Assembly: GCA_025829515.1 (NCBI GenBank)
Contig: GCA_025829515.1_4865.1
DNA length: 64,000 bases
Source of the DNA: a phage
Direction: 5' to 3' (one strand)
In this document: one piece after another, positions 1 to 64,000 of the stretch
Layout: every line of letters begins with the position of its first letter
How positions within the stretch are numbered: the stretch's first letter is position 1
The notes under the pieces: generated by a model
Seen by the model: the letters and a program-made list of their open reading frames with translations, nothing else
What the model was told of the DNA's origin: nothing
Databases searched by the model: none
Position numbers and translations under genes: made by a program

Positions 1-40
1 TGCCGAGACCACTAAGAATGGTCGTAACACGGTAATTACG

Positions 41-1330
41 TTGGTAGGTAAACCCGGTAAAGGTTTCTCTGGGGAGTGCACGGTTTATTACGACCGTTTA
101 ACATTATCAGATCTATTTAAAATAGCTCCGCGCGTCTACGTACCACAAACGGCCAAGACCGTGCGGGATCTTCTCCCAGCTCTACGTGATTTATACGGTG
201 TTTGGTTATCTGATAGCAGTGTACAGTCGGTAGACGCGCCTATCAAATCGCTGGCAACGCCAACACGTATTAATTTAACCGCGTATAATAGCGTATGCTA
301 TCGCGGCTATATCCCGGTCGATTATTTGAATGAAGCCGTAGGGTACTATCCAGATTCTGGGCCAGGCAATAAATATTTGTTGGCAGGGGACAGCACAAAC
401 GGATACTTCGGTCACGTTTCTCAGCAAGAGTTATTTACCTTTGCTGAACTAAACAACCTAATTCGTCCTGATGTTTCCCCAACGAAAATGACTTTCGAGT
501 GGTTGAAATTTTTCAAGGACGGTAAGATTGTTTATCTACCGACTACCGGAACGTTAACAGCAACCTGGACGGCCCTTTATCAAGCGGGTGCCATTTTCGG
601 TACAGGTGACGCTGGTCCGTATCCAGACGGTATCGAACCTGTTGACCAGGCTTTGATTGTCACGAAAACTGAGAATAACAAGACGCATTATTACCGTGTC
701 TCCGTTCCGGTTAGCCCTGATTTATCAAAGGCCACGCCGTTGTGGCTTATTTCACAACTCGGTGACGGTTCTACGGGTGGCGACTGGGCAAATGACACCA
801 CGTTAACCAGAACCACCGTCTTCTTCACGCAACAACTGTTAACCGGGGGTAACCCTGTTAAAGTACAACGTTGCAATATGCGCGGTGGCTCAGTTGAATG
901 GGTAACCCTTGCAGATACCACTTACTGGTGGCCTGTTTTAGAGGAAATCAATAAGGACGACATCGTCTTACCTTTAGCTGATGTGGAAGGGGATGTTGTG
1001 TGGCGCGTTAGGGTTATTCCTAATGTACCATCACCACAACCTGATAGCATTCGCCCTCTTGCAGTCGAGGTTGCGACAACAGATGCGCCGAGACCTCTAG
1101 CAACAACTGCGGAACAGGTGGAAGAACCTATCAGCCCGATTGTGGTGGGTGAACCAAACGTCGATACTGCGCTGCCGTTATCGACAGTGTCGAAGAGCGT
1201 AGGTACAGTTAGGCCGATGGTTGTACTTGAACCACACGTCGACGCACCGCGTCCACTACCGCCTACTCAGGCAGAACCTCCACTTAAAACAGATTTAGCA
1301 ACCGCGAACGGTGAGTTGAACGGCTTCTAA
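41..1330 (+). CDS. putative tail fiber / receptor-binding protein, paralog family member (429 aa)
   Basis: ORF track; TTG start (all three frames hit stops within the first 35 nt, so nothing reads in from upstream). Shares GECT[IV]YYD[RK]L block with ORFs 3257 and 3563 and an AELNxLI...F[KE]...K[IG]...[LI]P block with ORF 2343. Pro-rich C-terminal repeats (VDAPRPL); terminal KTDLxTxNGELxGF motif shared with ORF 9967. Confidence 0.5.
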   Translation: MVGKPGKGFSGECTVYYDRLTLSDLFKIAPRVYVPQTAKTVRDLLPALRDLYGVWLSDSSVQSVDAPIKSLATPTRINLTAYNSVCYRGYIPVDYLNEAVGYYPDSGPGNKYLLAGDSTNGYFGHVSQQELFTFAELNNLIRPDVSPTKMTFEWLKFFKDGKIVYLPTTGTLTATWTALYQAGAIFGTGDAGPYPDGIEPVDQALIVTKTENNKTHYYRVSVPVSPDLSKATPLWLISQLGDGSTGGDWANDTTLTRTTVFFTQQLLTGGNPVKVQRCNMRGGSVEWVTLADTTYWWPVLEEINKDDIVLPLADVEGDVVWRVRVIPNVPSPQPDSIRPLAVEVATTDAPRPLATTAEQVEEPISPIVVGEPNVDTALPLSTVSKSVGTVRPMVVLEPHVDAPRPLPPTQAEPPLKTDLATANGELNGF

Positions 1331-1340
1331 GGAGTAACAG

Positions 1341-2339
1341 ATGGCTTTCACACTACGCTGGAAAAATGAAAATCCGGCAGGTTCAATTGTTAACATTTAT
1401 CGGGGCACGGCTAAAATAAATACAGCCGCATTACCAGCCCCTATTGCAACTTTAAGTAATGGCGAAACGGAATGGACGGACGAAACCGTTATTCTTAACA
1501 CCCGTTACTGGTATCTTTTAACAGTAACTGTTAACGGTCGTACCGTAGGTAGTCCACAAAAATCCATTGTCATTAAAAACCGTCGTGGTGTGGGTGGCGT
1601 CGACCAGATTAACTATTCCGATACTGACGACTTGGCGTTTCTGGGGCAGTTGCCGTTCGAAGAACAGATGACCTATGACGCGTTGCCTGCAGGCTTTCGT
1701 GCATTAACAGGGATATCGGGCACGGGCACGCTAATCATGAACAAGTTTTATCGTCATGGTAAAGTTTACTACATGATGAACAGCGGCGGACGATTTAACT
1801 CTACACTTTACTCGTGGAATGACATTTATAACGCGGGGCTTGTGTACGGTGTTGATGGATTTGGTCCTGATAACGGACGTGGGGATTTGGCAGGTGTTGA
1901 CCAGAGTGGGTTGTTTGAATGGCAAGGCGACACCTATCGGATGCGATTGCTGCGCGGTTTAACCGACGGGGACGAACCGACAGTAATGACATTGGATGAA
2001 TCGTTGCGAAACGCAGACCATGATGACTTGGAATATGGTCGCTGCGAATATAACGATTTTGTTTATCCGTTCGGAGAATGTATCCCTAACAAACAAATGC
2101 TCCCTAACTGGACTAATATTAGTCCAGCGTCCATTTATGGGAGCGGTAGCGCTTACCAAGGCAAAGGTTTCTTGTGCCAAGAACGTGATCCTGAATCGGG
2201 ATTAGTTCTGGTTCGCGGGTCTGCGCCTATCGATTCAAGCATAACCAATACGTCGAAACGTAACCTCTCCCAAGTTACGTTAGTTGATAGTGCTGAGAAG
2301 GTCGGTTTGTACGCATTCGTTATCGAGTTAGTGGAGTAA
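1341..2339 (+). CDS. putative tail fiber / adhesin paralog with Ig/FN3-like N-terminal module (332 aa)
   Basis: ATG with AAGGAG RBS. N-terminus (LRWKNEN...IVNIYRG...WYLLTVTVNG) is paralogous to ORF 2343 (LNWKQQ...IEIYRY...YQYRIVAVKG), and both end in IELV; beta-sandwich-like pattern is an inference. Confidence 0.5.
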   Translation: MAFTLRWKNENPAGSIVNIYRGTAKINTAALPAPIATLSNGETEWTDETVILNTRYWYLLTVTVNGRTVGSPQKSIVIKNRRGVGGVDQINYSDTDDLAFLGQLPFEEQMTYDALPAGFRALTGISGTGTLIMNKFYRHGKVYYMMNSGGRFNSTLYSWNDIYNAGLVYGVDGFGPDNGRGDLAGVDQSGLFEWQGDTYRMRLLRGLTDGDEPTVMTLDESLRNADHDDLEYGRCEYNDFVYPFGECIPNKQMLPNWTNISPASIYGSGSAYQGKGFLCQERDPESGLVLVRGSAPIDSSITNTSKRNLSQVTLVDSAEKVGLYAFVIELVE

Positions 2340-2342
2340 AAC

Positions 2343-3245
2343 ATGTCGATTATCTTAAACTGGAAACAACAGTCAGGTCAGACTTTAGATTCCATTGAAA
2401 TCTATCGTTACGACAACCCTAGACAAAGTGTTAACCCAGTAGCACCGGGGGAACCCATTGTAACACTACCAGGTAACACAACGACGTACGAGGACAAGAC
2501 CACCGAAGCGTATAAAACGTATCAATATCGCATCGTGGCGGTAAAGGGCACTGAAAAGGTTATGGGGCTGCCGATTGTACAGGGCGACTTTCCAATGACA
2601 GGGCCCGGCCCACAGGAACTTATTCGTGGCGATTGGCATCGTGGCTACTTTGGCACACTGACAAACAAAGAATTTATTCTTAACCATGCCGAGCTGAATG
2701 GTTTAATTGGCTTTAATGCCTGGAACCAAGCTCCAACATTGTTCCATAAATTCGTTTTCAAAGGACGCATTCTGTTCATTCCTGACACGGTGACCCGTTT
2801 AGGGACGTCGTGGGAAGAACAATACCGGCAAGGTCTGGCCTGGGGAACAGATGACTACGGTTTCCCGCCAGGGGGCGTCACTACCACTAACCAGCGTCGG
2901 ACATTTAATAAAGACGGTTACGAGTATGTGGTACGCTTGCCTCGACTCGGAGACTACAGTTATGGGCACAGCACCTACCTAAGCAGCGGTGGTTATTTTC
3001 AAGACGGCGAGTGGCACAACACGTTCGCAAGCTTGTTCCGGTACGCGGGCGTCGTAAGACGTTTTGGCGACTTACCGATGCGCTCCGGCGGTAGTCCAAC
3101 CGATTCAAGCGCAACATTGTTTGCCAACGGTCGTGACATCTACAACGCCTGGTACTATCGCAGCAACTCACCAGACTCACCATCGTATACCTATTCGACC
3201 GATAGCGCGTCGGTAGTCCACGTTATCGAATTGGTTCTTAGCTAA
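2343..3245 (+). CDS. putative tail fiber / adhesin paralog with Ig/FN3-like N-terminal module (300 aa)
   Basis: ATG 3 nt after the previous stop, GGAG RBS. Paralog of ORF 1341; central block shared with ORF 41. Confidence 0.5.
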   Translation: MSIILNWKQQSGQTLDSIEIYRYDNPRQSVNPVAPGEPIVTLPGNTTTYEDKTTEAYKTYQYRIVAVKGTEKVMGLPIVQGDFPMTGPGPQELIRGDWHRGYFGTLTNKEFILNHAELNGLIGFNAWNQAPTLFHKFVFKGRILFIPDTVTRLGTSWEEQYRQGLAWGTDDYGFPPGGVTTTNQRRTFNKDGYEYVVRLPRLGDYSYGHSTYLSSGGYFQDGEWHNTFASLFRYAGVVRRFGDLPMRSGGSPTDSSATLFANGRDIYNAWYYRSNSPDSPSYTYSTDSASVVHVIELVLS

Positions 3246-3256
3246 CAGGAGCTAAT

Positions 3257-3553
3257 ATGGGGTTTTACTCATCCACTGCACTTGAGCTGTTGTGTCGGCT
3301 CATTCAGCGGGATAATCCCCAACACGCAGGTCGAATCAGCGCAGATTCAATTGGGGAGTGTACGATCTATTACGATAAGTCGTTAAGCAGTAACACAGTG
3401 GCCGATGTTACCACCGCATCCAACTCGTTCGCTAATAAAGCGTACGGCCGCGCGGTTATCCAAACTGACGTCGAAGCAGCTGGAGTTAAAGGGATAGCGT
3501 ACTTCACCATAACAGCTAAAAATAGGCCCCGAAGGGCCTATTTTCTTTTTTAG
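3257..3553 (+). CDS. short N-terminal-module paralog of the receptor-binding family (98 aa), possibly a truncated remnant
   Basis: ATG with AGGAG RBS. Contains the RDNPQ and GECTIYYD motifs found at the N-termini of ORFs 3563 and 41. Its last codons overlap a strong terminator hairpin. Confidence 0.35.
   Translation: MGFYSSTALELLCRLIQRDNPQHAGRISADSIGECTIYYDKSLSSNTVADVTTASNSFANKAYGRAVIQTDVEAAGVKGIAYFTITAKNRPRRAYFLF
3523..3551 (+). terminator. rho-independent terminator (stem TAGGCCC / GGGCCTA, T-run)
   Basis: 7-bp GC-rich stem, CGAA loop, followed by TTTTCTTTTTT. Confidence 0.6.
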
Positions 3554-3562
3554 GACGTTGCA

Positions 3563-4882
3563 ATGATCAACTATAACAAACCTGTCATGCAGCTGGTTTG
3601 GGATCAGATTAATCGTGATAACCCGCAGCTCAAGAAACCACTCAACGCAACCAACGTGGCGTTATTACAAGGTCCTTTAACCAATGCCTTGCGCGATGGC
3701 CGCAACAGCCGTATAGTGGTAAACGGATTACAGGGTGGCGGTTACAGCGGTAAGATGGACATCTACTACGACCGCTTAAACCTTTCGCAGTATTTTAAAG
3801 GCGTCAGCGTACCGGTTAAAGTACCTTATCGGGCGACGTCCTACCGCGACATCATCGACCGGATTTCCGCAGCTTGTGGGCTGGTGCTTACTGCTGACGA
3901 TTTAACGTATCCTGACAGCCAGTTTGCAATGATCACTGTGGCAACGGGCGATCGGACGGTGGCGATTAAATCGGATAACCCCGCATTCACGGGTCACATT
4001 CCTATTAGCTTTATTCGTGAAGAGCCCAGCTTTGCCGACTTGTACCACACCACCGAAACCGGAGCTTGGGAACCCATGGATGTTTACAGCACGGTCTATC
4101 GACTCGACTGGAGCATGTACACCCAACAGATAATCAATATTCCAATGGGTACCCCGCTGCGACTAAACAGTAACTCGTACATGACCCAGTTCATCGCGGC
4201 GCTGTCGGCATGGTCGGGCATCCCGTTCACTATCGGTAATGCTGCTACCGATAACCCGTATGACCTCTATGGGTATGTCGCTACACGCAATAACAACCCA
4301 GGCTTAGACCCTGATATGCGTGGGGAGTACAATTACTGCGTGAAGTTGACGCCACCTGAGGATATGGGTAATCTCCGTCGTCCGTTCTTCTTGCACTTTG
4401 GTCCGAAAAATAACGTGGCCTATTTGGCGCAGGAAAAGGACGTCGAACGTTATGCGCGTTACATGAGGTTCCGGGAAACCAGCTCAAATTCGATGAGCGT
4501 CACGTTGTATCAAAACGAGTACGTGTTGACTCGGGCAGAATCGCCTGAAACTGCGGATGATTTAACGGGTTCCCCGTATGGCACTCGATACTGTACCGGG
4601 AGTATTCGACGGCTGATGCAACACGCGTTTCCGACCGAAGAGATGTTCCAAGAAAGTATTGCTAACCGACGTCGGGTACTGTACCACACTGCTTACACCA
4701 CCACGACATCAGCTATTACTTACCAGGGACTATACCGTAACGGATACCAATCCAAACAAATGACGAGCCTCTACTCGAATTACTGTAACTATTTCATCTA
4801 TTACGACCCAAGCAAAGGCGGCTATATGGTCTACAGTCCATATAGCAAAACCGCCCCGGTCCCTTGGTATCCAGCGCTATAG
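3563..4882 (+). CDS. putative tail fiber / receptor-binding protein (439 aa)
   Basis: ATG with RBS. N-terminal RDNPQ...YYDRLNLSQYF module; C-terminal YYDPSKGGYMVYSPYSKTAPVPW module shared with ORF 4897. Confidence 0.5.
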   Translation: MINYNKPVMQLVWDQINRDNPQLKKPLNATNVALLQGPLTNALRDGRNSRIVVNGLQGGGYSGKMDIYYDRLNLSQYFKGVSVPVKVPYRATSYRDIIDRISAACGLVLTADDLTYPDSQFAMITVATGDRTVAIKSDNPAFTGHIPISFIREEPSFADLYHTTETGAWEPMDVYSTVYRLDWSMYTQQIINIPMGTPLRLNSNSYMTQFIAALSAWSGIPFTIGNAATDNPYDLYGYVATRNNNPGLDPDMRGEYNYCVKLTPPEDMGNLRRPFFLHFGPKNNVAYLAQEKDVERYARYMRFRETSSNSMSVTLYQNEYVLTRAESPETADDLTGSPYGTRYCTGSIRRLMQHAFPTEEMFQESIANRRRVLYHTAYTTTTSAITYQGLYRNGYQSKQMTSLYSNYCNYFIYYDPSKGGYMVYSPYSKTAPVPWYPAL

Positions 4883-4896
4883 ACTAAGGTGTCACC

Positions 4897-7074
4897 ATGT
4901 CCTACACTCCTGATTTAGTGGCGACCGTGATTCGGTCGCTCAACCGTAAAAACGCGGTCGCCAAAGCAGTAGACCCCGCTAACGTACGCCTGGTGTCCGT
5001 GGCGCATCGTGACGAAAAAACCCTAGACGTCACACTGACAGGGGGTCCGGGGTATTCAAGTTACGGTCAAATTACGGCCCAAGTCACGAAGCAAAATATT
5101 GCTGATTATTTCGCCAAGGTTAAGTTGGATGCCATTCCCACTTGTGCGTCCATCCACGAACTGTTGCCGCATTTAGACACTCTACTAGGGATTACCTTTT
5201 TAACTGACGACTTTGAAGACCTGCCTATCACTTGGACAAACAATGCTGCGTGTATCACGTTCCAGGCGAAACAGACAAGTCTTATCTGGTACGGCAGCCA
5301 AACGCTAGATGTGATAAACGGTGACGTGGATATCAACACCGTCTACACTGTTACCAACATCATTCTCACGCTAAAGGCTGCGAATAAACAGCAGTGGATT
5401 AACTTCTACTCTAATGCAACCAAACGGATCGTGGATCTTGATAAAGTCGATGTCAGCTCCCCGATGTCCCCGGAGGATATAGGCCAAACCTCTGCGTATA
5501 ACAGCGTCGTAGCTTTGACCGCTAGACCGGGGAGCGGGATGTTTGGAACGAAGTATGTGTTCTTTTCACGTAACAAACTCGAGACATATGCAGGCAAAAC
5601 CACATACGTCCCGGATGATTTCACCGGTAGCCTGCACGATGCTCTGGCCATCGAGACACTCGGCATTCGGAGTGTTTTTGATGTAAACGAAATTGCTCCT
5701 GTAGAGAACCTGGCAGGCGAGTGGCCGAGACAAGTGCAATTGGCACCCGTAGAGGGTTCGTACAAAGTCATGGGCAGTGCCACGTTGAATGTGGCACGCT
5801 ATCAAGATAACGAGCAAACCCTTAACCTGAACTACACAACTACGTCGCAACTTTCGGACAGCTACTGGGCCACAACGTTGACCAACCATGCGGCGTGCGG
5901 GCGTTTGTTTGTTAACGTGACCGTAGATGCGGGGGCTTTCGTTTATCGCGACAGCAACCTGAAACCGACGTTCGTTATCGACGAATTGCCGCAAATTGGC
6001 GAGGTGGTTTGGAACTTCGTTAACCGGGGAACCATTCTTGGTCGTGGTGGTTCGGGTATGGTCTACTCTATGCCTGCGAACACATCAGCGGACGGAGCTG
6101 ACGCAATCCACATTACCGATGCCTTCCGCGGCAAAGTCACCATCGAAAACTACGGCACCATCGCCGGAGGTGGGGGCGGGGGCGACTACTATGCGTTTAG
6201 CACCACCAAGATCGGTGGAGCTGGTGGTGCGCCACTCGGGACAGGCGCGGTGGTGCCCAGCGGCACCAATAACCGTAACGGCTTAGCTGGGTCCCGTGAC
6301 AAAGGCGGTGCTACTCAGTTAGTCGTCGCACAATTTACCGGCTACCAGAGTCGCTACTATGGCGGTCCGGGTGGGGATTGGGGCCAGCCGGGACGATATA
6401 CAGCGTTCGAGCAATGGAACACCCCGGCTACCGGCTCGCCGATCTATGTCTACGGTCGTGAAGACGGGATGTCATGGACTCGCCCTGGGATGGCAGGCGA
6501 AGCCGTCGGTGGGAATAAAAGTATCGTCAACTGGGTATCCGTCGGAACGGTGAAACCGAATGTCACCAACGAGTACCAAGAGTTCCTCGACTACCTCGCA
6601 GATTTAGATGCCAACCGATTGGCCAGTGCGGATGGGATAGATAAAGTCACCGACCCAACCAAGCCTGTAGTTGTGGAGTTCTTAGGTACGATTATTTCAG
6701 GTACGCTGTTCCAAAAGCAAAACATACCCGGCGGTTTGGTGGGAACACCATACGGCGATGCTGTAGCCAACTTACCAGCCACCACATTGTTTGGTATCAT
6801 GGCACACTGTGTATCGGAGTTTGATATTGTGCACGACACTTGGCGTTACAACCGCGCGGTGATGTTCACGCTAAAACCCGCACCTACCGGGGCGATTAGC
6901 CTCGCTGTGGAACGCAACCGGGTGAAATCGGCTACCAGTAGTGCACCGGTGGAGAAGTTCTACGTCGATCGCTTCGTGTATTACGATGCGTATCTCGGTA
7001 AAATGATGGAATGTAATCCGTATACCAAATCTGCCCCTAAACCGTGGGTGCGGCCAACGATACCGTTATCGTAA
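4897..7074 (+). CDS. putative tail fiber protein with Gly-rich segment (725 aa)
   Basis: ATG with AAGGTG RBS. Gly-rich stretch (GGGGGGDYY...GGAGGAPLGTG); C-terminal YYDAYLGKMMECNPYTKSAPKPW module paralogous to the end of ORF 3563. Confidence 0.5.
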   Translation: MSYTPDLVATVIRSLNRKNAVAKAVDPANVRLVSVAHRDEKTLDVTLTGGPGYSSYGQITAQVTKQNIADYFAKVKLDAIPTCASIHELLPHLDTLLGITFLTDDFEDLPITWTNNAACITFQAKQTSLIWYGSQTLDVINGDVDINTVYTVTNIILTLKAANKQQWINFYSNATKRIVDLDKVDVSSPMSPEDIGQTSAYNSVVALTARPGSGMFGTKYVFFSRNKLETYAGKTTYVPDDFTGSLHDALAIETLGIRSVFDVNEIAPVENLAGEWPRQVQLAPVEGSYKVMGSATLNVARYQDNEQTLNLNYTTTSQLSDSYWATTLTNHAACGRLFVNVTVDAGAFVYRDSNLKPTFVIDELPQIGEVVWNFVNRGTILGRGGSGMVYSMPANTSADGADAIHITDAFRGKVTIENYGTIAGGGGGGDYYAFSTTKIGGAGGAPLGTGAVVPSGTNNRNGLAGSRDKGGATQLVVAQFTGYQSRYYGGPGGDWGQPGRYTAFEQWNTPATGSPIYVYGREDGMSWTRPGMAGEAVGGNKSIVNWVSVGTVKPNVTNEYQEFLDYLADLDANRLASADGIDKVTDPTKPVVVEFLGTIISGTLFQKQNIPGGLVGTPYGDAVANLPATTLFGIMAHCVSEFDIVHDTWRYNRAVMFTLKPAPTGAISLAVERNRVKSATSSAPVEKFYVDRFVYYDAYLGKMMECNPYTKSAPKPWVRPTIPLS

Positions 7075-7118
7075 TTTAACGAGGAACTTGACGGGTTTAA
7101 AGCCTGAAGATAATCCAT

Positions 7119-7152
7119 GCCCTCTTCCCCACGGGGAAGAGGCTTTCTTTTT
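7119..7152 (+). terminator. rho-independent terminator (CCTCTTCC...GGAAGAGG, T-run)
   Basis: GC-rich hairpin followed by CTTTCTTTTT; lies inside the 5' end of the track ORF 7117, which argues against that start. Confidence 0.6.
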
Positions 7153-7179
7153 ATGACCCTATCAACTCAGGAGGTTATC

Positions 7180-7770
7180 GTGGTCGATCGTTGGAGTAAA
7201 GAGGGCATTATTCGTGCCAAAGTAAACATCGAAGCCGGTTACGTTAATAACCCGAAAGATTTGGGCAAAGCAACGAACCGCGGTGTCACCGAACTCACTG
7301 CGCGCGAATATGGCTATAAAGGGGATATGCGTGACCTGAGCTTAGAAATCGCGTTAGACATTTACAACAAGCTCTGGTGGCAGCGGATGCGTTTAGACCA
7401 GATTATGAAAATGAATGTCCTGCTAGCTGACCGAATGTTTGATTTCGGCATTAACGCAGGACGCGGTAACTGTATCAAGTCCCTGCAACGTATTCTGAAC
7501 GTATTAAACCGTCAGGGTAAACTATACGATGATATCGATGCCGATGGTGGTATCGGGCCACGTACGTTAACAGCGTTAGAAGGCTTCATCAAAGCCCGTG
7601 GGGAAGAGGGCCTGAATCGACTGATGTTCGCTTTAACCTGTCATCAGGTTGCGTACTACACGGAAATCAGTGAAGGGCGTGAGGATAACGAAGAGTTTAC
7701 TTACGGCTGGTATGGCCGCGTCTATCAGGAAATGCCAGACTACGTGGCTAAGTTGGGGATGTGCAAATGA
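7180..7770 (+). CDS. GH108-family lysozyme-like protein with probable C-terminal peptidoglycan-binding domain
   Basis: Start revised to GTG at 7180 (AGGAGG RBS 5 nt upstream; the track start at 7117 would include the terminator). N-terminal EAGYVNNPKDLGKATNRGVT...GDMRDL...IY...LWW matches the conserved GH108 N-terminal signature from established knowledge of that family. Confidence 0.6.
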   Translation: MVDRWSKEGIIRAKVNIEAGYVNNPKDLGKATNRGVTELTAREYGYKGDMRDLSLEIALDIYNKLWWQRMRLDQIMKMNVLLADRMFDFGINAGRGNCIKSLQRILNVLNRQGKLYDDIDADGGIGPRTLTALEGFIKARGEEGLNRLMFALTCHQVAYYTEISEGREDNEEFTYGWYGRVYQEMPDYVAKLGMCK

Positions 7771-7958
7771 AACAGAATTGGTTTGCTGCCTTAATGAAAG
7801 CTATCTGGCGCGCCCTTGTTTTTGCCGCAAGGAGAAAACGTAATGACCCACCGTCCAACTCCGCCTAAGTTCCCCGAAGTACAAACCGTTCCGGAAACGT
7901 ATTACGATTCTGGGTTCTTCAAACTATTACGCGCGATCTTCTGTCGGAGGGTAAAGCC

Positions 7959-8051
7959 ATGCAATACGACAACGACGACTGGCCGAAAGGCTTAATGCCC
8001 ATTTTACTGGGATTAATGGTCCTCACGATGCTCGTGCGTTATATGACGTGA
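7959..8051 (+). CDS. tiny predicted membrane peptide (30 aa), holin-like candidate
   Basis: ATG with GGAGGG RBS; MQYDNDDWPKGLMPILLGLMVLTMLVRYMT has a single hydrophobic helix. Not in the ORF track (too short). An alternative 50-aa ORF at 7843-7995 in another frame competes. Confidence 0.2.
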   Translation: MQYDNDDWPKGLMPILLGLMVLTMLVRYMT

Positions 8052-8058
8052 GGTCAGT

Positions 8059-8700
8059 ATGGAAGCACTTAAGTATAAGTTGTTAGAGAAGCCGTGGTTT
8101 ATCCTCACGGATGATTTCCATTTCGAGTTTACGTTGCGCAGCCTCTATCGTGAACACGCCGGAATGGATGCGATGGTAGCATTAGCAGGTCTGCATCCGG
8201 ATACCCCGTTATGGGTAACGGTACCGAAAGGATTTGTGACGGACCTGGCAAGCATTCCAGAAGCGTTACGTCCTATCCTGCATCCGGATGGGCCTTGGGC
8301 TGCTGCCGCTTGTGTGCATGATTTGTTTTACCAGAAACGTTCATCGGTAGGCTTTTACCCTGACACTGTCGAAGGTAATCTATCTCGTGCATGTGACAAA
8401 ACATTCGCTGACCTGATGTTCTTACGTATCATGGAGGCATTAGGCGTTGACACCTTTATTCGTAAGTCCTTCTACCATGCCGTTCACGAGTTTGGTTGGC
8501 CGTCCTATGTAGACGATAACTCTAAGGTGGTTTATAGCCGGCCGGTAGAAAAGACGTTGTCCTATAATCGCAACTACCTGTTCTTTAGAACGTCGCGTAC
8601 GTTAGCGATTCCTGAACACGAACGTGTTGACATTACTAATGGGCAACCGGTAAACGTGCAGTATTTGAATATCAAACGTGCGTTCCTGACTACCCCTTAA
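8059..8700 (+). CDS. DUF1353-like phage protein (213 aa)
   Basis: VPKGFVTDLASIP...AAAACVHDLFY resembles the DUF1353 signature (VPxGFxTDGASIP...HD); GAGG RBS. Confidence 0.5.
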   Translation: MEALKYKLLEKPWFILTDDFHFEFTLRSLYREHAGMDAMVALAGLHPDTPLWVTVPKGFVTDLASIPEALRPILHPDGPWAAAACVHDLFYQKRSSVGFYPDTVEGNLSRACDKTFADLMFLRIMEALGVDTFIRKSFYHAVHEFGWPSYVDDNSKVVYSRPVEKTLSYNRNYLFFRTSRTLAIPEHERVDITNGQPVNVQYLNIKRAFLTTP

Positions 8701-8709
8701 GGAGAGAAA

Positions 8710-9225
8710 ATGTTTCATCCGAATCCTGCCAACTTCGCGTTAAAAGAGTTGATGCCGCAGGAGTACATCGCGAAATACGGTGAAGGTGCTATTCGTTTCC
8801 TTAATCCGTTACTGCTAATCTCGCTCCAACAGATTCGTAATCGTTTTGGGCGGATGGTGATTTTAACCAGTTCCCAGCAACAGCGTAGTCTGCGTACCCT
8901 GCAGTTCTTTATTAATCAAGAGAAACCAAAGGGTGGAGATTGGCAAACTCGTGCAAACAAACTGTACGCCGAATCAGGCAGTATGCATAAATTCGGTAAT
9001 GCGTTTGATGCAACAATGCTTGATACTCCGTTGCAGAAAGTACACGACTATATTGCCGCGAACCCTAACGAGTTTCCGTTTATTCACTTTATCGAGTGCG
9101 ATATTACCTGGCTGCATGTTGACGTACGCAACCAGCCTGATATCACCTTCTGGTCACCGACACGTGGTACCGTTAAAGTGGTTAAGCAACAACCCATCGA
9201 TTGGAGCAAGCTAGTTAAAATCTAA
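8710..9225 (+). CDS. peptidase M15-family (VanY / L-alanoyl-D-glutamate peptidase-like) cell-wall hydrolase
   Basis: HKFGNAFDAT and WLHVDVRN motifs match the H-x-x-G-x-A-x-D and H-V-D/E zinc-ligand motifs of M15 phage endolysins; AAGGAGAG RBS. Confidence 0.6.
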   Translation: MFHPNPANFALKELMPQEYIAKYGEGAIRFLNPLLLISLQQIRNRFGRMVILTSSQQQRSLRTLQFFINQEKPKGGDWQTRANKLYAESGSMHKFGNAFDATMLDTPLQKVHDYIAANPNEFPFIHFIECDITWLHVDVRNQPDITFWSPTRGTVKVVKQQPIDWSKLVKI

Positions 9226-9317
9226 GCCACTTTAATCAAAAGTAATATCATTTATCATTTGATACGTTTAATGCGCTTAGAGAGCGTTACAGAGCGTTTT
9301 AGAGGGTAAATAAAGCC

Positions 9318-9348
9318 CTTACCCACTCCCCTTACGGGAGTGGGTAAG
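9318..9348. terminator. bidirectional terminator hairpin (CTTACCCACTCCC / GGGAGTGGGTAAG)
   Basis: Perfect 13-bp stem, 5-nt loop, flanked by A-rich 5' and T-rich 3' tracts; sits between convergent genes 8710(+) and 9351(-). Confidence 0.6.
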
Positions 9349-9350
9349 CA

Positions 9351-9842
9351 TTATTTATTTTCTTCTAACGGAACAATCGTAATCGGAGTAGGAACTTCAC
9401 CGATAAACCCGCTGCTGCAGCGAAAGAATGTCATCCCTTTACCTTCGCCGGTATACGGGTTCACATCCGAAAAAGAGTAAGTGGGGCTATCGTTTACGGT
9501 TTTATTAATACGGTAATAACGCTCACCTGTGGTGGTGTTAACATTCCCGTCGATTTTGCCAATTGTATCTTTAAACATCATCGGTGACTCTAGTTTGCCA
9601 CCGTCCCACGTTGCTACCCAGTTTGCACCCACATCCATTACTGTTACTGACCGCGGCATCATCTGTAGATTGTCCAGAACCGGACGGTAGTCTATAAACT
9701 TCTCCTGCGTCCCTGTGCATGTATAAATCACCAAGTCGTGATTCTTTACTGGTGTGGCGCTAAATTGTCCTATGTTGCTTGGCGACTGAACACAACCGGC
9801 CAACAGGTTTATAATCGCGAGTACGATAAATAGACGTTTCAT
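9351..9842 (-). CDS. putative lipoprotein (163 aa)
   Basis: N-terminal signal peptide with lipobox LAGC (MKRLFIVLAIINLLAGCVQS); RBS present. Confidence 0.55.
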   Translation of the reverse strand: MKRLFIVLAIINLLAGCVQSPSNIGQFSATPVKNHDLVIYTCTGTQEKFIDYRPVLDNLQMMPRSVTVMDVGANWVATWDGGKLESPMMFKDTIGKIDGNVNTTTGERYYRINKTVNDSPTYSFSDVNPYTGEGKGMTFFRCSSGFIGEVPTPITIVPLEENK

Positions 9843-9966
9843 AGAGTACCTTTCAGTGGTAAAAAAATTTCTCGTTTAACAGCCAACTTTACTGTCATAT
9901 TAAGCCCACTATGTTGTTTTTAGAACGATTTAGTATGCACCACAAACCTACTATAAGGAAACAACC

Positions 9967-10494
9967 ATGGCAGTCATCTCTGCAAAAGACCAACTCGTCG
10001 CGCTGTTTAATGCTGCAAACAGCGGACTGTCTAGTCCGTTAACTTCTGCTGACGTTACATTCGGCGCTGTTGCTGACTATTCACCAGCAGATTCTGGAGA
10101 CACCCGCAACTCCAAACTCACCATCACTGCCACCGCGGAATCCGCTAACTTTACTGGCGAGAAAGAGCTGCATTATACCCGCCTCGATTCATTGAACATC
10201 ATCGGTGCGAAAGCAGTTACCGCTGACCAGGCAGAATGGGATACCGATGAAGAAGTGCTTGCTTTTGTCAACGCAGATCTAATTGCCGCCGGTAAAACGG
10301 AAGATGCGTTTGCATTGTCTGAACTCACCATTTCACGCGAGGACGGCGACAGTGGTGAGAAAATCATCACTGTTATGGTGAAAGAAGGCCACATTAAATA
10401 CCAGCCTGCCAGCCTTGCAGTTTATACTGTAACGCAGCCAATCGTTAAAACTGACCTGAGCACCACCAACGGTGAACTGGACGGATTCGTTTAA
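9967..10494 (+). CDS. hypothetical protein, possible virion component (175 aa)
   Basis: AAGGAA RBS; C-terminal VKTDLSTTNGELDGFV is near-identical in pattern to the C-terminus of ORF 41. Confidence 0.5.
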   Translation: MAVISAKDQLVALFNAANSGLSSPLTSADVTFGAVADYSPADSGDTRNSKLTITATAESANFTGEKELHYTRLDSLNIIGAKAVTADQAEWDTDEEVLAFVNADLIAAGKTEDAFALSELTISREDGDSGEKIITVMVKEGHIKYQPASLAVYTVTQPIVKTDLSTTNGELDGFV

Positions 10495-10534
10495 CAAAAC
10501 AACTTAGTAGTTTCTAAGAAATAAATAAAAGGTA

Positions 10535-10558
10535 CCTACCTCCCTTCGGGGAGGTAGG
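10535..10558. terminator. bidirectional terminator hairpin (CCTACCTCCC-TTCG-GGGAGGTAGG)
   Basis: 10-bp stem, TTCG tetraloop, A-run upstream and T-run downstream; between convergent genes. Confidence 0.6.
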
Positions 10559-10575
10559 GCCTTTATTTTCTTTGC

Positions 10576-11247
10576 TTACATGCCGAGTGACTCGGACAAT
10601 GTTTTTAATCCAGTGTAATCGCGCTTTTCAGCTAACTCACGGATTTGGCGTTTGTTATCTGCCATTGCTGAGTGCAACACCTGGTCACGTGCAACAATAG
10701 CGGCCAGCAACGCTTTACATTGGGCTACTGTAAACGGACTGTGCTTAGTATTCAGCGTATCGAGCCAGTATTCTGGTGCGGTATCTGCCTGAATGTATTG
10801 ACCGAGGATGGTACGCGACGATTCATCGGCTTGAAAGTGGCTACCTTCAAACTCGATATAACCATGGCGCTCATCTTCGTAGCGGTGGTCGAGTTCCAAC
10901 AGCATCTTCTGCACGTCTTCGTAAATGTAACGCGCGGTAGATTTCAGATTCCCGCGAATTTCGTCGAGGTCAATCTCCAGCACATTAGCAATAAACTCTT
11001 TCGTGCGTTTCAATGTGAAGTTAGCTTCAATCTCCGACATCTCATACAGCTTCATGCGTGCCAGGGCTTCTTTATCAGACATCCCTTCGATGAGATGGTA
11101 ATGGAGTAATGCACAAAATCCGGTACGGCCCTGATCCTGCGCACCGATTCGTTCCATGAAATTACCGTGACGATCAATCGGCAAATCACGCTGGAAATAA
11201 CGGGCGCGGATCTCTTCGTTCGTTAAGCTTTTGTCAGTAACAGACAT
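10576..11247 (-). CDS. hypothetical protein, last gene of the rSAM/Cys-rich module (223 aa)
   Basis: ATG with GAGGAGG RBS; 25-nt overlap with the upstream gene suggests translational coupling. No recognisable motif. Confidence 0.5.
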   Translation of the reverse strand: MSVTDKSLTNEEIRARYFQRDLPIDRHGNFMERIGAQDQGRTGFCALLHYHLIEGMSDKEALARMKLYEMSEIEANFTLKRTKEFIANVLEIDLDEIRGNLKSTARYIYEDVQKMLLELDHRYEDERHGYIEFEGSHFQADESSRTILGQYIQADTAPEYWLDTLNTKHSPFTVAQCKALLAAIVARDQVLHSAMADNKRQIRELAEKRDYTGLKTLSESLGM

Positions 11248-11789
11248 TCGTCCTCCTCAATCAGGCCAAGTTCTAACAACAAACCGAAGTCCAGCATCTG
11301 GAAGTCCTGATCGAGGTTACCGGCCCACAACAGAGAAATGTTGTGTTGCTCTTCTTCTTCCAACTGCGGGAGCAGGTGTTCTTCGAAGATTTGACGCTCT
11401 GTGTAATAAGCGTCAACCGGGTTATTGGAGCGTAAGTTACGAATACGCATCCGCGGGAAAGACAAGCCCAAAGCCACTAAACTTTCAGGACTGGCTTCAT
11501 CAATAGAGTGACGTAGCAGTTCGATTTTGTGGCGTGGGTATGCAAGCAGTCGCTTCTCAAAGCCAGGGTTGCGCTTTTCGATTTCCGCGACAGACTCGTG
11601 TCCTTTCTCAACGCAGTAGACCGGGATCATCACGTTCAGCCCGTATTTAATCAACAGGCTTTGGATTTCATCAGTGAAGTCTTCCCCTGCCACAATTGCG
11701 TGCACATTGTACAGCTTGCTTTTGCGCAGGAAGCGATCGACCAAGTGCAGTTTACGCTTCGTAAAATTGTGAATCAGTATTGACTTCAT
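11223..11789 (-). CDS. hypothetical protein in rSAM module (about 189 aa from ATG 11789)
   Basis: Start chosen at the internal ATG with ACGGAG RBS; the track start at 11867 would overlap the rSAM gene by about 116 nt. Confidence 0.4.
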   Translation of the reverse strand: MKSILIHNFTKRKLHLVDRFLRKSKLYNVHAIVAGEDFTDEIQSLLIKYGLNVMIPVYCVEKGHESVAEIEKRNPGFEKRLLAYPRHKIELLRHSIDEASPESLVALGLSFPRMRIRNLRSNNPVDAYYTERQIFEEHLLPQLEEEEQHNISLLWAGNLDQDFQMLDFGLLLELGLIEEDECLLLTKA

Positions 11790-13080
11790 TCTGGGCTCCG
11801 TTTTGTAATTTTTCTGCTTCGGCACGTTGGCGTACACAACGTGAACAATAGCACATGGATTTATCATGCAAATCTGATGCGCGAGTCGTACCAGTTTTCT
11901 GATACCAATATTCCGCCGCCATCAGCTTCGCAGTAGTCCAACCACACTGACGACGCTCGGCGTGATACGCTTTACGGTCTTCCAGTGTACCTTCACCGTT
12001 TTCGTACGATGCTGCTGCGCAGCTACCGCAGCTGTGTTTCATCGGACACCCTAAACAGGTTTCTGGGTAGTTGGTGTACTGCGTTTGAATCTCTTCTAAC
12101 AGCTTACCGCCGTCCAGGCTCACAAACTCACGACCAACCAGTTCCGCTACAGCAGAGCGGGAAGTTACCGTGGACATGAAACGGTTACAACCGTAAATCT
12201 TGCGATCAAAGCCGAGACAGGTCATGTGCGTCAACGTACCGCAGTACGGTTTCAGGCGTTCTGGGTCGAGACGAACAGAGTCGTCATGTAAGAGTTTGTC
12301 ACGCCAATCCGGGTCCCAAGTTGCCATAAAGTTCAGGCCATCCGGGATGATGTGTGTAATCGTGTTACGCGGGTTGGTGTGCAGACCCTTCTCAATCCAG
12401 TAGTCCATCACGTCCATCATCTGGTTCGCGATATCCAACGCCATATGGCGCGGCAGGATATCTTCGTACGTTACGTTACCAGAGATGGTACCACCGCCGG
12501 ACATGTCAATTAACGATTTCATGCTGGCGGCATAGTGCGGCAATGTATCGATCGTAAACGTCGCCTTTACGCCCAGCTCAGCGATGCCAACACTCTTCAG
12601 ATAATTGTAACCGCGTACCGCAGCTTCGTACGACCCTTCACGCGTCGTGGTAAAGATACGATATTTGTCATGGACTTCAGGTAAACCATCGATGGAGACC
12701 CCAATAGACAGTTTGTCTTTCCAGCGCTCGATAATTTCTTTGTTCAGCGGACGGTCCAGAAGCGTACCGTTCGTGGAGATACTGAACATATACGGGCGAT
12801 TGTGTTCTGCGCATAACTTCTCTGCGGTTTCAAAGGCCGCCAAAAGAAGTTTAGGCTGCATGAACGGCTCACCACCGATGATATCGATGATGACTTCAAC
12901 GTTCGGGATATCTTTATCACGCTCGAAACAAGCGTGGATAAAATCAATCACGTCTGCTACTTTGTTGTTACGCGGATATTTACGCTCGTAGCAGTATTCG
13001 CAGTCCAGGTTACATGACAGGTTAGTCACAACCTGATACGTGCGTGGTGTGTACTGGATTTGCTGTTCGCTATTACTCAT
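11752..13080 (-). CDS. radical SAM enzyme with Cys-rich C-terminal SPASM-like domain (442 aa), putative peptide/protein maturase
   Basis: N-terminal CNLDCEYCY (CxxxCxxC radical-SAM cluster motif); C-terminal Cys cluster (CLGCPMKHSCGSCAA...CGW...CYCSRC) typical of SPASM auxiliary Fe-S domains (anSME / sacti- / ranthipeptide maturase type). Confidence 0.7.
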   Translation of the reverse strand: MSNSEQQIQYTPRTYQVVTNLSCNLDCEYCYERKYPRNNKVADVIDFIHACFERDKDIPNVEVIIDIIGGEPFMQPKLLLAAFETAEKLCAEHNRPYMFSISTNGTLLDRPLNKEIIERWKDKLSIGVSIDGLPEVHDKYRIFTTTREGSYEAAVRGYNYLKSVGIAELGVKATFTIDTLPHYAASMKSLIDMSGGGTISGNVTYEDILPRHMALDIANQMMDVMDYWIEKGLHTNPRNTITHIIPDGLNFMATWDPDWRDKLLHDDSVRLDPERLKPYCGTLTHMTCLGFDRKIYGCNRFMSTVTSRSAVAELVGREFVSLDGGKLLEEIQTQYTNYPETCLGCPMKHSCGSCAAASYENGEGTLEDRKAYHAERRQCGWTTAKLMAAEYWYQKTGTTRASDLHDKSMCYCSRCVRQRAEAEKLQNGAQNEVNTDSQFYEA

Positions 13081-13987
13081 TGTTCGCCGCCCGTTTACGC
13101 TTAGCAGAAATTACACGGTTGATGTAGTTATACGCATCAACGCCGATAGAACGCGCCAGGCGATTACAGCCGACTTCCAATATCTCTGGGGCGTTCTGAA
13201 TTTGCTCCTGCGTACCGTCGGCGTTAAGCCACAGCACTTCACTGCACGTGTTGCACTCGGTATCGAACATTTTACTGATCGCAAGCCCACATTCAGAATC
13301 GTTCTGCATGTTAAGGCGTTCGATATTGTCGAGTATTTTCCAATACCCGTACATGAAGTTCATGACGTGGTCTGGCGATAACGGTTTCGGCATCATCGCA
13401 TCAAACAACAACGACACACCACCTGGACGGTAATGATAGATTGCTCGGTGCAGCTCGATGAAATCTTCGTACCAGCGTTTATCACCTAACTGGTCACGCG
13501 TCATCACACCCCAGGTGTAATAGTTGTCCAGCTCGTACAGCACTTCCAGCGCTTCGTGATTACCACCGTTTACAAAGTTCATAAACGGACGTTCCGACTT
13601 CTTGTAGCCGTCAATGGACACAAAGATAAGGTCGAACTGTTTCAGCAACGGCAGATGTGACTTACGCATCTTTAAACCGTTGGTGTACATGTGATGACGG
13701 AGGTTCGGATGAGACTCCTTCAACTCGTTCACGAAGTCTTCAATCTTACGCTGCGCTAACAGCGGCTCACCGCCCGTCCAATGAATCTCACCGATATCCG
13801 GATTCTTCTCTAAAATAGAGAGAATCTCTTCACGTTGAAACTCACGAGAAGTATCTTCTCTATCCATGTAATAAGCCCCTCCACAGAAGCTACAGTCTAA
13901 GTTACACTTAGAAGTTGCGACAACCGACAGAATTGACGGTTTGTCGTACAGTTCAGACGAGATCCTGGATTCTACTTGATCTGTCAT
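13073..13987 (-). CDS. radical SAM enzyme (second maturase-like, about 304 aa from ATG 13987)
   Basis: SKCNLDCSFCGG (CxxxCxxC) near the N-terminus; C-terminal ECGLAIS...ECNTCSE...GCN partial auxiliary-cluster (twitch-like) pattern. The track TTG start at 14023 is an alternative. Confidence 0.65.
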   Translation of the reverse strand: MTDQVESRISSELYDKPSILSVVATSKCNLDCSFCGGAYYMDREDTSREFQREEILSILEKNPDIGEIHWTGGEPLLAQRKIEDFVNELKESHPNLRHHMYTNGLKMRKSHLPLLKQFDLIFVSIDGYKKSERPFMNFVNGGNHEALEVLYELDNYYTWGVMTRDQLGDKRWYEDFIELHRAIYHYRPGGVSLLFDAMMPKPLSPDHVMNFMYGYWKILDNIERLNMQNDSECGLAISKMFDTECNTCSEVLWLNADGTQEQIQNAPEILEVGCNRLARSIGVDAYNYINRVISAKRKRAANNE

Positions 13988-14009
13988 TGCAGGTTGCTCC
14001 AGTATATTT

Positions 14010-14897
14010 TTAAATATAATCAATGGCGAATAAAGGATCTTCGTCTACATTAGCGCCGGGCACCAGTAACATCGGGTCGTGATAGGCAGCTAAAATTTTG
14101 TTCAGGTCGGCGTGTCTTTCGTTCAGGCGTTTCAAATCGGCCAACGTTACCGAACGACCACGAATCTCAGAAACAGCTTCTGCTTCTTCTTTCGTTAAAT
14201 CCACCTTCGTTAAGAGGAAACTTACCAGCTTACTCAAATCCGCTTCCGTCGCCGGATAATCCCCATATCGGGTTTGAACCAGATGTTGCATCCACGGTTT
14301 ACGAATACGTTTGGTGATTTCAAAATCGTCAGTCAACGCATACCAGACAGAACGCTTTTTATCCCACACGAACTTATAGCTATACGCCATCATGTCCGCT
14401 AAACGGGTGATGCCAAGTTCTTTATACCCCTCGATATCGATGTATGGTTCGGTGTCGAAATACGTTTCCGTATCGGCAGGTACCAGTACAAAGTAGTAAG
14501 GGAACGAGCCCAGATAGTCCGGACTCCACCAACGGCGCGCCATCGGTTTTGCTTCAAGTTCGTCAAACGGTGTAAACATCAGTTCTAAATCGACGCTGTT
14601 GTTCAAAATCCCTTCACTGAAGAAATACTTACCGTCGACTAACACGCCACGAGAGTTACCATCGCCGTTAAAGATAACGATGGCCTCTGCAACCATATCA
14701 CGGATCTTAAACGTATTTTCTACGGTGTAGTTCTTCTTGTCGGTCAAGAAGCGACCACGAACCTTTGGCCACTCACCAGGAATCTGTGCAATCAGTCTGA
14801 CTTTGTCAGCAAGGTGCGCACGCACTGAATCTGGGGAAGATAGATGCAGCGGGTGGTTGAATGTGGTTTTATACGCAAGATGCAAATCGTTTTTCAT
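14010..14897 (-). CDS. hypothetical protein between Cys-rich genes and rSAM genes (295 aa)
   Basis: ATG with GGAG RBS; no recognisable motif; candidate leader-recognition or accessory protein by position only. Confidence 0.5.
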   Translation of the reverse strand: MKNDLHLAYKTTFNHPLHLSSPDSVRAHLADKVRLIAQIPGEWPKVRGRFLTDKKNYTVENTFKIRDMVAEAIVIFNGDGNSRGVLVDGKYFFSEGILNNSVDLELMFTPFDELEAKPMARRWWSPDYLGSFPYYFVLVPADTETYFDTEPYIDIEGYKELGITRLADMMAYSYKFVWDKKRSVWYALTDDFEITKRIRKPWMQHLVQTRYGDYPATEADLSKLVSFLLTKVDLTKEEAEAVSEIRGRSVTLADLKRLNERHADLNKILAAYHDPMLLVPGANVDEDPLFAIDYI

Positions 14898-14919
14898 TTA
14901 ATACTCCGAACGTTTTCTG

Positions 14920-15126
14920 TTATCGATTCCCCGCTCCACGGCTACAGCTTCCGCTGCAGGACCAGCTACACCCACCATTACAGTTATAGTGAGAAAGCGG
15001 TAAGCCAGCCAGGTTATTTGTGGTCGACACGGTGCCCTGGTTAGCGATATAGTTGTTTGCCTGTGCGGTTGTAATGTAACCTTCTGCCGTAACGAGACGG
15101 TTTCGAATAGTCTTGAGACTGATCAC
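14920..15126 (-). CDS. Cys-rich precursor-like small protein 3 (68 aa)
   Basis: GTG start with GGAGG RBS. N-terminal region (ISLKTIRNRL...ANNYI) is paralogous to the N-termini of ORFs 15142 and 15557; short C-terminal core HYNCNGGCSWSCSGSCS. Confidence 0.5.
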   Translation of the reverse strand: MISLKTIRNRLVTAEGYITTAQANNYIANQGTVSTTNNLAGLPLSHYNCNGGCSWSCSGSCSRGAGNR

Positions 15127-15141
15127 ATAAGCCTCCGTCAG

Positions 15142-15546
15142 TTAGGAGTTAGGACCTGAACAACCACCAGAGCACGCACCTGAGCAGTTTGCGGAGCAGG
15201 ATTTACCACAACCCCCAGAACAGCTGCCTGTGCACGTGCCGCTACAACCACCAGAGCACGAAGAGCTACAGCCCGTGCAGCTGCTGCTACAGCCTGATAC
15301 ACAGTTTGCCGAGCAAGTCGACCCACAACCACCTGTCGCGGACCCTGTGCAGCCGCCAGAGCAACTTGAGCAGCTAAAAGAGCATGTCCCACCACAGTCA
15401 TAGTGCGAACGGCCTTGACCTGCGAACAAGTCGGCGTTATTCGTAGCTTTATTGCGAATGTAGTTTTGCACATTCGTGGTGTTCTTTAAAGCGTTTGCAT
15501 CGATCGTGTTTAATCGGTTATTCAGTTCTTTTAATCCAATTGCCAT
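15142..15546 (-). CDS. Cys-rich precursor-like protein 2 (134 aa), (C-x-x-x)n Ser/Gly/Thr core
   Basis: ATG with AAGGGGG RBS. Leader-like N-terminal ~50 aa, then HYDCGGTCSFSCSS... with about 20 Cys, mostly one every fourth residue. Confidence 0.55.
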   Translation of the reverse strand: MAIGLKELNNRLNTIDANALKNTTNVQNYIRNKATNNADLFAGQGRSHYDCGGTCSFSCSSCSGGCTGSATGGCGSTCSANCVSGCSSSCTGCSSSCSGGCSGTCTGSCSGGCGKSCSANCSGACSGGCSGPNS

Positions 15547-15556
15547 TTAATCCCCC

Positions 15557-15949
15557 TTAGCGACCTGAACAGCCGCCGGAGCAGGCCCCGGAACAACTGG
15601 AAGAACATGAGCCACCGCAACCACCAGTGCAGTTACCGGTACAGCTACTACTGCAACCACCAGAACAACCAGAGCAACCAGAACAGTTACCGCCACACGT
15701 CGAAGAACAGCTACCGATGCAAGAAGCAGAACAGCTTCCTGAACAGCTCGAACAACCGTGAGAACAGCCATTCGAACACGTCCAAGAACATGTCCCGCCG
15801 CAATCTAGCTGTGCTTTCGTCCAACCCCCAAATCGGTCTGCCGCATTATGGGCTTTAGAGGCCACTTGCGCGTCGATGCGGGGGCCTGTCGCCATGTTAG
15901 CTTCGACTATCTGGACGCGGTTTCTGACGTCTTTAATAGATATCGCCAT
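15557..15949 (-). CDS. Cys-rich precursor-like protein 1 (130 aa), (C-x-x-x)n Ser/Gly/Thr core
   Basis: ATG with AAGGAAG RBS. Leader-like N-terminus (IKDVRNRVQIVEAN...), then QLDCGGTCSWTCSNGCSHGCSSCSGSC... with about 21 Cys. Confidence 0.55.
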   Translation of the reverse strand: MAISIKDVRNRVQIVEANMATGPRIDAQVASKAHNAADRFGGWTKAQLDCGGTCSWTCSNGCSHGCSSCSGSCSASCIGSCSSTCGGNCSGCSGCSGGCSSSCTGNCTGGCGGSCSSSCSGACSGGCSGR

Positions 15950-15970
15950 TACGCTTCCTTAAAAAGTAGA

Positions 15971-16007
15971 ACGAGCGGACTATGTCCATAAACATAGTCC
16001 GGCTCGT
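15971..16007 (-). promoter_or_regulatory. intergenic stem-loop upstream of the Cys-rich genes (attenuator / processing-site candidate)
   Basis: CGGACTATG / CATAGTCCG 9-bp stem, extended by ACGAG/CTCGT; on the minus strand it is followed by CTTTTT and then the RBS of gene 15949. Confidence 0.4.
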
Positions 16008-16014
16008 AAACAAA

Positions 16015-17217
16015 TTACTTAGTACCCGCTTCAGCTTGAACATCGTCGCGCGTGGTGAGGTTGTTGTTGACGTGAACAGCAGCCTGCACAACACCTCCAT
16101 ACTGTTTATGGAGGTAATTCGGGTGTGGGTTATCCGCAGCCGCATGGTTCGCCAGATTCTGGTTTGCCTGCGAAATTGCGTTGGTGTTGTTTATAACCTG
16201 AGTTTTAAGACTGTTGATTTGTCCTTGCAGGTTATCAATTTGCTGTTGGAAGTCCTTGCCCTGATTCTCAAGATCCGTGACGCGCTGATTTGTTTCATTC
16301 AGTGCAGACTGCAGATCGTTAACCATCTTCTGTAATTGCAACACCAGAGAATTAAGGTTAGCTAATGCTAACGACATTTTCTGGTAATTTTGAGCAACCA
16401 CATTAAGCTGGTCGTTCCACGCGGCTAACGAAGCCACAATTGCATCGATGCGTTTCCCCAACGCCGTGTCTGCTGCTCTTAAGTCGCCGATATCGTTGAT
16501 AGTGGCGTCAATGGCAGTCTGTACACTTTGAATCAGGGCACGAATCTCCGTCTCCGTCAGGCCATTAACCTGATGAATGTCGAGATTGTGTACGTTACCT
16601 TCGGCGTTGATGTGTGTATTTAAGGCGTCGAGGAAGTCGTTTCTCAGACCGTCCAGAATACCTTTAATTTCTTCCAGCTGTACTGCAGAGCCGGAGTTAA
16701 TCGCATCTTTAATCCCCGCGAGTACGGTAATGATATACTCAAAACCGTAGATATCGCCAAGGTCTTTATACGTCGGGGCGGACGGGAACGTATCGGGTAC
16801 GTTTCGAAGATCCTTGAAGTCCACCACACGGTCTTCAATTTTCAACGACGCAATCGCTTGTCGGATACCTTCGACGTTCGCGGACTGAAAACCACCAACG
16901 ACTTGCGCAGAGACTTCGATATCAGTAGGAATGGCCGAGTTAGTTACCACCACACCCATGACCACTTCGCGGTTCTTGGTCATTTTCTGATATGCAGTAT
17001 GTGCAAAAATCAGTTCGTAGTCTGTGCCGCGTTTGTACGGGTAGACACCTGGTTTATTCGCAGCTGCCAAGCGGAAGGTATCCGCGTAGAAAGCTCCGTC
17101 AGGAAAAGCAAAAGCCCGGTTAACTTTACCAGAACCTAACGTAATACGCCGTGTAACGGCGTTCGACGTTAATGTCCCGGTAAGGTCGAGCGGGTACTGA
17201 TGAATGATTTCGGCCAT
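16015..17217 (-). CDS. putative short tail fiber with coiled-coil shaft (about 400 aa)
   Basis: Start chosen at ATG 17217 (AAAGGAG RBS). N-terminal FYADTFRL...GTDYELIF block shared with the three giant fibre proteins; long heptad-like region (LQLQKMVNDLQSALNETNQRVTDLENQ...). Confidence 0.55.
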   Translation of the reverse strand: MAEIIHQYPLDLTGTLTSNAVTRRITLGSGKVNRAFAFPDGAFYADTFRLAAANKPGVYPYKRGTDYELIFAHTAYQKMTKNREVVMGVVVTNSAIPTDIEVSAQVVGGFQSANVEGIRQAIASLKIEDRVVDFKDLRNVPDTFPSAPTYKDLGDIYGFEYIITVLAGIKDAINSGSAVQLEEIKGILDGLRNDFLDALNTHINAEGNVHNLDIHQVNGLTETEIRALIQSVQTAIDATINDIGDLRAADTALGKRIDAIVASLAAWNDQLNVVAQNYQKMSLALANLNSLVLQLQKMVNDLQSALNETNQRVTDLENQGKDFQQQIDNLQGQINSLKTQVINNTNAISQANQNLANHAAADNPHPNYLHKQYGGVVQAAVHVNNNLTTRDDVQAEAGTK

Positions 17218-17264
17218 TGCCAAACTCCTTTGATTGGGGCTTCCTTGCCCCATAGCGCTATCTG

Positions 17265-20200
17265 TTAGGTACGGAACATAAGATTGACCTGGATAATATC
17301 AGGCTGTTGACGTCCTCTCTCGTTCACCCAATCGTGCGCAATCGTTAACGTAAGATCATCGCCATCCCACGCCACGATCGGTGGTGGGAATAAACCCTGA
17401 GCGCCCGTGGTAACAACCGGGATTGCACCCGTCACATTCGTAAACGTGTAGCTACGACTGTTCAGAACAACTGGTGTGCCGTTGGTCTCTCCCGGCTGTG
17501 GTAAGATTTGAATCTTACTATCCGAAAGATCGGTGGTGATTGGTAGACCCCCAGCGTCCGTGAAAAGCCAAGAGCAAATATGCTGGTTAGCTGTTTCGAG
17601 CGCTGAAGAACTTACCGCCGCGACAAATGTAAAGGTGCACGGCACGCCTGCTGGCAGAGAGTGCTGTTTGTGGTGCACGGTATGTGGTGACGGCAATAAC
17701 ACTTCTGGATTTTCATCAATGTTAACATCCGTACCTTCCGCCTCGACGTTGTAGAAAAAGCCATCCACCGCCTCCCATGGGGCAACGTGAACATTAAAGG
17801 TCGTTTCTACTCCCGGTGTACCTGGGACGACGAATTTACTTTGCACCACCACCATCAAGTTCGTTGAGGTCGGTGAGAAAGCGGGCGTTGGAATACCTAC
17901 CCACTCCATGCCCAACGATGTCGCTTCACTGTTCTCATCGGCCGTTACCGTCGCAATTGTTGTAGGATGTTTCCAAAACGCCCCCGACTTGTTTGCCTGA
18001 GTAAACGCCGGCAAAGTTTTCAAGCCTTCGAAACGTTTGGACACCATCGCTTTACCGCGACGCTGTGCGTCAGATACGGTATAAAGCAACTGACTATCCA
18101 GATAGCCTTTCGTAGCATCGATCGACAAAGGACCCATCGCTTCTTTACGCAATGGTGCCAGTCTGCCCGTTGCTGCATCCCTTCCCACCTCCACATCATG
18201 CTTATTCTCAACCGCCGCATGTTCCAACAGTTGTTTCACCGCCCCTAATCGCTTAGCATGTTCGACGTTAGTCTCGACGACTCGCGACGAGCCCGTTTTA
18301 ACATACCCGATATAGAGTTCCGTTTCAGTGTCTGGATGTTGAATCACGTCCATTACGTACTTCGGTGTACCATTTTCTACCTTGGCGTGCAGGTAGAATG
18401 TCCGGTTCTGATGGTTTGTTGGAAATGCTGCGCTGAGGTCAATATACCACGTAGGCAGTTTATAAGTGCTCGAGCCGAAACGCAGGTTAACTTCCTCAGT
18501 CACATATACCAGCCAACCTTCGGCTGTTTCCACACCAGCAATGACAACCGATTCAGTCGGGCCACTAAAATTAGGAGCCGCGACAAAATCACTCGACGAC
18601 ATTGCGATACCACCACAATAGACGTAGTCGAGAGATGAGTTGTGTAGCATCACCTGATCACGATGAGCCAGATAAGCTGGGCTGACTGGGGTGTGGGATG
18701 GTGCCATACGTCCAATGCCGTGTGGAGCAGAAGAACGCGTCCAGGTACCGTTAGACAGCGTAAGACCAACACCGTAGTTAAGCGCACCCAAGTCGCCAAT
18801 TTGGCGCAAGGTTAACGTGTGTGGAAGATACAACCCGAACTGAGTACCATCTACTGACACCAGTGTAGGTTGTCCCGGCCGGCGTGTTTTTCCTCCCGTT
18901 ATCTCGCCCAACGTAGCATAACTCAAGCCATAGTCGAGGTTGTTATAGAAGTCAAACAGTGCCAATATCGCTGCGGGGAATGTTACCTGCCCGTTGCTGA
19001 TCGTTGGTTTCAGTGTAAAGTAGTAGATATCCAACACATTAACATTGTTCACAGTACGCATACATGCTACTTGTGCTAACGTGAGCGGTGTGGCCGTACC
19101 AATGCCGATGAACCAAATGGAGAACAGTGCCTTTCCGGCGTTATTTGCGGCAAGGATAAATTCCGAAGCATAACCATTCGCAGCGCCAGCCGGTGCACCG
19201 TCGATGATCATCTGCTTCATCTTATCCCATTCGGCTTGTGACAGCGTCAACCGATCGGCATGAATCGTGAAAGTGCCAGAAACGTTGTGGTAAGGGAATG
19301 TTTCTGGTCCTGTGCAATACCAGCCGTTTAACTCTGTACCAGGCGACGCCGGTGTAACAATGTGGCACATCTGCGACAGATTCTCGTACGTGGTAGAATC
19401 TACTACACGACGATTGTTAGTTGGGCCATACCCCGCCTTACCTGAGTAAGTGGTGTTCGGATCAAACTCAACTTCAATTGCCAAACGGGTACGCGGCTGT
19501 GACAACCAGATAAGTCTGGAATTCGCTCCCAGAGTCAGCGGATACGCCATACCTAGCTCGTAGATAGAACCACGACCTTGGTTTAACATTACCGCACTAA
19601 AACTTCTGGCAGTGAAGTTGTAGTCGCACGACAGGTACTCGTACCAACTCACACCGTCGTCTAACGTTGTAATCGTGACATAAGGCATTAGGTCGCGATC
19701 GTTTGCATGTCCTTGCGAAACGATATACTTGTCTTGCGATGTTGCAAAGGTTCGGTTATTAGCTTGACCTTCGCCCCACTTCCGGCTCGGAATCCCAATC
19801 TCAGCGCCACCGTTATAACGAACCGTGGTAAGATCGGCCACGATAGGGAATCGATCGGCACCTTCCAGCGTTACCGTCATTGAACCGCAATCAACAACAA
19901 AGCTTGACACCCATTGTTTAAAGTTAATAGTTTGCCCTGTAGTAGAAGCAAACCAGACTGTTGGCGTTAAACCAACACGAAAGTTCAGCCCATCCACAGC
20001 AATCGCGTGATTACATTCCGGACCATGGACGAAATTTCGCGCACTATTCCACTTCGCCGATGCGTCTGCGTAGATTTGTGTTACTGGCGCTACCAACACA
20101 TCTGTATCAGAACGTTTCTGACCCTGACGCAAGTAGATATTATCTCCCGACGTTAACATCCCACCTGTTAACACATCCGCCACAAACGTGTTGCTACCAC

Positions 20201-22448
20201 CCAGATTAAGTTCGTTGAGTGCGATGCTACGCATACTCACGAAATAGTCACCGGAGGTAAGCACAGTACGGAGCAGATAAACCCGCTCGTTGCAAACGAT
20301 CAAATCGTTTGTTGATGGATCAGCAACCCATGGAGCGGTTGTAATCACACCGGCCGCGTTACCATTTCGGTAATCGCCCAACTGAACTTTAACAACACGA
20401 TGATGTTTTGCATGGTCAATGGTTCCGTCAAAGATGACCAGGTAGTACGCACCGTCACTGCCTAAGCAGATCATTGCATCTGTACCGGTAATCACAATAG
20501 CAACCAGATTCACCCCAGGATACGCCGACATTCCAGCGGGGTGATAACGTACGGACGTCTGCTGCATATTTTCCAGCGTATTGCTTGGCGACACATCAGC
20601 ATAGGCGTAATAGATAGCCCAGTCACCTGGTGGATTCCCGTTAGAACCGTTACGGAGCGAGTAAACCTTACCAGACTCGTAACGCGCCAAACCTTTCTGC
20701 CAGGTTTGGTTTTTGGTATACCCTTCGTAGTTCCCCTGGACAGGTATAGGCAAGAAGTTATTGTTGCCGTACGATGATCCGCCGACAGTCCATGCGGGCA
20801 ACAGCGTAGCAATCTTGTCATTCAGTGTGTCAATCTTTTGTTCAAGCAAGAAGCCCTGACGCGAAGTGACCATCTTATCCGAGGTAGTGTCGATTGCATC
20901 CCACAGTTTAGCCAAACCTGTAACAGACGTGGATGCGTACGGCACGTTATCGAGATCTGCAATGGTGTGGGTGTGCGTTGTAAGCGCTTTGCCTGATAGC
21001 ACGGTGCGCAACGCATTAGTAACCGGTTTCTCCAGCGGCCCGGTATTGTTCATCTTCTCAATACCGAAATCTGCCGCGGTTAAGGTCAGATGCATCTGCC
21101 CGTTTGAATCTAATACAAACCCTTTACCATTGACTGTATACGTGTCGTCCACATATCCGTCGAGTTTGTTCTTCAAGTCAGTAACAGCTTTTTGGGAAAT
21201 CGCTGTGGACGCCGCAGCGGACGCCGAAAGGTTAGTAATCGCAAACAAACCCTGCACAGTTGTGGTTGCTGCAGGCAGCTCCGCATTCATGTAAACTTTG
21301 TTTGTTTCTTTACCAGAGCCGTAAATCTTCAACGTGTCGCTGGACTTGAAGTAGGCGTTTGCTGGAAGTATCTTCACCGAGGTCAAGTACATCTTAACCA
21401 TATCCGGTGTAACGAGATACACGCTGTTATACACAGGTGCAAGCACACCTGCATCATAAGCGCCCCACTTGTCACCTGCTTTACCCGAGTGAACCCAAAG
21501 CGTGTTCAGACCAGCACTGAACTCCGTAGCGATACCCGGTTCGTTGTTATCCTGGTCAGCTTTTAATACCAGCGGTTTTGTCGAGGTGATAATGAACTTC
21601 TCACCCTTCATGCTGATAACGTGACCAGACGTTGTTTGGAACGTAATCGCGTCGTTATTCAGAACACGCATACGGCCCAGTAAATCGCCCAGGGTATTAT
21701 CCAGAAGCATGTCAACGTGTTTCTGTTGGATGCCACTGGTAGACATTAACGTCACTAACTCTGCCAGTGTACGTCCAAACGCTTTAGTCGCATCCACGGC
21801 CTTACCGAGCACAGGGAGTGCGCCAATGTCACCGCAGGTGTAACCATGTGCATTTTTAATCAGGTGGTGTTGATACATTTCGTCATCAAACACCTGTTTA
21901 CCGTTCTGATAAATCAAATCGGTAACTTCGGCAAATGCCTCATCCAGTTCGTGGGCGCGCTCTAAAATGCCCAGACGGATATCTTCCAACGCCTTTACGA
22001 TTTCATCGCGAAGAATCGCTTCTTCGAGATCTTTTGGCGGGTCGATTGGCGAGATAATCGGTGGATATTTCATCAGCTCAGACCAATCGCAGTTGCGCGG
22101 GTCTTTCATATCCGTCTTAACCAGATACTTGCCGATTTCAGAAGCAGGGATGCGATACTGTCGACCAACCGACAACAACTCGTATTCTACCTCTGTGGCG
22201 TTCAGCAGCATTATGCTGCCGTATATTGCATCGTTCTCAGCCTCGGCTAATTCCTGGAAGTAATGTCCTAAGAAATAATCAAGACCTTCTATTAACTTGC
22301 GTTTGGTTCCGGTTGTTTTATCGGTAACGGTTAACGTTAACCCGATGCGATAGAACGGTGCTTCGACGGGAATGACCGTCGAATAACGGTTCGGGTAAGT
22401 AGCGGTACTGAGGGTACCGTTAAACTGCGCCGCATCTTCTCTCGGCAT
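17265..22448 (-). CDS. giant tail fiber / tailspike protein (about 1727 aa)
   Basis: Start chosen at ATG 22448 (AGGAGTG RBS; the track start is TTG at 22493). N-terminal APFYRIGLTLTV...GLDYFL anchor-like block shared with ORFs 22544, 26687 and 16015. Confidence 0.55.
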   Translation of the reverse strand: MPREDAAQFNGTLSTATYPNRYSTVIPVEAPFYRIGLTLTVTDKTTGTKRKLIEGLDYFLGHYFQELAEAENDAIYGSIMLLNATEVEYELLSVGRQYRIPASEIGKYLVKTDMKDPRNCDWSELMKYPPIISPIDPPKDLEEAILRDEIVKALEDIRLGILERAHELDEAFAEVTDLIYQNGKQVFDDEMYQHHLIKNAHGYTCGDIGALPVLGKAVDATKAFGRTLAELVTLMSTSGIQQKHVDMLLDNTLGDLLGRMRVLNNDAITFQTTSGHVISMKGEKFIITSTKPLVLKADQDNNEPGIATEFSAGLNTLWVHSGKAGDKWGAYDAGVLAPVYNSVYLVTPDMVKMYLTSVKILPANAYFKSSDTLKIYGSGKETNKVYMNAELPAATTTVQGLFAITNLSASAAASTAISQKAVTDLKNKLDGYVDDTYTVNGKGFVLDSNGQMHLTLTAADFGIEKMNNTGPLEKPVTNALRTVLSGKALTTHTHTIADLDNVPYASTSVTGLAKLWDAIDTTSDKMVTSRQGFLLEQKIDTLNDKIATLLPAWTVGGSSYGNNNFLPIPVQGNYEGYTKNQTWQKGLARYESGKVYSLRNGSNGNPPGDWAIYYAYADVSPSNTLENMQQTSVRYHPAGMSAYPGVNLVAIVITGTDAMICLGSDGAYYLVIFDGTIDHAKHHRVVKVQLGDYRNGNAAGVITTAPWVADPSTNDLIVCNERVYLLRTVLTSGDYFVSMRSIALNELNLGGSNTFVADVLTGGMLTSGDNIYLRQGQKRSDTDVLVAPVTQIYADASAKWNSARNFVHGPECNHAIAVDGLNFRVGLTPTVWFASTTGQTINFKQWVSSFVVDCGSMTVTLEGADRFPIVADLTTVRYNGGAEIGIPSRKWGEGQANNRTFATSQDKYIVSQGHANDRDLMPYVTITTLDDGVSWYEYLSCDYNFTARSFSAVMLNQGRGSIYELGMAYPLTLGANSRLIWLSQPRTRLAIEVEFDPNTTYSGKAGYGPTNNRRVVDSTTYENLSQMCHIVTPASPGTELNGWYCTGPETFPYHNVSGTFTIHADRLTLSQAEWDKMKQMIIDGAPAGAANGYASEFILAANNAGKALFSIWFIGIGTATPLTLAQVACMRTVNNVNVLDIYYFTLKPTISNGQVTFPAAILALFDFYNNLDYGLSYATLGEITGGKTRRPGQPTLVSVDGTQFGLYLPHTLTLRQIGDLGALNYGVGLTLSNGTWTRSSAPHGIGRMAPSHTPVSPAYLAHRDQVMLHNSSLDYVYCGGIAMSSSDFVAAPNFSGPTESVVIAGVETAEGWLVYVTEEVNLRFGSSTYKLPTWYIDLSAAFPTNHQNRTFYLHAKVENGTPKYVMDVIQHPDTETELYIGYVKTGSSRVVETNVEHAKRLGAVKQLLEHAAVENKHDVEVGRDAATGRLAPLRKEAMGPLSIDATKGYLDSQLLYTVSDAQRRGKAMVSKRFEGLKTLPAFTQANKSGAFWKHPTTIATVTADENSEATSLGMEWVGIPTPAFSPTSTNLMVVVQSKFVVPGTPGVETTFNVHVAPWEAVDGFFYNVEAEGTDVNIDENPEVLLPSPHTVHHKQHSLPAGVPCTFTFVAAVSSSALETANQHICSWLFTDAGGLPITTDLSDSKIQILPQPGETNGTPVVLNSRSYTFTNVTGAIPVVTTGAQGLFPPPIVAWDGDDLTLTIAHDWVNERGRQQPDIIQVNLMFRT

Positions 22449-22481
22449 TGCAAACACTCCTAATCTGTAATAAAACGGAGA

Positions 22482-22542
22482 CCGCCCTCCCAATAACGGA
22501 AGGGCGGTTTACCTACGGACTACCCGCCCGTAGGCAGTCCGT
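22482..22542 (-). promoter_or_regulatory. paired intergenic hairpins between the fibre genes (partial terminator / RNA processing candidate)
   Basis: CCGCCCT...AGGGCGG and ACGGACT...AGTCCGT stems (with alternative CCTACGG/CCGTAGG pairing); in the minus sense they are followed by a U-rich tract just before the RBS of gene 22448. Confidence 0.35.
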
Positions 22543-22543
22543 C

Positions 22544-25500
22544 CTAAGAGGCCCACTCACCCGAGTTGTTGCCTTCGTTTCTACGTTCAGTATCCAACGT
22601 TTGTAAAATCCAATCCCATGTCCTGGTGGGGATGTGGAATGGATTACGCTTCTCAATGAGAATCGTCTCGCCACCCGTGCGAAGTTCCACCGGTGTCGTT
22701 TCAGTAATCACGAACATCGGATTACCACTACTGCCCACGCCATTAATAGTGAACTTCGCTTGCAGCGGCGGCACAGAACCTTCCGGAGGCACGAACACGA
22801 TGTGAATTGGCTGCATCGGTTTCGTGCGGGCAAGTGTCCCAGATATCTGAACAGCTGTTGTCGATGCACTGAAAGGTATAACATTACCCGGAATTTTCTC
22901 ACTACCCACGATGATATATCCAGGGTAGTTAGAGAGCATTGTCCCATTTACCGACACAAAACGCTCATTTTGAGTTGGGCGATAAGCCCGCATAAAGCCG
23001 TACTTCCATTCACCACCGTTAGACGTATAGTCTGCAGGAGCCGACTCAAGTAGCGGAGCACCACGTTTCTGCAGCCCTTTGTAAAACGGCGCTGGGAGTT
23101 TACCGTTCGGTGCAAGTTCCGGATAACCCTCACTTGCAGCAGACATCGTGATGTATTCCGTAACCGGGTTATCGACGTTATCTCCAAAGTTCGCGAACGC
23201 GACGGTTGATATCGACATCTCCTCATGCCCAGAAGACTGGCTGTCCGGAGAACGCTCAATATACGACTCAAATAGCGAGCGTAGATAATGGAAACGATTT
23301 AAATCTACTTCTGTTGTGGAAGGGTCCATCAAACCGTGGTTGATAGTGACACCTTCACCAGTTTCGAGGCCAGTAACACTAATCGATAAAGCGCCGCCTT
23401 TAAAATAATCAATCGCGTCAAACGGAATGTCGTATTCTATCTCACGAACAGTCGCCGAAGCCTGCCCACCTATCTTACTAATCGACGATATTCGCAGTAT
23501 CTGCGTATCAACAATATAGCGATAACGAATAAGCCAGCGCGAACCAATGGCTGCGAACTCGCTAGCGATTGAAACCGGGAGATAGTCTAAACAGTCAGGC
23601 GACTGAACATCCACGCTCTTGATTACACGAGGAGCATCAACCAGCGTATTAGTAACGCTGGATTGTGTGCTGGCAATTCTTCCGGTTGGTTTATCGTACG
23701 GCGCGGCAATAAAGCCACAATTTAAACTGGTCTTGGAGTTACTCCACCGCAGGACTCTGGTTTTACCTTTCTCATCAGCAGAAGGGGCCATGAAGTTTAA
23801 TGAAACTTCGACGTCCGAGGTTTTTGGGACTTCAGGATAATCAGTGTCGATTACCACCGAACCCTCGAATGTCGCCATTCCGTTTTCTTTCGGGTTGCTT
23901 GGTGTAAACCAGCAATACGGGGACGCGTTTTCAGTAGAAACAACCGCCGCAAGAAGAATCCTGAGCGAGGTGGCACTTACGAATTTATAATCAAATAACC
24001 CACGGTCTAAACGAACGAGGTTATCCCCAGAAACAGACGGGTTAGTTGGATACGCGTACAGCCATTGTTTAGGTAACGGATCAACCTTATTCAACGGCAG
24101 CATTTTCGGGTTATCCGTCAATGACCAGTCGGTGTTACTCACCCCGTGTGCCAGACGTGTTTCGAAGTGCCGTTTAAGTTCGGACGCCATGCCAAAATCA
24201 AACGTCGTTTCAAACTCGTAAGTCGTGCCTGCAACCAATCCCGCGTCAGGGACATCGATGTGTCCGATATAGCCGCGTTCCAAGTTAATACCTTCCGTGT
24301 CCACAATAGGTTCGGCGCGCGAATATAACGCATCGGTTATCATGTTCACATAGAGGTAATGCCTTAAACCGTTCGGCGTCTTAACAAACTCCTGCAGGCG
24401 GGCAACTTTAGTGTTTTTATCCGAGGCCCCAACCGCAAAGTCACCGTCGTAAACTGTGAAACGAATTGCGGCTGCTTTAGCGCTATCGTTACACTCGGCA
24501 CGGAATGCTAAGCAATGTTGCTTCCACCCCTTCTTGACAGTCGCCTCCAGATACCCCGCTTCTGTAATACCCGCACCGATAATTTCACCGTCCAGATAAA
24601 CAGAAACAGCACCACCGCCACGAACCCAAATCCGCAGCTTACCAGAGTCGCAACGAACCCATGTTTTCGCCAAGAGGTTAACGACCGACAAATCACCCAT
24701 TCCGGTTGTCGTTAAACCAATCTGCGCACCGTAGTTCGTTTCCGGGACGGCAACCTCAAACCCACTAAAATCAATACCGGCACCGGTATTGATTACCGCG
24801 TTCTGCCACGTTCTTTCCATACGGTTATCTGGAGAGAACCACTGGAACATCGGCGTGGTTTGCAGGTCTATCGAACCAGATACCGTCCCCTCTTTACGTG
24901 CACCATTTAACAGATAGAAATAATTCAAATCCGTTACGGCGAGTGTGGTACGTGTAGATCCCACAGTCCAAGTCTTGCCGCGCACCGCGGCAAAATCGGT
25001 CACGGAGTCCTCTTTCGCGTTTGCTAGCGCAGCTGCAACTACGTCTAAACGTTTTGACAAATCGTTCAGAACGTTTGGGGTAACGCCGCGATTATCCGAC
25101 AAGCCATTTAGGTTGGTAGAATATCGAGCGATACCGGGCACTGTTTGAGAAGCCGTTGGGATCTGTAAATCGGCGAAGTTGTGATGGTGGCCTTTATCAC
25201 TAAGACCAGTAACTGCTTCTGCCAACGCATCAGAAAGTGGTTTATCGACGTCAGCTGTGTTATCAGCCAAGTCCAGACCCAAATCCTTTTTCGTTAGCGT
25301 TCGGCTACCAGTGTCCATCGGCTGGTTATTCAGCAGCGTTGTCTTCCTGACGTACGAAGACAGATCACCCTCGTACGGTAAGAGCGAAGCTGGGGTGGCT
25401 GCTTGTCCCTTGACTACATCGCTCGGCTTATCAGTCAGCGTCACAACGCCGGGTTCAGAGGTCGTCGCGGGTTTGGCTGTGACCTTCCCGGTGACGGGAT

Positions 25501-26674
25501 CGGCTTTTGACCCTTTACCCGTGAAAGTAATGCCGTTCACCCCGCTAATGTACAGTTTGTTGTCATCCGGGTCAACGGTACCACCGCCGGTACCAGGGTC
25601 TTGTTGATAGCCCATGAGAGCAGTTGTGGTCAGTAACGTCGTACCATTAAGCGTCAGCTTATCCATCCCCAAGGCACTGCCAGTCGACTCAATACGTAAT
25701 GTATTGATGCCTGCTTTCCACTCCATAAACCGGACGGTTCCAGTAGTGTCGGCATACCCACACGCCAACACAACAGAGCCATTAGATTTAAGAGTGAATG
25801 CCTCAGCAGAGAACACAATTTCGGATTCACCAGCAGGAGAACGGAACAGGGCACGAGTACCGGATATCGTCGCATTAAACACCCCTCTGGATTCTTTCGA
25901 TACCCATTTAGAAATGTACTTGTCGATATCCGATTGTTGCAGACCCAGTGCACGGACCTCGCTGGTTAACTGACGCAACGTCTTTCCATACGCCAGGAAA
26001 GTATCTGGCGTTTTCAGGTTGACAGGATGCGCACCGGCCTGCGCCGCGGTAGTCCCATGAGGGTTAGTCGACGCAATGTGTCCGGGGTAGTTAAATGTGG
26101 CGATTTCAGTTCCTAAGCCCAAAACCGCATCTTTCAGCTCAGTAAGCTTTTCACGAATCTGCTCGTTGGCCGCCCCGGCATCTAACTCCACATCATGCAC
26201 TGCAGAGGCAACATACTTTTTATTCAGCATGTCTGACCAAGCTACCGCTGCAGGGGTGGCTGGGTACAGGGAAGGTCGATTACCTAAAAGCAGCCAATCT
26301 GCAGCCGTTGGATTGTTGAGTGCCTTAATTAGCTCATCCAACATCTCAATCAAACCACTGTAAAACGTACCCCCGAGCATCTGGCCTTCAAAGACCACCG
26401 CACCACGCAGTTTAGGGTTAATAAGATGCACCCCGCAAAACACCGGGGTCGTCACCGAGTCGTCCAACGGTGTTAAAGCATACTCCAGCTCATAGTCCGT
26501 CCCGCGGGTAAGCGGTATGGACGAGCCGGCGAGCCTTACCACCAATCCTTCGAAAAACGGGCGATGATCTAGCATCACCACCCGATCGTTAGGATTGTCG
26601 GAGTCGATGATACGTTCCTCGATGAAGTGACACTCGGGATTCACACCCCGAGGATCGTAAGGATACGTTTTCAT
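22544..26674 (-). CDS. giant tail fiber / tailspike protein (1376 aa)
   Basis: ATG with AAGGAGA RBS; N-terminal RPFFEGLVVRL...GTDYELEYA anchor-like block shared with the other fibre genes. Confidence 0.55.
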   Translation of the reverse strand: MKTYPYDPRGVNPECHFIEERIIDSDNPNDRVVMLDHRPFFEGLVVRLAGSSIPLTRGTDYELEYALTPLDDSVTTPVFCGVHLINPKLRGAVVFEGQMLGGTFYSGLIEMLDELIKALNNPTAADWLLLGNRPSLYPATPAAVAWSDMLNKKYVASAVHDVELDAGAANEQIREKLTELKDAVLGLGTEIATFNYPGHIASTNPHGTTAAQAGAHPVNLKTPDTFLAYGKTLRQLTSEVRALGLQQSDIDKYISKWVSKESRGVFNATISGTRALFRSPAGESEIVFSAEAFTLKSNGSVVLACGYADTTGTVRFMEWKAGINTLRIESTGSALGMDKLTLNGTTLLTTTALMGYQQDPGTGGGTVDPDDNKLYISGVNGITFTGKGSKADPVTGKVTAKPATTSEPGVVTLTDKPSDVVKGQAATPASLLPYEGDLSSYVRKTTLLNNQPMDTGSRTLTKKDLGLDLADNTADVDKPLSDALAEAVTGLSDKGHHHNFADLQIPTASQTVPGIARYSTNLNGLSDNRGVTPNVLNDLSKRLDVVAAALANAKEDSVTDFAAVRGKTWTVGSTRTTLAVTDLNYFYLLNGARKEGTVSGSIDLQTTPMFQWFSPDNRMERTWQNAVINTGAGIDFSGFEVAVPETNYGAQIGLTTTGMGDLSVVNLLAKTWVRCDSGKLRIWVRGGGAVSVYLDGEIIGAGITEAGYLEATVKKGWKQHCLAFRAECNDSAKAAAIRFTVYDGDFAVGASDKNTKVARLQEFVKTPNGLRHYLYVNMITDALYSRAEPIVDTEGINLERGYIGHIDVPDAGLVAGTTYEFETTFDFGMASELKRHFETRLAHGVSNTDWSLTDNPKMLPLNKVDPLPKQWLYAYPTNPSVSGDNLVRLDRGLFDYKFVSATSLRILLAAVVSTENASPYCWFTPSNPKENGMATFEGSVVIDTDYPEVPKTSDVEVSLNFMAPSADEKGKTRVLRWSNSKTSLNCGFIAAPYDKPTGRIASTQSSVTNTLVDAPRVIKSVDVQSPDCLDYLPVSIASEFAAIGSRWLIRYRYIVDTQILRISSISKIGGQASATVREIEYDIPFDAIDYFKGGALSISVTGLETGEGVTINHGLMDPSTTEVDLNRFHYLRSLFESYIERSPDSQSSGHEEMSISTVAFANFGDNVDNPVTEYITMSAASEGYPELAPNGKLPAPFYKGLQKRGAPLLESAPADYTSNGGEWKYGFMRAYRPTQNERFVSVNGTMLSNYPGYIIVGSEKIPGNVIPFSASTTAVQISGTLARTKPMQPIHIVFVPPEGSVPPLQAKFTINGVGSSGNPMFVITETTPVELRTGGETILIEKRNPFHIPTRTWDWILQTLDTERRNEGNNSGEWAS

Positions 26675-26686
26675 TCAAAAATCTCC

Positions 26687-29600
26687 TTAATCACGAATAA
26701 TAAGTGTTCGAGCTGACGTGTTTTTCGGATTGAACGTCATCATCTTGGATGGGTGTGCCGCCAGTGGAATTTTACCTGCATCCACTGGTCGGAACGAACT
26801 GTATGAATAGTTGCACATCGCGCTGTTCATCTCATTAATCGTTGAACCTGCATCCACCACGCCAGTAAAGAATCTTGCGCGGTTTAAGCCGGAATAGTTA
26901 ATCGCATAGTCAAGGAACGTGGCGTAATAACGATTCTTTGTCGGCATCGTGTTCAGGTTAGCGTAAGTCAAACGCGCTTCTGTGTCGGAACTAAACAAAC
27001 CACCCACGCCGTGATAAATCGGCGTACTCGGATCGGTAATCAGTTTCGTCAAGTCGATATAGTCAGGACGGAGACGGGTAGACAAATCCTCAGTCCACGA
27101 CTCGCCGGTCGACTGCAAGGTGTATTTCAGCGTCTTTGTTGTCGCGGTTAGCGTCAGCTCAAAGTTGATCGTTTTAGAATCGATGTTAATCGTTCCCACG
27201 AACGAAATACCGTCCGCTGTTCGCGCGTGGCTGAAACGCACCGATGGATTAAGTGCCGTCCAGTCATGGCCGGAACCAGTAACGCCGTTCAAGCCAATAA
27301 CAACCTGTGCAGCACGTCCGTAGTTAACCGCGATTCCCGCATACGTGCTCACGCCGCCTGGAGTGGTAATACGCCCTGCGGTGCGTGCGACGAGTACAGA
27401 AATACGGTGCATGAACGTGGCCGAGTGATGGCAACACCCAATTACCGTTTCTAGCACACTGTCCGCTGTTGCGGTTAAAGGTGTCCACGTTGCGGTAATG
27501 CCGTTATTCTGGAACATCGGGAATGTGTTGTGGACAAAACGATAGTCGGTTACAGATAAACTGGTTGTTTTAAACGTCCATTTATCAGCAGCCGGATCGT
27601 AGTCCGCTTTCAACATAGGCGTATAGCTGCTAGCCTGCGCGTAACGCCAATCGGCATCTATACGTTTTGTACCTGGTGCACCCGTGGACCACACAGGCCC
27701 GCCCGTACCGTAAGTAAATCCGAAATCAGCTTGCGTCATACCCCGACGAATATGGGCGTTATCATCCTCGATATGCTCGCCTAATTCACGGAACTCACCT
27801 AAACGCGTCACGTTGCGGATTTCTACAAAAACCACACCGGTTTCACTGGTGATGATGGAACCTATTTTGGTCATCGTCTCAGTTTCTGCCGTGTTTGGAT
27901 TTTCGTAGATAATGTACTTGCCGTCATCGCCCGCCGCGTCAACATACACGCCAAACTCAGCATCTTCGTGCGTCGCTGGGAATAGCTCCGCCAAGTTAAA
28001 TGTGGAGAGAGGTACTTTGTACTCGCGACCAACGAAATAATCGTTCGCTTTAATAGTAACCATCCAGTCGGTGTAAGTGATGCCGTTTTCAATGGTATCC
28101 GTGCCGGGTAAACCGTAACGAATAATGTTGATTGAAGCACCAGAGTCGACTGTCTTCGCAACCTTCTCTATCTCTGTGATAGCGTCCGCCTGTCGGATGA
28201 CCTCACCGCCGTCTAATGCCAGCGTGGCATCGTCAACCGCGGTGCCGAACTGTACTAAACCGAACTCCGTCGTTGTTGCACGCTTAATCCCGAGCGCAGC
28301 AGGAGCGTGTGTGTGACCGACGACTGCATACTTGTCCAGCTCAGCTCGTTGGAGCGGGGAAATCGGCAATTGCACGTCTGGGATGTTCTGTACGTTCGAT
28401 AAGCCGAAGTTAGTTTTATCGATGTAAATAGAACTCGTCAGTGGCATGTCGTTGATGTACGATTTAACGGCAACCAACTTGCCCGTAAACTGCTGATCCA
28501 ATTTCTTGATGAGTGCCGGCGTTGCGGCCAAGTCCTCACGATCACCGAATTCAGTAGCCAACAAACGGACAGCCATCAGGCCAAGGTCGTCGGACTCCGG
28601 TGGAACAAAAGTACAAATGAACGGAACAGACTGAATACCGTTGCCGTTAATGGTTACAGTAGCTGTGGATGTTCCGTAAAACAGTCCATCACCACCTGAC
28701 TCGTTACCCGGCAGGTACGGTCCGACCGTAGTAGGGTCCAATAGTTTCTTACCGTTGAACTCCAATCCACGGGAATCCGGATAAAGGATGAGTTGGTTAG
28801 CCCCACCTTGCCATGTAATCGGGTTATTCCCGGCGTTAACGGTTTGCGAATCGCGGCCAATAAAACGGATAACCCTCGGGTCAACCGTGAATTGTGCACC
28901 CACGCCTTCAGACTCATCGGTACCCACTGCTGACGTTATCGAAGTCAGGCCAGGCTTCATACCGAAAGTGCCGTTGATAGACTGTGCAGCCGCCGGTAAA
29001 CGTAAAAGCTTATTCGCCAGCGTTGACAGTTTCGGCAACAGATTGTTAACGTAATCTGTCAGCTGCGGTTGCGTTTTTCCGTATACCAGTGTCGCGTCCG
29101 AAGCAATACCGTTATTCTCCAAAGCACGGATTGCGCCCCACGAATCGCGATGTGGGTTATCCTTGCGCGGCACGTGCGTATGTGCTGGTGCATCACGGTA
29201 CAGCTTATCGACAATCTGGTGATATTTTACCAGCAGCTGGTACACGTCGTTGTTAACGTCAGGTGCCGGTGCGCCTGGTAATGAACGAATCTGGACGTAA
29301 TCGTTCTCACCTGCCCACCAGTTTAGGTTGACGCCCGATTTAAACTTCAACCATTTTGCGACATCAGTTTTCTGATACCCTGGTGCAAATTCGCTCGGTG
29401 GGTTGTCAACGTTAAAGCTGTAGTTAACGGTTTGCTTGCTTGTTTTAACGGTAATGTCGTAAACGCCGTTACCTTCGCGTCTGACCACGCTAAGCTCAAT
29501 ATCACCCGCCAACTCGGTATCGGTCAGGCCAGTCGTCAACGTATAGCTGTAATTAGACGAACCAGAACCAATCGCCGTCGTTAAGGTAAGATAAATCGCG

Positions 29601-30400
29601 CGTTGCTTCAACTGAAGACGCAGGATACTTGTCCCACCGTTTGCGTAACAGAGCATCCAATCGATCAACTCGCCTGGGTTCAACGTTGTTTCCGGTGGAA
29701 TGCTCGGTAAACGGTATTTTGCCGCTAACGAATACGCACCGAACGTCGTGTTCTGGTAAGATAACGAATAACGACGACGCGACGCGTTATACGTGTAGCC
29801 GCCAGTACCGTCGTACGTCGCATACTGCTCGGATGTGATAAGCGTGACACCGGCGCGATATTGAAGGTCTAACGTGTTACGAGCAATCGGGTCAACGCGA
29901 CTGATCGCTTCACCGAGCTTAGCACCAACCGCAACAATGGCTTCCATCAACTCGGATTCGCCACGCCAGTTTTCCCAGTCGAACTTAATATCGACCGGTG
30001 GGAAATATAAATCCCCAATGACGTTATCCCATTGGCAGTCTACGGGATAGCGATCTTTATTCGCTTCTCGTTCTGCGGCGATCATTTCTGCAGTGGCTTC
30101 ACCGATGCCAATTGCGTGGTAATCGAGTGTAAAGCCACTCTGATATTTCGGGTTGGTAATCCACACACCGCCGTGACAAACATGGCCAGTGCGTGCCATG
30201 CCCGTAACGTATGCATGGGTGATGACGTAATCATCACCTAATGTTAATTTCTTGCCGCCACTCTTGACCACCAGGGATGTGGTATAAAAGGGGGCGTGTG
30301 CGGGGAACAGCATCCGGTACTTAGTACCGATCGGCGTTACCGCTTCACCGGTCTGCATATTCCCCGGTTCTTGATAGTGCGGGTCAGGGACGACAGCCAT
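26687..30400 (-). CDS. giant tail fiber / tailspike protein (1237 aa), first gene of the minus-strand structural operon
   Basis: ATG with GGAGTG RBS; N-terminal APFYTTSLVV...GDDYVITHAY anchor-like block. Confidence 0.55.
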   Translation of the reverse strand: MAVVPDPHYQEPGNMQTGEAVTPIGTKYRMLFPAHAPFYTTSLVVKSGGKKLTLGDDYVITHAYVTGMARTGHVCHGGVWITNPKYQSGFTLDYHAIGIGEATAEMIAAEREANKDRYPVDCQWDNVIGDLYFPPVDIKFDWENWRGESELMEAIVAVGAKLGEAISRVDPIARNTLDLQYRAGVTLITSEQYATYDGTGGYTYNASRRRYSLSYQNTTFGAYSLAAKYRLPSIPPETTLNPGELIDWMLCYANGGTSILRLQLKQRAIYLTLTTAIGSGSSNYSYTLTTGLTDTELAGDIELSVVRREGNGVYDITVKTSKQTVNYSFNVDNPPSEFAPGYQKTDVAKWLKFKSGVNLNWWAGENDYVQIRSLPGAPAPDVNNDVYQLLVKYHQIVDKLYRDAPAHTHVPRKDNPHRDSWGAIRALENNGIASDATLVYGKTQPQLTDYVNNLLPKLSTLANKLLRLPAAAQSINGTFGMKPGLTSITSAVGTDESEGVGAQFTVDPRVIRFIGRDSQTVNAGNNPITWQGGANQLILYPDSRGLEFNGKKLLDPTTVGPYLPGNESGGDGLFYGTSTATVTINGNGIQSVPFICTFVPPESDDLGLMAVRLLATEFGDREDLAATPALIKKLDQQFTGKLVAVKSYINDMPLTSSIYIDKTNFGLSNVQNIPDVQLPISPLQRAELDKYAVVGHTHAPAALGIKRATTTEFGLVQFGTAVDDATLALDGGEVIRQADAITEIEKVAKTVDSGASINIIRYGLPGTDTIENGITYTDWMVTIKANDYFVGREYKVPLSTFNLAELFPATHEDAEFGVYVDAAGDDGKYIIYENPNTAETETMTKIGSIITSETGVVFVEIRNVTRLGEFRELGEHIEDDNAHIRRGMTQADFGFTYGTGGPVWSTGAPGTKRIDADWRYAQASSYTPMLKADYDPAADKWTFKTTSLSVTDYRFVHNTFPMFQNNGITATWTPLTATADSVLETVIGCCHHSATFMHRISVLVARTAGRITTPGGVSTYAGIAVNYGRAAQVVIGLNGVTGSGHDWTALNPSVRFSHARTADGISFVGTINIDSKTINFELTLTATTKTLKYTLQSTGESWTEDLSTRLRPDYIDLTKLITDPSTPIYHGVGGLFSSDTEARLTYANLNTMPTKNRYYATFLDYAINYSGLNRARFFTGVVDAGSTINEMNSAMCNYSYSSFRPVDAGKIPLAAHPSKMMTFNPKNTSARTLIIRD

Positions 30401-30467
30401 TTTACACTCCTTTTCTCTGAGGGCGTCGAGTTCATACTATGACCCGAATCCTTAGAGGAAACAGCCA

Positions 30468-31730
30468 GTGACTACTGCTTATCAAGTGCGGGCCGACAGC
30501 GCTTTTGGCTTCTCTCGAGACACCCGAACTTGGGGAACCATCGATGTCACGCAGCCCTTAAATACCCTTTGTGCTAACTACCACTTTTTCGAAGTAGGAC
30601 TAGAAGCACTAGGTGCTGAATATACCTTCTATAGCCAGTATCACCTGGCTGATTTACAAAACCGTACGGACACGTTGCAAGATTGGTTAAACACCAAGTC
30701 AGGAATCGCGATTCCAACGCTTGGGAAGGGCCTACCGAAGCTCGAATTCGTTGAGGCACATTACCAGTCTATTAATGCAGATGTGCCCGTAGAAACGCAC
30801 CTGTGCCCTCCTGGGTACCACTACACCCAGGACTTCAATCCTGATGATGCACACGACGTTGTTGTAGTCTGCGACGATGAGTGGAAAGAGAAATACCGTA
30901 CTGGAGTGCTGTACAACATCAACGGCCAGTGGGTACCTCACCAATCTGACCCAGTGGGCGTTCGCTTAACCGGCGCTGGTAATATCGTGCGGCGTGCCAA
31001 TACGCCAGACATTGGCTGTCTGGTGATGGCAAATATCGGTAAAGTAAAGACCTACCCCATATCCGGTTTAACGATGAACAAACTCGATACTACGCGAGAT
31101 TACTATTCTTCGTTAATGCTGACCTTACCCGATTCCATTACAGGGAAAACCGTTGGGTTCGTCATCGGAGGTATTCTGCATTGGTTGCCGCCGCAGGGCT
31201 ATTTCAGCGACCGTGCGATTATGCTGAGTCTGCCAAACCTTAGCGTGGCGAAGATTGTATTGGAAACCCGTCGCTATTACGATTGGGACGCCATCGGTGT
31301 AGGTGATTTAAGTACGCCTACGTCCGTTCAACGTATTCGTAACTCAGAAACGTTAAAAGCGTTGCTGACGCACGAATCCTCGTTTATCTTTACGATAGAC
31401 AACCCGTATCTCGAAAAAGAGATTCACGGAATAAGCCACAACGCTATCTGGGGCCGGTTCTATTTAAAAGACCCGACTGACCCAGATGGGAAGAAGACGC
31501 TAGGTCCTATCTTTAACCGTATTGGTAAATGTGTAGGGTACTGGCCGACCTGGGAAGAAGGGGAGTGGGTCTTTAATACCACATTCTTCGACCGGGAAAA
31601 CTTTTTGTTGGGGAACGCGCGTTGGTATAACCAGAATTTGGTAAACGACGCGCAGGCAATCGTCGGGCCTTTCGGGGCTTGGGGTAAGCCGTTTGTTGAA
31701 ATGCATCGCTACAAAGCAAGAAAAAAATAA
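30468..31730 (+). CDS. hypothetical protein (420 aa)
   Basis: GTG start with AGAGGAA RBS; long ORF; transcribed divergently from the fibre operon. Confidence 0.45.
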   Translation: MTTAYQVRADSAFGFSRDTRTWGTIDVTQPLNTLCANYHFFEVGLEALGAEYTFYSQYHLADLQNRTDTLQDWLNTKSGIAIPTLGKGLPKLEFVEAHYQSINADVPVETHLCPPGYHYTQDFNPDDAHDVVVVCDDEWKEKYRTGVLYNINGQWVPHQSDPVGVRLTGAGNIVRRANTPDIGCLVMANIGKVKTYPISGLTMNKLDTTRDYYSSLMLTLPDSITGKTVGFVIGGILHWLPPQGYFSDRAIMLSLPNLSVAKIVLETRRYYDWDAIGVGDLSTPTSVQRIRNSETLKALLTHESSFIFTIDNPYLEKEIHGISHNAIWGRFYLKDPTDPDGKKTLGPIFNRIGKCVGYWPTWEEGEWVFNTTFFDRENFLLGNARWYNQNLVNDAQAIVGPFGAWGKPFVEMHRYKARKK

Positions 31731-31738
31731 AAGGTAAA

Positions 31739-31761
31739 CCCTACTCCCATTGGGAGTAGGG
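31739..31761. terminator. bidirectional terminator hairpin (CCCTACTCCC-ATT-GGGAGTAGGG)
   Basis: 10-bp perfect stem; A7-rich tract upstream and T6 downstream; between convergent genes 30468(+) and 31791(-). Confidence 0.6.
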
Positions 31762-31790
31762 TACCTATATCTTTTTTGCCCGCAGGCCGA

Positions 31791-32000
31791 TTACGCGTTT
31801 ACGTAATAGATGGCGTTGCCGAACATTTTGTTGTTGCCGCCACAAGCGGTAACTTTGAATGCTACGCCGCCTTCAGCTTCAGCTTTTTTAGCCAGCGCTT
31901 CGGTAACTTCGGTAACGGTGCTCAGTCCAGAAACCTGAACAGTGCCTGCTTCTACCAGACCAGAAACGTCGCTGCCTGCGGTGATTTCACGAATGCTCAT
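31791..32000 (-). CDS. DUF1471 (YdgH/BhsA/McbA-like) domain protein without signal peptide (69 aa)
   Basis: GTVQVSG...ALAKKAEAEGG.AFKVTA.GGNNKMFGNAIYY matches the DUF1471 consensus (GT[IV]S..G...[LA]A.KA.E.GA..[FY][RK][IV]T[SA]....N...G.A..Y) known from enterobacterial stress proteins; GGAGA RBS. Confidence 0.55.
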   Translation of the reverse strand: MSIREITAGSDVSGLVEAGTVQVSGLSTVTEVTEALAKKAEAEGGVAFKVTACGGNNKMFGNAIYYVNA

Positions 32001-32208
32001 TTACTTATCTCCATTAACAAATGATAGCAGAAGAACCCTATGTCCAACTACTTGTACTTCGAGGCATATTAACTGCCCCGTCTCGTAAATTAGTTGACAA
32101 TAAACCGGCTTTTGTGCGAAAAAAGTGGCTAACCGTGTACAAGCGATTTGGGTTATCGTTACAGTTAGGAGGTTTATTGTCACAATATACAGCTCACACG
32201 TAATTAAA

Positions 32209-33141
32209 TTAGTGCGGTGTGCTAGTGTCGTTGCCCGGACCATGGCCAGTATGCAAGTGAAGACTAAAGGTAATGCCGCCGATAACCGATTCGGTAACTG
32301 TGAATGTGCCCTTACCTTCACCCTTGCCGTTATAGAGGAAATCCTTACCTACTTCCAGGTTACCGGTAAATAGATTCGTTGGGCATGTGGTCTTCCAGTC
32401 TTCAGTCGTCCATGCCATGTTTTTCGACGCTGTAGAGTTGCGAGTTTCGCACTTCTCGTTAATCGTCTTTGTCTCGAGATTAATAGAACGTTTAGCATAA
32501 ATGAAAGCGTCCTCTTTATTAATATTAATCTTCGACCGGCAGGCGTTTTCAAACCCTAAGTCATCCTCTGGGGAGTTAAGGTAGAACTTACGCCCTTCGT
32601 CATCTACTAACTGGAAAAACCCATCGCGCGTGTTCAATTGAAATAGATACGCATTTTTCTCACCGTTAGTCATACTGGTACGTAAAGTAACGTGACCATC
32701 CATCGGGGAGATATTCAGTACGTAGGCGTTAGAGAGGTCATCGGCCATCTGGTTTACTGGGTCAGCAGACCAGGCGTATACCCCATCTTCCAGTCGCTTA
32801 ACGTTACTGTTGTTTAAATCTTCCCAGAAGTACATATCGGTTTCACCGATACGCCAGATTCTTACGTAATCTTCTTTTTTCACATCCGGAGGGTTAACCC
32901 GGTTGCTGTTGGACTTCATCCATTTTGCAGTGATGGCATTACCTTGCTTTACAGTAAGGTTGTCAGTACCACTTAAACTGTTGTGTTGCTTCTCTACAGG
33001 TGTCTCTGTTGCATCGACAGCTGTTGGATTAATAAAGTTAACTTCGATAGGGATGACTTTAACTCGAGTGGCACCACGAGGTTTATCTTCCGCGACGATA
33101 CCTATCGAGAAGATGTGCAACCCTGACTTAGATTTATTCAT
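32209..33141 (-). CDS. hypothetical protein (310 aa)
   Basis: ATG with AGGAGGG RBS; Lys/Asn-rich; no recognised motif. Confidence 0.5.
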   Translation of the reverse strand: MNKSKSGLHIFSIGIVAEDKPRGATRVKVIPIEVNFINPTAVDATETPVEKQHNSLSGTDNLTVKQGNAITAKWMKSNSNRVNPPDVKKEDYVRIWRIGETDMYFWEDLNNSNVKRLEDGVYAWSADPVNQMADDLSNAYVLNISPMDGHVTLRTSMTNGEKNAYLFQLNTRDGFFQLVDDEGRKFYLNSPEDDLGFENACRSKININKEDAFIYAKRSINLETKTINEKCETRNSTASKNMAWTTEDWKTTCPTNLFTGNLEVGKDFLYNGKGEGKGTFTVTESVIGGITFSLHLHTGHGPGNDTSTPH

Positions 33142-33321
33142 ACCACCCTCCTCTCATACTACACTTTTTTACGTTTCGATCTCATCGTTTGACAATCGAG
33201 GAGTGTACGGGGGTAAGGGGGTTTATGTATTGGATGCGAACATAAACGGAGGTATCCGTAGGATACCGACATCCTTTTTGTAGTTGACCTTGACTTTTAA
33301 CCTAACGAGGAGTGCAGTACC

Positions 33322-33639
33322 ATGTCTTTATTTCAAACCATTAAAAGTGCATTAGAGCGTAATGATGCAGACAGTGCCTTTACTGCGTTGCAGAAAGCCA
33401 GTAACGGGAAGCTAGACAGCGTCTTTGCTAACAATCAAAGAATGCGCTTTTACAAAGTCGGGGAAGTAGACCAGTTCTACGACGAACTGTTTACGGGGGT
33501 AGTGCAAAGCGCGGTATACGCCATGCCGACTGAACAATTAAGTCAGTTTGAAAAAGGGATGCGTTACCAGCGGTTAAGTAACGACTACGCATTACTGAAT
33601 CTGGCTATCGATGACTGCATCGTACTGGTTGTATACTAA
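33322..33639 (+). CDS. hypothetical protein (105 aa)
   Basis: ATG with GAGGAG RBS. Confidence 0.45.
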   Translation: MSLFQTIKSALERNDADSAFTALQKASNGKLDSVFANNQRMRFYKVGEVDQFYDELFTGVVQSAVYAMPTEQLSQFEKGMRYQRLSNDYALLNLAIDDCIVLVVY

Positions 33640-33759
33640 GTTTTTACAGATAGATGTCATCTTAGTGAGCATTGTGTATAAACCCACAGTCGCTTAAACA
33701 CCAACTGTTCTTTAGTAACAGTTTTTGGTCACTTTAGTGTACTTTAAAGGAAATACCGA

Positions 33760-34998
33760 ATGTATAACGAATACGAATTAGTTTACCAGACACCGAAAGA
33801 AGCATTCTTTAATGCAGTAATTACTAACTCAATTGTACTGTTGGGAATGCAGTTCAGTGTTCGGAGTATGGCTTACAGCGATGTAACGTGGCAGGATTGT
33901 GCGTACCTGCCACAAAAGCTCTCAACCGTTGTCGAAAAGCGGCTGCTTGACAAAGGGGAAGTAAAGTGCCGTTTAGGCCACCACGTCTCTGACTTAGCGC
34001 CGTGGGTTGAGTTAACCATGACGTTCGAAGGGGATTCGCGGGTAGTTTACCTATCAGGTAATCAAAACATCGGACGCGCCATTGCTGAGGGTAACACAAT
34101 GTGGGTGCACTACATTCTTACTCTGCTGACCGGTAAACCGGTGTTCGAGTTAACACCTGACATGCCGGCACTAAGCGATAGCAATTGGTGGACTGGCGGA
34201 GAGCTGAATACAGGGTTTAATGAGAAATTACAAAACTTTAATTCAGAGCGACTCGATGTTGATGCGGAAGTGTTGGTGCAGCAGTTCCCCGAATTCACTG
34301 CGTACCAAATTACTACCGTATGGAATAGAGCGGTAAGCAAGCGCAGATTCTACACAAAAAATGCACCGCGTGAAGCAGCCAAACCTGTGGAAATTGACGA
34401 AGACACCAAAGAAGCACTGCGTGATCTAGCCACCATAGCCAATGATGGCAATACGATGTTCTGGACATCTGATGAAAACGCTAACCGTTATTTCGGTGAG
34501 ATGTTAGACGCCGATGTTTGGTCAGTAATGCCGATAGCAGAGCCTGGAAACCTTAAAGATTACTATAAGGTCGAAAAGGATGAGGTGGTTAATGAGAAAG
34601 TCGTCGCTCTTCTTGCTGTTTTCCGCGAAGTTATCCAGTCAGAAATACTGTTAAGCATCTATAAACGCAAGACCCCGGCCAGTGAAAATGACACGGCGTG
34701 GGTATTTGACTGTCGACCAACAAATACAACATCGCCCGCGTTCTGGATACAGGTGTCAGGAACGCTGCAGCGCGTGAACAGTTCCGTTGTTTCTCGCCTG
34801 CCGGATTCTGAAATGCGCTCCGTTGCCGAACCTGCTTATTTGATGTCGGCGAAGGCGGTACGGGACGCGTGGGGTACCAGCGAACTGAAACAGTGGCACT
34901 ACGACGCCATCATCAAATGGGGTGTTAACAATGGCTGGAAAGAAGTGACTAAGTACGGCCGTCAACTGTTGTTTGTCGCAGATTTGCGTTTACTGTAA
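33760..34998 (+). CDS. hypothetical protein (412 aa)
   Basis: ATG with AAAGGAA RBS; followed by a terminator. Confidence 0.5.
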   Translation: MYNEYELVYQTPKEAFFNAVITNSIVLLGMQFSVRSMAYSDVTWQDCAYLPQKLSTVVEKRLLDKGEVKCRLGHHVSDLAPWVELTMTFEGDSRVVYLSGNQNIGRAIAEGNTMWVHYILTLLTGKPVFELTPDMPALSDSNWWTGGELNTGFNEKLQNFNSERLDVDAEVLVQQFPEFTAYQITTVWNRAVSKRRFYTKNAPREAAKPVEIDEDTKEALRDLATIANDGNTMFWTSDENANRYFGEMLDADVWSVMPIAEPGNLKDYYKVEKDEVVNEKVVALLAVFREVIQSEILLSIYKRKTPASENDTAWVFDCRPTNTTSPAFWIQVSGTLQRVNSSVVSRLPDSEMRSVAEPAYLMSAKAVRDAWGTSELKQWHYDAIIKWGVNNGWKEVTKYGRQLLFVADLRLL

Positions 34999-35004
34999 TC
35001 TCGT

Positions 35005-35037
35005 CATCGGGGGTCTTGTACCCCCTTCTTATTTTTT
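35005..35037 (+). terminator. rho-independent terminator (GGGGG-TCTTGTA-CCCCC, T-run)
   Basis: GC stem followed by TTCTTATTTTTT. Confidence 0.55.
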
Positions 35038-35058
35038 AACCGTAAAGAGTATTTAACC

Positions 35059-35640
35059 ATGCCACAACCAATTATTGAACAACATGAAATGAACTACGAA
35101 GAACTGACCCGCCGCTATCGCGTGAAAGCCCCACGGGTAGTAGAAGGTTGCGAGAAATACAAAGAAGCAGACTTCGTGGTATTCCAACGCGAAGGTGTTC
35201 CGATGATGGTGTTCGTAAAACACGTCACCACCGATAACGACGCCCGTCTAGTGATGTTGTATAACGTAATGGCTACCGTACTAGATACCGATATTGGACT
35301 GTTACGTCGTTATAAATCATCCTACGAACAGAAAGCGAAGGTAGTTGCTTTTGACTTACCACGCACGGTACTAGTAGATGGTTCCCGTCCGGCTATTCTT
35401 CGTTTTACGAAAAGCGAAGACGACAGTAACCCAGCGCATATTGTTCAGCCACTAACGCTGTCGCAAGATACGTTACAGCAGAACGGCGGGATGGATTGGC
35501 TAAACGTCATGTTACCGGGCCTAGCTGAAGGTCAGGAATTGCATCTGGTTTGCTACACCCCATCCGTCGAGCACACCTATGCGCGTTACCTTACCGAAGA
35601 ACACGGTTTCCGTAACCACCGCGGTATTTACATTGCGTAA
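35059..35640 (+). CDS. hypothetical protein (193 aa)
   Basis: ORF track; ATG; codon usage consistent with neighbours. Confidence 0.45.
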   Translation: MPQPIIEQHEMNYEELTRRYRVKAPRVVEGCEKYKEADFVVFQREGVPMMVFVKHVTTDNDARLVMLYNVMATVLDTDIGLLRRYKSSYEQKAKVVAFDLPRTVLVDGSRPAILRFTKSEDDSNPAHIVQPLTLSQDTLQQNGGMDWLNVMLPGLAEGQELHLVCYTPSVEHTYARYLTEEHGFRNHRGIYIA

Positions 35641-35649
35641 GGTGAATGT

Positions 35650-36213
35650 ATGTTCCGTTTACTAGAAATTCGAAACGATATCTGGCAAGAGCACATCCGC
35701 AACGATCCGGAGTGGGAAGGAGTTGAACGTGATTTACCGGATAACCCCGACCAGCTGCTGGTATTCCTTTATAGCGATAAGGCTAAACAGATCAAGGGGA
35801 TATTTGAACGTAAAACGACAAGCTTGTCGACCTTACTGAGCTGCATTTGCTGCGGCGTCAGTGAGCTTGATCCCAATCTATTCACCAACTATCTTGCGCG
35901 TAAAGTCCGTACACCGCTACTGGAGGTTACACTCCCGCCAGATATTCGTATCAGTAAAACCGTACCGACCGTTTTGCGTTTACAGGATGTGTCTGGTAGT
36001 AGCGACGACGGGGAAACAACGATTACCCTTTCCTCGTCAGAGAGTGAACTCGCAACCGAATCGTTTCTTAGCGAAGTCGAGGCCGGATTAAAGCAGGACG
36101 TAATCGTCTATAATCTCGGCGGTGTGCCCATTGATCCCATTTTACACTTCTTTGAAAGCCAAACCTGCCATCTCGTAGAAAGCTTAACATACCACTTTAA
36201 AGGAGCTTTATGA
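35650..36213 (+). CDS. hypothetical protein (187 aa)
   Basis: ATG with AAGGTG RBS. Confidence 0.45.
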   Translation: MFRLLEIRNDIWQEHIRNDPEWEGVERDLPDNPDQLLVFLYSDKAKQIKGIFERKTTSLSTLLSCICCGVSELDPNLFTNYLARKVRTPLLEVTLPPDIRISKTVPTVLRLQDVSGSSDDGETTITLSSSESELATESFLSEVEAGLKQDVIVYNLGGVPIDPILHFFESQTCHLVESLTYHFKGAL

Positions 36214-36740
36214 TGAAACTCGAAGGCTACGTTGTTACTGATAAACCTTTTGCTGAAGCCAACCTGTCGCGTTCACAGGTTGTTTATAAAGACATCGATG
36301 TGCCTGCCGAAATCGTTAAAGCGAATCCCAGCTGGCTAATCAACCACGTTTCTTTGGAAATCACCAATCCGTTTATCAACGATCCAACCGACCCATTTGT
36401 CGACATGGGTAATTTCCGCGATATTCTTTCCCCACATCAATACCAGACAGTGGCACAGAAGAAAGGGAAGCTGCTCACTGAAACGAATGAGTGGGAGCGT
36501 ATCCAAGAGCGTCATCCTGAAAAGGGTTTGATGGAAATTTATCACCAACACCCTAAAGAGTTTGACAAATTACCTCTGTGGGCATCGGTGGCGTATAACT
36601 GCAGTGGGATATATGACCATCTGTTGCTGAGCGGATACGATGGCGCAATACACGCAGCCGAAGGCCCGCACACGCCGGTAACTGTTTATCACACATTTCA
36701 CCCAGCGCGCATCACTTTCATCGAAACGTTGAGTGTGTAG
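36210..36740 (+). CDS. hypothetical protein (176 aa)
   Basis: ATGA start/stop overlap with the upstream gene; AAGGAG RBS. Confidence 0.5.
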   Translation: MMKLEGYVVTDKPFAEANLSRSQVVYKDIDVPAEIVKANPSWLINHVSLEITNPFINDPTDPFVDMGNFRDILSPHQYQTVAQKKGKLLTETNEWERIQERHPEKGLMEIYHQHPKEFDKLPLWASVAYNCSGIYDHLLLSGYDGAIHAAEGPHTPVTVYHTFHPARITFIETLSV

Positions 36741-36747
36741 TTTATCT

Positions 36748-36786
36748 CCAGTAACCACGAGGGTTACTGGAGTCCTCTTATTTTTT
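36748..36786 (+). terminator. rho-independent terminator (CCAGTAACC...GGTTACTGG, T-run)
   Basis: 9-bp stem followed by CTCTTATTTTTT. Confidence 0.55.
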
Positions 36787-36819
36787 ACACTTAACTCAAA
36801 TTAATTTGAGGTGTGGTAT

Positions 36820-37407
36820 ATGACAGAACGTATTTTACGACTGCAAGAGAACAGGTTAGAAGACCTGCACGTAATGCGTAGTCGTGGCTTGTTCCCAGTG
36901 GGGCTTGACGTAAGTGGGTTAATAACTTCTGCGCAGCACGGGGACAAGGTCATTACAATGCATTCACGTGGGAACGAAGTGGTCTCTGCGATTTTCATCG
37001 ATAAGGTTATTCCGGACTCGGAAAGTGGTAAGGCGGCGGGACACATCATTTACGAATACTTTCGCAGCATTCTATACGAGGAAAAGATAAACGTCAAAAC
37101 GTTTATGGAATACGCTAAGCGAAATAACTACATCGATGCGCGGCTGATGGTCACGGAAGGCACTCCAACTATAAACGGTAAAGTCCACCATCGTTTACTT
37201 GGAGCACAGTTGCCGAGACTAGGCGAGATACCAACGACGATAGAGCTGCACCAAAAAACAGATTGGCGACACAAAATCGAAGTGCTTCACAAGCTTTACG
37301 ATTTATCGATCGTTCAAATCAAACTGGTGGACTTTACGCCTGCAAATATGCAAATCGCTAAGCGCGCGTTGGGTTTTCGTATTCTTAACACAACCTTCAC
37401 ATTGTAA
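36820..37407 (+). CDS. hypothetical protein (about 195 aa)
   Basis: Start chosen at ATG 36820 (GAGGTG RBS); the track begins at GTG 36811. Confidence 0.45.
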   Translation: MTERILRLQENRLEDLHVMRSRGLFPVGLDVSGLITSAQHGDKVITMHSRGNEVVSAIFIDKVIPDSESGKAAGHIIYEYFRSILYEEKINVKTFMEYAKRNNYIDARLMVTEGTPTINGKVHHRLLGAQLPRLGEIPTTIELHQKTDWRHKIEVLHKLYDLSIVQIKLVDFTPANMQIAKRALGFRILNTTFTL

Positions 37408-37457
37408 AATATCTCAGATATATATTACCTAGGTGAGAGTTAAGAGATTAACTCAAT

Positions 37458-37486
37458 GGCTACCTTCGGGTAGCCTATTCTTTTTT
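37458..37486 (+). terminator. rho-independent terminator (GGCTACC-TTCG-GGTAGCC, T-run)
   Basis: 7-bp stem, TTCG loop, followed by TATTCTTTTTT. Confidence 0.6.
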
Positions 37487-37511
37487 AAACCAATCGACTA
37501 TAGAGCAAAAC

Positions 37512-37913
37512 ATGACTATCAAGAAGTTCTTACAAACAGTAGTAGTTCTGGCCGCATGTGGTATCGCAGCAACTTATGCTTTCGATAAGCCAGACGTGAC
37601 TGAATACACATCAGCTGATTCGGATTATGGCATTGCGCCGAATGAAAAACCGGAACTGATGCGTGAGGTCGAACAGTTACAAATCTACAGACTGACGGAC
37701 GGTAAGAACTGCACAGGGCTGGTTATCGCTGATAAGAAATTGAAAATGTATCAGCGGTTAATCGACATATCGTGCAATCAACCAAAAGTCACCTCGGTCA
37801 GTGTATCGCCACTGGAATTACCGAATTTGGTTGCTGTGAGCTTTTATCACAACGATGTGCTCGTCGGTCGCATCACCCTCAATCGTGGAGATATCAAAAA
37901 TGAAATGCAATAA
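37512..37913 (+). CDS. small secreted protein / lipoprotein, Cys-containing family member 1 (133 aa)
   Basis: N-terminal signal sequence with possible lipobox LAAC; first of four tandem secreted small proteins. Confidence 0.45.
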   Translation: MTIKKFLQTVVVLAACGIAATYAFDKPDVTEYTSADSDYGIAPNEKPELMREVEQLQIYRLTDGKNCTGLVIADKKLKMYQRLIDISCNQPKVTSVSVSPLELPNLVAVSFYHNDVLVGRITLNRGDIKNEMQ

Positions 37914-38391
37914 CGTTAATCGCCACTTGGCCAAAGTGGTGCTTTTTACTGTGCTGTTGATGGCAGTTGTTGTTGGGCTACGGATTTCTAAGGCGCACGC
38001 TGACGAATTCAGCGGGTTCCAGGGCAGTATTAACGGCAGCATTCCAGCATATACCCGCACCATCAATCTTAATGATAAGCCGTTCTGGTGCAATGCGCGT
38101 AAGCTGCTTAAGAAACAGTGTCGTGTAGTTGACATATCCTTCAACGGACGTGTCGCTATCGTACACCGTCCGGGCGATAAAGATTGCCCAGGTGGTTGGT
38201 GGGGTGCAGTCGACCGTCACAACGGTGACGCGTTATGGCTTATCCCTAATCGTGATGAACTATCAGTGGAGAAAATTTGCAGCAAAGATTTCAGGGCCGG
38301 TTTTGTACAGCGACCGGATACCAAAACTCTGGCATCCATCGCTATGTACTACGGTATGGAAACCATCAAAACAATCGACTATTCAGAATAA
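37900..38391 (+). CDS. small secreted protein, Cys-containing family member 2 (about 163 aa)
   Basis: Start chosen at ATG 37900 (MKCNNVNRHLAKVVLFTVLLMAVVVG signal peptide). PFWCNA...C..V...DCPGGWW motifs are similar to ORF 38414. Confidence 0.5.
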   Translation: MKCNNVNRHLAKVVLFTVLLMAVVVGLRISKAHADEFSGFQGSINGSIPAYTRTINLNDKPFWCNARKLLKKQCRVVDISFNGRVAIVHRPGDKDCPGGWWGAVDRHNGDALWLIPNRDELSVEKICSKDFRAGFVQRPDTKTLASIAMYYGMETIKTIDYSE

Positions 38392-38413
38392 CTCAAAAAA
38401 TTGAGGTACTATT

Positions 38414-38824
38414 ATGAAACATTTTTTATTACCAGTTTTACTTGCTACTCTGGCCATTAGCTTCTTCGCTCGCGCTGGAAGTATCGAGTTACCAAAAGTT
38501 GTTAACGATCACGAATACGGCGGGCCGTTCTGGTGCCAGAACTCTGACGTACAAGGCGGTAGCTGTCAGATCGTTGCGATGTCCGATAACAACCGTTACC
38601 TGTTAGTGAAAACGATGGGCGGTGTCGCATGTGGCGACCCTGAATACGGGGTTATTAACATGGCAACAGGTCAGGCCGAATCCATGAACTACAATGATAA
38701 CCAAGCCTGTAGCGGTGAAGCCGTTGCTGAGTTTACTCGCGACCCAGGTGATAATGCCCTGACGGTTATCATGTACGACCCTACGATTAAGAAAAACGTA
38801 GGCATCAATAAACTCGACTTTTAA
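38414..38824 (+). CDS. small secreted protein, Cys-containing family member 3 (136 aa)
   Basis: Signal peptide MKHFLLPVLLATLAISFFARA; GPFWCQN...C..V...CGDPEYG; GAGG RBS. Confidence 0.5.
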   Translation: MKHFLLPVLLATLAISFFARAGSIELPKVVNDHEYGGPFWCQNSDVQGGSCQIVAMSDNNRYLLVKTMGGVACGDPEYGVINMATGQAESMNYNDNQACSGEAVAEFTRDPGDNALTVIMYDPTIKKNVGINKLDF

Positions 38825-38837
38825 GTAAGGAAACAAC

Positions 38838-39221
38838 ATGCGTGGATTTATGGGTATTATCGCGGCGGTGTTCTTGACCGCTTCTGCTTCAGCTACAACC
38901 AGCGTAGAAGATTTACTGCCAGGCACACCGTATCAGTACAACCCGCCTTCATTCGAAGTCTGTACTGGCGACGATGGCAGATGTGAAGAAGTCAGCCGTC
39001 ACGACGAGTATATCCTGGTCCACGCAAAGGGCGAGGAAACTTGTCCGGCTGGTTACTACTTCTTGTTGAACTCAAAGGCACAAGAGATTGTGCCGGTAGA
39101 GACAATAACGTGCGACCCGACGCTTCGCGCGTCGCTCGCTTACAATACGAAAACCAAACAACGCCTCCTGGTTATTGAACAGCAAGGGGTGGTGCGTGGT
39201 TCAGTAGCGCTCGACCAGTAA
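38838..39221 (+). CDS. small secreted protein, Cys-containing family member 4 (127 aa)
   Basis: Signal peptide MRGFMGIIAAVFLTASASA; Cys spacing similar to the neighbours; AAGGAA RBS. Confidence 0.5.
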   Translation: MRGFMGIIAAVFLTASASATTSVEDLLPGTPYQYNPPSFEVCTGDDGRCEEVSRHDEYILVHAKGEETCPAGYYFLLNSKAQEIVPVETITCDPTLRASLAYNTKTKQRLLVIEQQGVVRGSVALDQ

Positions 39222-39350
39222 CCGAAAAGTTTTCAGACAGATGTTATAACGTGAGATGACGACCCATCTCACTTTGGCCCTGCGGTGATTTCCCCAACAC
39301 TTAGCCGCAGGGTCCTTTTTAATCGACTATTACTCGTAAGGATTAAGCAA

Positions 39351-39851
39351 ATGAACATGAACATTCTCGACGATACCCGTTCTTCTTTCTTTACTCAGAT
39401 GAACGTCAATCCCGAACGTACCCGTGCCATTCTTTCCACTGGCTGGAAGTTAAAGCTGTTAGGCGAGTTAACCCTAAACCGCACCGACTGGCCAGAAGAA
39501 GCGACCGTATTGATTAACAGCATTCACAGCGAGTGGCTAGATGCTGCGTTGAATGCCCCACAACTACGTCCGTACTATCGGATGCTTCATGCGGGTTATG
39601 AAGTATACCGCAAAGGTTGGTACGCTGCAGCCACTTATTGCAAAACCCCTGAAGGTCGTGAAGACAACACTGTCGACCACGTATTAGTAAACAATTTCTG
39701 GGGCGACCAAATCGAAGTCTTACAACTTTCCACCGGTGACCGTATTCCGGCCTGTGAGTTATTCGAAACTAACGCACAAATGTACGAACCATATGCAATG
39801 ATTCGTGGCCGTAAGGTCCCAATCATTTCCCTTATGCATATGGGGCTGTAA
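39351..39851 (+). CDS. hypothetical protein (about 166 aa)
   Basis: Start chosen at ATG 39351 (AAGGA RBS) rather than the upstream track start. Confidence 0.45.
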   Translation: MNMNILDDTRSSFFTQMNVNPERTRAILSTGWKLKLLGELTLNRTDWPEEATVLINSIHSEWLDAALNAPQLRPYYRMLHAGYEVYRKGWYAAATYCKTPEGREDNTVDHVLVNNFWGDQIEVLQLSTGDRIPACELFETNAQMYEPYAMIRGRKVPIISLMHMGL

Positions 39852-39858
39852 ATACGAG

Positions 39859-39890
39859 AGGTAGCCTACGGGCTACCTTCTTTTTTTGTT
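39859..39890 (+). terminator. rho-independent terminator (AGGTAGCC-TACG-GGCTACCT, T7 run)
   Basis: 8-bp stem followed by TCTTTTTTTGTT. Confidence 0.6.
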
Positions 39891-39905
39891 GAAGAAGGAT
39901 TAAAC

Positions 39906-40532
39906 ATGAACGAGATTACCCTGATTCGTTTCATCGACGACATGGTGACGTGTCAGAAAGCGAATCGTCAGGATACCAAACTACGTATCAATCTGATGGA
40001 AGAAGAGGTAGAAGGGTTTCTGGAATACCCGCGATTGGTGAAGTGGTTTAAAGAAGCACTGCCGCGTAGCTGGGAACAGCTCGAAGCGTGGTTTGCTCTA
40101 CCTATTGCAGAACGTAATCCCAATAATACGATCTTCACCGGAACTACTGCATTAGATTTGGCTGGTTCGGTGGAGCAACCTAAACGTTTAGTTTTCTTCT
40201 ACGTCAATGGCGATTCAATAATGGCTGATACAGTTAACTGGATTTCCGATGAGTTAACTGTAAACACCACTTTGGTCGGTAGCGCTGCTGATGCCTGGGT
40301 TGTTGGTCAGCACCAATCGCAACCGTACGAAGAAATCAAAACCGGTTATTTAATCCCGATATATCTCGACGGCGTGGCACCCGGTCGTAGTGCCGAACTG
40401 TTCAAATTCCTGCTTACTGAAACGTTAAAGGTTGTCGATTCTGATGCCGGACGTGCGTGGTACGAATTAACCAAAGAGCGCACCGATAGTTTTTGGGAAT
40501 CACTCGGACACCGTAAGTTTATTCCGCAATAA
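39906..40532 (+). CDS. hypothetical protein (208 aa)
   Basis: ATG with GAAGGA RBS; followed by a terminator. Confidence 0.5.
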   Translation: MNEITLIRFIDDMVTCQKANRQDTKLRINLMEEEVEGFLEYPRLVKWFKEALPRSWEQLEAWFALPIAERNPNNTIFTGTTALDLAGSVEQPKRLVFFYVNGDSIMADTVNWISDELTVNTTLVGSAADAWVVGQHQSQPYEEIKTGYLIPIYLDGVAPGRSAELFKFLLTETLKVVDSDAGRAWYELTKERTDSFWESLGHRKFIPQ

Positions 40533-40543
40533 CTCTCCTCTCT

Positions 40544-40575
40544 GGAACCCTTCGGGGTTCCATTTCTTCTTTTTT
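40544..40575 (+). terminator. rho-independent terminator (GGAACCC-TTCG-GGGTTCC, T-run)
   Basis: 7-bp stem, TTCG loop, followed by ATTTCTTCTTTTTT. Confidence 0.6.
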
Positions 40576-40628
40576 ACGCATGACCTTTTGGATATGAACG
40601 ACTAATACTTTCTCATTAGAAGGCAAAC

Positions 40629-43139
40629 ATGCTCAAGGTCGAACGTATCATTTTGAAAGGATTTACCGGCATGGGGTTACATGAAATCGAAACGTTTGAT
40701 TTCACCCTTAAGTCAACCGTTACCATCATCCTCGGTGGCAACGGCTGCGGTAAAACAAGCCTCCTATCTGTTTTTCTCCCCTTAGCTCCAGCAAAATCTG
40801 AATTCCGTGAAGGTGGTTCTTACACTAACTACGCGTTAGTCGGGGACGACCGTCTTAAGTTTGAAGTCCTGCGACGTGGGTCTTCTTTGTCTTGTAGTAT
40901 TTTCAATATCACTAAAGGTGTCTCCATCGTAGACTCGGTAAACGCCAAAGTTTACAACTCCATGGTGGAGCAATTAACCGGAATCACCAAAGAAATCAAA
41001 GAGTTAATTAATGGTGAGACCTTATTAACTGACGCCACTACCGAAGTTCGTCGTAAATGGTTTACGTTAATGTCAGAATCTGATCTGACGTACGTTGTTG
41101 GTTGCTATCGACGTTTGCGTAAACTCGCTTCCAGTTTAAGTGGGGCCATTGAGCACACCGGCCGTAAAATCGGTGAGGCAAAAATGCGCGTGGTGGACGA
41201 TGAAGAAGATCGTGCACGTTTGGAAGTTCGTTTGAAAGAACTCGATGCTGAGCTTCAGGAATTAAACCGCACAATTGAAGCGAGACCCGGTTTAGATAAT
41301 GCCGTTTCGGTTGATAGTATCCGGAAACGCATTGCTTCGTTGCAACCGGCTGTAAAACTCATTATGGAACGTTATGGCGTTCTGCCTTCTGACGAACTGA
41401 TTAACGAGTTTCAAAGTCGTGTGGTTGCCTGGCGTGAGCAAGCTGCCTCTGCTGAAACTGAATGCAACATGTACAATAAAGAGTTGTCACAGCTACTGGA
41501 TGAGGAGTCGCGTCAAGCGTATCTGATGCGCAACCATACCGGTCTAAAACAAACAATCGACAGCTTAAAACAGGAACTGGCAACGTTCCAACAGAACTGG
41601 ATGTTCCCGGCTCTGTTTGAAGGTACCCGCATTGATGTGGATAGCATTCAGAACGCGTTAAACGATGCCTGTAACTGGAATTTACCGTTGTCCATGCATC
41701 TGGACCAGTTAAAGACAACAGATCGCCTGGGAGCGTTAGAGAAGCGTTTACAGGGTATGGATTTAACCTCTGCGGGTCTATCTGAAAAGCTGCAACGTTG
41801 TGAGAATGTGCTACACGGTTTATACCACGACCGTCAACACTTCTTAGAAACTGCAGAAGTTGATTGTCCACAGTGTAACCACCGTTTCCGTCCTGGGATT
41901 CGTAAGTCGTTACCTGAAATTGAAAAGGCCATCAACGATAATGAAGGTTGGAAGAAGCAGCTGAAAGACGAAATGGATAGTCTTTTGCGTGACCGCAAAG
42001 AGATTGAAGAGGACGTCCGTAGCTTACGTACGATTCGCGAAATCGTCATGTCGTATTCCAACCATCCTGTTGTCGGTTTGTTTTTCCGTAAACTGCAGGA
42101 GCTGGATATCTTCACCACGGCGCGGGATCGTTATGGTGCCATTGCACGTGCCTTTACCGAAGAGTTAGATTCGGCCATGATGTATCTGCGTCAATCAGCG
42201 AAGCTTGCAACAGCGGAACGGGAATGGCAAGAGGCTGTTGCCGCAGTAGGTAATGTTGATGGTGCGCTGAGCCAGAAAATTGAACATATCCGTTCACAAC
42301 TGGACGGGGCTAACCGTCGACTGATAGAATACCGCAGACAAGCCAATGAGCTGGAACGCGAAACCACCCAACTGCAACAAACCAAAGAAGCAATCGAACG
42401 TTTCCAAAAAGGCTACGAACATCTGGTATCGGAAATGAACATCTCCGTTAACAACGTCGTGGTTCGCGAGTTGTTAAACCGACGCGAAGCGAAGCTCGAT
42501 GCGTACACTTCCGCTCGTGAACGGTTTCGTCAAATGGAAGGGGCTATTGCACGTTTAGCGGAATTGGAAAAAGAGCAAGCTGAGTTGCTCAAAGAACACC
42601 ATCATGCCAGATTGATTATCAATGCCGTCTCACCCGAAAAAGGATTATTGCGTCGTTACTTTTATGCTGCGATTACCCGCATCATGGATTTAATGAATCG
42701 GTATATCGAAATGGTGTGGGCATATCCGATGCAGGTTATTCCATGCGATCTAACCGACGGGGATTTGGATTATACTTTCCCGGTGCGATTAAAAGACCAT
42801 GAAGAACTGGTGCCGGATGTGAAGAAAGGTTCAAAAGCACAGCGTATCATTTTCAACATGATGTTTCGTTTAACGGCGTATAAAGCACTTGGTTTACAAA
42901 ATTATCCTTTGTTATTGGATGAACCATCTGAAGGCATGGATGAAGAACACAAAAACCGATTAGTTAACTTCATTAAATCGTTGGCGTTGTCGGGAGAGTT
43001 TTCTCAATTGCTGGTCGTTTCGCATGAAGCGGAAGTTCATTCTAAACTTAACGAAGCCACCTACTGTGTCGTAGAACCAGAAGGTGTAACGCTTCCACCG
43101 GTGTATAACGAAGGGGTAATAATCAAATATGCATCATAA
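40629..43139 (+). CDS. Rad50/SbcC-like recombination/repair ATPase with zinc hook (836 aa)
   Basis: N-terminal Walker A GGNGCGKTS; long coiled-coil middle containing CPQCNHRF (CxxC zinc-hook); C-terminal LLLDEPSEGMDEEH (Walker B / D-loop) and VVSHE (H-loop). Confidence 0.7.
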   Translation: MLKVERIILKGFTGMGLHEIETFDFTLKSTVTIILGGNGCGKTSLLSVFLPLAPAKSEFREGGSYTNYALVGDDRLKFEVLRRGSSLSCSIFNITKGVSIVDSVNAKVYNSMVEQLTGITKEIKELINGETLLTDATTEVRRKWFTLMSESDLTYVVGCYRRLRKLASSLSGAIEHTGRKIGEAKMRVVDDEEDRARLEVRLKELDAELQELNRTIEARPGLDNAVSVDSIRKRIASLQPAVKLIMERYGVLPSDELINEFQSRVVAWREQAASAETECNMYNKELSQLLDEESRQAYLMRNHTGLKQTIDSLKQELATFQQNWMFPALFEGTRIDVDSIQNALNDACNWNLPLSMHLDQLKTTDRLGALEKRLQGMDLTSAGLSEKLQRCENVLHGLYHDRQHFLETAEVDCPQCNHRFRPGIRKSLPEIEKAINDNEGWKKQLKDEMDSLLRDRKEIEEDVRSLRTIREIVMSYSNHPVVGLFFRKLQELDIFTTARDRYGAIARAFTEELDSAMMYLRQSAKLATAEREWQEAVAAVGNVDGALSQKIEHIRSQLDGANRRLIEYRRQANELERETTQLQQTKEAIERFQKGYEHLVSEMNISVNNVVVRELLNRREAKLDAYTSARERFRQMEGAIARLAELEKEQAELLKEHHHARLIINAVSPEKGLLRRYFYAAITRIMDLMNRYIEMVWAYPMQVIPCDLTDGDLDYTFPVRLKDHEELVPDVKKGSKAQRIIFNMMFRLTAYKALGLQNYPLLLDEPSEGMDEEHKNRLVNFIKSLALSGEFSQLLVVSHEAEVHSKLNEATYCVVEPEGVTLPPVYNEGVIIKYAS

Positions 43140-43320
43140 AGGTTGGCGCTTATGGGCTTGGTGGGGTTTTCAGTTCCTTCAGTTTGTTGTGATGGTACTG
43201 TACCTCTCCTTTTGTGCAACCGTAGTGGTTATCGCTGCGGTCGTTTATTTAGCTGCTGCTCTTAAAGAACGTCTGTTCGACACGCGTTGTGAGTGGCGAG
43301 ATATAGGGGAACGGACATGA
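43129..43320 (+). CDS. small hydrophobic membrane protein (63 aa)
   Basis: Trp-rich N-terminus and two predicted TM helices; start overlaps the end of the Rad50-like gene. Confidence 0.4.
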   Translation: MHHKGWRLWAWWGFQFLQFVVMVLYLSFCATVVVIAAVVYLAAALKERLFDTRCEWRDIGERT

Positions 43321-43421
43321 TTGAAGGTATCGTATTAACCGGTATTGCACTGTGGTTGATTCGTGGTGCCTGGGGTTGGATTATCCGCACGAAAGGATGG
43401 GCGTTCCATGGCAACACGTAA
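43317..43421 (+). CDS. tiny hydrophobic peptide (34 aa)
   Basis: ATGA overlap with the upstream stop; MIEGIVLTGIALWLIRGAWGWIIR is a single TM-like helix. Not in the track. Confidence 0.25.
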   Translation: MIEGIVLTGIALWLIRGAWGWIIRTKGWAFHGNT

Positions 43422-43611
43422 ACCACGTCGCTTAAAATCTTGGGCGGTTGTGATAATGCACACTGTAGTGTTGCTGGGTATTTTCTTGTCTCGTGCCACG
43501 CCTGCCTTTTGGGGCTTAGTTGTTTTGGTGTTCTTAGAAGGGGTTTACTTCGGTAATCTGTGGAGCAAGCCCCCGCGTTTAAGGGACCCGGCTTATGACA
43601 GTCGTGAATAG
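43408..43611 (+). CDS. small membrane protein (about 67 aa)
   Basis: Start chosen at ATG 43408 (AAAGGATGG RBS); two hydrophobic helices. Confidence 0.35.
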   Translation: MATRKPRRLKSWAVVIMHTVVLLGIFLSRATPAFWGLVVLVFLEGVYFGNLWSKPPRLRDPAYDSRE

Positions 43612-43726
43612 TGTCAACGCGGCGATGATTGCAACGGGTGCGTATGACGGTGCCACATGGACAGATGTTGGTATCACGCTTATCATTTGCGCAATCGGAG
43701 CGTTTGTAGCAACATGGTTATTTTAG
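43595..43726 (+). CDS. tiny hydrophobic peptide (43 aa)
   Basis: ATG overlapping the end of the previous ORF; GITLIICAIGAFVATWLF TM-like segment. Not in the track. Confidence 0.25.
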   Translation: MTVVNSVNAAMIATGAYDGATWTDVGITLIICAIGAFVATWLF

Positions 43727-43839
43727 TGAAATGGGTTGGGTGTATCGTCTGTAGCCTGATACTAGGAGCGGGCGCATACGCCCTAGGCGCAATCCTTGCA
43801 TTGACGCAAGGTTGGTTTTAACAGGAGGGTAATTACGAA

Positions 43840-44118
43840 GTGGGAGAAACGTCATGTAACAGTGAAACAGTCTCTGATCCCGTGGTCGTGGGTTCAGGGG
43901 CGGCCGAGCCAACCCGGCGTATCGTTCTTTCGGGCGTGGGGATGGCTATAGGGTCTTCAAAGAACCTTCTAGCAGACATCGCGGAAGTCTGCGGGCCGGA
44001 TGATTTTGCAGTTTCACGTACAGTCGGGGAAGACTGGCGTGGTAATCAGAAGCGCCATGAGCGAATGTGGCGACGGAAGGTTACCTCAGCATCGCAGCGT
44101 TTTCAACGACGTTGTTGA
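43840..44118 (+). CDS. hypothetical protein (92 aa)
   Basis: GTG start with AGGAGGG RBS. Confidence 0.35.
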   Translation: MGETSCNSETVSDPVVVGSGAAEPTRRIVLSGVGMAIGSSKNLLADIAEVCGPDDFAVSRTVGEDWRGNQKRHERMWRRKVTSASQRFQRRC

Positions 44119-44237
44119 TCAAAGACACGGTTCCGATAGAGAACTGGTCTTTACCTGCAGCGGTATACACCGCTAAGCTTTACCGGTAAACTTAAGAAAA
44201 CACAAACGCAATTCTTCGTTACTCGCTTTCATCGCAG

Positions 44238-44753
44238 GTGAAAGCTCACTTAGGAATTCAGCTCATGGCCGAAATTGTCATTCTTTCCTCATCCTCAGAT
44301 TTAACGGAAGCACAAAATAAACAGCTGTTGGGGCTGCATTATAAATTTCTGAACCACCAACGTACCATACTCCATATCGAAAAAGGTGAGATTCCGAACC
44401 TCACTCTGGAGAAACTGTTGGCGGGGAACCGTGCCTGCGTTGCTCTGGAAGGGGGCACCCCTGTTGGTTACTGTTTGTATCGCGTAATCGCTGGGGTTCT
44501 GAAGATTCGTACGATGTTCGTGTCCGAAATGGCACGCCGTCGCAAAACGATGACGCAGATTTTTGATGCGCTTGATGTGAATGAGCAGTTCACCAGTGCG
44601 CATGGGGGAATATACGCTTGCCAGGAAGCTGGTATTGCGTTCTTTACCGCTCGCGGTTTTGACAAGACCGTCTCTACAGACGGACAATGGCTTGAATTTA
44701 AGAAGCAGGTTCCTGCGGAAGCAGATGAACCTTTAAGGACTGCGGTAGCATAG
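44238..44753 (+). CDS. hypothetical protein (up to 171 aa; an ATG at 44265 is an alternative start)
   Basis: ORF track; weak RBS; no confident motif (an acetyltransferase-like fold was considered but is not supported). Confidence 0.4.
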   Translation: MKAHLGIQLMAEIVILSSSSDLTEAQNKQLLGLHYKFLNHQRTILHIEKGEIPNLTLEKLLAGNRACVALEGGTPVGYCLYRVIAGVLKIRTMFVSEMARRRKTMTQIFDALDVNEQFTSAHGGIYACQEAGIAFFTARGFDKTVSTDGQWLEFKKQVPAEADEPLRTAVA

Positions 44754-44823
44754 TCCTGTTTTAGCACTCCTTACGATTATGCCTCACTATGAGTGGGGTA
44801 TTTTTACGCGAGGAGTGCTATTT

Positions 44824-45042
44824 ATGTTTCACCGTCCTGGGTTTTCAGCTTTAAACACCGATGTCTGTTGGGCTGAGTACGAGCGGGTGAAGGAGTTCTT
44901 ACCCGTAAATCCTAAACACATCAACGTGGGTACTATCGGGCGTGTTGCGTTCGATGATACTCCGCTGAGTACGTGTATTAAAGCAGCGCTTGGTACGCTG
45001 CCTGAGCCTCACCACCACGACTGGGAGGCAACTTTACCCTAA
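44824..45042 (+). CDS. hypothetical small protein (about 72 aa)
   Basis: Start chosen at ATG 44824 with GAGGAG RBS; that RBS can pair with an upstream complement (see findings). Confidence 0.3.
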   Translation: MFHRPGFSALNTDVCWAEYERVKEFLPVNPKHINVGTIGRVAFDDTPLSTCIKAALGTLPEPHHHDWEATLP

Positions 45043-45053
45043 GGAGCATTAAA

Positions 45054-45476
45054 ATGGTTACCGCTATTCGCGAAACAAAATCACTATACGATCATTTATC
45101 AGAAGAAGAAACAGCCTTATTCTACGACCTGTTACCTGAAACCAAAGCAAACGTTCAGTGGTGGTTACGTTTAGCGCTACGTGATAAAGTTGGGGAAACG
45201 CCGGTTAGTATTCTCGCGCACACGTTGGACATGACGCCCATGATTGAAATCGCGATTACCCGCCCTAAATTCTGGCGGCCTGGTATGGTGCGTGAGGCGT
45301 ATCTACTCCAACGCTTAGGTGTTGACCCGGAGAAGTGTTGGCGTAAGATGGACGACCATCGCTACCGTGAAGAAATTACGAATAGCCTCAACACTATGTT
45401 GGCAATGAAACGGCTCGGTATCGAACACGAAGGTTTCGAGTCAGCGGTAAAAGCCTGGGTGAAAAGGAATAGCTAA
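45054..45476 (+). CDS. hypothetical protein (140 aa)
   Basis: ATG with AAGGAG RBS. Confidence 0.45.
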   Translation: MVTAIRETKSLYDHLSEEETALFYDLLPETKANVQWWLRLALRDKVGETPVSILAHTLDMTPMIEIAITRPKFWRPGMVREAYLLQRLGVDPEKCWRKMDDHRYREEITNSLNTMLAMKRLGIEHEGFESAVKAWVKRNS

Positions 45477-45725
45477 ATGCAAAAAACAATCATCGGAATA
45501 ACGGTTGGTTCTTTCTGTGGCTTCCCTACCCCACAAACAGAACCCCAATATTTGGGCGCAGGCAAACCTGACCCGGAAGTCCGTAAGTTGCGCGAAGAAG
45601 CAAAAGCCAGAGTTCTTACTGAGCTGGAATCGTTGCTTCAGTCTCCGGTTATTTCACAATGGGGTATGGCAATAGATGTCACTCGAACTGATCGACGAGG
45701 CCGTTATCTCCCACGACTTGTTTAA
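45477..45725 (+). CDS. hypothetical small protein (82 aa)
   Basis: TAAATG stop/start junction with AAAGGAA RBS; its 3' end overlaps the next gene by 50 nt. Confidence 0.3.
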   Translation: MQKTIIGITVGSFCGFPTPQTEPQYLGAGKPDPEVRKLREEAKARVLTELESLLQSPVISQWGMAIDVTRTDRRGRYLPRLV

Positions 45726-46176
45726 CGCGCCTGAGCGCTTCAAGGTCGTTACAGTTAACTGCGTTGGTGCAATGGGAAGGGGCATTGCCTTGGCGTGCCG
45801 AGAACGCTTCCCATCGCTTTATAATGACTATCGCCAGAAATGCCGTAAAGAGCAAATCGTTATCGGTGAGGTCTATTGTTATCCTGAGGAAGGGGTAATA
45901 CTCCTTCCTACTAAAACCCATTTTCGCTATAAATCGCAGATTTACTATGTCACGTCCGGCATTGATGCGCTGGCGCGACTAGGGGAAGACTTAGAAGGAG
46001 GGATTGCGATACCACCCCTAGGGATGGCTAACGGTTGGTTACGTTACCATGAGCGATTGGAAATCTTTATACACTTACAGAAACGACTACAGCACACGGA
46101 GCAGACTTATCGATTCTATTTACCGGACACCTTGCTGAGGGAAGCAGAGAAAATCATCCCAAATAGTTTCAAATAG
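45676..46176 (+). CDS. macro-domain-like protein (putative ADP-ribose binding / processing), 166 aa
   Basis: VNCVGAMGRGIA (compare macro-domain NAAN..L..GGGV.GAI) and IAIPPLGMANGW (compare IAFPAISTGVYG) match the two hallmark macro-domain motifs by eye. Confidence 0.45.
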   Translation: MSLELIDEAVISHDLFNAPERFKVVTVNCVGAMGRGIALACRERFPSLYNDYRQKCRKEQIVIGEVYCYPEEGVILLPTKTHFRYKSQIYYVTSGIDALARLGEDLEGGIAIPPLGMANGWLRYHERLEIFIHLQKRLQHTEQTYRFYLPDTLLREAEKIIPNSFK

Positions 46177-46186
46177 ATATTATCAT
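46174..46186 (+). promoter_or_regulatory. recurring AGATATTATC element (copy A)
   Basis: TAGATATTATCAT overlapping the stop of gene 45676; upstream of gene 46276. Confidence 0.3.
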
Positions 46187-46275
46187 CAGGGCACATTACA
46201 AAGGAGCACAATGCCGTCCGCGCCGTCTTCCCGGATTGGGAACGGAAAAGTATAAATCCGTTTGGAGATACATCC

Positions 46276-46998
46276 ATGTTTCGCACCATTTTATTTCTTC
46301 TGGTAGCAATGACTACGTTCAACAGCAACGCTTCTTACCAGACCACCAGTAACAAACACCAAAAAGAATTCGTCCTTATCCAGGACCAGTTCAATGAGAT
46401 TAAACCTCTCATCGTCACCGCATCTCGAAAACAAGGCGTACATGCCGGGATGCTCGCGACCACCATTTATCGTGAATCCCGTTTTAATAAAAACGTGGGT
46501 AAGAATAAATCGAGCAGTGCTAGTAGTGTTGTCCAAATGACGACAGGCACTAAACGCTCCATGATACGTCTGTATGGGAAACAACTTAACATCCCAAAGA
46601 ATGCGGACCTTAATAAACCGAAGTATGCTGTACAGCTTGCTGCCGTTTACATGAAACACATCGAGGATCATCTGACAAAACAACTCAAACGCAAGCCGAG
46701 CACAGCCGAAATCGCTTTAGGCTACCGCTTCGGTGAGGGTGCTGCTGTTGCGATGATTAAAAAGAAATCACCGGTCGGGAAACGCTGGATGGCCAGCTAC
46801 CGAAAAGACGCAGCATTCTACGGTGCGAAAATGACACCACCGAAAGCTGAAACACGTCAGCTTGCTTTTGCGAAGGAAGACCGCGACCAACGCGTCGCTG
46901 AGCTTCAGAAAATCTGGGATACGCTGTACACCAAAATATCACCTGCGGCCGGTACATTACTGGCAAATAACACTATCATGAAAGGAGCATTGCTTTGA
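46276..46998 (+). CDS. secreted lytic transglycosylase-like (SLT-domain) protein, 240 aa
   Basis: Signal peptide MFRTILFLLVAMTTFNSNA; RESRFN (catalytic E-S), VVQMT (compare GLMQ) and LGYRFGEGAA (compare AYNAG) resemble the SLT domain motif order. Confidence 0.4.
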   Translation: MFRTILFLLVAMTTFNSNASYQTTSNKHQKEFVLIQDQFNEIKPLIVTASRKQGVHAGMLATTIYRESRFNKNVGKNKSSSASSVVQMTTGTKRSMIRLYGKQLNIPKNADLNKPKYAVQLAAVYMKHIEDHLTKQLKRKPSTAEIALGYRFGEGAAVAMIKKKSPVGKRWMASYRKDAAFYGAKMTPPKAETRQLAFAKEDRDQRVAELQKIWDTLYTKISPAAGTLLANNTIMKGALL

Positions 46999-47588
46999 CA
47001 CTCGTAACACGCCCCTGGTATCCAGGTCTTAAAACAGCCGCACAAATCACCGCCAAAGACGTTTACGAACTGATTCGCGCGGGTGCGGAACACGTTCAAA
47101 CCAATCCGAACTACGTTGAGCGTCCTATCGGTGAAGTCGATGGGGAAGCTGTCGAAGCACCTGTCTACGTTGAGTACGGCGAATGGTTCGCAGAGAACCA
47201 CGGTTTCTACGACGCGTTAAACGCGGCGTTTGGTGATGACGAAGACGAAGGTATCGAATTCGACTGGAACGTTAATCTGGCGCTGATGTGGATTTGTGGT
47301 TTACGTCCAGCAATTAACGAAACCGAAGCAGGCTTCGTGCTGACGTGGCGACAGTCGGCGGGTTACGATAAAGAACTCGACTTCAAACAGGCGTATATGG
47401 ATGTGTCGATTGCACTGCAGAAACTGTTCTTCGGCGATCGTGCTTTCTGCCAGCTCAGCTGGTTGACCATCCTGGAAAAACTGGCAACGTGCCACAAACT
47501 GTGGCGAGCAGAAGATGCCCCAGAACATCTTTTCGTGCTCGAATATGCAGTGGTACCGAACCAGCCGTTCTTTGAGGCCGAAGCGTAA
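46995..47588 (+). CDS. hypothetical acidic protein (197 aa)
   Basis: ORF track; start overlaps the upstream stop; followed by a terminator. Confidence 0.45.
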   Translation: MTLVTRPWYPGLKTAAQITAKDVYELIRAGAEHVQTNPNYVERPIGEVDGEAVEAPVYVEYGEWFAENHGFYDALNAAFGDDEDEGIEFDWNVNLALMWICGLRPAINETEAGFVLTWRQSAGYDKELDFKQAYMDVSIALQKLFFGDRAFCQLSWLTILEKLATCHKLWRAEDAPEHLFVLEYAVVPNQPFFEAEA

Positions 47589-47593
47589 TTAAC

Positions 47594-47630
47594 GGTCAGA
47601 CCTTCGGGTCTGACCACCTTTTATTTAATT
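47594..47630 (+). terminator. rho-independent terminator (GGTCAGACC-TTCG-GGTCTGACC, T-run)
   Basis: Perfect 9-bp stem, TTCG loop, followed by ACCTTTTATTT. Confidence 0.6.
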
Positions 47631-47639
47631 CTTGGGTGT

Positions 47640-47906
47640 GTGTTCGTGAAACGTTTAATAAATTTTCTCTACTGGATGGAGAAACGCTATAGCCACAACA
47701 TTCCGATGATGTATAGTTTGTTATTCTCCACGGTAATGTTGGTAATCGGTGCGATCGTCGCACATCTGATGGAACTCACGTCCCCATGGGCGCAACTCTT
47801 TCTTACCATCTGGATGTTGTTCTCAGGCTACCACATACGTGGTTTCATAACCCGATTCTTTCGCTGGCGGAGTACCTGGCACGTCTTTAATTCCGACCGT
47901 AACTAG
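47640..47906 (+). CDS. small membrane protein (88 aa)
   Basis: Two hydrophobic helices (LLFSTVMLVIGAIVAHLM; LFLTIWMLFSGY). Confidence 0.4.
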   Translation: MFVKRLINFLYWMEKRYSHNIPMMYSLLFSTVMLVIGAIVAHLMELTSPWAQLFLTIWMLFSGYHIRGFITRFFRWRSTWHVFNSDRN

Positions 47907-47966
47907 TTTTTTACAGCAGTAACTAATCATCTGAAAATACCATTGACTTTTATAAGGACTATTAAC

Positions 47967-49100
47967 ATGCAATTTCCAATTTCCGTAATCGAAGATATGG
48001 CTCGTGTAGTACGTGACCGTGCGTATGTGCTTAGCTACGAAGGTATTCGTGCATATTCAGAAGCTCTGATTGCACAACACGTCACTGGCACCGGTGTTAT
48101 CAACCCGGATCTTTACAATGCGCTGGTCGATAACAATGTGGAGGCTTATCTGCCGCTGCCGCACCTGCGTAATAAGTTGTGCCTTTCTTCTCAAACTCTT
48201 CAGTTTGATAACCTGCCGCCACTGAAATATTCGCCAGATGACCGTTGGGGAAGTATGCTGGGCGTAGCTTTCCAAAATTGCCACGCGCCTTATAACTGGT
48301 CTATTCTCGTTGAAGGTGTTGATGGCGTCTGGTATGCCATTGCACATTCTGACGGATTCTTCTTCGAACCAGGTGAGTTGATTAAACCAGTAAGTGCCCC
48401 ACAAGGCCGTGCTAAGGTTGGGCATTGTTACATTGAATTGACTCATGTCCAGTGGACTATCGAAGACTGGCGTGCTGCCTCCGTTATCTTCGGTGACGGT
48501 AAACCACACTCAGTTACTTTCGAGCGTTGTGAAGCAGAGCATGTTGAAGAGACTGACAATGACGAAGTGGGAGATCGTTACGCGCCGCTGGAAGAGTGCC
48601 GTAACATCGCGAACATCGACTGGGTGAAAGTCTTTACGGCCAACCCCGGTTTCCGTGGCCAGACTATCAACCCCGGCGAAGTAACCTGGGAAGGTTTCGT
48701 ACAACTCGCAGATAAACTCGGTTATGACGTGTGGGATTACACCTACAAACGTCCATACCCGAATGCGTCGGAAGATGAAGACCACGATGAAATCATTCTG
48801 GAAAACCTGGCTGATATCGAAAACGTGTTCATCGATGATGAAATCTTCATCACCCTCGGCATTGAGCGTCCGAAATCAACCGCATATCCGGTATCGGTTG
48901 CCAACGTTATTCAGGAACTGGGCAAGATGCAGGAGCAGACCGTCGAAGTGAAAATCGACGAAGAGCAAATGCATATCGCTGCACAGGTACAGAAAACTCT
49001 GAACCTGGATAAGCTGTACGCGGAAATCCGCAAGCAGCCGAAAAAGAAACGTACTGCTGCCACAATCAAAGCAATGATGCGTGAAATTATCGGCAAGTAA
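47967..49100 (+). CDS. hypothetical protein (about 377 aa)
   Basis: Start chosen at ATG 47967 (AAGGA RBS); the track start is TTG at 47943. Confidence 0.5.
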   Translation: MQFPISVIEDMARVVRDRAYVLSYEGIRAYSEALIAQHVTGTGVINPDLYNALVDNNVEAYLPLPHLRNKLCLSSQTLQFDNLPPLKYSPDDRWGSMLGVAFQNCHAPYNWSILVEGVDGVWYAIAHSDGFFFEPGELIKPVSAPQGRAKVGHCYIELTHVQWTIEDWRAASVIFGDGKPHSVTFERCEAEHVEETDNDEVGDRYAPLEECRNIANIDWVKVFTANPGFRGQTINPGEVTWEGFVQLADKLGYDVWDYTYKRPYPNASEDEDHDEIILENLADIENVFIDDEIFITLGIERPKSTAYPVSVANVIQELGKMQEQTVEVKIDEEQMHIAAQVQKTLNLDKLYAEIRKQPKKKRTAATIKAMMREIIGK

Positions 49101-49119
49101 TGCGATAAAAAATAAAAGC

Positions 49120-49145
49120 CTACCTACTCCCTTGGGAGTAGGTAG
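49120..49145. terminator. bidirectional terminator hairpin (CTACCTACTCCC / GGGAGTAGGTAG)
   Basis: Stem of about 11 bp flanked by AAAAAATAAAAG upstream and TTCTTTTTTTCTTT downstream; between convergent genes. Confidence 0.6.
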
Positions 49146-49157
49146 TTCTTTTTTTCT

Positions 49158-49781
49158 TTAATTTGTTAACCCGTTATCTTTCAGGATTTTCAACATCGCA
49201 TCATTCAACGCCTGCAGTTCTTGATTCTGCTTAGTGAGTGTTGCAACTTGTTCTGTCAGAGGAACCTGCTCACGGATTTTGGCTTTACGCACCGCTTCCA
49301 TTTGCAAGTGTTCTTCTTCCGTCACCGTCCCTTCGTAATCCATCGATGTGATGTCCACACGTGCATCGATTCCTAAACCGCGTTCTAAGATGCTTTTCAG
49401 GTCGTTCGTTAGCAGTGTGACATCGACGTATTCGGGTATTAATGCCAGGTCAATAACCACCACATTGCGTCTATAATTTAACCCATTCAGTCCAGGATAC
49501 GTCTCAATGTACGTATCAGGCAACTCGTAGACTTGACCGTCCCTCGACTTTAATGTTACAATCGAGGCTTCGACATTAGCGTCGCTGATATAGTCGTCAC
49601 GAGTTAGGCCGACAGGTTTATAATACTTGTTATAAACGTCAATATTATTACGTTGGAGTTTCGGAAAGTTCTGTACCGCGTCAACACGGTAAATCACTTT
49701 ATCTGGCAACGTATAAGGTGCCTTAACCTTGAACAACCCCTCAAGGTTAACCTGAGGCGTGTTAGGCAACAGTTGTGCCAT
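49158..49781 (-). CDS. hypothetical protein (207 aa)
   Basis: ORF track; C-terminal coiled-coil-like region; co-oriented with the next gene. Confidence 0.45.
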   Translation of the reverse strand: MAQLLPNTPQVNLEGLFKVKAPYTLPDKVIYRVDAVQNFPKLQRNNIDVYNKYYKPVGLTRDDYISDANVEASIVTLKSRDGQVYELPDTYIETYPGLNGLNYRRNVVVIDLALIPEYVDVTLLTNDLKSILERGLGIDARVDITSMDYEGTVTEEEHLQMEAVRKAKIREQVPLTEQVATLTKQNQELQALNDAMLKILKDNGLTN

Positions 49782-49791
49782 TTAACCCTCC

Positions 49792-51171
49792 TTAGGCTTC
49801 TGGCTCTGCCGCAGGGACATCCCAAACAGCTTTGCGGGCCAAGACACGATACTCCACGTTATCGAATTCGAAGACGTAGAAGTAAACGTTAGGATCGACG
49901 TCGTCTACGAGCTTCACGATATCCAGCGGGGTGGAATGTGGGTGATACTCTTCCGCTGCGATTAACGCCTGGAAGAACAAGTCCAGCCACTCGGTGGTTT
50001 TCTTCGACATTCTCGCAATATCTGCATTGTTAGTGCCGATTAATGCGTAGTCGGGAATCGTATCGTGCAGGGTCGTTTTGCGTGAATCGTTTTCAGGGCC
50101 TGCGATAACTACAGCGTTTAGTGATTTATAGATGGACGGTAAATCCGTTACATCGGTAGTTGGAGTTGAGATTGCTCCACTATTTTTTTCCGTAATGGTT
50201 TGAACAGTCCACTCCCCAAATCGGGAGATTGCTTTGACCCAGAAATCATATGGGAGAATCGGCGAGTATAATGCCGCAACGTCTTCCTCATTTGGAATCC
50301 CACGAATTGACCAACCGGGAACAATTGTGAACTTGGTGGTCGTAAAGATTTCTGGGAACACCTTGACACCCAACGCCACAGTAAAACTGGAGTTTGCCAA
50401 AATGTAATCACGCAACGCTTGTTTAATCCTGCTCGGGTTACGACCCGCGCGTCCGTAGATGATAGCCGACATCGGTATCGGTAAGGTGGAATCAAAGTCT
50501 TCCTGGTCGTGCCAAGTATAGATGTTAGTAATCAGGCTAGTGTACGGATAACCGTCAGCTAATTCGTTAATCTTATTATGGTGATCCGGAAGGTTGAACC
50601 CTTCCATTGCCTTTTCGACTACAGATTTCACAGCCAAGAAAGTATCAACCGGTAATATCGGCATTTGGACTTCAATTTCAAATCCGGTATAGTCCTGATT
50701 GAAATCTTCATCAGCAAACCAGAGAATAATCTGGTTATTCACATCAGATGGGTCTTCGACTTTATCTGCTGTGGTTTCAAGTTTCCAACTGACCCAACGT
50801 GGGAACCAGTTACTGTTAGTCTGAATCATCGCGCCAGACTGAACACCGCTGATGACACTATTAAATTGCCCCAACAGCAAACGCTGGAATTCAACTTCGT
50901 CGTTTCTTAAGTTGCCCAGGATAGACTGTTGGTAGATCCATTGGGAAACAGTAAGAACGTGGTCGCTAAAGACGGCCGGGGTCTTAATAGGCAACTCGTC
51001 ACGTTTAGAAGTAAAAGCAACCAGTTCCACCTGCAGATTTTCTTTAGTAAAATACTGCTTGCTTTTAGCGAACGAATATGACAGCTCAGACAACTCACCT
51101 ACCGGAGCGGTGTTGCCAGGGCCATTATCAATCAGAGCCGCTATTTGAATAAAGCCTTGTAAATCATACAT
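49792..51171 (-). CDS. hypothetical protein (459 aa)
   Basis: ATG with GGAGAG RBS; long ORF. Confidence 0.5.
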   Translation of the reverse strand: MYDLQGFIQIAALIDNGPGNTAPVGELSELSYSFAKSKQYFTKENLQVELVAFTSKRDELPIKTPAVFSDHVLTVSQWIYQQSILGNLRNDEVEFQRLLLGQFNSVISGVQSGAMIQTNSNWFPRWVSWKLETTADKVEDPSDVNNQIILWFADEDFNQDYTGFEIEVQMPILPVDTFLAVKSVVEKAMEGFNLPDHHNKINELADGYPYTSLITNIYTWHDQEDFDSTLPIPMSAIIYGRAGRNPSRIKQALRDYILANSSFTVALGVKVFPEIFTTTKFTIVPGWSIRGIPNEEDVAALYSPILPYDFWVKAISRFGEWTVQTITEKNSGAISTPTTDVTDLPSIYKSLNAVVIAGPENDSRKTTLHDTIPDYALIGTNNADIARMSKKTTEWLDLFFQALIAAEEYHPHSTPLDIVKLVDDVDPNVYFYVFEFDNVEYRVLARKAVWDVPAAEPEA

Positions 51172-51189
51172 AATTAAAAACTCTCCGAG

Positions 51190-51705
51190 GTGAGCATGAT
51201 AGCATCAGTTTTCAAACTGCTTCCATTCTTACAGATGCTGTGGGAAGCATTTAAACCGGGCGAGGGGGAGAAAGTAACACGAGCCGGGAAAATAGTGACA
51301 CTAGTGATAGTGGCACTGATCGCGTTCTCTGCATTTGTCTCATATGCCTATATTGTTCAATACCACACACTGGTTAGCGTTCAATCGCGTACTCAGTATC
51401 TGGAGATATCCTATAAGGAGCTAAAAGAGAAGTCCGATCATAGCGAAGTGGAGAACAATAAGTTGTACGATCGTCTCTTCACGTGCCTGGGTTCTCGACC
51501 GCCATATGATGGTACCAAATCTCCAACAGGAACAGGCACTGAGGCCGCGGTTCCGCCTGTAGATCTCAAGCCGGTAACACCGCCGGCACCGTTAAATCCG
51601 TCTAGCCCACCTGCCAAGAAATACCAGGCCGCTTCTCGCCCGGTAGGGTCGCAGGAGGCAAATGATTTCCGACAGGAGATTATCAGTACGCTTAATAATC
51701 CATGA
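51190..51705 (+). CDS. membrane-anchored coiled-coil protein, i-spanin-like candidate (171 aa)
   Basis: N-terminal TM helix (IVTLVIVALIAFSAFVSYAYIV), then a charged coiled-coil-like region and a Pro-rich tail; immediately followed by a lipoprotein gene. The start is GTG 51190 or ATG 51196. Confidence 0.3.
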   Translation: MSMIASVFKLLPFLQMLWEAFKPGEGEKVTRAGKIVTLVIVALIAFSAFVSYAYIVQYHTLVSVQSRTQYLEISYKELKEKSDHSEVENNKLYDRLFTCLGSRPPYDGTKSPTGTGTEAAVPPVDLKPVTPPAPLNPSSPPAKKYQAASRPVGSQEANDFRQEIISTLNNP

Positions 51706-51714
51706 GGAGTATAC

Positions 51715-52194
51715 ATGAAGTTATTTTTGGTGGCGATACTGGTGCTATTGTTGACAGGATGCCCTGGAGCCATCCGTCACGTAGACCCAGATTACTCCTC
51801 AACCGGAGATTGGCCTTTTCGTCCTTTAGAACACCCACCAGTTTATGCTGGTGGGAACAGTCCTGAGGTGAAAAAGCTGGCAGGGAAAATGTTTGTTGCG
51901 GATGTGAACGCTTATGCTTATTACGTTTATCTGTACGCTAAGTCGTTGAACAATTACGCAGAAGCTAAGGGGTGGCGCACCCCGATGGCCGCACCGCTTT
52001 GTGAAGAGTTTATTCGCCCCACTCTTCATGATATACCCTCCGGGATATATCTCGACCCTGGTTCTCGTAGCCCTCAAGACATTAGTCGTGATTTGTCACG
52101 ACAGATTAAGTCTCTCATTCGCAGCTATCGCGAAGACAGAGAGTCTTTTAATCATGCCTACGAACGGCACAAAAGTAGTTGCCTTGTGCAATGA
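51715..52194 (+). CDS. lipoprotein, o-spanin-like candidate (159 aa)
   Basis: Signal peptide with lipobox LTGC; GAGGAG RBS. Longer than typical o-spanins, so the assignment is tentative. Confidence 0.35.
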   Translation: MKLFLVAILVLLLTGCPGAIRHVDPDYSSTGDWPFRPLEHPPVYAGGNSPEVKKLAGKMFVADVNAYAYYVYLYAKSLNNYAEAKGWRTPMAAPLCEEFIRPTLHDIPSGIYLDPGSRSPQDISRDLSRQIKSLIRSYREDRESFNHAYERHKSSCLVQ

Positions 52195-52198
52195 AAAC

Positions 52199-52237
52199 TC
52201 CCTCTTACCTTCGGGTAAGAGGGGATTTCCTTTTTTT
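52199..52237 (+). terminator. rho-independent terminator (CCCTCTTACC-TTCG-GGTAAGAGGG, T7 run)
   Basis: 10-bp stem, TTCG loop, followed by GATTTCCTTTTTTT. Confidence 0.6.
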
Positions 52238-52239
52238 AC

Positions 52240-52270
52240 GTTAATAGTCAATAGTGTGATATATAATCTC
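52240..52270 (+). promoter_or_regulatory. promoter-like element (TGTGATATATAATC) immediately after a terminator
   Basis: TATAAT hexamer at 52262-52267 with TG a few nt upstream, 17 nt before the ATG of gene 52284; no clear -35. Confidence 0.3.
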
Positions 52271-52283
52271 GTGGAGAGTTGAA

Positions 52284-53003
52284 ATGACATATCCTAAAAT
52301 TCTGCCTGTTTTAACACCAACCGTGGTTGTTGGGACGGACTTAGAAACTCTGGCCTTGCGTCCAGATGCCTACATCTTAACGTTGGCAAACGTGGCATTC
52401 GATGTTCCGACAATGAAAATGATCGGTTCATGTTACCACAAAATCGACCCCAACGATGCAAAAGCAAAAGAAATCTTCTACATCGATCCACAAACGGTCG
52501 GTTATTGGGAAGGTAAAGGCGACCCCGAATACGCACCGAGCGAGAAAGCACGTATTGAAGCGTTTTCTGGGACCACTCCACTGCCAGAAGCACTGTGGGC
52601 GGCCAAAAAATGGTTGGATGATCTGGGCAACGTGAAAATGGTTATCACCATGCGCGGTCCCGATTTCGATGCTCCAATTCTGATGAACGCATTCGCGCAG
52701 TGCGATATCCCGCCGGGCAAGTACCGCAAGTTTTCTATATTGGACTCTGACCGGACTGCAGAACGTATTGCATATGCGTTTGGCCTGGAACCGAACTGGC
52801 ACGCAGAAGCGCACCACTGGACCCGTGGCAAAGAAGCGTACGAGCATAACGCTAACTTTGATGCTGCGAAGGAAGCGTATTCTACGGCACGCATCTATCA
52901 TTTGGCCCTGGTCGCGCGTACGTACGGCTTCGAACGCATGTTAGAAGCCCACCGCGAAATGTGCACAGGTGAATACATTCCACCGCAGTTGCGAGGAGAA
53001 TAA
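52284..53003 (+). CDS. DEDDh-type 3'-5' exonuclease (DnaQ-like fold), 239 aa
   Basis: Exo I GTDLET (D-x-E), Exo II GPDFDAPIL, Exo III HNANFDA (H-x4-D) in the canonical order; GGAGAG RBS. Confidence 0.55.
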   Translation: MTYPKILPVLTPTVVVGTDLETLALRPDAYILTLANVAFDVPTMKMIGSCYHKIDPNDAKAKEIFYIDPQTVGYWEGKGDPEYAPSEKARIEAFSGTTPLPEALWAAKKWLDDLGNVKMVITMRGPDFDAPILMNAFAQCDIPPGKYRKFSILDSDRTAERIAYAFGLEPNWHAEAHHWTRGKEAYEHNANFDAAKEAYSTARIYHLALVARTYGFERMLEAHREMCTGEYIPPQLRGE

Positions 53004-54517
53004 TGAAAGACGTCGACGTAGCGGTTATTTATACCGATGGTAGTCATACTGAGTCCCCGAAAGGTTCGGGGGCTGGTATTCATGGTTATTTATTCAACAA
53101 CGGAGATTTGGAAGACAGTCAGGCTTATAGCCATCCGGGTGTTTCAGAACGGATTACCACTGTTGGATACAAAAAAGTGCCGCAGGATGTGAAGTGTCCG
53201 GAGTTGCCGGACACCGTTCAATTTGTCGACGCCGTTATTCCCGTTCCGAAAGAGTTCTACTCAGATGTGGGCGAGTTAATCGCCTTCATCACGTTGTTTG
53301 AGAACGCGCCCTTCCGCGCGAAGAACTATATCATCTACGTGGATGCCAGTTACGTTGTAAACACTTTTAACGAGTGGATAGACGGGTGGCATAAACGTGG
53401 TTGGGTTCGTGCTGACGGTACTCCGCTGGCGAACAAAGAACTTATTGTTCGTATCTGGGAAATCAAACAGCAGATGAAAAAAGAAGGACGGGGTGTTAAG
53501 GTTATCAAAATCAAAGGACACTCCGGCCACTACGGTAACGACCGGGCGGACGAATTGGCTAGAAAAGGTTCAGCCATCACAGCGACCAACGACGGCGTTC
53601 CATATCAGCCGTACTGGTCGAAGGATGAGTTGCCTGCATCCGCGGAACCCGAGCCCATCGCCGCTGGGATGAACCTTGCGGCATATCCGCCGGTTTGTAC
53701 GGTTAAATATTGCTATCCGTTGGTGAACGAGGACCATCCTACTGTAAAAGTGAAAGATGAAACTTTCTATTACATGTTTGGTGGCAACCATGCAAAGAAC
53801 AAGGACGACTTGGTGTTTATTGGGAAAATGATTCCTGATGCACACTTTTCCGTAATGTTCACTAAACAACCGTGGGATAACATCTACACGATTGTAAACA
53901 ACCACGCCGCCCTGGCATGGAAAGATACACCGAAGATGCGGCAGTATGATCCAATCGGTGTTGTTAACAATGAGTTCGTTAAACGTAAGAAGTTCGTTGA
54001 CGTGGCAGGTGATGGATTACCGGCAGACAAGATGCATTTCAGTGGAGAAGATTCCAATGTCTGGTTCTTTGAAGACCTGGCCATCTCCAGAATGCTTCGC
54101 CCGCCCTTATTGTCGTACCGTGCGCTGGATATTCGTGACGAACTCGCTACAACGTTGAGAGATGTTCTGCATCAGGAAAAGGGTTATGTCTTAAATGATA
54201 TTACTGACTTGTTGTTCGATGACAAAGGTAAGCCTGTTAAGGAATACTACCGTAGCGTCGATAAGTCAATAACGTTAAAGATTGACTTTCCGATGGGTAA
54301 ACGACCTGTCTCGGTTATTTTGACGCGTGGTATTGATATTCCATCGCGTACGGAAATCAACCGTATTAAAGAACCCGAAGGCCGTTATTACATCGCGGTG
54401 TGTCGTCCTGAAAAATACTACATCCGTTACTTCTTAATCTATATCGGTAAAGAGTATCATGGGTTGTGGTGTGCGTATTACGCAAACCGTCGCATACTGC
54501 GAGAAGAAGAGGTGTAA
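53003..54517 (+). CDS. RNase H (type 1) domain protein with about 300-aa C-terminal extension (504 aa)
   Basis: N-terminal VIYTDGS...GAGIHGY, and KIKGHSGHYGNDRADELARKG matching the RNase H1 catalytic C-terminal motif (H..G..N..AD.LA); TAATG overlap with the upstream gene. Confidence 0.6.
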   Translation: MKDVDVAVIYTDGSHTESPKGSGAGIHGYLFNNGDLEDSQAYSHPGVSERITTVGYKKVPQDVKCPELPDTVQFVDAVIPVPKEFYSDVGELIAFITLFENAPFRAKNYIIYVDASYVVNTFNEWIDGWHKRGWVRADGTPLANKELIVRIWEIKQQMKKEGRGVKVIKIKGHSGHYGNDRADELARKGSAITATNDGVPYQPYWSKDELPASAEPEPIAAGMNLAAYPPVCTVKYCYPLVNEDHPTVKVKDETFYYMFGGNHAKNKDDLVFIGKMIPDAHFSVMFTKQPWDNIYTIVNNHAALAWKDTPKMRQYDPIGVVNNEFVKRKKFVDVAGDGLPADKMHFSGEDSNVWFFEDLAISRMLRPPLLSYRALDIRDELATTLRDVLHQEKGYVLNDITDLLFDDKGKPVKEYYRSVDKSITLKIDFPMGKRPVSVILTRGIDIPSRTEINRIKEPEGRYYIAVCRPEKYYIRYFLIYIGKEYHGLWCAYYANRRILREEEV

Positions 54518-54518
54518 C

Positions 54519-55259
54519 ATGTTGCGAGTCGTGAGTGAATCGCTCACGCTCCACACACAAAGTCTGATTAACTGTGTGGAGCAATACGGATGGATGTCGT
54601 GGATGGCAACGAACCGTGAGTTTGGTGCTGCGCCCATGGAAGATTACGACGTGTTGTACAAGTGGGGATTTGAAGCGGCTTGTGATGTTGTGGCAGAGCT
54701 GGTTACCGAAACAATTGCGCGTTACAACGCAAGATGTGATGAACCGATGCCTAAACAAGTCCCGCCGCAAATACCTCCGCTACCGACAATCGATCGTGAG
54801 CATTGTCGAATCTGGACAATGGAAGAGTTGTACGACGAACACGTTAGAATGCTGAAACCGAACGAGCTAATAACCGGTGCGTTGAACTGGTTCTTACATC
54901 GGTTCTGGACAGAGTTGGTCGATGTGGCGGGTGACGAAGATAATTGTTCTCAGGTTATTTGGTACGATCGAGCGATGTTTCATCGCAGTCTTAAAGATCG
55001 TAGTCTCTGCAACCTGTATATTGTTGACCCGTGTGAAGACATTGTAAAGGTAGCAGAAGGTAACTCTTATTCCGACTTGGTGATGCCCGTGGTAGAAAAA
55101 CCGATGGGTATTTTCCTGCAGGGAGACGCTTGGGTTTTAACGGATGATATCTCGGGCTACCTGCTGGACCCGGATGACATTCACTCGGACGAACCTGATA
55201 CCATCGAGTATTTTCACTTTACAGAACAGGCAGCACGCTTCTTGCATCTCTTAAAGTAA
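54519..55259 (+). CDS. hypothetical protein (about 246 aa)
   Basis: Start chosen at ATG 54519 (GAGG RBS), 2 nt after the RNase H stop; the track start at 54459 would overlap it. Confidence 0.45.
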   Translation: MLRVVSESLTLHTQSLINCVEQYGWMSWMATNREFGAAPMEDYDVLYKWGFEAACDVVAELVTETIARYNARCDEPMPKQVPPQIPPLPTIDREHCRIWTMEELYDEHVRMLKPNELITGALNWFLHRFWTELVDVAGDEDNCSQVIWYDRAMFHRSLKDRSLCNLYIVDPCEDIVKVAEGNSYSDLVMPVVEKPMGIFLQGDAWVLTDDISGYLLDPDDIHSDEPDTIEYFHFTEQAARFLHLLK

Positions 55260-55262
55260 TCT

Positions 55263-55286
55263 GAGATAGATATTATCTACAGGGAC
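55263..55286 (+). promoter_or_regulatory. recurring AGATATTATC element (copy B), promoter/operator candidate
   Basis: GAGATAGATATTATCTACAGGGAC; the motif ends 36 nt before ATG 55313. Confidence 0.35.
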
Positions 55287-55312
55287 GTAACCTTAAGGAG
55301 AATTTATTCACG

Positions 55313-56047
55313 ATGCTTAAAGTCGAAGTGCCAGTGCTTTTAAACCTCACGCCCCAGTTCTTTGAAGCGTTGTTCGAAAAGCATTGGCCCGCGTTCGCGA
55401 AGAACGAACTAAAGGATAACCCACAGTGGTATCCACTGCGCGATGAATTCAAGTACACAGCCATCAACGTCTGTATAGAAGTCTTCACTGCGTGGTTACA
55501 AGAGATGTACGACTGCATCAACACCGAACGGTTGTTCACGCTAGAACATGTAGAGATTAATGTTGTTGACGTCTACGAAGGTTACACCTACGAAGAAGGC
55601 ATTACTGCCACGGGGTTAAGCCAACAAGACGTTGAAGAACAAATCTTTGCGTGGATCGAGTGGTTTACGGAAAAGTTGATGCTGGCTGATTTTGTCACGC
55701 AGGTGGAAGATGTATTCATCCCAATGTACGAGCGGTTAGCTGAGATACGTCGTAACCATCGTCTGCTCGGTTACTGGTATGACACTTATACCACCTCCTC
55801 AACACTGTGGTCTTCCGCTACTGCCGCATTTGGCATAACTGATGGCGATTACGATGTCGTTCATTCCGGCCCTTGGCAGTATGGTTTCGGCACCCTGTGG
55901 CACGAGCTGACCGATGCCATGTGTCTGGACTTTTATCTGTGTGAAGGTAAGTTTTACACGGATAACTGCGTGAGCCAAATTCCGAATGGTGCGATGGTGG
56001 TGATGTGTCGCATCCGTAAAGAAGTCGCTGAGAAACTAAACTACTGA
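55313..56047 (+). CDS. hypothetical protein (244 aa)
   Basis: ATG with AAGGAG RBS; preceded by a GATATTATC motif. Confidence 0.5.
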   Translation: MLKVEVPVLLNLTPQFFEALFEKHWPAFAKNELKDNPQWYPLRDEFKYTAINVCIEVFTAWLQEMYDCINTERLFTLEHVEINVVDVYEGYTYEEGITATGLSQQDVEEQIFAWIEWFTEKLMLADFVTQVEDVFIPMYERLAEIRRNHRLLGYWYDTYTTSSTLWSSATAAFGITDGDYDVVHSGPWQYGFGTLWHELTDAMCLDFYLCEGKFYTDNCVSQIPNGAMVVMCRIRKEVAEKLNY

Positions 56048-56060
56048 AGGAGTATTTAAA

Positions 56061-56438
56061 ATGACGCAAGACGAATTTGAAACGATGGTAAAACAGTATT
56101 ACAAAGAAGGTGTGATTCTCTATATTGTCGAACCGGGACAAGAAGCCTGGTTAAATAAAGCAACGCTGAGTGTCGCTATTCGTGGAGAAGTGACAGTAGA
56201 GATGCGCAATATGGCACGTCTTATTCGCGATACTGCGATTACTGGCGGTAAACTGGTGTCTCTTGCGCATTTCAGAACACAGGGTCGCGATCAGGTATCG
56301 CTGGATGCTGAAGTTGATGTCGTTGCTACTGTTGGTTTTGATTTAGATGGTCTTCCAGGCTCGAACCTTGTCACGATTAAGAAATGGCGTGGATACGATG
56401 CAATCCCATCGCCAGGGGTGTGGCCGGCAACCAACTAG
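56061..56438 (+). CDS. hypothetical protein (125 aa)
   Basis: ATG with AAGGAG RBS. Confidence 0.45.
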   Translation: MTQDEFETMVKQYYKEGVILYIVEPGQEAWLNKATLSVAIRGEVTVEMRNMARLIRDTAITGGKLVSLAHFRTQGRDQVSLDAEVDVVATVGFDLDGLPGSNLVTIKKWRGYDAIPSPGVWPATN

Positions 56439-56449
56439 AGGTGGTCGCT

Positions 56450-56857
56450 ATGTTAAAGGTGTATAGCGAGTCATTGATGGACTTGCAAGAGTATCTAAAG
56501 CATGTGGAAATTAACGGCAACCGTGGAATGATATACTCCATGGTTGTCGAGATTTTAATTAAAATCGTGCTTGTTTCATTCCACGTAGCAGAAAACGGCA
56601 CTGCTGTACCAGGAGATGTTTATAAAGGCGTTATTAAGCATCTTAGCGAGCGCTACAGTTGTTTACGTGAACCGGATATCTTTAATGAGGTGCAGCGTGT
56701 TGTGTTGCTTATCCTCGACAACCGTGAAGACTTGGCGTACAAACTTGCGCATGAATTGGCAGACACGTCACAGCACGGTGGACAACTGAAATATAACGTT
56801 GTGGATCTCGTAGCGTGCAGATACTGGTATACGCAGCCCGAGGTAAGTAACTTTTAA
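56450..56857 (+). CDS. hypothetical protein (about 135 aa)
   Basis: Start chosen at ATG 56450 (AGAGGTGG RBS) to avoid the overlap implied by the track start at 56384. Confidence 0.4.
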   Translation: MLKVYSESLMDLQEYLKHVEINGNRGMIYSMVVEILIKIVLVSFHVAENGTAVPGDVYKGVIKHLSERYSCLREPDIFNEVQRVVLLILDNREDLAYKLAHELADTSQHGGQLKYNVVDLVACRYWYTQPEVSNF

Positions 56858-56867
56858 GGAGCATTAG

Positions 56868-57407
56868 ATGCAAATCGTAATTGACTTCGCTCTGTCGGAG
56901 TCGAGACGTCAGCTGGATGAAATTCTGTTAGGATTAAAACGTGACGTGGAATTTGAACTTCACGATGCGTTGGCCGTCCACGAAAATCGTTTGTCTGACG
57001 AAATAGGTTCGGGTGTAGATGTGGCTATCTGTGACACTGGGGATATGGTAAATCAGCTTATTGAACGTATGTTCACGCGGCTGCGTAACATTCTGAACTA
57101 TCCCCATCGTTTTGAACTGGTAGAAGGGACGGACCAAATCACCGACTTATTGAGTGAAGCCTTTGATAAGGTTGGTGAATCTCTGGCGGGGTTACATCAA
57201 GAGAACCTGGGCGAGACATATGTTGCTGTGGTCATTAACGGGCAAACGTCGAACGTTACGGACACGGTAACATGGTCCGATATCGTTGACCAGCCAATCA
57301 TTGACAAAATCACCAAGTTGTATCGTGAAGCAGAAATGAAAGTGCTGGCTATCTGTCGCCGTGAGTTGTTATACCTCGGTGAGAAATACGGGAAACCTAT
57401 TGAATGA
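56868..57407 (+). CDS. hypothetical protein (179 aa)
   Basis: ATG with AAGGAG RBS. Confidence 0.5.
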   Translation: MQIVIDFALSESRRQLDEILLGLKRDVEFELHDALAVHENRLSDEIGSGVDVAICDTGDMVNQLIERMFTRLRNILNYPHRFELVEGTDQITDLLSEAFDKVGESLAGLHQENLGETYVAVVINGQTSNVTDTVTWSDIVDQPIIDKITKLYREAEMKVLAICRRELLYLGEKYGKPIE

Positions 57408-57946
57408 AAATATTCATTGATTTACTCGATGACGAATTTCGTGAAATATTTCCAGCGGCGTTGTTCGAGTTTAAACGCAAGTGTGAAGACTATCTGATAC
57501 CGAAGAATATCGATCGTCAGCACCTCGCTGGGCTTATCTCTGCAGCGTATGTCAATATCGCGGTAAATGAAGTTCATCAACTCGCGCAACGTATTGCGTG
57601 TTTCGAATACAACGACGAAGACATTGAAGACGGTTTCCTGCAGTCTAAGATGGGTCGCTTCTCACTCGAACTCAAGACCGATGAAGTTATTGATAAGGTC
57701 GGTAAAGCGTTTGATGAAATGAAAGACATCGAAATGATGATTAAGATGTCTGGACCGGAAGCAGGCCCATTGAAAGAAGCGTGGGAACATCTCAACCGCG
57801 ACGAGTATAAAGAGATGTACATGGGTGAGTTCACCACCATGCTACGTCACCTCGAAGCACAGGTCTGGGAGCATATCGTTTCACGTCTGAAAGAAATACT
57901 GATTGTGGTCGAGCCAATGCAGCCTCTTGCTATCAGTAAATTCTAA
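57404..57946 (+). CDS. hypothetical protein (180 aa)
   Basis: ATGA overlap with the upstream gene; acidic protein. Confidence 0.5.
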   Translation: MKIFIDLLDDEFREIFPAALFEFKRKCEDYLIPKNIDRQHLAGLISAAYVNIAVNEVHQLAQRIACFEYNDEDIEDGFLQSKMGRFSLELKTDEVIDKVGKAFDEMKDIEMMIKMSGPEAGPLKEAWEHLNRDEYKEMYMGEFTTMLRHLEAQVWEHIVSRLKEILIVVEPMQPLAISKF

Positions 57947-57969
57947 ATCGGTCCGAAATAAAATAAAGC

Positions 57970-57998
57970 CTACCCACTCCCGTAAGGGGAGTGGGTAC
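57970..57998. terminator. bidirectional terminator hairpin (TACCCACTCCC-GTAA-GGGGAGTGGGTA)
   Basis: Stem nearly identical to the hairpin at 9318; flanked by AAATAAAATAAAG upstream and CTTACTTTTTATTTTTTG downstream. Confidence 0.6.
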
Positions 57999-58008
57999 TG
58001 CTTACTTT

Positions 58009-58764
58009 TTATTTTTTGTTTGCTTTCAGGGTCTTGAGGCGATCACCGGTTACGTTCAGGCATTCTGTCAGTTCATTAATCTGTTTCATAAACAGTCCGA
58101 ACAGCTCAACCCAGTCAGCACCCATGTCAGCCATTTTCACTAACTCTGCCGCCACATTAGGATGGACTTGTGAATTAGAGATAATGTCTACAGAGACGTT
58201 GATGCTTTCAACTGTACGGTCAATACCTTTCTGGAGTTTCTTAGTCACTTCCAGGTTCAGCGCTTTGGCACGATTAAACGCAACGTCAATCTCACCTGCA
58301 CTGTGGTAGGTCTTTTCAATCGCACGCTGGTCGATCACGTTGTTGGTATACGACTTCGCCAGTTTCTCAACCAGATCTTTTGGATTGATATTTTTCAGCG
58401 GGTAGTTCAGGTCTTTGAACTTAAACCCAATCGGCAGAGTTAACATGCCCAGGTCATGGGTCATCGCACCGAAACGTTTATCGATGGGTGTTAAAACCCC
58501 TTCCTGAATCTTCTGGAGCACAGCCCATACAGATTCCAACCGTTCTATGTGGTCCATCACATACGTGTTGAAGCCCGGAGGTACGGGTACAAGCATTCCG
58601 GTAAAGTTTAAAAACTTCTCTTGCTGCATCCACTTGGACACATCAGACATGTCGTCATAGGTGGTCAGCGCGAGTTCCTGTTGAGAGCCGCTAAAGGCTT
58701 TAGGCAGAATCGTGGATGCTTTGGCAACAAAGCCCGACAACGCTGCAAGTGGATTAACATTCAT
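58009..58764 (-). CDS. hypothetical protein (251 aa)
   Basis: ORF track; a single minus-strand gene between the terminator and a divergent intergenic region. Confidence 0.5.
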   Translation of the reverse strand: MNVNPLAALSGFVAKASTILPKAFSGSQQELALTTYDDMSDVSKWMQQEKFLNFTGMLVPVPPGFNTYVMDHIERLESVWAVLQKIQEGVLTPIDKRFGAMTHDLGMLTLPIGFKFKDLNYPLKNINPKDLVEKLAKSYTNNVIDQRAIEKTYHSAGEIDVAFNRAKALNLEVTKKLQKGIDRTVESINVSVDIISNSQVHPNVAAELVKMADMGADWVELFGLFMKQINELTECLNVTGDRLKTLKANKK

Positions 58765-58862
58765 TCTATCAACCTCGAATATATAAGGGATTGGGCTACA
58801 TAGTAAGTCTTTTACGTATCACCCAAACCTTATGTACGAGAACTGCATAAAGGTAACATCTG

Positions 58863-59162
58863 ATGAGAATCAAATTACTGACTCGCGCTTTAACCTCTCG
58901 TATCGAACCTGAGATTTACACCACCCCGACGAAGAAGAATACCGATGGTAGTCCGATCGTGGTTGGTAAAATCCTGAACGTGACCACTCGTGCTGATGGT
59001 CAGCGCGTTCTGGAAATCGAAATCGACGAACGTAACCGTAACCGCTTCAAGGGCATTTCTAATATCAACCCTAAAGATGACAGTCAAGTCACCGAGTGGG
59101 CAGAAATGCATTTCGAAGTTTGGCATAAACGTCGTCTGTTACTCCCACTGAAAAAACGCTAA
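58863..59162 (+). CDS. hypothetical protein (99 aa)
   Basis: ORF track; basic small protein. Confidence 0.4.
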   Translation: MRIKLLTRALTSRIEPEIYTTPTKKNTDGSPIVVGKILNVTTRADGQRVLEIEIDERNRNRFKGISNINPKDDSQVTEWAEMHFEVWHKRRLLLPLKKR

Positions 59163-59177
59163 TTGACGGAGCGCTAA

Positions 59178-60671
59178 ATGGCAGGTCCAGCTAAACAAGT
59201 CATGGGTGAAGTGATTCGCCCTCGTTTTAACGTATATACCATCATGGACCACGCTCTCGGTAACTACGAGCGCGGGGAAGATGGCTTGTACTACCTCAAC
59301 GGTGGTTTTGCCCACATCATGGGCTTCGCAGGTCGTGGGAACACTTTTAAGTCTACCTTATTAGACTTCTGCATTTTCATGATTCTGCAACGTTATAATG
59401 CAGCCTGGGGATCGAAATACGATACCGAAGTTACGGCAGCATTAAGTCGTCTGGAAACAGGGTACATTTCCGCAGCGAAAGCAAACGGATTAGAAGTATC
59501 ACCAACGGGCGGCGTGCTGGACCTGATCCACGAAGGTCGTTACAACATGGTTGGCTCGGATATCATGGCAGGTGAAGAATATTACTCTGCCTATATCCGT
59601 GACGAAGTCGAAAAACGTTTCAAAGAGTATATGGCTGGTAAGGCACGCGAAACACCATTCCCTGACCCAATCCGTCGCTCTGCGAAAAAGATTCTCGACC
59701 CGTGGTTGTACTCGATTGACTCCCTGTCCGAATGGCACACTTCTTCCCTGGAAGAGAAACATGCCAAATCAGAAGTCGGTGATTCTGAACAGAACATCCT
59801 GAACGCCCACGATGCCCTGCAGAAATCGAATATGATGAGCCGTTGGCCGTCTGCGTTTGCGCGTGGTGGTTTCTATATGGGCTTCGTTGCTCAGTTGGCC
59901 GACGATGCGGGTAAAGCAATGGCGGCAGGTGGCCGTGGTGGACCGAAGGCGAACGGTAAACTGTTGGACGATGCAGGCGATGATCTGAAGTTTGCGGGTA
60001 TCCCGCGCCGTCAGTTGTCGTTCTTAACTAACTCCCTGCTGGTTGCAACCAAGTCTGGTGAGTTGAAGCAGGATCAGACTTACAACGCGAAGACCGGTGT
60101 AAACGAAGAGAAATACCCGACTGCGCGTTCGAAAGCAATGAATGCTTCGGTGAACGACCTGAAAGAAATTGTTTTCACGCAGTACCGTGCGAAGGGTGGT
60201 CACACAGGCGTTAAGTTCAAAATGGTCTTCTCGCAGGAGATGGGTCTGCTTTATCACCTCTCTCTGTGGCATTACCTGAGCGACACACTGAAAGATGAAT
60301 GGGGCTACAAACGTAGTGGTGCTAACTATACCCTCGATTTGCTACCTGGTACATCTTTCATGCGTACCACGATTCGCGACATGTGTGACAGCAACCCGCG
60401 TTTGCGCCGGGCGTTGGAAATCACCGCCGCACTAGCGTACATGCAGAATAACTACCACCGACTGGAAATGAAGTACCATCTCTCACCGGCGGAGCTTTAT
60501 AAAGTTATCGACGAAAAGTGGGACTGGAATGAAATTCTGGACAATACAGTGGAATACTGGATGTTCAAGGATCAGGAAGTCAAAGGTGGTAAGCGTTGCT
60601 TAACAGCAATGTCATTACTGGCGATGGCCGTGGATGGTCTGGAACCTAAGTTCTTGACTAAGAAGAAATAA
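59178..60671 (+). CDS. hypothetical protein (497 aa)
   Basis: ORF track; long ORF followed by a terminator; no confident motif. Confidence 0.5.
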   Translation: MAGPAKQVMGEVIRPRFNVYTIMDHALGNYERGEDGLYYLNGGFAHIMGFAGRGNTFKSTLLDFCIFMILQRYNAAWGSKYDTEVTAALSRLETGYISAAKANGLEVSPTGGVLDLIHEGRYNMVGSDIMAGEEYYSAYIRDEVEKRFKEYMAGKARETPFPDPIRRSAKKILDPWLYSIDSLSEWHTSSLEEKHAKSEVGDSEQNILNAHDALQKSNMMSRWPSAFARGGFYMGFVAQLADDAGKAMAAGGRGGPKANGKLLDDAGDDLKFAGIPRRQLSFLTNSLLVATKSGELKQDQTYNAKTGVNEEKYPTARSKAMNASVNDLKEIVFTQYRAKGGHTGVKFKMVFSQEMGLLYHLSLWHYLSDTLKDEWGYKRSGANYTLDLLPGTSFMRTTIRDMCDSNPRLRRALEITAALAYMQNNYHRLEMKYHLSPAELYKVIDEKWDWNEILDNTVEYWMFKDQEVKGGKRCLTAMSLLAMAVDGLEPKFLTKKK

Positions 60672-60675
60672 GCAT

Positions 60676-60700
60676 GGGCGGGGCAACCCGCCTGTTTTTT
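60676..60700 (+). terminator. rho-independent terminator (GGCGGG-GCAA-CCCGCC, T6)
   Basis: GC stem followed by TGTTTTTT. Confidence 0.55.
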
Positions 60701-60716
60701 CCCCTGAGGATTAGCG

Positions 60717-60992
60717 ATGCGTTATCAGAAAGATATTGTAGAGCGTCTGTGTCTGGGTCTCGCTGGTATTAGCCAGGAACTTAGCACCGCGTTCCATAAC
60801 GAGTTCTCAGCACCGCGACATGCACTGTCTGAATTTAGTCATCAGGTAAATGCCCATTACGGCAACCTGATTAATGATAAACCGAAGGTTGATGCGGTCG
60901 GTGTGCCTGAACACAATGAAGATATCCCGTACTGGATTGAAGACCTGGAACGTGTGGTTCTTCCAGTGCTCCGTGAGAGGATGAAAAAATGA
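60717..60992 (+). CDS. hypothetical protein (91 aa)
   Basis: ATG with TGAGGA RBS. Confidence 0.45.
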   Translation: MRYQKDIVERLCLGLAGISQELSTAFHNEFSAPRHALSEFSHQVNAHYGNLINDKPKVDAVGVPEHNEDIPYWIEDLERVVLPVLRERMKK

Positions 60993-61657
60993 GATTAGAC
61001 CCGGCACGGCGAAAAAAAGCAGAAGCTTATGCTTTACAGTTACTGAACTTAGTTGACCCGACCGGGATTAACGCGGAAGCTGCCAAGCGCGCTTTCTCAC
61101 GAATGTCTGACGAAGAGTTCAATCGTCTGCGCGAAGGGTTGCCTGTTTACAACCCAACTGGTGGCAAGGTCAAAATTGACCATATGCGCAATATTAAAAT
61201 TTGCGAAGCGATGGGACTGAACTTGTGTCAGCGCCTGTGGCTCACGGAACCGAAAACCGGTATCCTACAGCGTACCCGTTACCCCCATTTAGTCTTCCGG
61301 CTACCTGCACGTCGCCAGACGCAGATGCAAGAGAAGAAAATGGCGGTGGCGAAGAACGATAAAGTCCGCGATAAACTCTCGGGTCAGGTAGTAGGGCCTT
61401 CCAAAGCTTCGGGTGTTTCGTTTCCAGAAGCGTACATCATGTACTCGGATGGACACGACTCAACGCTCCAGGAGTTCCTGTGGGCGCGTGGTGGTAACGA
61501 TACGTTACAACGTGCGTTCTATCAATCGCTACGGCAAACCGGTAAAGGTCGCATCAACCTGGAAGGGGCTGAGCGTACCAGTTCAAAAGCGCCGCGTACA
61601 TGGTCTTCGTACTTTAAAGCAATGCACATCGGTAACAACTTAGGACGCCCGGAATGA
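60989..61657 (+). CDS. hypothetical protein (222 aa)
   Basis: ATGA overlap with the upstream gene. Confidence 0.5.
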   Translation: MRLDPARRKKAEAYALQLLNLVDPTGINAEAAKRAFSRMSDEEFNRLREGLPVYNPTGGKVKIDHMRNIKICEAMGLNLCQRLWLTEPKTGILQRTRYPHLVFRLPARRQTQMQEKKMAVAKNDKVRDKLSGQVVGPSKASGVSFPEAYIMYSDGHDSTLQEFLWARGGNDTLQRAFYQSLRQTGKGRINLEGAERTSSKAPRTWSSYFKAMHIGNNLGRPE

Positions 61658-62382
61658 GATTAGGACGCCGTTTCTTAGTCGATATCGACACAATCTTCGA
61701 TACACGAATTGGTTGGGCGAAAGTGCTGCAGCCTGATGTATTAGAGAAGCTTGATTTAGAAGTGTATCGGATGCGGTTCACAGATGCGTGGGCCGAAGTG
61801 GTAGGAATTCAGGACTGGAATAAAAAGTTCGCGGAGCGTGATAAACGCGCGTTGCAGAACGCGCAGCCAACAGAAATGTTGCTTACGCTAAAGAACGAAG
61901 TACAGGCAATGTTAATGACGATACAGATGCACGCTCCTATTGAGCGACCTGTCTTAACGTTTAACCTGTGGCCATACGCTGATCTCGATGATGAAGAACG
62001 TCATGCGTTTTTGGAAGAACTGCGTTACTACTATAACGAAGTGCAAGTAGACGTCGTTGTTATTCCTCACAGCGATCTTACACCAGGACGACTTGCTTCT
62101 GCATGGGACGGTTGGATAATGTACGATTGGTATCCGTGGATAGAACAACACGCGAACCATTTCCAGAAACCGATTCCGGATTTCACCATTACCCGACCGA
62201 GTATGCTGACCAGCGAATTAACGGAAGAAGCCATCGCGCAAATAAAAAGAGATAAGGTGAACCCCTTTAAGGAGTCCACCCGTTTTCTTGCTCAATACGT
62301 CGGTACTGACGTAAAGGACACTGCGCTGTTTAGTCTTCGTCGTCATCAGCAGGACGACGACTCGCAAACGCAGACGCCATGA
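61654..62382 (+). CDS. hypothetical protein (242 aa)
   Basis: ATGA overlap with the upstream gene. Confidence 0.5.
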   Translation: MRLGRRFLVDIDTIFDTRIGWAKVLQPDVLEKLDLEVYRMRFTDAWAEVVGIQDWNKKFAERDKRALQNAQPTEMLLTLKNEVQAMLMTIQMHAPIERPVLTFNLWPYADLDDEERHAFLEELRYYYNEVQVDVVVIPHSDLTPGRLASAWDGWIMYDWYPWIEQHANHFQKPIPDFTITRPSMLTSELTEEAIAQIKRDKVNPFKESTRFLAQYVGTDVKDTALFSLRRHQQDDDSQTQTP

Positions 62383-62800
62383 TCTGGTCAACGTCAATCT
62401 TTTCGCCTACTGGTGCCAACTCACCTTCTTTCGGAGGCCGTACTGCGGCAATCTGTGGGACGGTGGGTTGGTATCCATTATTTAAATCTTCTTCATCGTC
62501 GTGACGTTTGATACCAACGCCAGCACGGGTCATTAAGAAGCCGTTTAAACTGTTGGCCAAATCTTGAGTCGCCTCAGCGCCTTTCTCAGCAGCTTTAATT
62601 TTCCGCTTCGTCATGACCTGTTTGTCGATGCCGTTGATTAGGCGTTCGATTCGGTCGACGGCTTTTAAGTCTTTGTGTACTTCACCGTCGTTCACCATAT
62701 CTGTGACGAGCTTAACGCGTAGCTGTTGTGTTTGGCGGAGAAGCGAATCTTCGTTGTCCACATCTCCGTCGAACGCTTGGTATTTCACTTCTTCGCTCAT
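62330..62800 (-). CDS. hypothetical acidic protein (156 aa)
   Basis: ATG with TGAGG RBS; its 3' end overlaps convergent gene 61654-62382 by 53 nt. Confidence 0.45.
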   Translation of the reverse strand: MSEEVKYQAFDGDVDNEDSLLRQTQQLRVKLVTDMVNDGEVHKDLKAVDRIERLINGIDKQVMTKRKIKAAEKGAEATQDLANSLNGFLMTRAGVGIKRHDDEEDLNNGYQPTVPQIAAVRPPKEGELAPVGEKIDVDQIMASAFASRRPADDDED

Positions 62801-62827
62801 GGGATAACCTCATCTCAAAAAGAACTC

Positions 62828-62850
62828 AGACAGATATTATCTATCCGAGA
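62828..62850 (+). promoter_or_regulatory. recurring AGATATTATC element (copy C), promoter/operator candidate
   Basis: AGACAGATATTATCTATCCGAGA; the motif ends 36 nt before ATG 62877, the same spacing as copy B. Confidence 0.35.
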
Positions 62851-62876
62851 CAACATCTCATAATAGGATAACACCT

Positions 62877-63407
62877 ATGCTTTTTAAATGGCTTTCAACA
62901 CTCCTGCGTCGTAAGGCTGTAGAAGCTCGCAGACGCTCTTTGGAGGCTGAGTTTCATAAGAATACCCATAACACCCTGCACAGAGTGATGGTGGGCTTAG
63001 AACTCATTACAGAGCCTCTGGAATATAATGGGAAAGAATACCTTCCTTTTTCATTGCGTGGACAACTCGAATTACGTATTCGAGATTTTGACACGTTGGT
63101 GGAGCGATTGGAATTCTTCATTTCTGAGTATAACCGTGTATCCAGTAGCAACATTCCCAATCAACGTTGGTTAGAGTTGCCTGAGGCAATCGATAGAAAA
63201 GGAGAGAGTTCAGAACCACGATGGCTTGATCATTATTTCGGTGCATCCGATCCTGAAGTCGCGCGCGATAAACTGCGCACAGTCTTCGCTATGTTAGAAC
63301 TGTATCAGCGTGCATTTGATAAACAAACACCCGAACAGGATACGCTGTTTAATCAAACCGCACATATCTTCCGCGAGTTAGAAGTGATAGTGGAACACTA
63401 TCTCTAA
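62877..63407 (+). CDS. hypothetical protein (176 aa)
   Basis: ATG; preceded by a GATATTATC motif 36 nt upstream. Confidence 0.5.
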   Translation: MLFKWLSTLLRRKAVEARRRSLEAEFHKNTHNTLHRVMVGLELITEPLEYNGKEYLPFSLRGQLELRIRDFDTLVERLEFFISEYNRVSSSNIPNQRWLELPEAIDRKGESSEPRWLDHYFGASDPEVARDKLRTVFAMLELYQRAFDKQTPEQDTLFNQTAHIFRELEVIVEHYL

Positions 63408-63440
63408 CTTTTAATCTATTCCCTTGTAACAAGGTGATGT

Positions 63441-64000
63441 ATGGATGATGAGAAAAAGCCGCCGCTGAATAGCACACGCGAGCAAATTTGGCACGGTACG
63501 CCACCGGCGTCAGATTCCAGCTACCCGTTAAGGAAAGCTTATTGGAATCTGGTTAAGTTGATGGGTATTAGCGACGGGATATGGAAAGACCTTATCCGTC
63601 AACATGTCAACGACCCGGAGTATCTGAAACAGTTTCGTGACAGCAAACTGACCACGATGACCGACCGCGTTAACCGGCTGAACACCTCACTTACGGGTGG
63701 TTCGGTACGTAACCTGACAGTCGATTTTACGTGGAAACGTTTCATCGAGGGATTAGTTATCCTGGAGATGCAAACGCTAACAGTCACCCTGCTGACTAAG
63801 CGGGGAAGCTTTGACACGAAGTGTTTTGTATTCGACAGTACGTTTGTGCGTGAGGACTTCATTAAGAACTTACGTAATGAGAACAGGAAGAAACGTAAAG
63901 AGCGTTTCGAGCATCCTGCATCTTACGACGTTAACGAGTATGTCGCGAACATCGACCACACTATCGAACATGTGATGAAGCACATTCTCCTGCGTTTAAT
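63441..64000 (+). CDS. hypothetical protein, 3'-truncated at the window end
   Basis: ATG with AAGGTG RBS; open frame with no stop to the window edge (I translated it by eye). Not in the ORF track because no stop is present. Confidence 0.45.
   Translation, partial: MDDEKKPPLNSTREQIWHGTPPASDSSYPLRKAYWNLVKLMGISDGIWKDLIRQHVNDPEYLKQFRDSKLTTMTDRVNRLNTSLTGGSVRNLTVDFTWKRFIEGLVILEMQTLTVTLLTKRGSFDTKCFVFDSTFVREDFIKNLRNENRKKRKERFEHPASYDVNEYVANIDHTIEHVMKHILLRL

Follow-up and report, generated by a model that had tools for sequence, protein, structure and literature searches.

Gene content and boundaries of the unit

The window, a 64,000-nt stretch of phage DNA (contig GCA_025829515.1_4865.1), is from a Seoulvirus, that is, an SPN3US-like jumbo phage (Salmonella). 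Its positions 7180–9225 hold six tightly packed genes on the plus strand, namely gp156, three micro-ORFs (ORF-a, ORF-b, and ORF-c), gp157, and gp158, where the enzyme genes are the homologs of SPN3US gp156 to gp158. The genes are separated by 7 to 9 nt or joined by ATGA-type overlaps. SPN3US itself carries the arrangement at 95.7% identity, and 33 Seoulvirus-type records carry it at more than 95%. A sequence-only reading of the locus had named two peptidoglycan hydrolase genes and, between them, a DUF1353 gene and a 30-aa ORF with a single transmembrane domain (TMD); all four are present and their coordinates are accurate. Two more conserved micro-ORFs (7767–7868 and 7843–7995) and both flanking terminators had been missed.

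A terminator-like hairpin (7121–7142, plus strand) that is followed by CTTTCTTTTT separates gp155 from gp156 and forms the upstream boundary of the unit. It folds with a ΔG of −16.9 kcal/mol (z −3.0) and is retained with compensatory changes in STsAS. The downstream boundary is a bidirectional terminator with a 13-bp stem (9318–9348), which is shared with gp159, a lipoprotein gene on the minus strand (9351–9842) that converges on the cluster. This second terminator has a ΔG of −24.6 on the plus strand and −28.4 on the minus strand (z about −6.1), and 0 of 200 shuffled sequences fold as well. Both hairpins are strong. The gene packing and the flanking terminators are compatible with a single transcript. 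A scan for sigma-70 promoters was uninformative, with 2 sites compared to 4.7 expected; these phages use their own RNA polymerases as well. The neighbors gp155 and gp160 encode head proteins, which places the cluster inside a block of virion-protein genes.

Predicted enzymes and coding micro-ORFs

gp156 (7180–7770, plus strand) is firmly assigned from its sequence as a GH108 muramidase with a C-terminal PG_binding_3 domain and is the predicted endolysin of the unit. The GH108 call made in the sequence-only reading is strongly supported, as Glyco_hydro_108 (PF05838) scores 65 bits against a Pfam gathering cutoff of 21.2 and PG_binding_3 (PF09374) scores 68.4 bits against 24.6. The protein also matches the endolysin family PHROG_315 (E=4.8e-39) and two PDB entries, which are its nearest relatives of known structure, 6V3Z (Sen1395, E=1.7e-41) and 6V40 (TtsA, E=4.5e-39), and both alignments extend through the C-terminal domain. 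The catalytic glutamate (Glu14 in the EGGY motif of TtsA) is present within EAGY, and the threonine corresponding to TtsA Thr28 is kept within KATNRG. The position of TtsA Asp19 is taken by an asparagine, as in the enzymatically active Sen1395. gp156 has no signal peptide or TMD, and its maximum KD19 hydrophobicity is 0.68.

Three start codons come into question for gp156: the ATG at 7153 of the public records, position 7117 of the raw ORF list, and the GTG at 7180 of the sequence-only reading, which has a GGAGG Shine-Dalgarno sequence 5 nt upstream. A start at 7117 was rejected, since the extension would be read from the terminator hairpin itself. The best start is 7180, because the frame from 7153 is broken by a stop in pEa_SNUABM_29 and because homologs in other genera begin at the point that matches 7180. 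The start codon in the public records is therefore likely wrong.

All three micro-ORFs between gp156 and gp157 are coding, with purifying selection in their own frame only. ORF-a (7767–7868, plus strand) encodes a 33-aa cationic amphipathic peptide, MKQNWFAALMKAIWRALVFAARRKRNDPPSNSA, with a net charge of +6 and a hydrophobic moment of 0.61. The start codon of ORF-a and the stop codon of gp156 share letters in an ATGA. It is conserved in STsAS, pEa_SNUABM_29, phiEaH2, and the metagenomic group L029. In its frame pN is 0.19 compared to a pS of 0.75, and the two alternative frames either are interrupted by stops or have a pS little above pN. ORF-a carries no annotation in the public records inspected, among which ORF-b is annotated in EC001 only. 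ORF-b (7843–7995, plus strand), which shares 26 nt with ORF-a and 37 nt with ORF-c and lies behind an AAGGAG Shine-Dalgarno sequence, encodes a peptide of 50 aa whose conserved core is DSGFFKLLRAIFCRRV. Its core has a pN of 0.095 and a pS of 0.67 in its own frame only, and in relatives the peptide ends in RRV(AP/VE) and the junction with ORF-c is an ATGA.

ORF-c (7959–8051, plus strand) lies 188 nt after gp156 behind a GGAGGG Shine-Dalgarno sequence and encodes the 30-aa peptide MQYDNDDWPKGLMPILLGLMVLTMLVRYMT, which consists of an acidic N terminus, one TMD (KD15 hydrophobicity 2.58), and a C terminus of four residues (RYMT). It is kept in STsAS and pEa29, where synonymous change is saturated (pS 1.0) and pN is 0.24, and it is annotated in some relatives, e.g., SPLA1a and SaP7. 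Machinavirus- and Wellingtonvirus-like phages have positional analogs, which are 37 to 52 aa long, contain one TMD, and also stop within a few residues after it. The suggestion that ORF-c is a mini-holin holds in so far as a small TMD protein is encoded near an endolysin gene; two hallmarks of holins are missing, namely the charged hydrophilic C-terminal tail and a match to a holin family. ORF-a and ORF-b are amphipathic and not transmembrane, and none of the three peptides has a match in Pfam or PHROG. To our knowledge, membrane peptides of 30 to 50 aa are smaller than the known holins. The micro-ORFs follow GH108: they accompany it in every lineage that has it and are missing from Derbicusvirus, where GH108 is lacking. 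An unrelated metagenomic phage encodes a 29-aa peptide with an acidic N terminus and a TMD that overlaps the stop codon of its GH108 gene.

gp157 (8059–8700, plus strand, 213 aa) follows ORF-c after a gap of 7 nt and is the DUF1353 protein that the sequence-only reading had placed between the two hydrolases and left unexplained. It scores 63.7 bits against a Pfam cutoff of 22.5. TtaP, the founding member of the family, was established by experiment in 2024 as a phospholipase A2 (PLA2), and within DUF1353 the hydrolysis of phospholipids at sn-2 has been demonstrated only for TtaP (PMC11525133). In a BLASTP alignment with the TtaP ortholog from S. diarizonae (37% identity), H87, D118, and D88 of gp157 align to H70, D85, and D71 of TtaP, and the three residues are invariant in 30 homologs. 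Comparison with PDB sequences returned nothing meaningful by single-sequence or profile search, and only fold comparison was informative. The core of the predicted fold resembles the group XIV secreted PLA2s, with a fungal PLA2 as the best structural match. The helical catalytic core and the His/Asp dyad are common to gp157 and the enzymes from Streptomyces violaceoruber (1LWB) and Tuber borchii (4AUP). Those enzymes are secreted and disulfide-bonded, whereas gp157 lacks both a signal peptide and a TMD and carries additional β-rich N- and C-terminal regions that are specific to jumbo phages and amount to about 90 residues beyond TtaP. By these sequence and fold criteria, gp157 belongs to the TtaP family, and it is a likely membrane-lipid cutter.

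gp158 (8710–9225, plus strand) is predicted to be a divergent M15-type zinc peptidase of the LAS fold that resembles M15A. Its sequence reaches 16.8 bits with Peptidase_M15 (PF08291), below the cutoff of 23.2 and over residues 32 to 55 only, and it has no match among PDB sequences by single-sequence or profile search. The predicted fold, however, is that of the Hedgehog/DD-peptidase (LAS) group, and the zinc ligands H-x6-D … H and the M15A motifs HxDxR and SxxR are present. The M15 assignment made before thus stands on fold and motifs and falls short on the Pfam gathering score, so that of the two domain calls that had been left to profile searches the GH108 one passes and the M15 one stays below threshold. 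In 16 homologs down to 47% identity, H93, D100, H136, D138, R140, and R62 never vary. As all metal-binding and motif residues are kept across homologs of 47 to 77% identity, gp158 is not decayed. It likewise has no signal peptide or TMD, and since this is true of gp156, gp157, and gp158, all three would need membrane permeabilization to reach the periplasm. The same requirement is stated for TtsA (PMC13284979).

DUF1353 neighborhoods and comparison with known systems

All of the seven related jumbo-phage lineages have DUF1353, and six of them have GH108 and/or M15 next to it despite rearranged surroundings. In Derbicusvirus DUF1353 and M15 overlap, and GH108 and the micro-ORFs are both missing; three other genera keep GH108, a micro-ORF, and DUF1353 without M15. 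The conservation in the Seoulvirus records together with this adjacency in six of seven diverged lineages argues that the arrangement is not due to chance.

DUF1353 is also found inside holin/endolysin clusters of several unrelated small phages. In Pseudomonas phage AH02 it shares a short same-strand cluster with a holin and membrane proteins, and in Fusobacterium phage FNU_1P it has an M15 endolysin on one side and a holin on the other. The order is M15, Pro-rich lipoprotein, DUF1353 in Caulobacter phage DMCA and GH108, intervening genes, Pro-rich lipoprotein, DUF1353 in the metagenomic phages L017 and L021. A Pro-rich lipoprotein before DUF1353 holds in three alphaproteobacterial phages but is no general rule, with 1 of 29 upstream neighbors compared to 4 of 301 background ORFs. 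Among 230 neighbor ORFs within 3 kb in 30 IMG/VR clusters, about 12 to 14 match peptidoglycan hydrolases and 2 match holins (Pfam, PHROG). Outside the jumbo clade the link to lysis genes is modest, at about twice a rough chance estimate, and DUF1353 was not adopted as a universal lysis gene. Nonlysis contexts are seen in Arash, in a Mu-like Helicobacter prophage, and in chromosomal lipoprotein forms. The idea that GH108 endolysins generally travel with DUF1353 was rejected, as only 1 of 80 TtsA-like bacterial loci has DUF1353 within 5 kb, and this is the typhoid-toxin islet.

In the typhoid-toxin islet of Salmonella Typhi, TtsA and TtaP are encoded by neighboring genes, as are gp156 and gp157 in the jumbo phage, and TtsA, TtaP, Sen1395, gp156, and gp157 all lack signal peptides. 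The two loci differ in that ttsA and ttaP are convergent, with ttaP co-transcribed with cdtB, whereas in the phage both genes run in the same direction within one operon, three micro-ORFs separate them, and an M15-like gene follows. gp157 is also longer than TtaP (213 compared to 125 aa). No convincing small transmembrane ORF that could be a counterpart of ORF-c was found in the S. diarizonae islet.

With the S-R-Rz/Rz1 cassette of lambda, the unit shares a soluble endolysin gene in close linkage with small membrane-protein genes, overlapping or translationally coupled genes, and a terminator at its boundary. It differs in that the endolysin gene comes first, the peptides are 30 to 50 aa long without a charged C-terminal tail or a holin-family match, a peptidase and a PLA2-like protein are encoded in addition, and about 42 kb separate the unit from the spanin-like genes. 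The LysA/LysB pair of mycobacteriophages places a lipid-ester hydrolase beside a peptidoglycan hydrolase and breaches the outer lipid layer at lysis. The likeness of a lipid-directed enzyme encoded next to a peptidoglycan hydrolase is conceptual and does not reflect homology, as LysB, a cutinase-like serine esterase, has mycolyl-arabinogalactan as its target and gp157 is a His/Asp PLA2-like protein in a phage of a Gram-negative host.

In phiKZ, the endolysin gp144 and the virion-associated lysin gp181 are lytic transglycosylases. Jumbo phages encode several muralytic enzymes, of which one serves lysis and another is part of the virion, and the window encodes an SLT-domain protein in addition; phiKZ itself is absent among the tblastn matches of DUF1353. 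ChiX is an M15-type L-Ala-D-Glu endopeptidase. Serratia ChiWXYZ and Salmonella ChiH-ChiP are modules of a holin and a peptidoglycan hydrolase derived from phage lysis cassettes, and ChiX is described there as a “peptidoglycan hydrolase” (PMC13284979). These type 10 secretion systems differ from the phage unit in being bacterial and regulated, and in having cargo genes and recognizable holins but no PLA2 component.

Possible roles of the unit

The sequence-only reading had offered either an unconventional lysis cassette or a virion-associated enzyme, and both remain the leading interpretations, with the operon structure on one side and published SPN3US proteomics on the other. We see about an even chance that 7180–9225 is a late lysis or envelope-demolition cassette with a lipid-hydrolyzing component. 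In such a cassette, one late transcription unit of six genes would attack every layer of the Gram-negative envelope. The soluble gp156 muramidase would cut the glycan strands, and the gp158 M15-type zinc peptidase would cut the peptide stems. Three translationally coupled micro-peptides, two of them cationic amphipathic helices and the third a 30-aa single-pass membrane peptide, may perturb the inner membrane or work there like holins, which could let the signal-less enzymes reach the periplasm. gp157 would hydrolyze membrane phospholipids, weaken the inner and/or outer membrane, and speed up envelope collapse alongside a separately encoded spanin-like pair. The tight six-gene unit between terminators, the tiny membrane-peptide genes that always come after GH108, and the DUF1353 genes within lysis clusters of small phages are consistent with such a cassette.

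The window also holds lysis-type features at a distance, two of which had been pointed out before. A predicted SLT-domain transglycosylase (46276–46998, plus strand; Pfam SLT E=2.2e-6) with an N-terminal signal or SAR-like segment, MFRTILFLLVAMTTFNSNA, is a candidate alternative endolysin. The spanin-like pair (51193–52194, plus strand) consists of a first protein in which a coiled Pro-rich region comes after a TMD and a second that is a lipoprotein with an LLTGC lipobox; neither has a family match. Other small TMD ORFs lie at 43129–43821 and 47640–47906. As these genes may form a second lysis set, a lysis role of the gp156–gp158 unit is not required.

A split of functions, in which gp156 and the micro-peptides lyse the cell and gp157 and gp158 are low-copy virion proteins that locally open peptidoglycan and remodel membrane lipid during genome and protein ejection, is the main rival and rather unlikely in our view. 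It could extend to the early membrane vesicle around the injected DNA in nucleus-forming jumbo phages. The question whether one of the enzymes is virion-associated was followed in the published SPN3US proteomes, which contain gp157 and traces of gp158 and never list gp156 (PMC5694885, PMC5105663). gp157 is assigned to “Head” at low abundance (4 unique peptides, 9 spectra, 25% coverage) and was found in wild-type and tailless particles but is missing from three mutant particle preparations. gp158 appears in some preparations of whole virions with 2 to 7 spectra (PMC5694885 supplement, PMC5105663 Table 5) and was considered nonspecifically associated with the particles by Ali et al. The counts of both are thus very low and inconsistent between preparations, and a late-made membrane-binding lipase could co-purify with debris. 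The DUF1353 protein of Arash (Gp082) was likewise found in a virion proteome, which was discounted as nonstringent, since its 116 proteins include ribonucleotide reductases.

The separation of the modules in evolution (DUF1353 with M15 only in Derbicusvirus, no M15 in three genera), the extra residues of the jumbo-phage DUF1353 proteins, the surrounding virion-gene block, and DUF4376 or tail-fiber-type neighbors of DUF1353 in about 8 of the 30 clusters also favor such a split. The coupling of gp157 to ORF-c inside the endolysin operon argues against it, as do the Sec signal peptide of the L021 DUF1353 protein, which does not fit virion packaging, and the absence of an A/S/G-x-E prohead-protease motif in gp157 as judged by eye.

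Another envelope purpose, i.e., nonlytic release or remodeling as in type 10 secretion, or phage competition or exclusion, perhaps together with the lipoprotein gp159, is improbable. TtsA and TtaP, the closest relatives of two components that have been characterized, do act in a nonlytic toxin-secretion islet (PMC6996933, PMC11525133, PMC13284979), and the lipoprotein gene converges on the cluster. The phage, however, is strictly lytic and no cargo gene is evident, type 10 secretion systems are regarded as descendants of phage lysis cassettes (PMC13284979), and Sen1395, the closer structural match of gp156, degrades ordinary peptidoglycan. It is highly improbable that gp157 is a structural-assembly factor in no unit with its neighbors, which would be an endolysin and a peptidase that is dispensable or decayed: PHROG_1158 bears the label “tail assembly chaperone,” which RefSeq repeats, and some DUF1353 genes come after tail-fiber or DUF4376 genes, but no experimental basis for the label was found, gp157 retains the catalytic H/D/D of the proven PLA2 TtaP (PMC11525133), the motif residues of gp158 are all kept, and the adjacency survives rearrangement in six lineages.

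We propose tentatively, and with more doubt than confidence, that a phage PLA2 of the DUF1353/TtaP family is an unrecognized envelope-breaching component, either as the member of a lysis cassette with micro-peptides or as the first virion-delivered phage PLA2. The locus already exposes database errors that are being passed on, in the DUF1353 label, probably in the gp156 start, and in the missing micro-genes. Both the enzymes and the cationic peptides are candidates for use as antibacterial parts. Lysis by phiKZ-like jumbo phages is poorly defined, a 2026 review of jumbo phages never mentions holins or spanins, and the operon offers concrete candidates. The operon would supply TtaP of the islet (PMC11525133) with a natural biological setting and may also bear on the holin and the outer-membrane step in the secretion of typhoid toxin (PMC13284979). 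[quoted passage not shown] For Gram-negative hosts, the holin-endolysin-spanin scheme would gain a step of lipid hydrolysis if a phage operon for envelope attack includes a phospholipase.

The six-gene unit and its predicted enzymes

In sequence searches, positions 6800–9600 of the window share 99.4% identity with Salmonella phages MET_P1_082_240 and SPLA1a, and 95.7% with the type Seoulvirus SPN3US, a phiKZ-related jumbo phage of 240 kb whose gene numbers are applied here to its homologs. A sequence-only reading had proposed a GH108 lysozyme and an M15 peptidase flanking a DUF1353 gene and a possible mini-holin, and ORF, Pfam, and PHROG checks of the window recovered every named feature in place. 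Public records name the three enzyme genes variably (“endolysin,” “peptidoglycan domain protein,” or “hypothetical” for gp156; “tail assembly chaperone” or “DUF1353” for gp157; “endolysin” or “hypothetical” for gp158). In the SPFM-series records LR535901, LR535903–LR535908, LR535911–LR535913, and LR535917, the region is matched only as 5 to 40 short pieces and protein entries are garbled (e.g., P0020–P0028 and P0057–P0060), which suggests that these assemblies contain many indel errors.

Six genes that overlap or lie at most 9 nt apart are bracketed by two terminators. The upstream hairpin with its T-run (7121–7152, + strand, dG −16.9 kcal/mol, z −3.0) is kept in the relative STsAS through compensatory changes. 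The downstream terminator (9318–9348, both strands, 13-bp stem, dG −24.6 and −28.4, z about −6.1) is bidirectional and common to the cluster and the convergent gp159 (9351–9842, − strand), beyond which lies gp160. The gp159 product (PHROG_9559) is predicted to be a lipoprotein (MKRLFIVLAIINLLAGC, with the lipobox LLAGC) and may serve in exclusion or in the envelope. On the other side, gp155 (4897–7074, + strand) joins an N-terminal DUF7941 domain, which the abundant head protein gp160 and its paralogs share, to a glycine-rich Gp38 tail-fiber-adhesin-like domain; the latter is odd for a protein that SPN3US mass spectrometry puts in the head (55 spectra). A radical-SAM gene pair, a DUF4376 gene, and a small gene (11752–13986, − strand, and loci L007–L010) lie near the DUF1353 cluster in every related jumbo genus examined, in varying orientation.

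The predicted muramidase gp156 (7180–7770) matches Pfam Glyco_hydro_108 (65 bits) and PG_binding_3 (68.4 bits), both well over cutoffs. Its closest solved structures are Sen1395 (6V3Z, E 1.7e-41) and TtsA (6V40, E 4.5e-39), phage-derived muramidases studied for typhoid-toxin secretion. From the TtsA catalytic triad Glu14/Asp19/Thr28 (PMC6996933), gp156 keeps the Glu (in EAGY instead of EGGY) and the Thr but has an Asn at the Asp19 position, as does Sen1395, which degrades ordinary peptidoglycan. A hydrophobicity scan detected no hydrophobic segment in gp156, which therefore needs help to cross the inner membrane. Shine-Dalgarno, frame, and homolog evidence favors the start at 7180, as first read, over the database start at 7153: GGAGG precedes GTG 7180 with a spacing of 5 nt, the frame from ATG 7153 meets a stop in the relative pEa_SNUABM_29, and homologs of four other lineages start just ahead of a common (D/E)RWSKEG motif. 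ATG 7153, used in public records including RefSeq SPN3US, sits directly 3′ of the terminator T-run without a Shine-Dalgarno and is probably an annotation error propagated across records. A longer ORF from 7117 is rejected as an artifact, since its opening codons coincide with the terminator hairpin.

The DUF1353 domain of gp157 (8059–8700) is firm (Pfam, 63.7 bits). The first characterized DUF1353 protein, TtaP, is encoded in the typhoid-toxin islet as its fifth gene; it was shown by experiment to be a phospholipase A2 (PLA2), is distant kin of the group XIV secreted PLA2s, and has the catalytic residues H70, D71, and D85 (PMC11525133). We recovered this islet from S. enterica subsp. diarizonae (locus L107, 3090–7069), where it comprises two pltB-like genes, pltA, ttsA, a convergent ttaP, and cdtB. 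gp157 is 37% identical to the diarizonae TtaP ortholog (E 2e-17), and its residues H87, D88, and D118, which align with H70, D71, and D85 of TtaP, are invariant together with the PKGFVTDLASIP motif across 30 diverse homologs. N- and C-terminal additions make the jumbo-phage DUF1353 proteins some 90 residues longer than TtaP, and a signal scan detected no signal peptide in them.

gp158 (8710–9225) scores 16.8 bits against Pfam M15_3, under the threshold of 23.2, and has no sequence relative in the PDB, profile search included. It matches the PHROG_894 “endolysin” profile (E 2.8e-26), and H93, D100, H136, D138, R140, and R62 are invariant in 16 homologs down to 47% identity. We take these residues to correspond to the H-x6-D ... 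H-x-D-x-R and S-x-x-R motifs of M15A enzymes. gp158 is predicted to be a divergent zinc peptidase of the LAS/M15 fold that falls short of a specific Pfam family.

Micro-ORFs between gp156 and gp157

The sequence-only reading had noted one small peptide ORF in this interval; the 30-aa ORF is present, but as the last of three. In the 288 bases separating gp156 and gp157, three small genes lie in an overlapping series, and each has a Shine-Dalgarno of its own. The start codon of ORF-a (7767–7868, + strand, 33 aa) and the gp156 stop overlap as ATGA, and the ORF-a peptide forms a predicted amphipathic helix (hydrophobic moment 0.61) with an RRKR cluster and a net charge of +6. ORF-b (7843–7995, + strand) has the conserved core DSGFFKLLRAIFCRRV. 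ORF-c (7959–8051, + strand), the possible mini-holin, has an acidic N terminus, one transmembrane domain (TMD), and four C-terminal residues.

All three are kept in the divergent Seoulvirus STsAS and pEa_SNUABM_29 (66% nucleotide identity here). Compared with STsAS, nonsynonymous and synonymous changes are 0.19 and 0.75 in ORF-a, 0.095 and 0.67 in ORF-b, and 0.24 and 1.0 in ORF-c; only the proposed frames show such a strong deficit of nonsynonymous change, and other frames contain stops or no comparable synonymous excess. In relatives the ORF-b stop overlaps the start of ORF-c; SPN3US-type ORF-b has lost this stop (TGA to TGC), which adds 12 nonconserved codons overlapping ORF-c (7959–7995), a putative extension.

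phiEaH2 has ORF-a and ORF-b, and the metagenomic jumbo group L029–L032 has just ORF-a. Machinavirus- and Wellingtonvirus-like phages encode an ORF-c-like peptide of 37–52 aa with a single TMD, which in some of them bears the N-terminal part of ORF-b. Derbicusvirus (CR5, Phobos) has neither GH108 nor any micro-ORF, so the micro-peptides travel with the GH108 muramidase. In a metagenomic phage that is unrelated, a 29-aa peptide ORF overlaps the stop codon of that phage's GH108 gene; the peptide has an acidic N terminus and a TMD. Inspection of 3090–7069 in the L107 islet gave no convincing small TM ORF beside ttsA, so a phage-like form of the “unidentified holin” of typhoid-toxin secretion is apparently not encoded there.

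Genomic company of DUF1353

Local searches across all fetched loci gave the synteny of the three enzyme genes. Seoulvirus and the L029 metagenomic group have GH108, DUF1353, and M15; Erskinevirus and the Machinavirus-like and Wellingtonvirus-like phages have GH108 and DUF1353 without M15; Derbicusvirus has overlapping DUF1353 and M15 genes without GH108; and Vibrio phage pVa-21 has DUF1353 alone. The genes around the cluster are rearranged from lineage to lineage, so the adjacency of DUF1353 and a hydrolase is retained rather than passively inherited.

Clear lysis contexts of DUF1353 are found in Pseudomonas AH02 (short cluster with a holin and membrane proteins), Fusobacterium FNU_1P (M15 endolysin, DUF1353, holin), and Caulobacter DMCA (M15, lipoprotein, DUF1353). 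Two metagenomic phages (L017, L021) add further such contexts, with GH108 followed by a Pro-rich lipoprotein and DUF1353; the L021 DUF1353 protein has a Sec signal peptide. Three alphaproteobacterial phages encode an o-spanin-like lipoprotein with a Pro-rich C terminus directly upstream of DUF1353 (L014 3086–3352, L017 3610–3993, L021 3671–3997); as a general pattern this was rejected, being seen for one of 29 other upstream neighbors. Arash, a Mu-like Helicobacter prophage, and chromosomal lipoprotein forms provide nonlysis contexts. Among 230 ORFs within 3 kb in 30 IMG/VR clusters, about 12–14 peptidoglycan-hydrolase and two holin matches were counted, and the neighbors also include tail-fiber-type DUF4376 (8), terminases, and Q/NinG. 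Outside the jumbo clade the lysis-gene enrichment is about two-fold over our rough chance estimate and is not a rule. Nor are GH108 loci generally near DUF1353: only one of 80 TtsA-like GH108 bacterial loci has it within 5 kb, namely the typhoid-toxin islet. One IMG/VR contig (L059) carries two DUF1353 paralogs about 2.5 kb apart (3390–3800 and 6282–6770).

Lysis or entry

All three enzyme families are already known and the genes are in public records. The searchable literature yielded nothing that treats DUF1353/PLA2 as part of a phage operon for lysis or envelope attack, nothing on the three micro-genes, and nothing that connects the phage module with the TtsA/TtaP neighbors of the typhoid-toxin islet.

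We favor, at about an even chance, a single late operon that would demolish the envelope at lysis, a wholly computational reading built on predicted enzymatic activities. The main rival, which is less probable, is that the unit is split, with gp156 and the peptides serving lysis and gp157 and gp158 acting as low-copy, virion-delivered entry enzymes. Such a split is favored by SPN3US virion proteomics, by the position of the cluster among virion genes (it is flanked by the genuine head proteins gp155 and gp160), and by the fact that the two modules come apart in evolution. Wild-type SPN3US virions yielded four unique gp157 peptides (nine spectra, 25% coverage); the protein was assigned to the head and was undetected in three mutant particle preparations (PMC5694885). 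For gp158, whole virions gave 2–3 spectra, and tailless or gp241-minus particles gave none (PMC5105663 Table 5); later SPN3US work counted 0, 4, and 7 spectra in mutants, and its authors judged gp158 probably nonspecific. gp156 appears in none of these lists. The spectral counts are weak and inconsistent, which speaks against a split, as do the close linkage of gp157 to ORF-c and the occurrence of DUF1353 in lysis-cassette contexts of small phages.

In the favored single operon, the muramidase gp156 and the membrane peptides would form the core, and the peptidase gp158 and the PLA2-like gp157 would be accessory hydrolases. The window carries a second possible lysis set. Its SLT-domain protein (46276–46998, + strand) could reach the periplasm without a holin because of a Sec-signal- or SAR-like N-terminal hydrophobic segment (MFRTILFLLVAMTTFNSNA). 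Three consecutive small ORFs of 63, 82, and 54 aa (43129–43821, + strand, one or two predicted TMDs each) and an 88-aa TM ORF about 640 nt downstream of the SLT gene (47640–47906, + strand) are alternative holin or pinholin candidates, and a spanin-like pair lies at 51193–52194 (+ strand). With this second possible set in the same window, redundancy or a division of labor between the two is possible.

What the first reader, a model, noticed from the sequence alone, without database searches (positions are those of the whole stretch)
9318..9348. Family of near-identical palindromic bidirectional terminators (CCCACTCCC...GGGAGTGGG core)
All five hairpins that lie between convergent genes (9318-9348, 10535-10558, 31739-31761, 49120-49145, 57970-57998) share a [CT]TACC[CT]ACTCCC / GGGAGT[AG]GGTA[AG] stem family; the copies at 9318 and 57971 are almost identical. 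The unidirectional terminators instead use unrelated stems with TTCG loops. A repeated palindromic element at every convergent junction could also serve as a recombination or protein-binding site, not only as a terminator.
Basis: seen in the sequence. Interest (0 to 1): 0.45.

Follow-up and report, generated by a model that had tools for sequence, protein, structure and literature searches.

The report
Jumbo-phage two-way terminator hairpin family
Five look-alike palindromic hairpins between convergent genes of a Salmonella jumbo phage are real and non-random, and they are this phage group's version of a terminator sequence motif already described in related giant phages, so the finding is mostly ordinary.

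Summary
The window comes from a ~240 kb SPN3US-like (Seoulvirus) Salmonella jumbo phage. All five hairpins are at the stated coordinates, each between convergent genes. They are perfect 10-13 bp palindromes with an A-tract upstream and a T-tract downstream, and they fold stably on both strands. Their similarity is far beyond chance.

- Genome-wide, 15 of 16 convergent junctions carry a hairpin. The sixth junction in this window is a tail-to-tail gene overlap with none.
- The same ACTCC stems also occur at co-directional gene ends with TTCG loops.
- No indel or mosaic breakpoint lies at a hairpin.

Terminators of this genome share an architecture: a pyrimidine-rich 5' arm, CC-loop-GG closure, a purine-rich 3' arm and TTAT in the tail. 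That matches the conserved terminator motif mapped by ONT-cappable-seq in phiKZ and 201phi2-1.

The exact 10-bp stem TACC[CT]ACTCC recurs in multiple copies in Erwinia jumbo phages. It also occurs at gene 3' ends in Pseudomonas phage EL, but in bacteria only at chance level. Stems change slowly, by compensatory swaps. Loops vary freely and repeatedly flip between near-identical genomes.

Best reading: bidirectional intrinsic terminators, a lineage-specific variant of a known kind.

The parts
9318..9348 (.). Site 1: 13-bp perfect palindrome CTTACCCACTCCC / GGGAGTGGGTAAG with loop cttac. Flanked by AAATAAAGCC upstream and CATTATTTATTTT downstream.
   Evidence: (terminator-like on both strands). 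RNA fold -34.6 kcal/mol on + and -31.1 on -, z -6.9 and -5.9. Lies between the + ORF ending 9225 and the - ORF ending 9351. The 10-bp core is identical in SPAsTU, pEa29 and phiEaH2.
10535..10558 (.). Site 2: 10-bp palindrome CCTACCTCCC / GGGAGGTAGG with loop ttcg. Flanked by AAATAAATAAAAGGTA upstream and GCCTTTATTTTC downstream. A one-bp-indel relative of the family.
   Evidence: z -5.7 and -5.4. Lies between the + ORF ending 10494 and the - ORF ending 10576. The loop is flipped to cgaa in 1252, SPN3US and Proteus phage 7. The upstream gene is the last of a tandem paralog array whose copy number varies among relatives, and the stem varies with it.
31738..31762 (.). Site 3: 11-bp palindrome ACCCTACTCCC / GGGAGTAGGGT with loop att. 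The stem is extended by GGT/ACC across a 2-nt bulge. A-tract upstream, T-tract downstream.
   Evidence: z -4.8 and -5.7. Lies between the + ORF ending 31730 and the - ORF ending 31791. Loop states in close relatives are att, aat, gtt and aac. The stem base is changed by two compensatory pairs (CTCCTACTCCC) in SPAsTU, phiEaH2 and ChrisDB.
49120..49145 (.). Site 4: 11-12-bp palindrome CTACCTACTCC(C) / (G)GGAGTAGGTAG with loop cttg. Flanked by AAAAAATAAAAGC upstream and TTCTTTTTTTC downstream.
   Evidence: z -4.7 and -6.7. Lies between the + ORF ending 49100 and the - ORF ending 49158. The stem is identical in SPAsTU and phiEaH2. In ChrisDB it is CTACCCACTCC, a T.A to C.G swap. The loop is flipped to caag in SPN3US, Proteus 7 and SPLA3.
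57971..57997 (.). Site 5: 11-bp palindrome TACCCACTCCC / GGGAGTGGGTA with loop gtaag, the reverse complement of the site 1 loop. Flanked by AAATAAAATAAAGCC upstream and a T-rich tail downstream.
   Evidence: z -6.4 and -6.3. Lies between the + ORF ending 57946 and the - ORF ending 58009. The ortholog in phiEaH2 is CTACCCACTCC with loop gcag.
7121..7142 (+). Unidirectional terminator-like hairpin CCTCTTCCC(C) cacg (G)GGGAAGAGG followed by CTTTCTTTTT. It has the same pyrimidine-arm, CC-loop-GG architecture.
52200..52223 (+). Unidirectional terminator-like hairpin CCCTCTTACC ttcg GGTAAGAGGG. It belongs to a second near-identical stem family with three copies in the genome.
   Evidence: 1252: 17872, 45476 and 133292.
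39859..39878 (+). Unidirectional terminator-like hairpin AGGTAGCC tacg GGCTACCT followed by a T-tract. Used as a non-family control.
   Evidence: The stem and loop are conserved 8/8 in SPAsTU and phiEaH2.
40543..40562 (+). Unidirectional terminator-like hairpin TGGAACCC ttcg GGGTTCCA followed by a T-tract. Used as a non-family control.
   Evidence: Changed by compensatory substitutions to TGGAGACC in phiEaH2.
47594..47615 (+). Unidirectional terminator-like hairpin GGTCAGACC ttcg GGTCTGACC. Used as a non-family control.
   Evidence: Replaced by an unrelated stem in SPAsTU and phiEaH2.
62330..62382 (.). Sixth convergent junction: a 53-nt tail-to-tail overlap of two genes with no terminator hairpin. 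This is the counter-example to 'every convergent junction'.
   Evidence: both ORFs are full-length PHROG matches. One search shows the same arrangement in phage 1252 at 143423-143475.

Best explanation
The five elements are most likely bidirectional, factor-independent (intrinsic) transcription terminators that also act as 3'-end-protecting hairpins. They separate convergent transcription units of an SPN3US-like jumbo phage.

Each is a perfect Watson-Crick palindrome flanked by AAATAAA-type and TTTATTT-type tracts. RNA made from either strand therefore ends in the same stable hairpin: a pyrimidine-rich 5' arm, CC-loop-GG closure, a purine-rich 3' arm and a U-rich tail.

They look alike because terminators of this whole phage lineage are drawn from a narrow stem vocabulary, ...(C)TACC[CT][AT]CTCC - loop - GGAG[AT][AG]GGTA(G)... 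followed by TTAT-containing T-tracts. This is the SPN3US-group variant of the conserved terminator motif already mapped experimentally in phiKZ and 201phi2-1.

Bidirectional copies show the consensus most fully because they have long, perfect stems and both tails. They cannot fix a UUCG tetraloop, which is UUCG on only one strand. Their loops are therefore unconstrained and flip.

Shown: anatomy, position, statistics, conservation, compensatory changes and the resemblance to the published motif. Inferred: that RNA polymerases actually stop here in both directions, and which polymerase (presumably the phage's own multisubunit RNAPs).
For: **Position.** All five lie between the stop codons of convergent ORFs. 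Genome-wide, 15 of 16 convergent junctions of phage 1252 carry such a hairpin.

**Structure.** The hairpins are stable on both strands, -21 to -35 kcal/mol, z -4.7 to -6.9. The consensus scan calls 9318 and 10535 terminator-like on both strands. My census classes all five as having both A- and T-tracts.

**Lineage-wide terminator architecture in the 243-kb genome.**
- Pyrimidine fraction of the 5' arm is 0.64 in 44 terminator-like hairpins against 0.46 in 64 control hairpins (p=4.5e-5).
- The arm ends in CC in 28/44 and in GG in 1/44.
- TTAT occurs in 31/52 tails against a 22% background (p=8.5e-9).
- TACC occurs in 18/44 against 2/64 controls (p=7e-7).

**Published precedent.**
- In phiKZ, 61 of 133 ONT-cappable-seq-mapped terminators share BCCYCCCCHWWDGGGRRGGBYTTATKYYGT. 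Six bidirectional terminator regions lie between convergent genes (PMC10914365).
- In 201phi2-1, 59 of 132 terminators carry a similar motif, 15 are bidirectional, and 8 tested terminators work in vivo (PMC11512511).

**Direct sequence comparison.**
- phiKZ uses CCCTCTCC ttcg GGAGAGGG and GCCCTCCC attac GGGAGGGC at its convergent junctions.
- Phage 1252 at 240945 has CTACCCTCTCC ttcg GGAGAGGGTAG, which contains the phiKZ stem and loop verbatim.
- The phiKZ core consensus hits the window 9 times against 1.98 expected, including sites 1 and 5.

**Selection on the helix.**
- Orthologous stems are kept in SPAsTU, pEa29, phiEaH2 and ChrisDB while loops and flanks change.
- The changes seen are compensatory: two pairs at the base of site 3, T.A to C.G at site 4 in ChrisDB, A.T to T.A between EL and 1252.

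**Lineage specificity of the exact 10-bp hairpin.**
- It gives 13 scattered hits in 596 Gb of bacterial genomes, about what chance predicts.
- It gives 45 loci in viral contigs. Of these, 39 lie in contigs related to this lineage, with up to 6 copies per genome.
Against: - No transcript 3'-end data exist for any SPN3US-like phage in the searchable literature, so termination is inferred.
- The T-tracts are interrupted (TTTATTT) and start 2-9 nt after the perfect stem.
- Copies of the same stem in EL and some metagenomic contigs have no obvious T-tract.
- The match to the published phiKZ IUPAC consensus is marginal: 3 mismatches of 18, and only for sites 1 and 5. The link rests on architecture rather than on sequence identity.
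- A structural requirement alone does not explain why this particular stem sequence is preferred.
Confidence: 0.85

Rival explanations
1. The stem is also a sequence-specific recognition element, as RNA hairpin or as DNA palindrome, for a factor conserved in phiKZ-related jumbo phages. Candidates are the phage multisubunit RNAPs, a termination or 3'-processing factor, or an mRNA-handling protein. On this reading the sequence itself is selected, not only the helix.
For: - The same 10-11-bp stem is kept at orthologous sites 1, 4 and 5 between Seoulvirus and Erskinevirus, although flanking proteins are only 30-78% identical.
- Non-family stems at the same divergence were replaced or altered in 3 of 4 cases.
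- The exact stem recurs at the 3' ends of remote orthologs (25-30% aa identity) of a conserved ~970-aa gene (EL and two metagenomic contigs) and of the DNA polymerase gene (metagenomic contigs only).
- There are several copies per genome in many relatives.
Against: - Stems tolerate compensatory swaps at several positions.
- Many terminators in the same genome use other stems.
- Loops are completely free, and isolated half-sites occur only at chance level.
- 201phi2-1 terminators of the conserved type work in uninfected host cells.
- The distant copies were found by searching for the pattern, so their 'conservation' is biased by ascertainment. In the unbiased ChrisDB comparison the family stems also drift.
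- G.U content gives no sign of a special two-strand constraint.
Confidence: 0.12
2. The copies are a small mobile or recombinogenic palindromic element (REP/BIME- or MITE-like), or a recombination site that marks mosaic boundaries.
For: - Copies are multi-copy and near-identical, with similar flanks.
- Loops invert repeatedly between genomes that are 95-99% identical, and all four site-2/site-4 combinations occur. The palindromes therefore do undergo intramolecular DNA events.
- Gene content varies next to site 2 among relatives.
Against: - There is no presence/absence polymorphism. Every orthologous junction keeps a hairpin in five close relatives, and every one covered by the regions fetched from four distant relatives does so too, although the ChrisDB counterpart of site 1 is diverged.
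- Copies occur only at gene 3' ends.
- Both indels between the window and phage 1252 have breakpoints elsewhere.
- Flanking genes are not paralogs.
- The element is absent from bacterial genomes beyond chance.
- At site 2 the stem changes together with the terminal gene of a paralog array. The terminator travels with its gene rather than acting as a junction site.
Confidence: 0.03
3. The resemblance is a chance similarity among GC-rich hairpins.
For: None beyond the general compositional bias of terminator stems.
Against: - The core hairpin occurs 4 times against 0.02 expected.
- Half-sites occur 7 times against 0.18.
- The broad TACC..CTCC-loop-GGAG..GGTA pattern occurs 7 times in the genome against 0 in simulations.
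- The same stem is multi-copy in related genomes.
Confidence: 0

Closest known systems
Conserved intrinsic-terminator motif of phiKZ (Putzeys et al. 2024, PMC10914365) and motif A of 201phi2-1 (Poppeliers et al. 2024, PMC11512511)
   Same: - Found in a jumbo phage of the phiKZ-related lineage.
- A hairpin with a pyrimidine/C-rich 5' arm, CC-loop-GG closure and a purine-rich 3' arm, followed by a T-tract containing TTAT.
- Used at many gene ends, including bidirectional versions between convergent genes.
- Some stems are literally shared: CCCTCTCC ttcg GGAGAGGG occurs in phiKZ and inside 1252:240945.
   Different: - Stems here are longer (10-13 bp against 7-8).
- They carry a TACC...GGTA base and an A/T-containing core ([CT]ACTCC) instead of the near-pure C run.
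- Tails are longer T-runs (TTTATTT) instead of TTATKYYGT.
- The published IUPAC core matches only sites 1 and 5, at 3 mismatches.
- No 3'-end mapping exists for this phage.
Bidirectional intrinsic terminators between convergent bacterial genes (described genome-wide in E. coli; from my own knowledge)
   Same: A perfect GC-rich palindrome flanked by an A-tract and a T-tract, placed between convergent stop codons. One element serves both strands.
   Different: Bacterial examples are not reported to share a common stem sequence. Here the stems belong to a lineage-wide sequence family.
REP/BIME extragenic palindromes of enterobacteria (from my own knowledge)
   Same: Repeated palindromes at gene 3' ends, often between convergent genes. 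They can stabilise upstream mRNA and bind proteins.
   Different: - REPs are imperfect, lack T-tracts, number in the hundreds, show presence/absence variation and are mobilised by RAYT transposases.
- None of these features was seen here.
C(UUCG)G tetraloop terminators of T4-type phages (from my own knowledge)
   Same: The unidirectional terminators of this genome mostly use ttcg loops closed by C-G (17 of 40 non-convergent hairpins have ttcg or cgaa loops).
   Different: The bidirectional copies have heterogeneous loops (cttac, att, cttg, gtaag). Where the loop is ttcg, it flips to cgaa in close relatives.
Small inversions of hairpin loops flanked by inverted repeats, well known in chloroplast non-coding DNA (from my own knowledge)
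   Same: The loop is replaced by its reverse complement while the arms stay unchanged. This recurs among close relatives: ttcg/cgaa, cttg/caag, att/aat, gtt/aac.
   Different: Seen here in a phage genome at terminator palindromes. The mechanism (template switching or cruciform processing) was not examined.

Membership tests
Bidirectional intrinsic (factor-independent) terminator | Located between the 3' ends of convergent genes | tested here: met
   All five sites lie between convergent stop codons, 3-93 nt from them.
Bidirectional intrinsic (factor-independent) terminator | GC-rich hairpin that forms equally in transcripts from both strands | tested here: met
   Perfect Watson-Crick palindromes of 10-13 bp. 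MFE is -21 to -35 kcal/mol and z is -4.7 to -6.9 on both strands.
Bidirectional intrinsic (factor-independent) terminator | U-rich tract right after the hairpin in both directions (A-tract upstream, T-tract downstream on the + strand) | tested here: met
   The consensus scan flags 9318 and 10535 on both strands. My census classes all five as two-tailed. The tracts are interrupted (TTTATTT) and start 2-9 nt after the perfect stem.
Bidirectional intrinsic (factor-independent) terminator | RNA 3' ends accumulate at the tails on both strands, with reduced read-through | not testable with these tools
   No transcriptome with 3'-end mapping for SPN3US-like phages was found.
Conserved phiKZ/201phi2-1-type terminator motif | Genome belongs to the phiKZ-related jumbo-phage lineage | tested here: met
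   The window is 99% identical to Seoulvirus genomes. Proteins next to the EL copies are remote homologs of this phage's proteins. I did not check RNAP genes inside the window itself.
Conserved phiKZ/201phi2-1-type terminator motif | Pyrimidine/C-rich 5' arm, C-run/loop/G-run closure, purine-rich 3' arm | tested here: met
   Pyrimidine fraction 0.64 against 0.46 in control hairpins (p=4.5e-5). CC closure in 28/44 against GG in 1/44. All five window sites fit.
Conserved phiKZ/201phi2-1-type terminator motif | TTAT element in the tail after the stem | tested here: met
   31/52 tails against a 22% background (p=8.5e-9). Sites 1, 2, 4 and 5 have TTAT or TTTAT on at least one side.
Conserved phiKZ/201phi2-1-type terminator motif | Match to the published consensus BCCYCCCCHWWDGGGRRGG... 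| tested here: inconclusive
   The core consensus gives 9 hits in the window against 1.98 expected. Only sites 1 and 5 match, at the 3-mismatch limit. phiKZ itself gives 20 against 0.98 at 1-3 mismatches.
REP/BIME- or MITE-like mobile palindromic element | Presence/absence polymorphism between close relatives, and copies independent of gene ends | tested here: not met
   A hairpin is present at every orthologous junction in five close relatives, and at every one covered by the regions fetched from four distant relatives; the ChrisDB counterpart of site 1 is diverged. All hairpin copies are at gene 3' ends, and only one isolated half-site exists.
REP/BIME- or MITE-like mobile palindromic element | Occurrence in host (bacterial) genomes | tested here: not met
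   13 scattered non-enterobacterial hits in 596 Gb, about the chance expectation.
REP/BIME- or MITE-like mobile palindromic element | Cognate transposase (for example RAYT) in the genome | not tested
   No dedicated search was made. None is named in the annotations seen.
Recombination / mosaic-boundary site | Indel or mosaic breakpoints coincide with the element | tested here: not met
   The two indels between the window and phage 1252 (3340-3470 and 45002/45041) have breakpoints away from any hairpin. Gene-number variation next to site 2 is a paralog-array change in which the terminator goes with its gene.

The most novel reading that the evidence does not exclude
The stem TACC[CT]ACTCC / GGAGT[AG]GGTA may not be just one stable helix among many. 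It may be a sequence-specific signal read by machinery conserved across phiKZ-related, nucleus-forming jumbo phages, for example their non-canonical multisubunit RNA polymerases or an mRNA 3'-end or export factor. That would explain why the same 10 bp mark the 3' ends of orthologous core genes from Salmonella and Erwinia phages to Pseudomonas phage EL, whose proteins are only about 25-30% identical.
Probability: 0.12. Interest if true: 0.65.

Novelty: new variant of a known kind. Interest (0 to 1): 0.3.

Why it matters
The result gives SPN3US-like phages, a genetic model for giant phages, a usable terminator map and consensus. It extends the 'conserved terminator motif' seen in Pseudomonas jumbo phages to enterobacterial ones.

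The recurrence of one exact stem across genera, and the preferred polarity (pyrimidine arm first), point to a testable question. Do the phage-encoded multisubunit RNA polymerases, or another conserved factor, read more than the helix?

In practice these are compact, strong two-way insulators for synthetic biology. The frequent loop flips are a caution for anyone who uses such intergenic sites as phylogenetic markers.

Tried and rejected
1. **Segmental duplication.** blastp among all genes flanking the five sites found no paralogy (best E 0.065). Rejected.
2. **'Frozen by two-strand constraint'.** The idea was that G.U intermediates are forbidden in bidirectional stems. G.U content is the same in convergent and co-directional hairpins (12/427 against 14/380 pairs, p=0.55). 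No support.
3. **Known RNA family.** Rfam found nothing at gathering thresholds. Only sub-threshold noise appeared around sites 1-2.
4. **Covariance model from the five copies.** MAFFT could not register the 3' arms because loop lengths differ. I dropped this and used pattern, half-site and simulation scans instead.
5. **8-bp core scan of viral contigs** (CCCACTCC...GGAGTGGG).
6. **Concerted evolution of sites 1 and 5.** Shared loops within a genome suggested it. Orthology mapping showed that the phiEaH2 site 5 loop (gcag) differs from the site 1 loop (tttgcg). Not supported.
7. **Typing loop orientation in all 34 close relatives from BLAST identity of short queries.** Too confounded by other substitutions to be clean.
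8. **Conserved fold in the 93-nt spacer upstream of site 1.** It folds strand-specifically in the window (z -2.97), but there is no supporting covariation in five relatives.
9. **Literature search for the stem sequence itself.** It returned only unrelated primer-type matches.
Full report
**What the window is.** Megablast places the window in a ~240 kb Salmonella jumbo phage of the SPN3US group (Seoulvirus). It is 99.3% identical to Salmonella phage 1252 and to the SPFM phages, and 96% to SPN3US. I fetched the whole 243,229-bp genome of phage 1252 with its annotation as a genome-wide stand-in. I also fetched syntenic regions from progressively more distant relatives:
- SPN3US, Proteus phage 7 and SPLA3 (95-99% nucleotide identity);
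- SPAsTU and Erwinia phage pEa_SNUABM_29 (~70%);
- phiEaH2 (Erskinevirus) and ChrisDB (Machinavirus);
- parts of Pseudomonas phages EL and phiKZ.

| Site | Coordinates | 5' arm | Loop | 3' arm |
|---|---|---|---|---|
| 1 | 9318-9348 | CTTACCCACTCCC | cttac | GGGAGTGGGTAAG |
| 2 | 10535-10558 | CCTACCTCCC | ttcg | GGGAGGTAGG |
| 3 | 31738-31762 | ACCCTACTCCC | att | GGGAGTAGGGT |
| 4 | 49120-49145 | CTACCTACTCC | cttg | GGAGTAGGTAG |
| 5 | 57971-57997 | TACCCACTCCC | gtaag | GGGAGTGGGTA |

- Each lies between the stop codons of convergent ORFs.
- Each has an A-rich tract upstream and a T-rich tract downstream.
- Each folds into a very stable hairpin on both strands, with z -4.7 to -6.9.
- ACTCCC-N2-8-GGGAGT occurs 4 times against 0.02 expected.
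- TACCYACTCC half-sites occur 7 times against 0.18 in simulations, and only one (17898, coding) is outside a hairpin.

Sites 1 and 5 share an 11-bp stem and the flank AAATAAAGCC, and their loops are reverse complements. Site 3 shares the 9-bp core. Site 2 is a one-base-pair-indel relative.

- The window has a sixth convergent pair, 61654-62382(+) and 62330-62800(-). Both are full-length PHROG matches. They overlap tail to tail by 53 nt with no hairpin.
- Genome-wide, 15 of 16 convergent junctions have a hairpin.
- The family is not specific to convergent junctions. The same stems occur between co-directional genes with ttcg loops elsewhere in the genome: 1252:66227 ACCCTACTCC ttcg GGAGTAGGGT, 43822 ACCCACTCC ttcg, 22701 AGCTTACTCCC ttcg, 205693 CCCACTC ttcg.
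- The narrow [CT]ACTCC core is found in 4/17 convergent against 3/40 other terminator-like hairpins (p=0.18). Only the TACC...GGTA stem base (11/17 against 9/40, p=0.005) and stems of 10 bp or more (15/17 against 19/40, p=0.007) are enriched at convergent junctions.
- A second near-identical family, CCCTCTTACC ttcg GGTAAGAGGG, has three copies at co-directional sites, including window 52200.
- Flanking genes of the five sites are not paralogs, so gene-plus-terminator duplication does not explain the resemblance.
- The two indels between the window and phage 1252 have breakpoints away from any hairpin.
- At site 2 the upstream gene is the last member of a tandem paralog array with 1 to 4 copies in different relatives. 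The stem changes with the terminal gene. The terminator travels with its gene rather than acting as a fixed junction site.

**What explains the family.** Terminator-like hairpins of this genome share an architecture:
- The 5' arm is pyrimidine-rich: 0.64 against 0.46 in 64 control hairpins without T-tracts (p=4.5e-5).
- The arm next to the loop ends in CC in 28 of 44 and in GG in 1.
- TTAT occurs in 31 of 52 tails against a 22% background (p=8.5e-9).
- TACC occurs in 18 of 44 against 2 of 64 (p=7e-7).

This is the architecture of a motif that is already published:
- In phiKZ, ONT-cappable-seq mapped 133 termination sites. Of these, 61 share 5'-BCCYCCCCHWWDGGGRRGGBYTTATKYYGT-3'. Six bidirectional terminator regions lie between convergent genes (PMC10914365).
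- In 201phi2-1, 59 of 132 terminators carry a motif that 'strongly resembles' it, 15 are bidirectional, and eight tested terminators work in vivo in the uninfected host (PMC11512511).

Running my census on 50 kb of phiKZ shows the same vocabulary. It finds CCCTCTCC ttcg GGAGAGGG, GCCCTCCC ttcg GGGAGGGC tttatgttgt, and ATAAT-GCCCTCCC-attac-GGGAGGGC-TTAT at the convergent gp129/gp130 junction. Phage 1252 at 240945 has CTACCCTCTCC ttcg GGAGAGGGTAG, which contains a phiKZ stem and loop verbatim.

The published core consensus hits the window 9 times against 1.98 expected, but only sites 1 and 5 match, at 3 mismatches. phiKZ itself gives 20 against 0.98. The window's family is therefore a sequence variant of the same kind of element, not an identical motif.

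**How widely the exact stem occurs.**
- The pattern TACCYACTCC-N3-8-GGAGTRGGTA gives 13 scattered hits in 596 Gb of bacterial and archaeal genomes. That is about what chance predicts, and none is in enterobacteria.
- It gives 45 loci in the viral-contig collection.
- Twenty-four of these lie in SPN3US-like and Erwinia jumbo phages, with several per genome (phiEaH2 6, a 246-kb contig 6, ChrisDB 3). Nearly all are flanked by A- and T-tracts.
- Fifteen lie in more distant large contigs that encode remote homologs (20-30% aa identity) of this phage's proteins. These include Pseudomonas phage EL.
- In EL one copy sits in the convergent junction gp055/gp056, 13 nt past the stop of gp056. This ~970-aa protein is the ortholog (26% identity over 743 aa) of the 1252 gene whose own 3' end carries CTACCCTCTCC...GGAGAGGGTAG. 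The two stems differ by one A.T to T.A swap.
- The other EL copy follows the major head protein gene.
- Two further metagenomic lineages have the hairpin 11-15 nt past the stop of orthologs of that gene and of the DNA polymerase gene.
- These distant copies were found by the pattern, so they show recurrence, not an unbiased conservation rate.

**Unbiased ortholog comparisons.** In relatives retrieved by gene homology, stems behave as follows:

| Site | Window | Relatives |
|---|---|---|
| 1 | CTTACCCACTCCC | 10-bp core TACCCACTCC identical in SPAsTU, pEa29 and phiEaH2; loops cgata, ttttcg, tttgcg |
| 3 | ACCCTACTCCC | CTCCTACTCCC in SPAsTU, phiEaH2 and ChrisDB (two compensatory pairs at the stem base) |
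| 4 | CTACCTACTCC | identical in SPAsTU and phiEaH2; CTACCCACTCC in ChrisDB (T.A to C.G swap) |
| 5 | TACCCACTCCC | CTACCCACTCC in phiEaH2 |

- ChrisDB's equivalent of site 2 is TACCTACACCC/GGGTGTAGGTA, a compensatory transversion relative to the family. Its site-1-like hairpin has diverged and carries a mismatch.
- Non-family stems at the same distances: one is conserved 8/8, one is changed by compensatory substitutions, and the others are replaced or keep only their loop-proximal 6 bp.
- Family stems are thus somewhat more conserved, but they do evolve, and they do so by compensation. That is the signature of selection on a helix.
- G.U content does not differ between convergent and co-directional hairpins. 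My idea that two-strand reading freezes the stems gets no support from that measure.

**Loops.** Unidirectional terminators mostly use ttcg, the C(UUCG)G tetraloop (its stability is established knowledge). A bidirectional element can be UUCG on one strand only. Its loops are heterogeneous, and they flip. Among five genomes that are 95-99% identical:
- site 2 is ttcg or cgaa;
- site 4 is cttg or caag;
- site 3 is att, aat, gtt or aac (two reverse-complement pairs).

Stems and flanks are invariant. All four site-2/site-4 combinations occur, so flipping is recurrent (or there is recombination between the sites). This is the only sign of DNA-level activity at the palindromes. It resembles the loop inversions known from chloroplast hairpins.

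**Mechanism and verdict.** The best-supported explanation (confidence 0.85) is that these are bidirectional intrinsic terminators and 3'-end hairpins of the lineage-typical consensus.
- Shown: position, anatomy, statistics, conservation with compensation, and resemblance to an experimentally mapped motif in relatives.
- Inferred: actual termination in both directions, and by which polymerase.

No 3'-end map exists for SPN3US-like phages, Rfam has no family for the element, and the stem sequence is not mentioned in the searchable literature.

The most novel reading not excluded is that the particular stem sequence is itself read by conserved phage machinery. I put that at about 0.12. The mobile-element or recombination-site reading is largely refuted, and chance is excluded.

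The finding is real but mostly explained. It is a new sequence variant of a known kind of element, with two modest extras: the cross-genus recurrence of one exact stem, and frequent loop flipping.

Noticed in passing
window 10545-10548, 31749-31751, 49131-49134 (loops of sites 2, 3 and 4); orthologs in 1252, L007, L180, L181: Hairpin loops are replaced by their reverse complement between genomes that are 95-99% identical (ttcg/cgaa, att/aat, gtt/aac, cttg/caag). Stems and flanks stay identical. All four site-2/site-4 combinations occur, so the flips are recurrent.
   Followed up: partly
window 52200-52223; phage 1252 at 17872, 45476 and 133292: There is a second near-identical terminator stem family, CCCTCTTACC ttcg GGTAAGAGGG. 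It has three copies in the genome, all at co-directional gene ends.
   Followed up: partly
window 62330-62382: Two real convergent genes (PHROG 3328 and PHROG 5894) overlap tail to tail by 53 nt, with no terminator between them.
   Followed up: partly
window 9226-9317: A 93-nt spacer lies between the stop of the endolysin-like gene and site 1. It has sequence blocks conserved across genera (CATTTATC-TCT, TTAGAGAGCGTTACAG). It folds only on the + strand (z -2.97 against +0.84). There is no supporting covariation, and its function is unknown.
   Followed up: partly
window 9967-10494; L009 7892-9629; L010 20437-21550; L008 45999-48262: A ~175-aa gene next to site 2 belongs to a tandem paralog array. 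The array has 1 copy here, 2 in phiEaH2, 3 in pEa29 and 4 in SPAsTU.
   Followed up: partly
window 3340-3470 and 45002-45041: There are two indels relative to phage 1252. The first is about 130 bp present only in the window, flanked by GTCGAA-CAGC microhomology. The second is a ~550-bp gene (1252 125582-126134) that is absent from the window.
   Followed up: partly
phage 1252 at 22740-22775, 43855-43885 and 66285-66320 (outside the window): An AT-rich motif such as GATAGATATTAT[CT]TTAGGGAGA, or TATATTAC-TTAGG, follows several co-directional family terminators. It looks like an early-promoter consensus of the phiKZ type (the comparison is from memory).
   Followed up: no
window about 40632-43142 (+): This gene is annotated in relatives as an SMC-domain or 'SbcC-like subunit of palindrome specific endonuclease'. 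The genome carries many perfect palindromes whose loops flip.
   Followed up: no
window 15122-16011, with a hairpin at 15976-16001: An ~890-nt stretch has no annotated CDS in phage 1252. It ends in a 10-14-bp palindrome, CGGACTATGT ccataa ACATAGTCCG, just past the stop of the minus-strand gene. The palindrome has no clear U-tract.
   Followed up: no
L047 9445-9476 (Pseudomonas phage EL): A third EL hairpin, ACCTACCCTAGTGG atct CCACTAGGGTAGGT, starts with the same CCTACCC as the two family copies. This suggests that EL has its own related stem vocabulary.
   Followed up: no

What the first reader, a model, noticed from the sequence alone, without database searches (positions are those of the whole stretch)
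14920..15949. Three paralogous proteins with (C-x-x-x)n periodic cysteine cores of very different length
The cores contain about 21, 20 and 4 cysteines (counted from the translations: 81, 84 and 20 residues) in a strict low-complexity C[SGT]xx periodicity, while the ~45-50 aa N-terminal regions are more complex and mutually similar (I[KS]..R.R...E.N). Variable core length on a conserved leader is typical of RiPP precursor families, but a 4-residue Cys period could equally build a metal-binding or disulfide/thioether ladder scaffold. The repetitive GC-rich coding DNA also generates long spurious antisense ORFs.
Basis: seen in the sequence. Interest (0 to 1): 0.8.

Follow-up and report, generated by a model that had tools for sequence, protein, structure and literature searches.

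The report
Radical-SAM-modified cysteine-repeat tail-fibre tip proteins
Three small, mostly unannotated genes of this SPN3US-type giant Salmonella phage encode proteins with a cysteine at every fourth residue, and they most likely form the outer end of a tail fibre after chemical cross-linking by two neighbouring radical-SAM enzymes, a way of building a virus part that I could not find described.

Summary
Three tightly packed minus-strand genes encode A (130 aa, 21 Cys), B (134 aa, 20 Cys) and C (68 aa, 4 Cys), each behind a Shine-Dalgarno site.

They are real genes. Across 18 related phages every Cys column is invariant, while synonymous sites are saturated (pN/pS 0.2-0.4).

The window is an SPN3US-like jumbo phage. 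GenBank and RefSeq SPN3US annotate only a wrong-frame ORF (gp166) over B.

Directly downstream lie a 295-aa protein of unknown fold (gp165) and two radical-SAM enzymes. One is a SPASM type whose best family match is the "CXXX-repeat target" maturase TIGR04115. Directly upstream lie the virion fibre proteins gp167 and gp168.

The same cassette follows tail-fibre genes in P2-like, T7-like and lambda-like phages and in Firmicute prophages. In many metagenomic proteins the module forms the C-terminus of canonical tail-fibre proteins.

Best reading (about 0.6): A, B and C are distal fibre-tip subunits whose Cys ladders are cross-linked by the radical-SAM enzymes, probably as thioethers. They are probably not free RiPP antibiotics. 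The chemistry and virion location remain untested.

The parts
15557..15949 (-). Cxxx-repeat protein A (130 aa; 49-aa helical N-terminal region; junction CGGTCSWTCS; 21 Cys). Not annotated in SPN3US GenBank or RefSeq.
   Evidence: phrog_6085 E 7.5e-41. TIGR04114 19.6 bits against a cutoff of 20. All 21 Cys columns invariant in 18 phages.
15142..15546 (-). Cxxx-repeat protein B (134 aa, 20 Cys). GenBank gp166 (15138-15473) is a different frame on the same strand.
   Evidence: phrog_6085 E 3e-41. 20 invariant Cys columns. In AF2 only the N-terminal helix (residues 5-20) is modelled; mean pLDDT 43.
14920..15126 (-). Cxxx-repeat protein C (68 aa, GTG start, 4 Cys). The short paralog keeps the leader and the C.G.CSW junction only.
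   Evidence: phrog_6085 E 2.7e-24. Conserved in 12 loci with 4 Cys. Present with 2 Cys in the two loci of the more distant clade that I inspected, L013 and L015, and in L133.
14010..14897 (-). gp165, a 295-aa accessory protein of unknown fold, co-inherited with the cassette.
13073..14023 (-). Small radical-SAM enzyme (gp164, 'rSAM2'). CNLDCSFC motif at residues 40-47 of the ORF. The likely start is the ATG at 13987. The RefSeq model starts after the Cys motif.
   Evidence: Pfam Radical_SAM 1.1e-15. Start comparison. Homologs sit in the cassettes of L133, L134 and L045.
11752..13080 (-). SPASM-type radical-SAM enzyme (gp163, 'rSAM1', 442 aa), a putative cross-linking maturase.
   Evidence: Best NCBIfam match TIGR04115, 125.6 bits (cutoff 350), then PapB 113.6 bits. 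Seven conserved C-terminal Cys. Closest solved relative is PDB 5WGG/5WHY, E 3e-10, which I recognise from memory as the SCIFF maturase CteB. 32% identical over the full length to the L045 cassette enzyme.
11223..11867 (-). gp162, unknown function, last-but-one gene of the operon. Co-occurs with the cassette in L133.
   Evidence: phrog_7988. phmmer hit to the L133 172-aa ORF, E 2.6e-8.
10576..11247 (-). gp161, a DUF4376 protein, last gene of the operon.
   Evidence: Pfam DUF4376 1.4e-9. Weak hit to tail-protein phrog_2837.
16015..17253 (-). gp167, a coiled-coil virion (non-head) protein immediately upstream. Candidate shaft onto which A, B and C dock.
   Evidence: Detected in virions with 70% coverage (PMC5694885 Supplementary Table 1). 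Coiled-coil and weak tail-fibre PHROG hits.
17265..22493 (-). gp168, a 1742-aa baseplate/fibre protein and the most upstream gene of this minus-strand run that I examined.
   Evidence: Called a tail protein and baseplate/fibre candidate in PMC5105663 and PMC5694885.
15971..16007 (-). 16-bp RNA hairpin followed by UUCUACUUUUU, between the gp167 stop and the A start. Possible attenuator or stabiliser.
   Evidence: dG -24.3 kcal/mol, z -3.6.
10535..10558 (.). Bidirectional terminator-like hairpin that closes the operon after gp161.

Best explanation
A, B and C are the distal ('tip') subunits of an SPN3US tail fibre. They are made as separate small proteins. Each has three parts: an N-terminal amphipathic helix of about 48 aa, the motif NN.(D/N).(L/F).G.....Y(D/N)-C.G.CSW.CS, and a (C-x-x-x)n rod.

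The three genes are probably translationally coupled (10-22 nt gaps). Their products probably assemble through the N-terminal helices, perhaps as an A:B:C unit, onto the fibre shaft encoded just upstream (gp167/gp168).

Before or during assembly, three proteins encoded immediately downstream act on the regularly spaced cysteines: the SPASM radical-SAM enzyme gp163, the smaller radical-SAM enzyme gp164, and gp165. Judged by the nearest characterised relatives (CteB, PapB, QhpD), the likeliest chemistry converts thiols into S-C (thioether) cross-links. That would give a rigid ladder that resists redox change and proteases at the host-facing end of the fibre.

Status of each step:
- Shown: the genes are real and under purifying selection.
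- Shown: the cassette (target + small rSAM + gp165-like + SPASM rSAM) recurs next to tail-fibre genes in unrelated phage types.
- Shown: the module occurs fused to the C-terminus of tail-fibre proteins.
- Inferred: A, B and C are substrates of the two rSAMs; they are in the virion; thioether chemistry; heteromeric assembly.
For: Real genes: invariant Cys columns, pN/pS 0.2-0.4 at saturated pS, SD sites.

Operon context: gp168 - gp167 (virion tail proteins) - A - B - C - gp165 - rSAM2 - rSAM1 - gp162 - gp161 - terminator.

Enzymes: rSAM1's best families are TIGR04115 'CXXX-repeat target' and then PapB. Its nearest solved relative is PDB 5WGG/5WHY, which I recognise from memory as the thioether-forming SCIFF maturase CteB.

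The same cassette in other phages:
- L045, a P2/Mu-like myovirus. A 401-aa tail-fibre protein ends in '...LNGQAPDYYRCANGCSWTC(Cxxx)n'. It is followed by a 262-aa rSAM, a 242-aa gp165-like protein and a 398-aa SPASM rSAM.
- L134/L135, a T7-like podovirus: Phage_T7_tail fibre - Cxxx 198 aa - rSAM - gp165-like - rSAM - terminase genes.
- L137, lambda-like: M, L, K, I, J - Cxxx 188 aa - rSAM.
- L133, a 76-kb phage: two long and one short Cxxx paralog + gp165-like + rSAM2 + rSAM1 + gp162-like.
- Firmicute-type prophages L028 and L050-L052: fibre/baseplate-type genes (assigned by eye in L050-L052) - Cxxx - small ORF - a related radical-SAM enzyme, scored as a true TIGR04115 member only in L028 (389 bits) - holin and lysin in L028 and L052.

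Fusions: a profile search of 1.84 billion representatives found 397 relatives. Many are 300-560-aa proteins with the module at the C-terminus. Of 10 tested, all 10 hit phrog_6085 C-terminally and 6 have N-terminal tail-fibre or tail PHROG hits; a seventh hits a virion structural protein family.

Other points:
- An extra rSAM2 paralog is inserted between A and B in L003/L018.
- No protease or exporter is present in the phage cassettes I inspected.
- The long-long-short trio is conserved across clades.
Against: - A, B and C have never been seen in virions. The published SPN3US proteomes detected gp167-173 but none of gp161-166. However, A and C are not annotated and 'gp166' is in the wrong frame, so presumably they could not have been identified. 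The cores also lack tryptic sites.
- Relatives of the same family occur in classical bacterial RiPP-type clusters, with short precursors and ABC transporters (L049, L055, L057, L058). A released peptide therefore has precedent.
- In L133 the cassette is not next to recognisable fibre genes.
- AF2 gives no fold for the core, and gp165 has no informative structural neighbour. No structural evidence supports a rod.
- The chemistry rests only on distant homology: rSAM1 scores far below the TIGR04115 and PapB cutoffs.
- Pairwise similarity of the leaders to the pre-repeat segment of fused fibres is modest (A against L045 z 4.6; B and C not significant).
Confidence: 0.6

Rival explanations
1. Conventional phage-encoded RiPP. 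A, B and C are precursor peptides. The roughly 48-aa leader guides the radical-SAM maturases, is then cleaved, and the modified Cys-rich core is released at lysis as an antimicrobial, a signal or an anti-defence molecule.
For: - Leader/core architecture, and several paralogous precursors beside SPASM radical-SAM enzymes.
- Members of the same target/maturase family lie in bacterial clusters with short precursors and ABC transporters (L049, L055, L057, L058).
- Database names such as 'Cys-Xaa-Xaa-Xaa repeat radical SAM target protein'.
Against: - No protease, exporter or immunity gene in any phage cassette I inspected.
- The cassette lies inside tail-fibre modules in at least five unrelated phage types.
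- The whole 'leader + junction + repeat' unit is an internal or C-terminal part of 300-560-aa tail-fibre proteins.
- The number of Cys per ortholog is fixed, and the long-long-short trio is conserved. That fits a stoichiometric assembly better than a diversifying natural product.
Confidence: 0.17
2. Metal-binding scaffold. The Cys ladder binds Zn, Fe or Fe-S along the fibre axis, analogous to the His-Fe sites in the T4 gp37 needle. Alternatively it serves as a metal or sulfur store. The radical-SAM enzymes would play only an indirect role.
For: - Regular Cys spacing with small residues in between.
- AF2 cannot fold the apo monomer.
- The junction contributes 2 Cys per chain in all three paralogs. 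Three chains would give six ligands.
- The T4 gp37 precedent is from my own knowledge and was not tested here.
Against: - It does not explain the strict co-inheritance with two radical-SAM enzymes and gp165 across phage types.
- The closest characterised relatives of rSAM1 make covalent S-C links.
- No solved relative of the module exists to support a metal site.
Confidence: 0.1
3. Non-structural fibre-assembly factor. The Cys-repeat proteins act as intermolecular (or, in fused versions, intramolecular and later cleaved) chaperones for fibre trimerisation and are absent from mature virions.
For: - Position next to fibre genes. C-terminal intramolecular chaperones are common in fibres (own knowledge).
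- A, B and C are not reported in virion proteomes.
- A DUF4376 protein sits at the operon end.
Against: - Three dedicated modification genes for a discarded chaperone seems unlikely.
- There is no similarity to the chaperone families covered by the Pfam, NCBIfam and PHROG libraries searched.
- The absence from proteomes is uninformative, because the sequences were not annotated and so presumably were not in the search database.
Confidence: 0.06
4. Low-complexity frame artefact: the true genes are in another frame or strand, such as the annotated gp166.
For: GenBank and RefSeq annotate a different frame. Long alternative ORFs exist.
Against: - Invariant Cys columns with saturated synonymous change and both Cys codons in use.
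- SD sites.
- Strong PHROG profile hits.
- Homologs in unrelated phages.
Confidence: 0.01

Closest known systems
CXXX-repeat radical-SAM target system (NCBIfam TIGR04114 tSAM_targ_Cxxx / TIGR04117, maturase TIGR04115; Pfam PF27846 tSAM_targ_Cxxx_rpt). As far as I could find, it is defined only bioinformatically.
   Same: - Cys at every fourth residue with small residues between.
- An adjacent SPASM radical-SAM enzyme whose best family match is TIGR04115.
- A, B and C give weak TIGR04114 hits.
- A bona fide TIGR04115 enzyme with a PF27846 target lies in the tail module of prophage L028.
   Different: - All scores here are below the curated cutoffs: 19.6 against 20 for the target, 125.6 against 350 for the enzyme.
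- The phage cassette has a second, smaller radical-SAM enzyme and a gp165-like protein that the libraries do not know.
- No protein tested here hit any accessory-protein family in NCBIfam.
- The targets carry a fibre-type N-terminal region, or are fused to tail fibres, and sit in virion-structure operons rather than in transporter-containing clusters.
Ranthipeptide and SCIFF thioether maturases (PapB/freyrasin; CteB, PDB 5WGG/5WHY) and QhpD, which cross-links the QhpC subunit of quinohemoprotein amine dehydrogenase.
   Same: - SPASM radical-SAM architecture with CxxxCxxC plus seven C-terminal Cys.
- PapB is the second-best family. PDB 5WGG/5WHY, which I recognise as CteB, is the closest solved relative.
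- Substrates are Cys-rich and repetitive (freyrasin has six CxxxD units; own knowledge).
- QhpD is a precedent for such an enzyme cross-linking a protein subunit that stays in a complex (own knowledge; TIGR03906 hit).
   Different: - Sequence similarity is distant (E 3e-10 to 5WGG; 113 bits against a 340 cutoff for PapB).
- Acceptor residues here would have to be Ser, Gly, Thr, Ala, Asn or Cys rather than Asp, Glu or Thr in defined motifs.
- About 20 consecutive sites per chain.
- The product is proposed to be part of a virion.
Separate or modular receptor-binding tips of phage fibres: the T2/S16 gp38 adhesin with Gly-rich motifs, the T4 gp37 needle with His-Fe sites, and collagen-like GXY rods in tail fibres (own knowledge).
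   Same: - A small protein or C-terminal module of periodic low complexity at the distal end of a fibre.
- Encoded directly after the shaft gene.
- Exchangeable between phage types.
- Collagen-like fibres and Cxxx modules occur in the same proteins (L045 401 aa, P0193).
   Different: None of those needs dedicated radical-SAM enzymes. The period is 4 with Cys, not 3 with Gly. No structural similarity could be tested, because AF2 failed.
PHROG phrog_6085 (unknown function).
   Same: A, B and C match at E 1e-24 to 1e-41 over the full length. The fused fibre proteins match it C-terminally.
   Different: The PHROG carries no annotation. The link to radical-SAM enzymes and tail fibres is not recorded there.

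Membership tests
CXXX-repeat radical-SAM target system (TIGR04114/04115, PF27846) | Target protein with a Cys-every-fourth-residue repeat that matches TIGR04114 or PF27846 | tested here: inconclusive
   The pattern is obvious by eye. HMM scores are 19.6 (A), 17.1 (B) and 13.7 (C) bits against a cutoff of 20. PF27846 did not match any protein in the Pfam copy available here, including homologs whose precomputed annotation carries it. Homologs P0005, P0006 and P0011 do pass TIGR04114.
CXXX-repeat radical-SAM target system (TIGR04114/04115, PF27846) | Adjacent radical-SAM maturase of the equivalog TIGR04115 | tested here: not met
   TIGR04115 is the best hit for rSAM1, but at 125.6 bits against a cutoff of 350. 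rSAM1 is 23% identical to a true member, the L028 enzyme at 389 bits. It is a homolog, not an equivalog.
CXXX-repeat radical-SAM target system (TIGR04114/04115, PF27846) | Small accessory 'modification system protein' next to the maturase | tested here: not met
   gp165, gp162 and gp161 give no NCBIfam hit. Instead a gp165-like protein (phrog_8030) is conserved in the phage cassettes.
RiPP precursor peptides (general) | Leader peptide removed by a dedicated or host protease, and the core released or exported | not testable with these tools
   No protease or exporter gene is in the cassette. The leader-equivalent segment is internal in fused fibre proteins. Cleavage itself needs mass spectrometry.
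Thioether-forming SPASM radical-SAM maturases (sacti- and ranthipeptide type) | CxxxCxxC SAM cluster plus a C-terminal SPASM Cys motif for auxiliary clusters | tested here: met
   C23/C27/C30 and C280, C298, C342, C345, C351, C354 and C379 are invariant in the alignment with the L045, L028 and L013 enzymes. Pfam Radical_SAM hit. Related to PDB 5WGG/5WHY (CteB, from memory) and PapB.
Thioether-forming SPASM radical-SAM maturases (sacti- and ranthipeptide type) | Product contains Cys S-to-carbon cross-links | not testable with these tools
   Needs co-expression and mass spectrometry or NMR.
Phage tail-fibre proteins / receptor-binding modules | Encoded in the tail-fibre module, and homologous to a domain of recognised tail-fibre proteins | tested here: met
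   Synteny in the window. The module is C-terminal in proteins whose N-termini hit tail-fibre PHROGs or Pfams.
Phage tail-fibre proteins / receptor-binding modules | Physically present in the virion tail | not tested
   Published proteomes presumably could not detect unannotated proteins. Raw data cannot be re-searched here.
PHROG phrog_6085 | Full-length profile match | tested here: met
   E 7.5e-41 (A), 3e-41 (B) and 2.7e-24 (C).

The most novel reading that the evidence does not exclude
Phages of several morphotypes use RiPP-type radical-SAM chemistry to build a virion part, not to make a secreted peptide. The part would be a (C-x-x-x)n ladder, covalently stapled by about 20 consecutive thioether (or other S-C) links per chain, that forms the distal, receptor-facing end of tail fibres. 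In SPN3US-like phages this tip would be a conserved three-chain unit (two long chains and one short). That would be a new class of structural protein modification in viruses, and it would give a function to the uncharacterised CXXX-repeat/TIGR04115 family.
Probability: 0.4. Interest if true: 0.9.

Novelty: new variant of a known kind. Interest (0 to 1): 0.8.

Why it matters
- It would show that radical-SAM peptide-maturation chemistry has been recruited to harden or shape the host-recognition end of phage tail fibres. I found no paper on this in nine full-text searches, including a 2026 jumbo-phage review.
- It gives a testable function to a family that exists only as database models (TIGR04114/04115, PF27846, phrog_6085).
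- It corrects the annotation of a model jumbo phage. SPN3US gp166 is in the wrong frame, A and C are missing, and gp164 is truncated before its Fe-S motif.
- It explains why these proteins could have escaped virion proteomics.
- SPN3US uses flagella as receptor (PMC11428620). The tip proteins are therefore candidates for the flagellum-binding element.
- The cassette is modular across myo-, sipho- and podoviruses, so it could be a transferable host-range or stability module for engineered phages.

Tried and rejected
- AlphaFold2 of B with a 9-sequence alignment gave mean pLDDT 43. Only the N-terminal helix was modelled, so there is no information on the repeat fold.
- A PDB sequence search with the family profile found nothing.
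- Literature searches found nothing relevant on: CXXX repeat, TIGR04114/04115, PF27846, phrog_6085, SPN3US + radical SAM, radical SAM + tail fibre, and phage RiPP. Haft & Basu 2011 was not held.
- I first thought paralog C was missing in the 63-65% identity clade. That was an artefact of my regex, which needed at least 4 Cys. In the two loci of that clade that I re-read (L013, L015), C is present with 2 Cys.
- Homology of the window leaders to the N-terminal domain of the Firmicute-prophage Cxxx proteins (P0011 type) is not significant pairwise. I do not claim it.
- A recent tandem-duplication origin for the repeats is rejected.
- A viral-contig scan with the CSWTC junction motif added no new fused examples beyond L045. 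Most fused proteins come from metagenome protein sets for which I could not fetch context.
- The sigma-70 promoter scan found fewer sites than shuffles gave, which is uninformative for a phage with its own RNA polymerase.
Full report
**1. What is there**

The window is an SPN3US-type jumbo phage (Seoulvirus). It is 98-99% identical to Salmonella phages SPLA1a and SPN3US and to Proteus phage 7 over 13000-17300.

| Protein | Coordinates | Length | Cys | Core |
|---|---|---|---|---|
| A | 15557-15949 | 130 aa | 21 | 81 aa |
| B | 15142-15546 | 134 aa | 20 | 84 aa |
| C | 14920-15126 (GTG start) | 68 aa | 4 | 20 aa |

- Cys spacing is 4, with a few 3s and one 8. The cores consist almost only of C, S, G and T.
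- Each gene has an SD-like site, and the genes are separated by only 10-22 nt.
- The pattern is unique in the window and absent from shuffles.
- It is not a recent DNA tandem repeat.
- The leaders are significantly similar to each other.

**2. Real genes, badly annotated**

I recovered the orthologous region from 18 IMG/VR phage contigs whose neighbouring radical-SAM enzyme is 63-100% identical.

- All 21 Cys columns of A and all 20 of B are invariant across the 18 loci, and all 4 of C across the 12 loci that carry the 4-Cys form.
- Synonymous sites are saturated (pS 0.75-0.80), and pN/pS is 0.20-0.40. Both TGT and TGC are used.
- The three proteins match phrog_6085, which has unknown function, at E 1e-24 to 1e-41.

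The annotation of the reference phage is poor. GenBank and RefSeq SPN3US annotate only 'gp166' (window 15138-15473), which lies in a different frame over gene B. A and C are not annotated. At least 13 of the 60 GenBank phage records listed by tblastn have no feature under the match.

**3.

The genes lie in a long minus-strand run:

gp168 (1742-aa baseplate/fibre protein) - gp167 (coiled-coil virion protein) - A - B - C - gp165 (295 aa) - gp164 (small radical-SAM enzyme) - gp163 (442-aa SPASM radical-SAM enzyme) - gp162 - gp161 (DUF4376) - terminator at 10535-10558.

- The best NCBIfam match of gp163 is TIGR04115, 'radical SAM peptide maturase, CXXX-repeat target family' (125.6 bits, cutoff 350). 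PapB follows at 113.6 bits.
- Its closest solved relative is PDB 5WGG/5WHY at E 3e-10. I recognise this entry from memory as the thioether-forming SCIFF maturase CteB.
- It keeps the CxxxCxxC motif and seven C-terminal SPASM-type Cys.
- A, B and C give just-subthreshold hits to TIGR04114, 'tSAM_targ_Cxxx'.

In published virion proteomics, gp167-gp173 were detected as non-head proteins. gp161-gp166 were not detected (PMC5694885 Supplementary Table 1; PMC5105663). A, B and C are not annotated, so presumably they were not in the search database. Their cores also have no tryptic sites.

**4. The same cassette in unrelated phages, next to or fused to tail fibres**

- **L045**, a P2/Mu-like myovirus contig with ORFs that I read as baseplate, sheath, tube and tape-measure genes. 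It has a 401-aa protein whose N-terminus hits tail-fibre and minor-tail PHROGs and contains collagen-like triplets. Its C-terminus is '...IDAETLNGQAPDYYRCANGCSWTCSSGC(TGGC...)n'. Three genes follow directly: a 262-aa radical-SAM enzyme, a 242-aa gp165-like protein, and a 398-aa SPASM enzyme that is 32% identical to gp163 over its full length.
- **L134/L135**, a T7-like podovirus: nozzle, gp14, core proteins, Phage_T7_tail fibre, then a 198-aa Cxxx protein, a radical-SAM enzyme, a gp165-like protein, a second radical-SAM enzyme, then the packaging genes.
- **L137**, a lambda-like siphovirus: M, L, K, I, J, then a 188-aa Cxxx protein and a radical-SAM enzyme.
- **L133**, a 76-kb phage contig: two long Cxxx paralogs (122 and 119 aa) and one short (69 aa, '...YYDCGGSCSWTASGR'), followed by homologs of gp165, gp164, gp163 and gp162 in the SPN3US order.
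- **L136**, an 80-kb contig with phage-type genes (lysozyme family, a 4120-aa protein): a 113-aa Cxxx protein beside two radical-SAM enzymes.
- **Firmicute-type prophages** (L028-L030, L050-L052): genes that look like baseplate and fibre genes, then a 200-335-aa Cxxx protein, one or two small ORFs, and a single related radical-SAM enzyme. Holin and endolysin follow in L028 and L052. In L050 the enzyme precedes the Cxxx gene. L028 has precomputed Pfam support for its tail genes, and its enzyme is a bona fide TIGR04115 member at 389 bits. For L050-L052 the tail-gene assignments are by eye, and the enzymes were scored only against rSAM1.

A profile of the family against 1.84 billion representative proteins gave 397 hits at E<=1e-3 and 72 at E<=1e-10. 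Many are 300-560-aa proteins with the module at the extreme C-terminus, behind a strongly conserved junction '(N/D)A..L.G.....Y(Y/F)(R/D)C..(G)CSWTC(S/M)'.

Of ten such proteins tested, all ten hit phrog_6085 at the C-terminus. Six have N-terminal hits to tail-fibre, tail-collar or tail-protein PHROGs, and a seventh hits a virion structural protein family.

In those alignments, the part corresponding to the window's 'leader' is included as the segment immediately before the repeats.

**5. Other members of the wider family**

The genome scan also showed non-phage contexts:

- short 60-94-aa precursors with a 710-aa fused radical-SAM enzyme and ABC transporters, a classical RiPP layout (L049, L055, L057, L058);
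- 660-aa proteins with 112-122 Cys in Margulisbacteria (L046-L048);
- TAT-signal proteins in Acidobacteria (L060).

The Cys-repeat/maturase pair is therefore a broad system. The window belongs to a phage branch defined by the CSW junction, a second small radical-SAM enzyme and gp165.

**6. How it most likely works**

Shown:
- the genes are real and constrained;
- the cassette is modular and recurs with tail-fibre genes in at least five unrelated phage lineages;
- the module is a C-terminal (distal) part of tail-fibre proteins elsewhere;
- in SPN3US-like phages and L133 it is split off as a conserved trio of two long chains and one short. C has 4 Cys in the SPN3US group and 2 Cys in the two loci of the more distant clade that I re-read.

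Inferred:
- A, B and C dock through their N-terminal amphipathic helices onto the shaft encoded upstream. AF2 predicts a helix at residues 5-20. Hydrophobic positions with 3-4 spacing are conserved in all three.
- They may dock as an A:B:C unit, which would match a trimeric fibre.
- gp163, gp164 and gp165 modify the regularly spaced cysteines in the reducing cytoplasm. Thioether links are the likeliest product, by analogy with CteB, PapB and QhpD.
- The result would be a defined, oxidation-proof and protease-resistant ladder at the host-facing end.

Two further observations fit. An extra gp164 paralog is inserted between A and B in two contigs, which underlines the functional link between enzyme and target. 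SPN3US uses flagella as its receptor (PMC11428620), so the tip is a candidate flagellum-binding element; that link is speculation.

My confidence in the structural-tip reading is about 0.6. My confidence in thioether chemistry specifically is about 0.45.

**7. Rivals**

| Rival | Confidence | Main weakness |
|---|---|---|
| Conventional released RiPP | about 0.17 | No protease or exporter; fibre fusions; fixed stoichiometry. It has precedent in the bacterial relatives. |
| Metal-binding ladder | about 0.10 | Leaves the enzymes unexplained. It could coexist with a structural role. |
| Discarded assembly chaperone | about 0.06 | Three dedicated modification genes for a discarded factor seems unlikely. 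|
| Frame artefact | about 0.01 | Refuted by conservation. |

**8. Comparison with what is known, and novelty**

The closest known entity is the bioinformatically defined CXXX-repeat target/maturase system (TIGR04114/04115/04117, PF27846). The window works like it but fails the equivalog cutoffs. It also differs in having two radical-SAM enzymes plus gp165, and in its fibre context.

I found no experimental or computational paper on this family or on radical-SAM enzymes acting on tail fibres. A 2026 review of jumbo phages does not mention radical SAM.

I therefore rate it a new variant of a known kind, with high interest (0.8).

**9. Limits**

- There is no structural model of the repeat and no fold clue for gp165.
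- There are no expression or proteomic data for A, B and C.
- Genomic context is known for only a handful of the fused fibre proteins.
- The chemistry is inferred from distant homology.

Noticed in passing
window 15138-15473 (-): SPN3US 'gp166' (AEP83999 / YP_009153460) is an out-of-frame ORF on the same strand as gene B. The conserved frame is 15142-15546. A and C have no annotation in GenBank or RefSeq SPN3US.
   Followed up: yes
window 13073-14023 (-): The RefSeq and GenBank model of the small radical-SAM gene gp164 (264 aa) starts at M53 of the ORF, downstream of the CNLDCSFC Fe-S motif. The paralog in L003 suggests the true start is the ATG at about 13987 (MTDQVESR...).
   Followed up: partly
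L003 5542-6453 and the same region of L018: Two metagenomic SPN3US-like contigs carry an extra 303-aa paralog of the small radical-SAM enzyme, inserted between Cxxx genes A and B.
   Followed up: partly
window 15971-16007 (-): A strong 16-bp hairpin followed by a U-rich tract lies between the gp167 stop and the A start (dG -24.3, z -3.6). It could attenuate or stabilise the transcript. The consensus terminator scan did not flag it.
   Followed up: partly
L020 4069-4543 and L021 8471-8942: Small viral contigs with two ORFs carrying period-3 Cys repeats (C-x-x-C-x-x..., 17-18 Cys) directly upstream of a SPASM radical-SAM enzyme 24% identical to gp163. This may be a different Cys-repeat target class.
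   Followed up: no
L046 3886-5874, L047 7399-9402, L048 7647-9650: Margulisbacteria / Termititenax genomes encode 660-aa proteins with 112-122 Cys in CXXX register next to a 399-aa radical-SAM enzyme. No obvious phage genes are nearby.
   Followed up: no
GenBank phages SPFM1, 5-10, 12, 14, 15, 20 (rows H72-H85; P0042, P0045, P0047, P0053, P0058): In a subset of SPFM Salmonella phage records, the B leader and gp165 match only in short fragments, and the annotated proteins are truncated or chimeric. The cause could be assembly frameshifts or a rearranged cassette.
   Followed up: no
PMC5694885 main text versus its Supplementary Table 1: The paper's text lists gp161 as a member of head paralog family B, but the supplementary table lists gp160, not gp161. 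gp161 (DUF4376) was not among the detected virion proteins.
   Followed up: partly
L133 8600-8821: The 76-kb phage contig that carries the closest non-Seoulvirus cassette encodes an Acb2/Tad1-hairpin family (anti-CBASS/Thoeris sponge-like) protein just upstream of its Cxxx genes.
   Followed up: no
window 10535-10558: A perfect 10-bp GC-rich palindrome with T-runs on both strands (a bidirectional terminator) separates the fibre/rSAM operon from the plus-strand gene ending at 10494.
   Followed up: no
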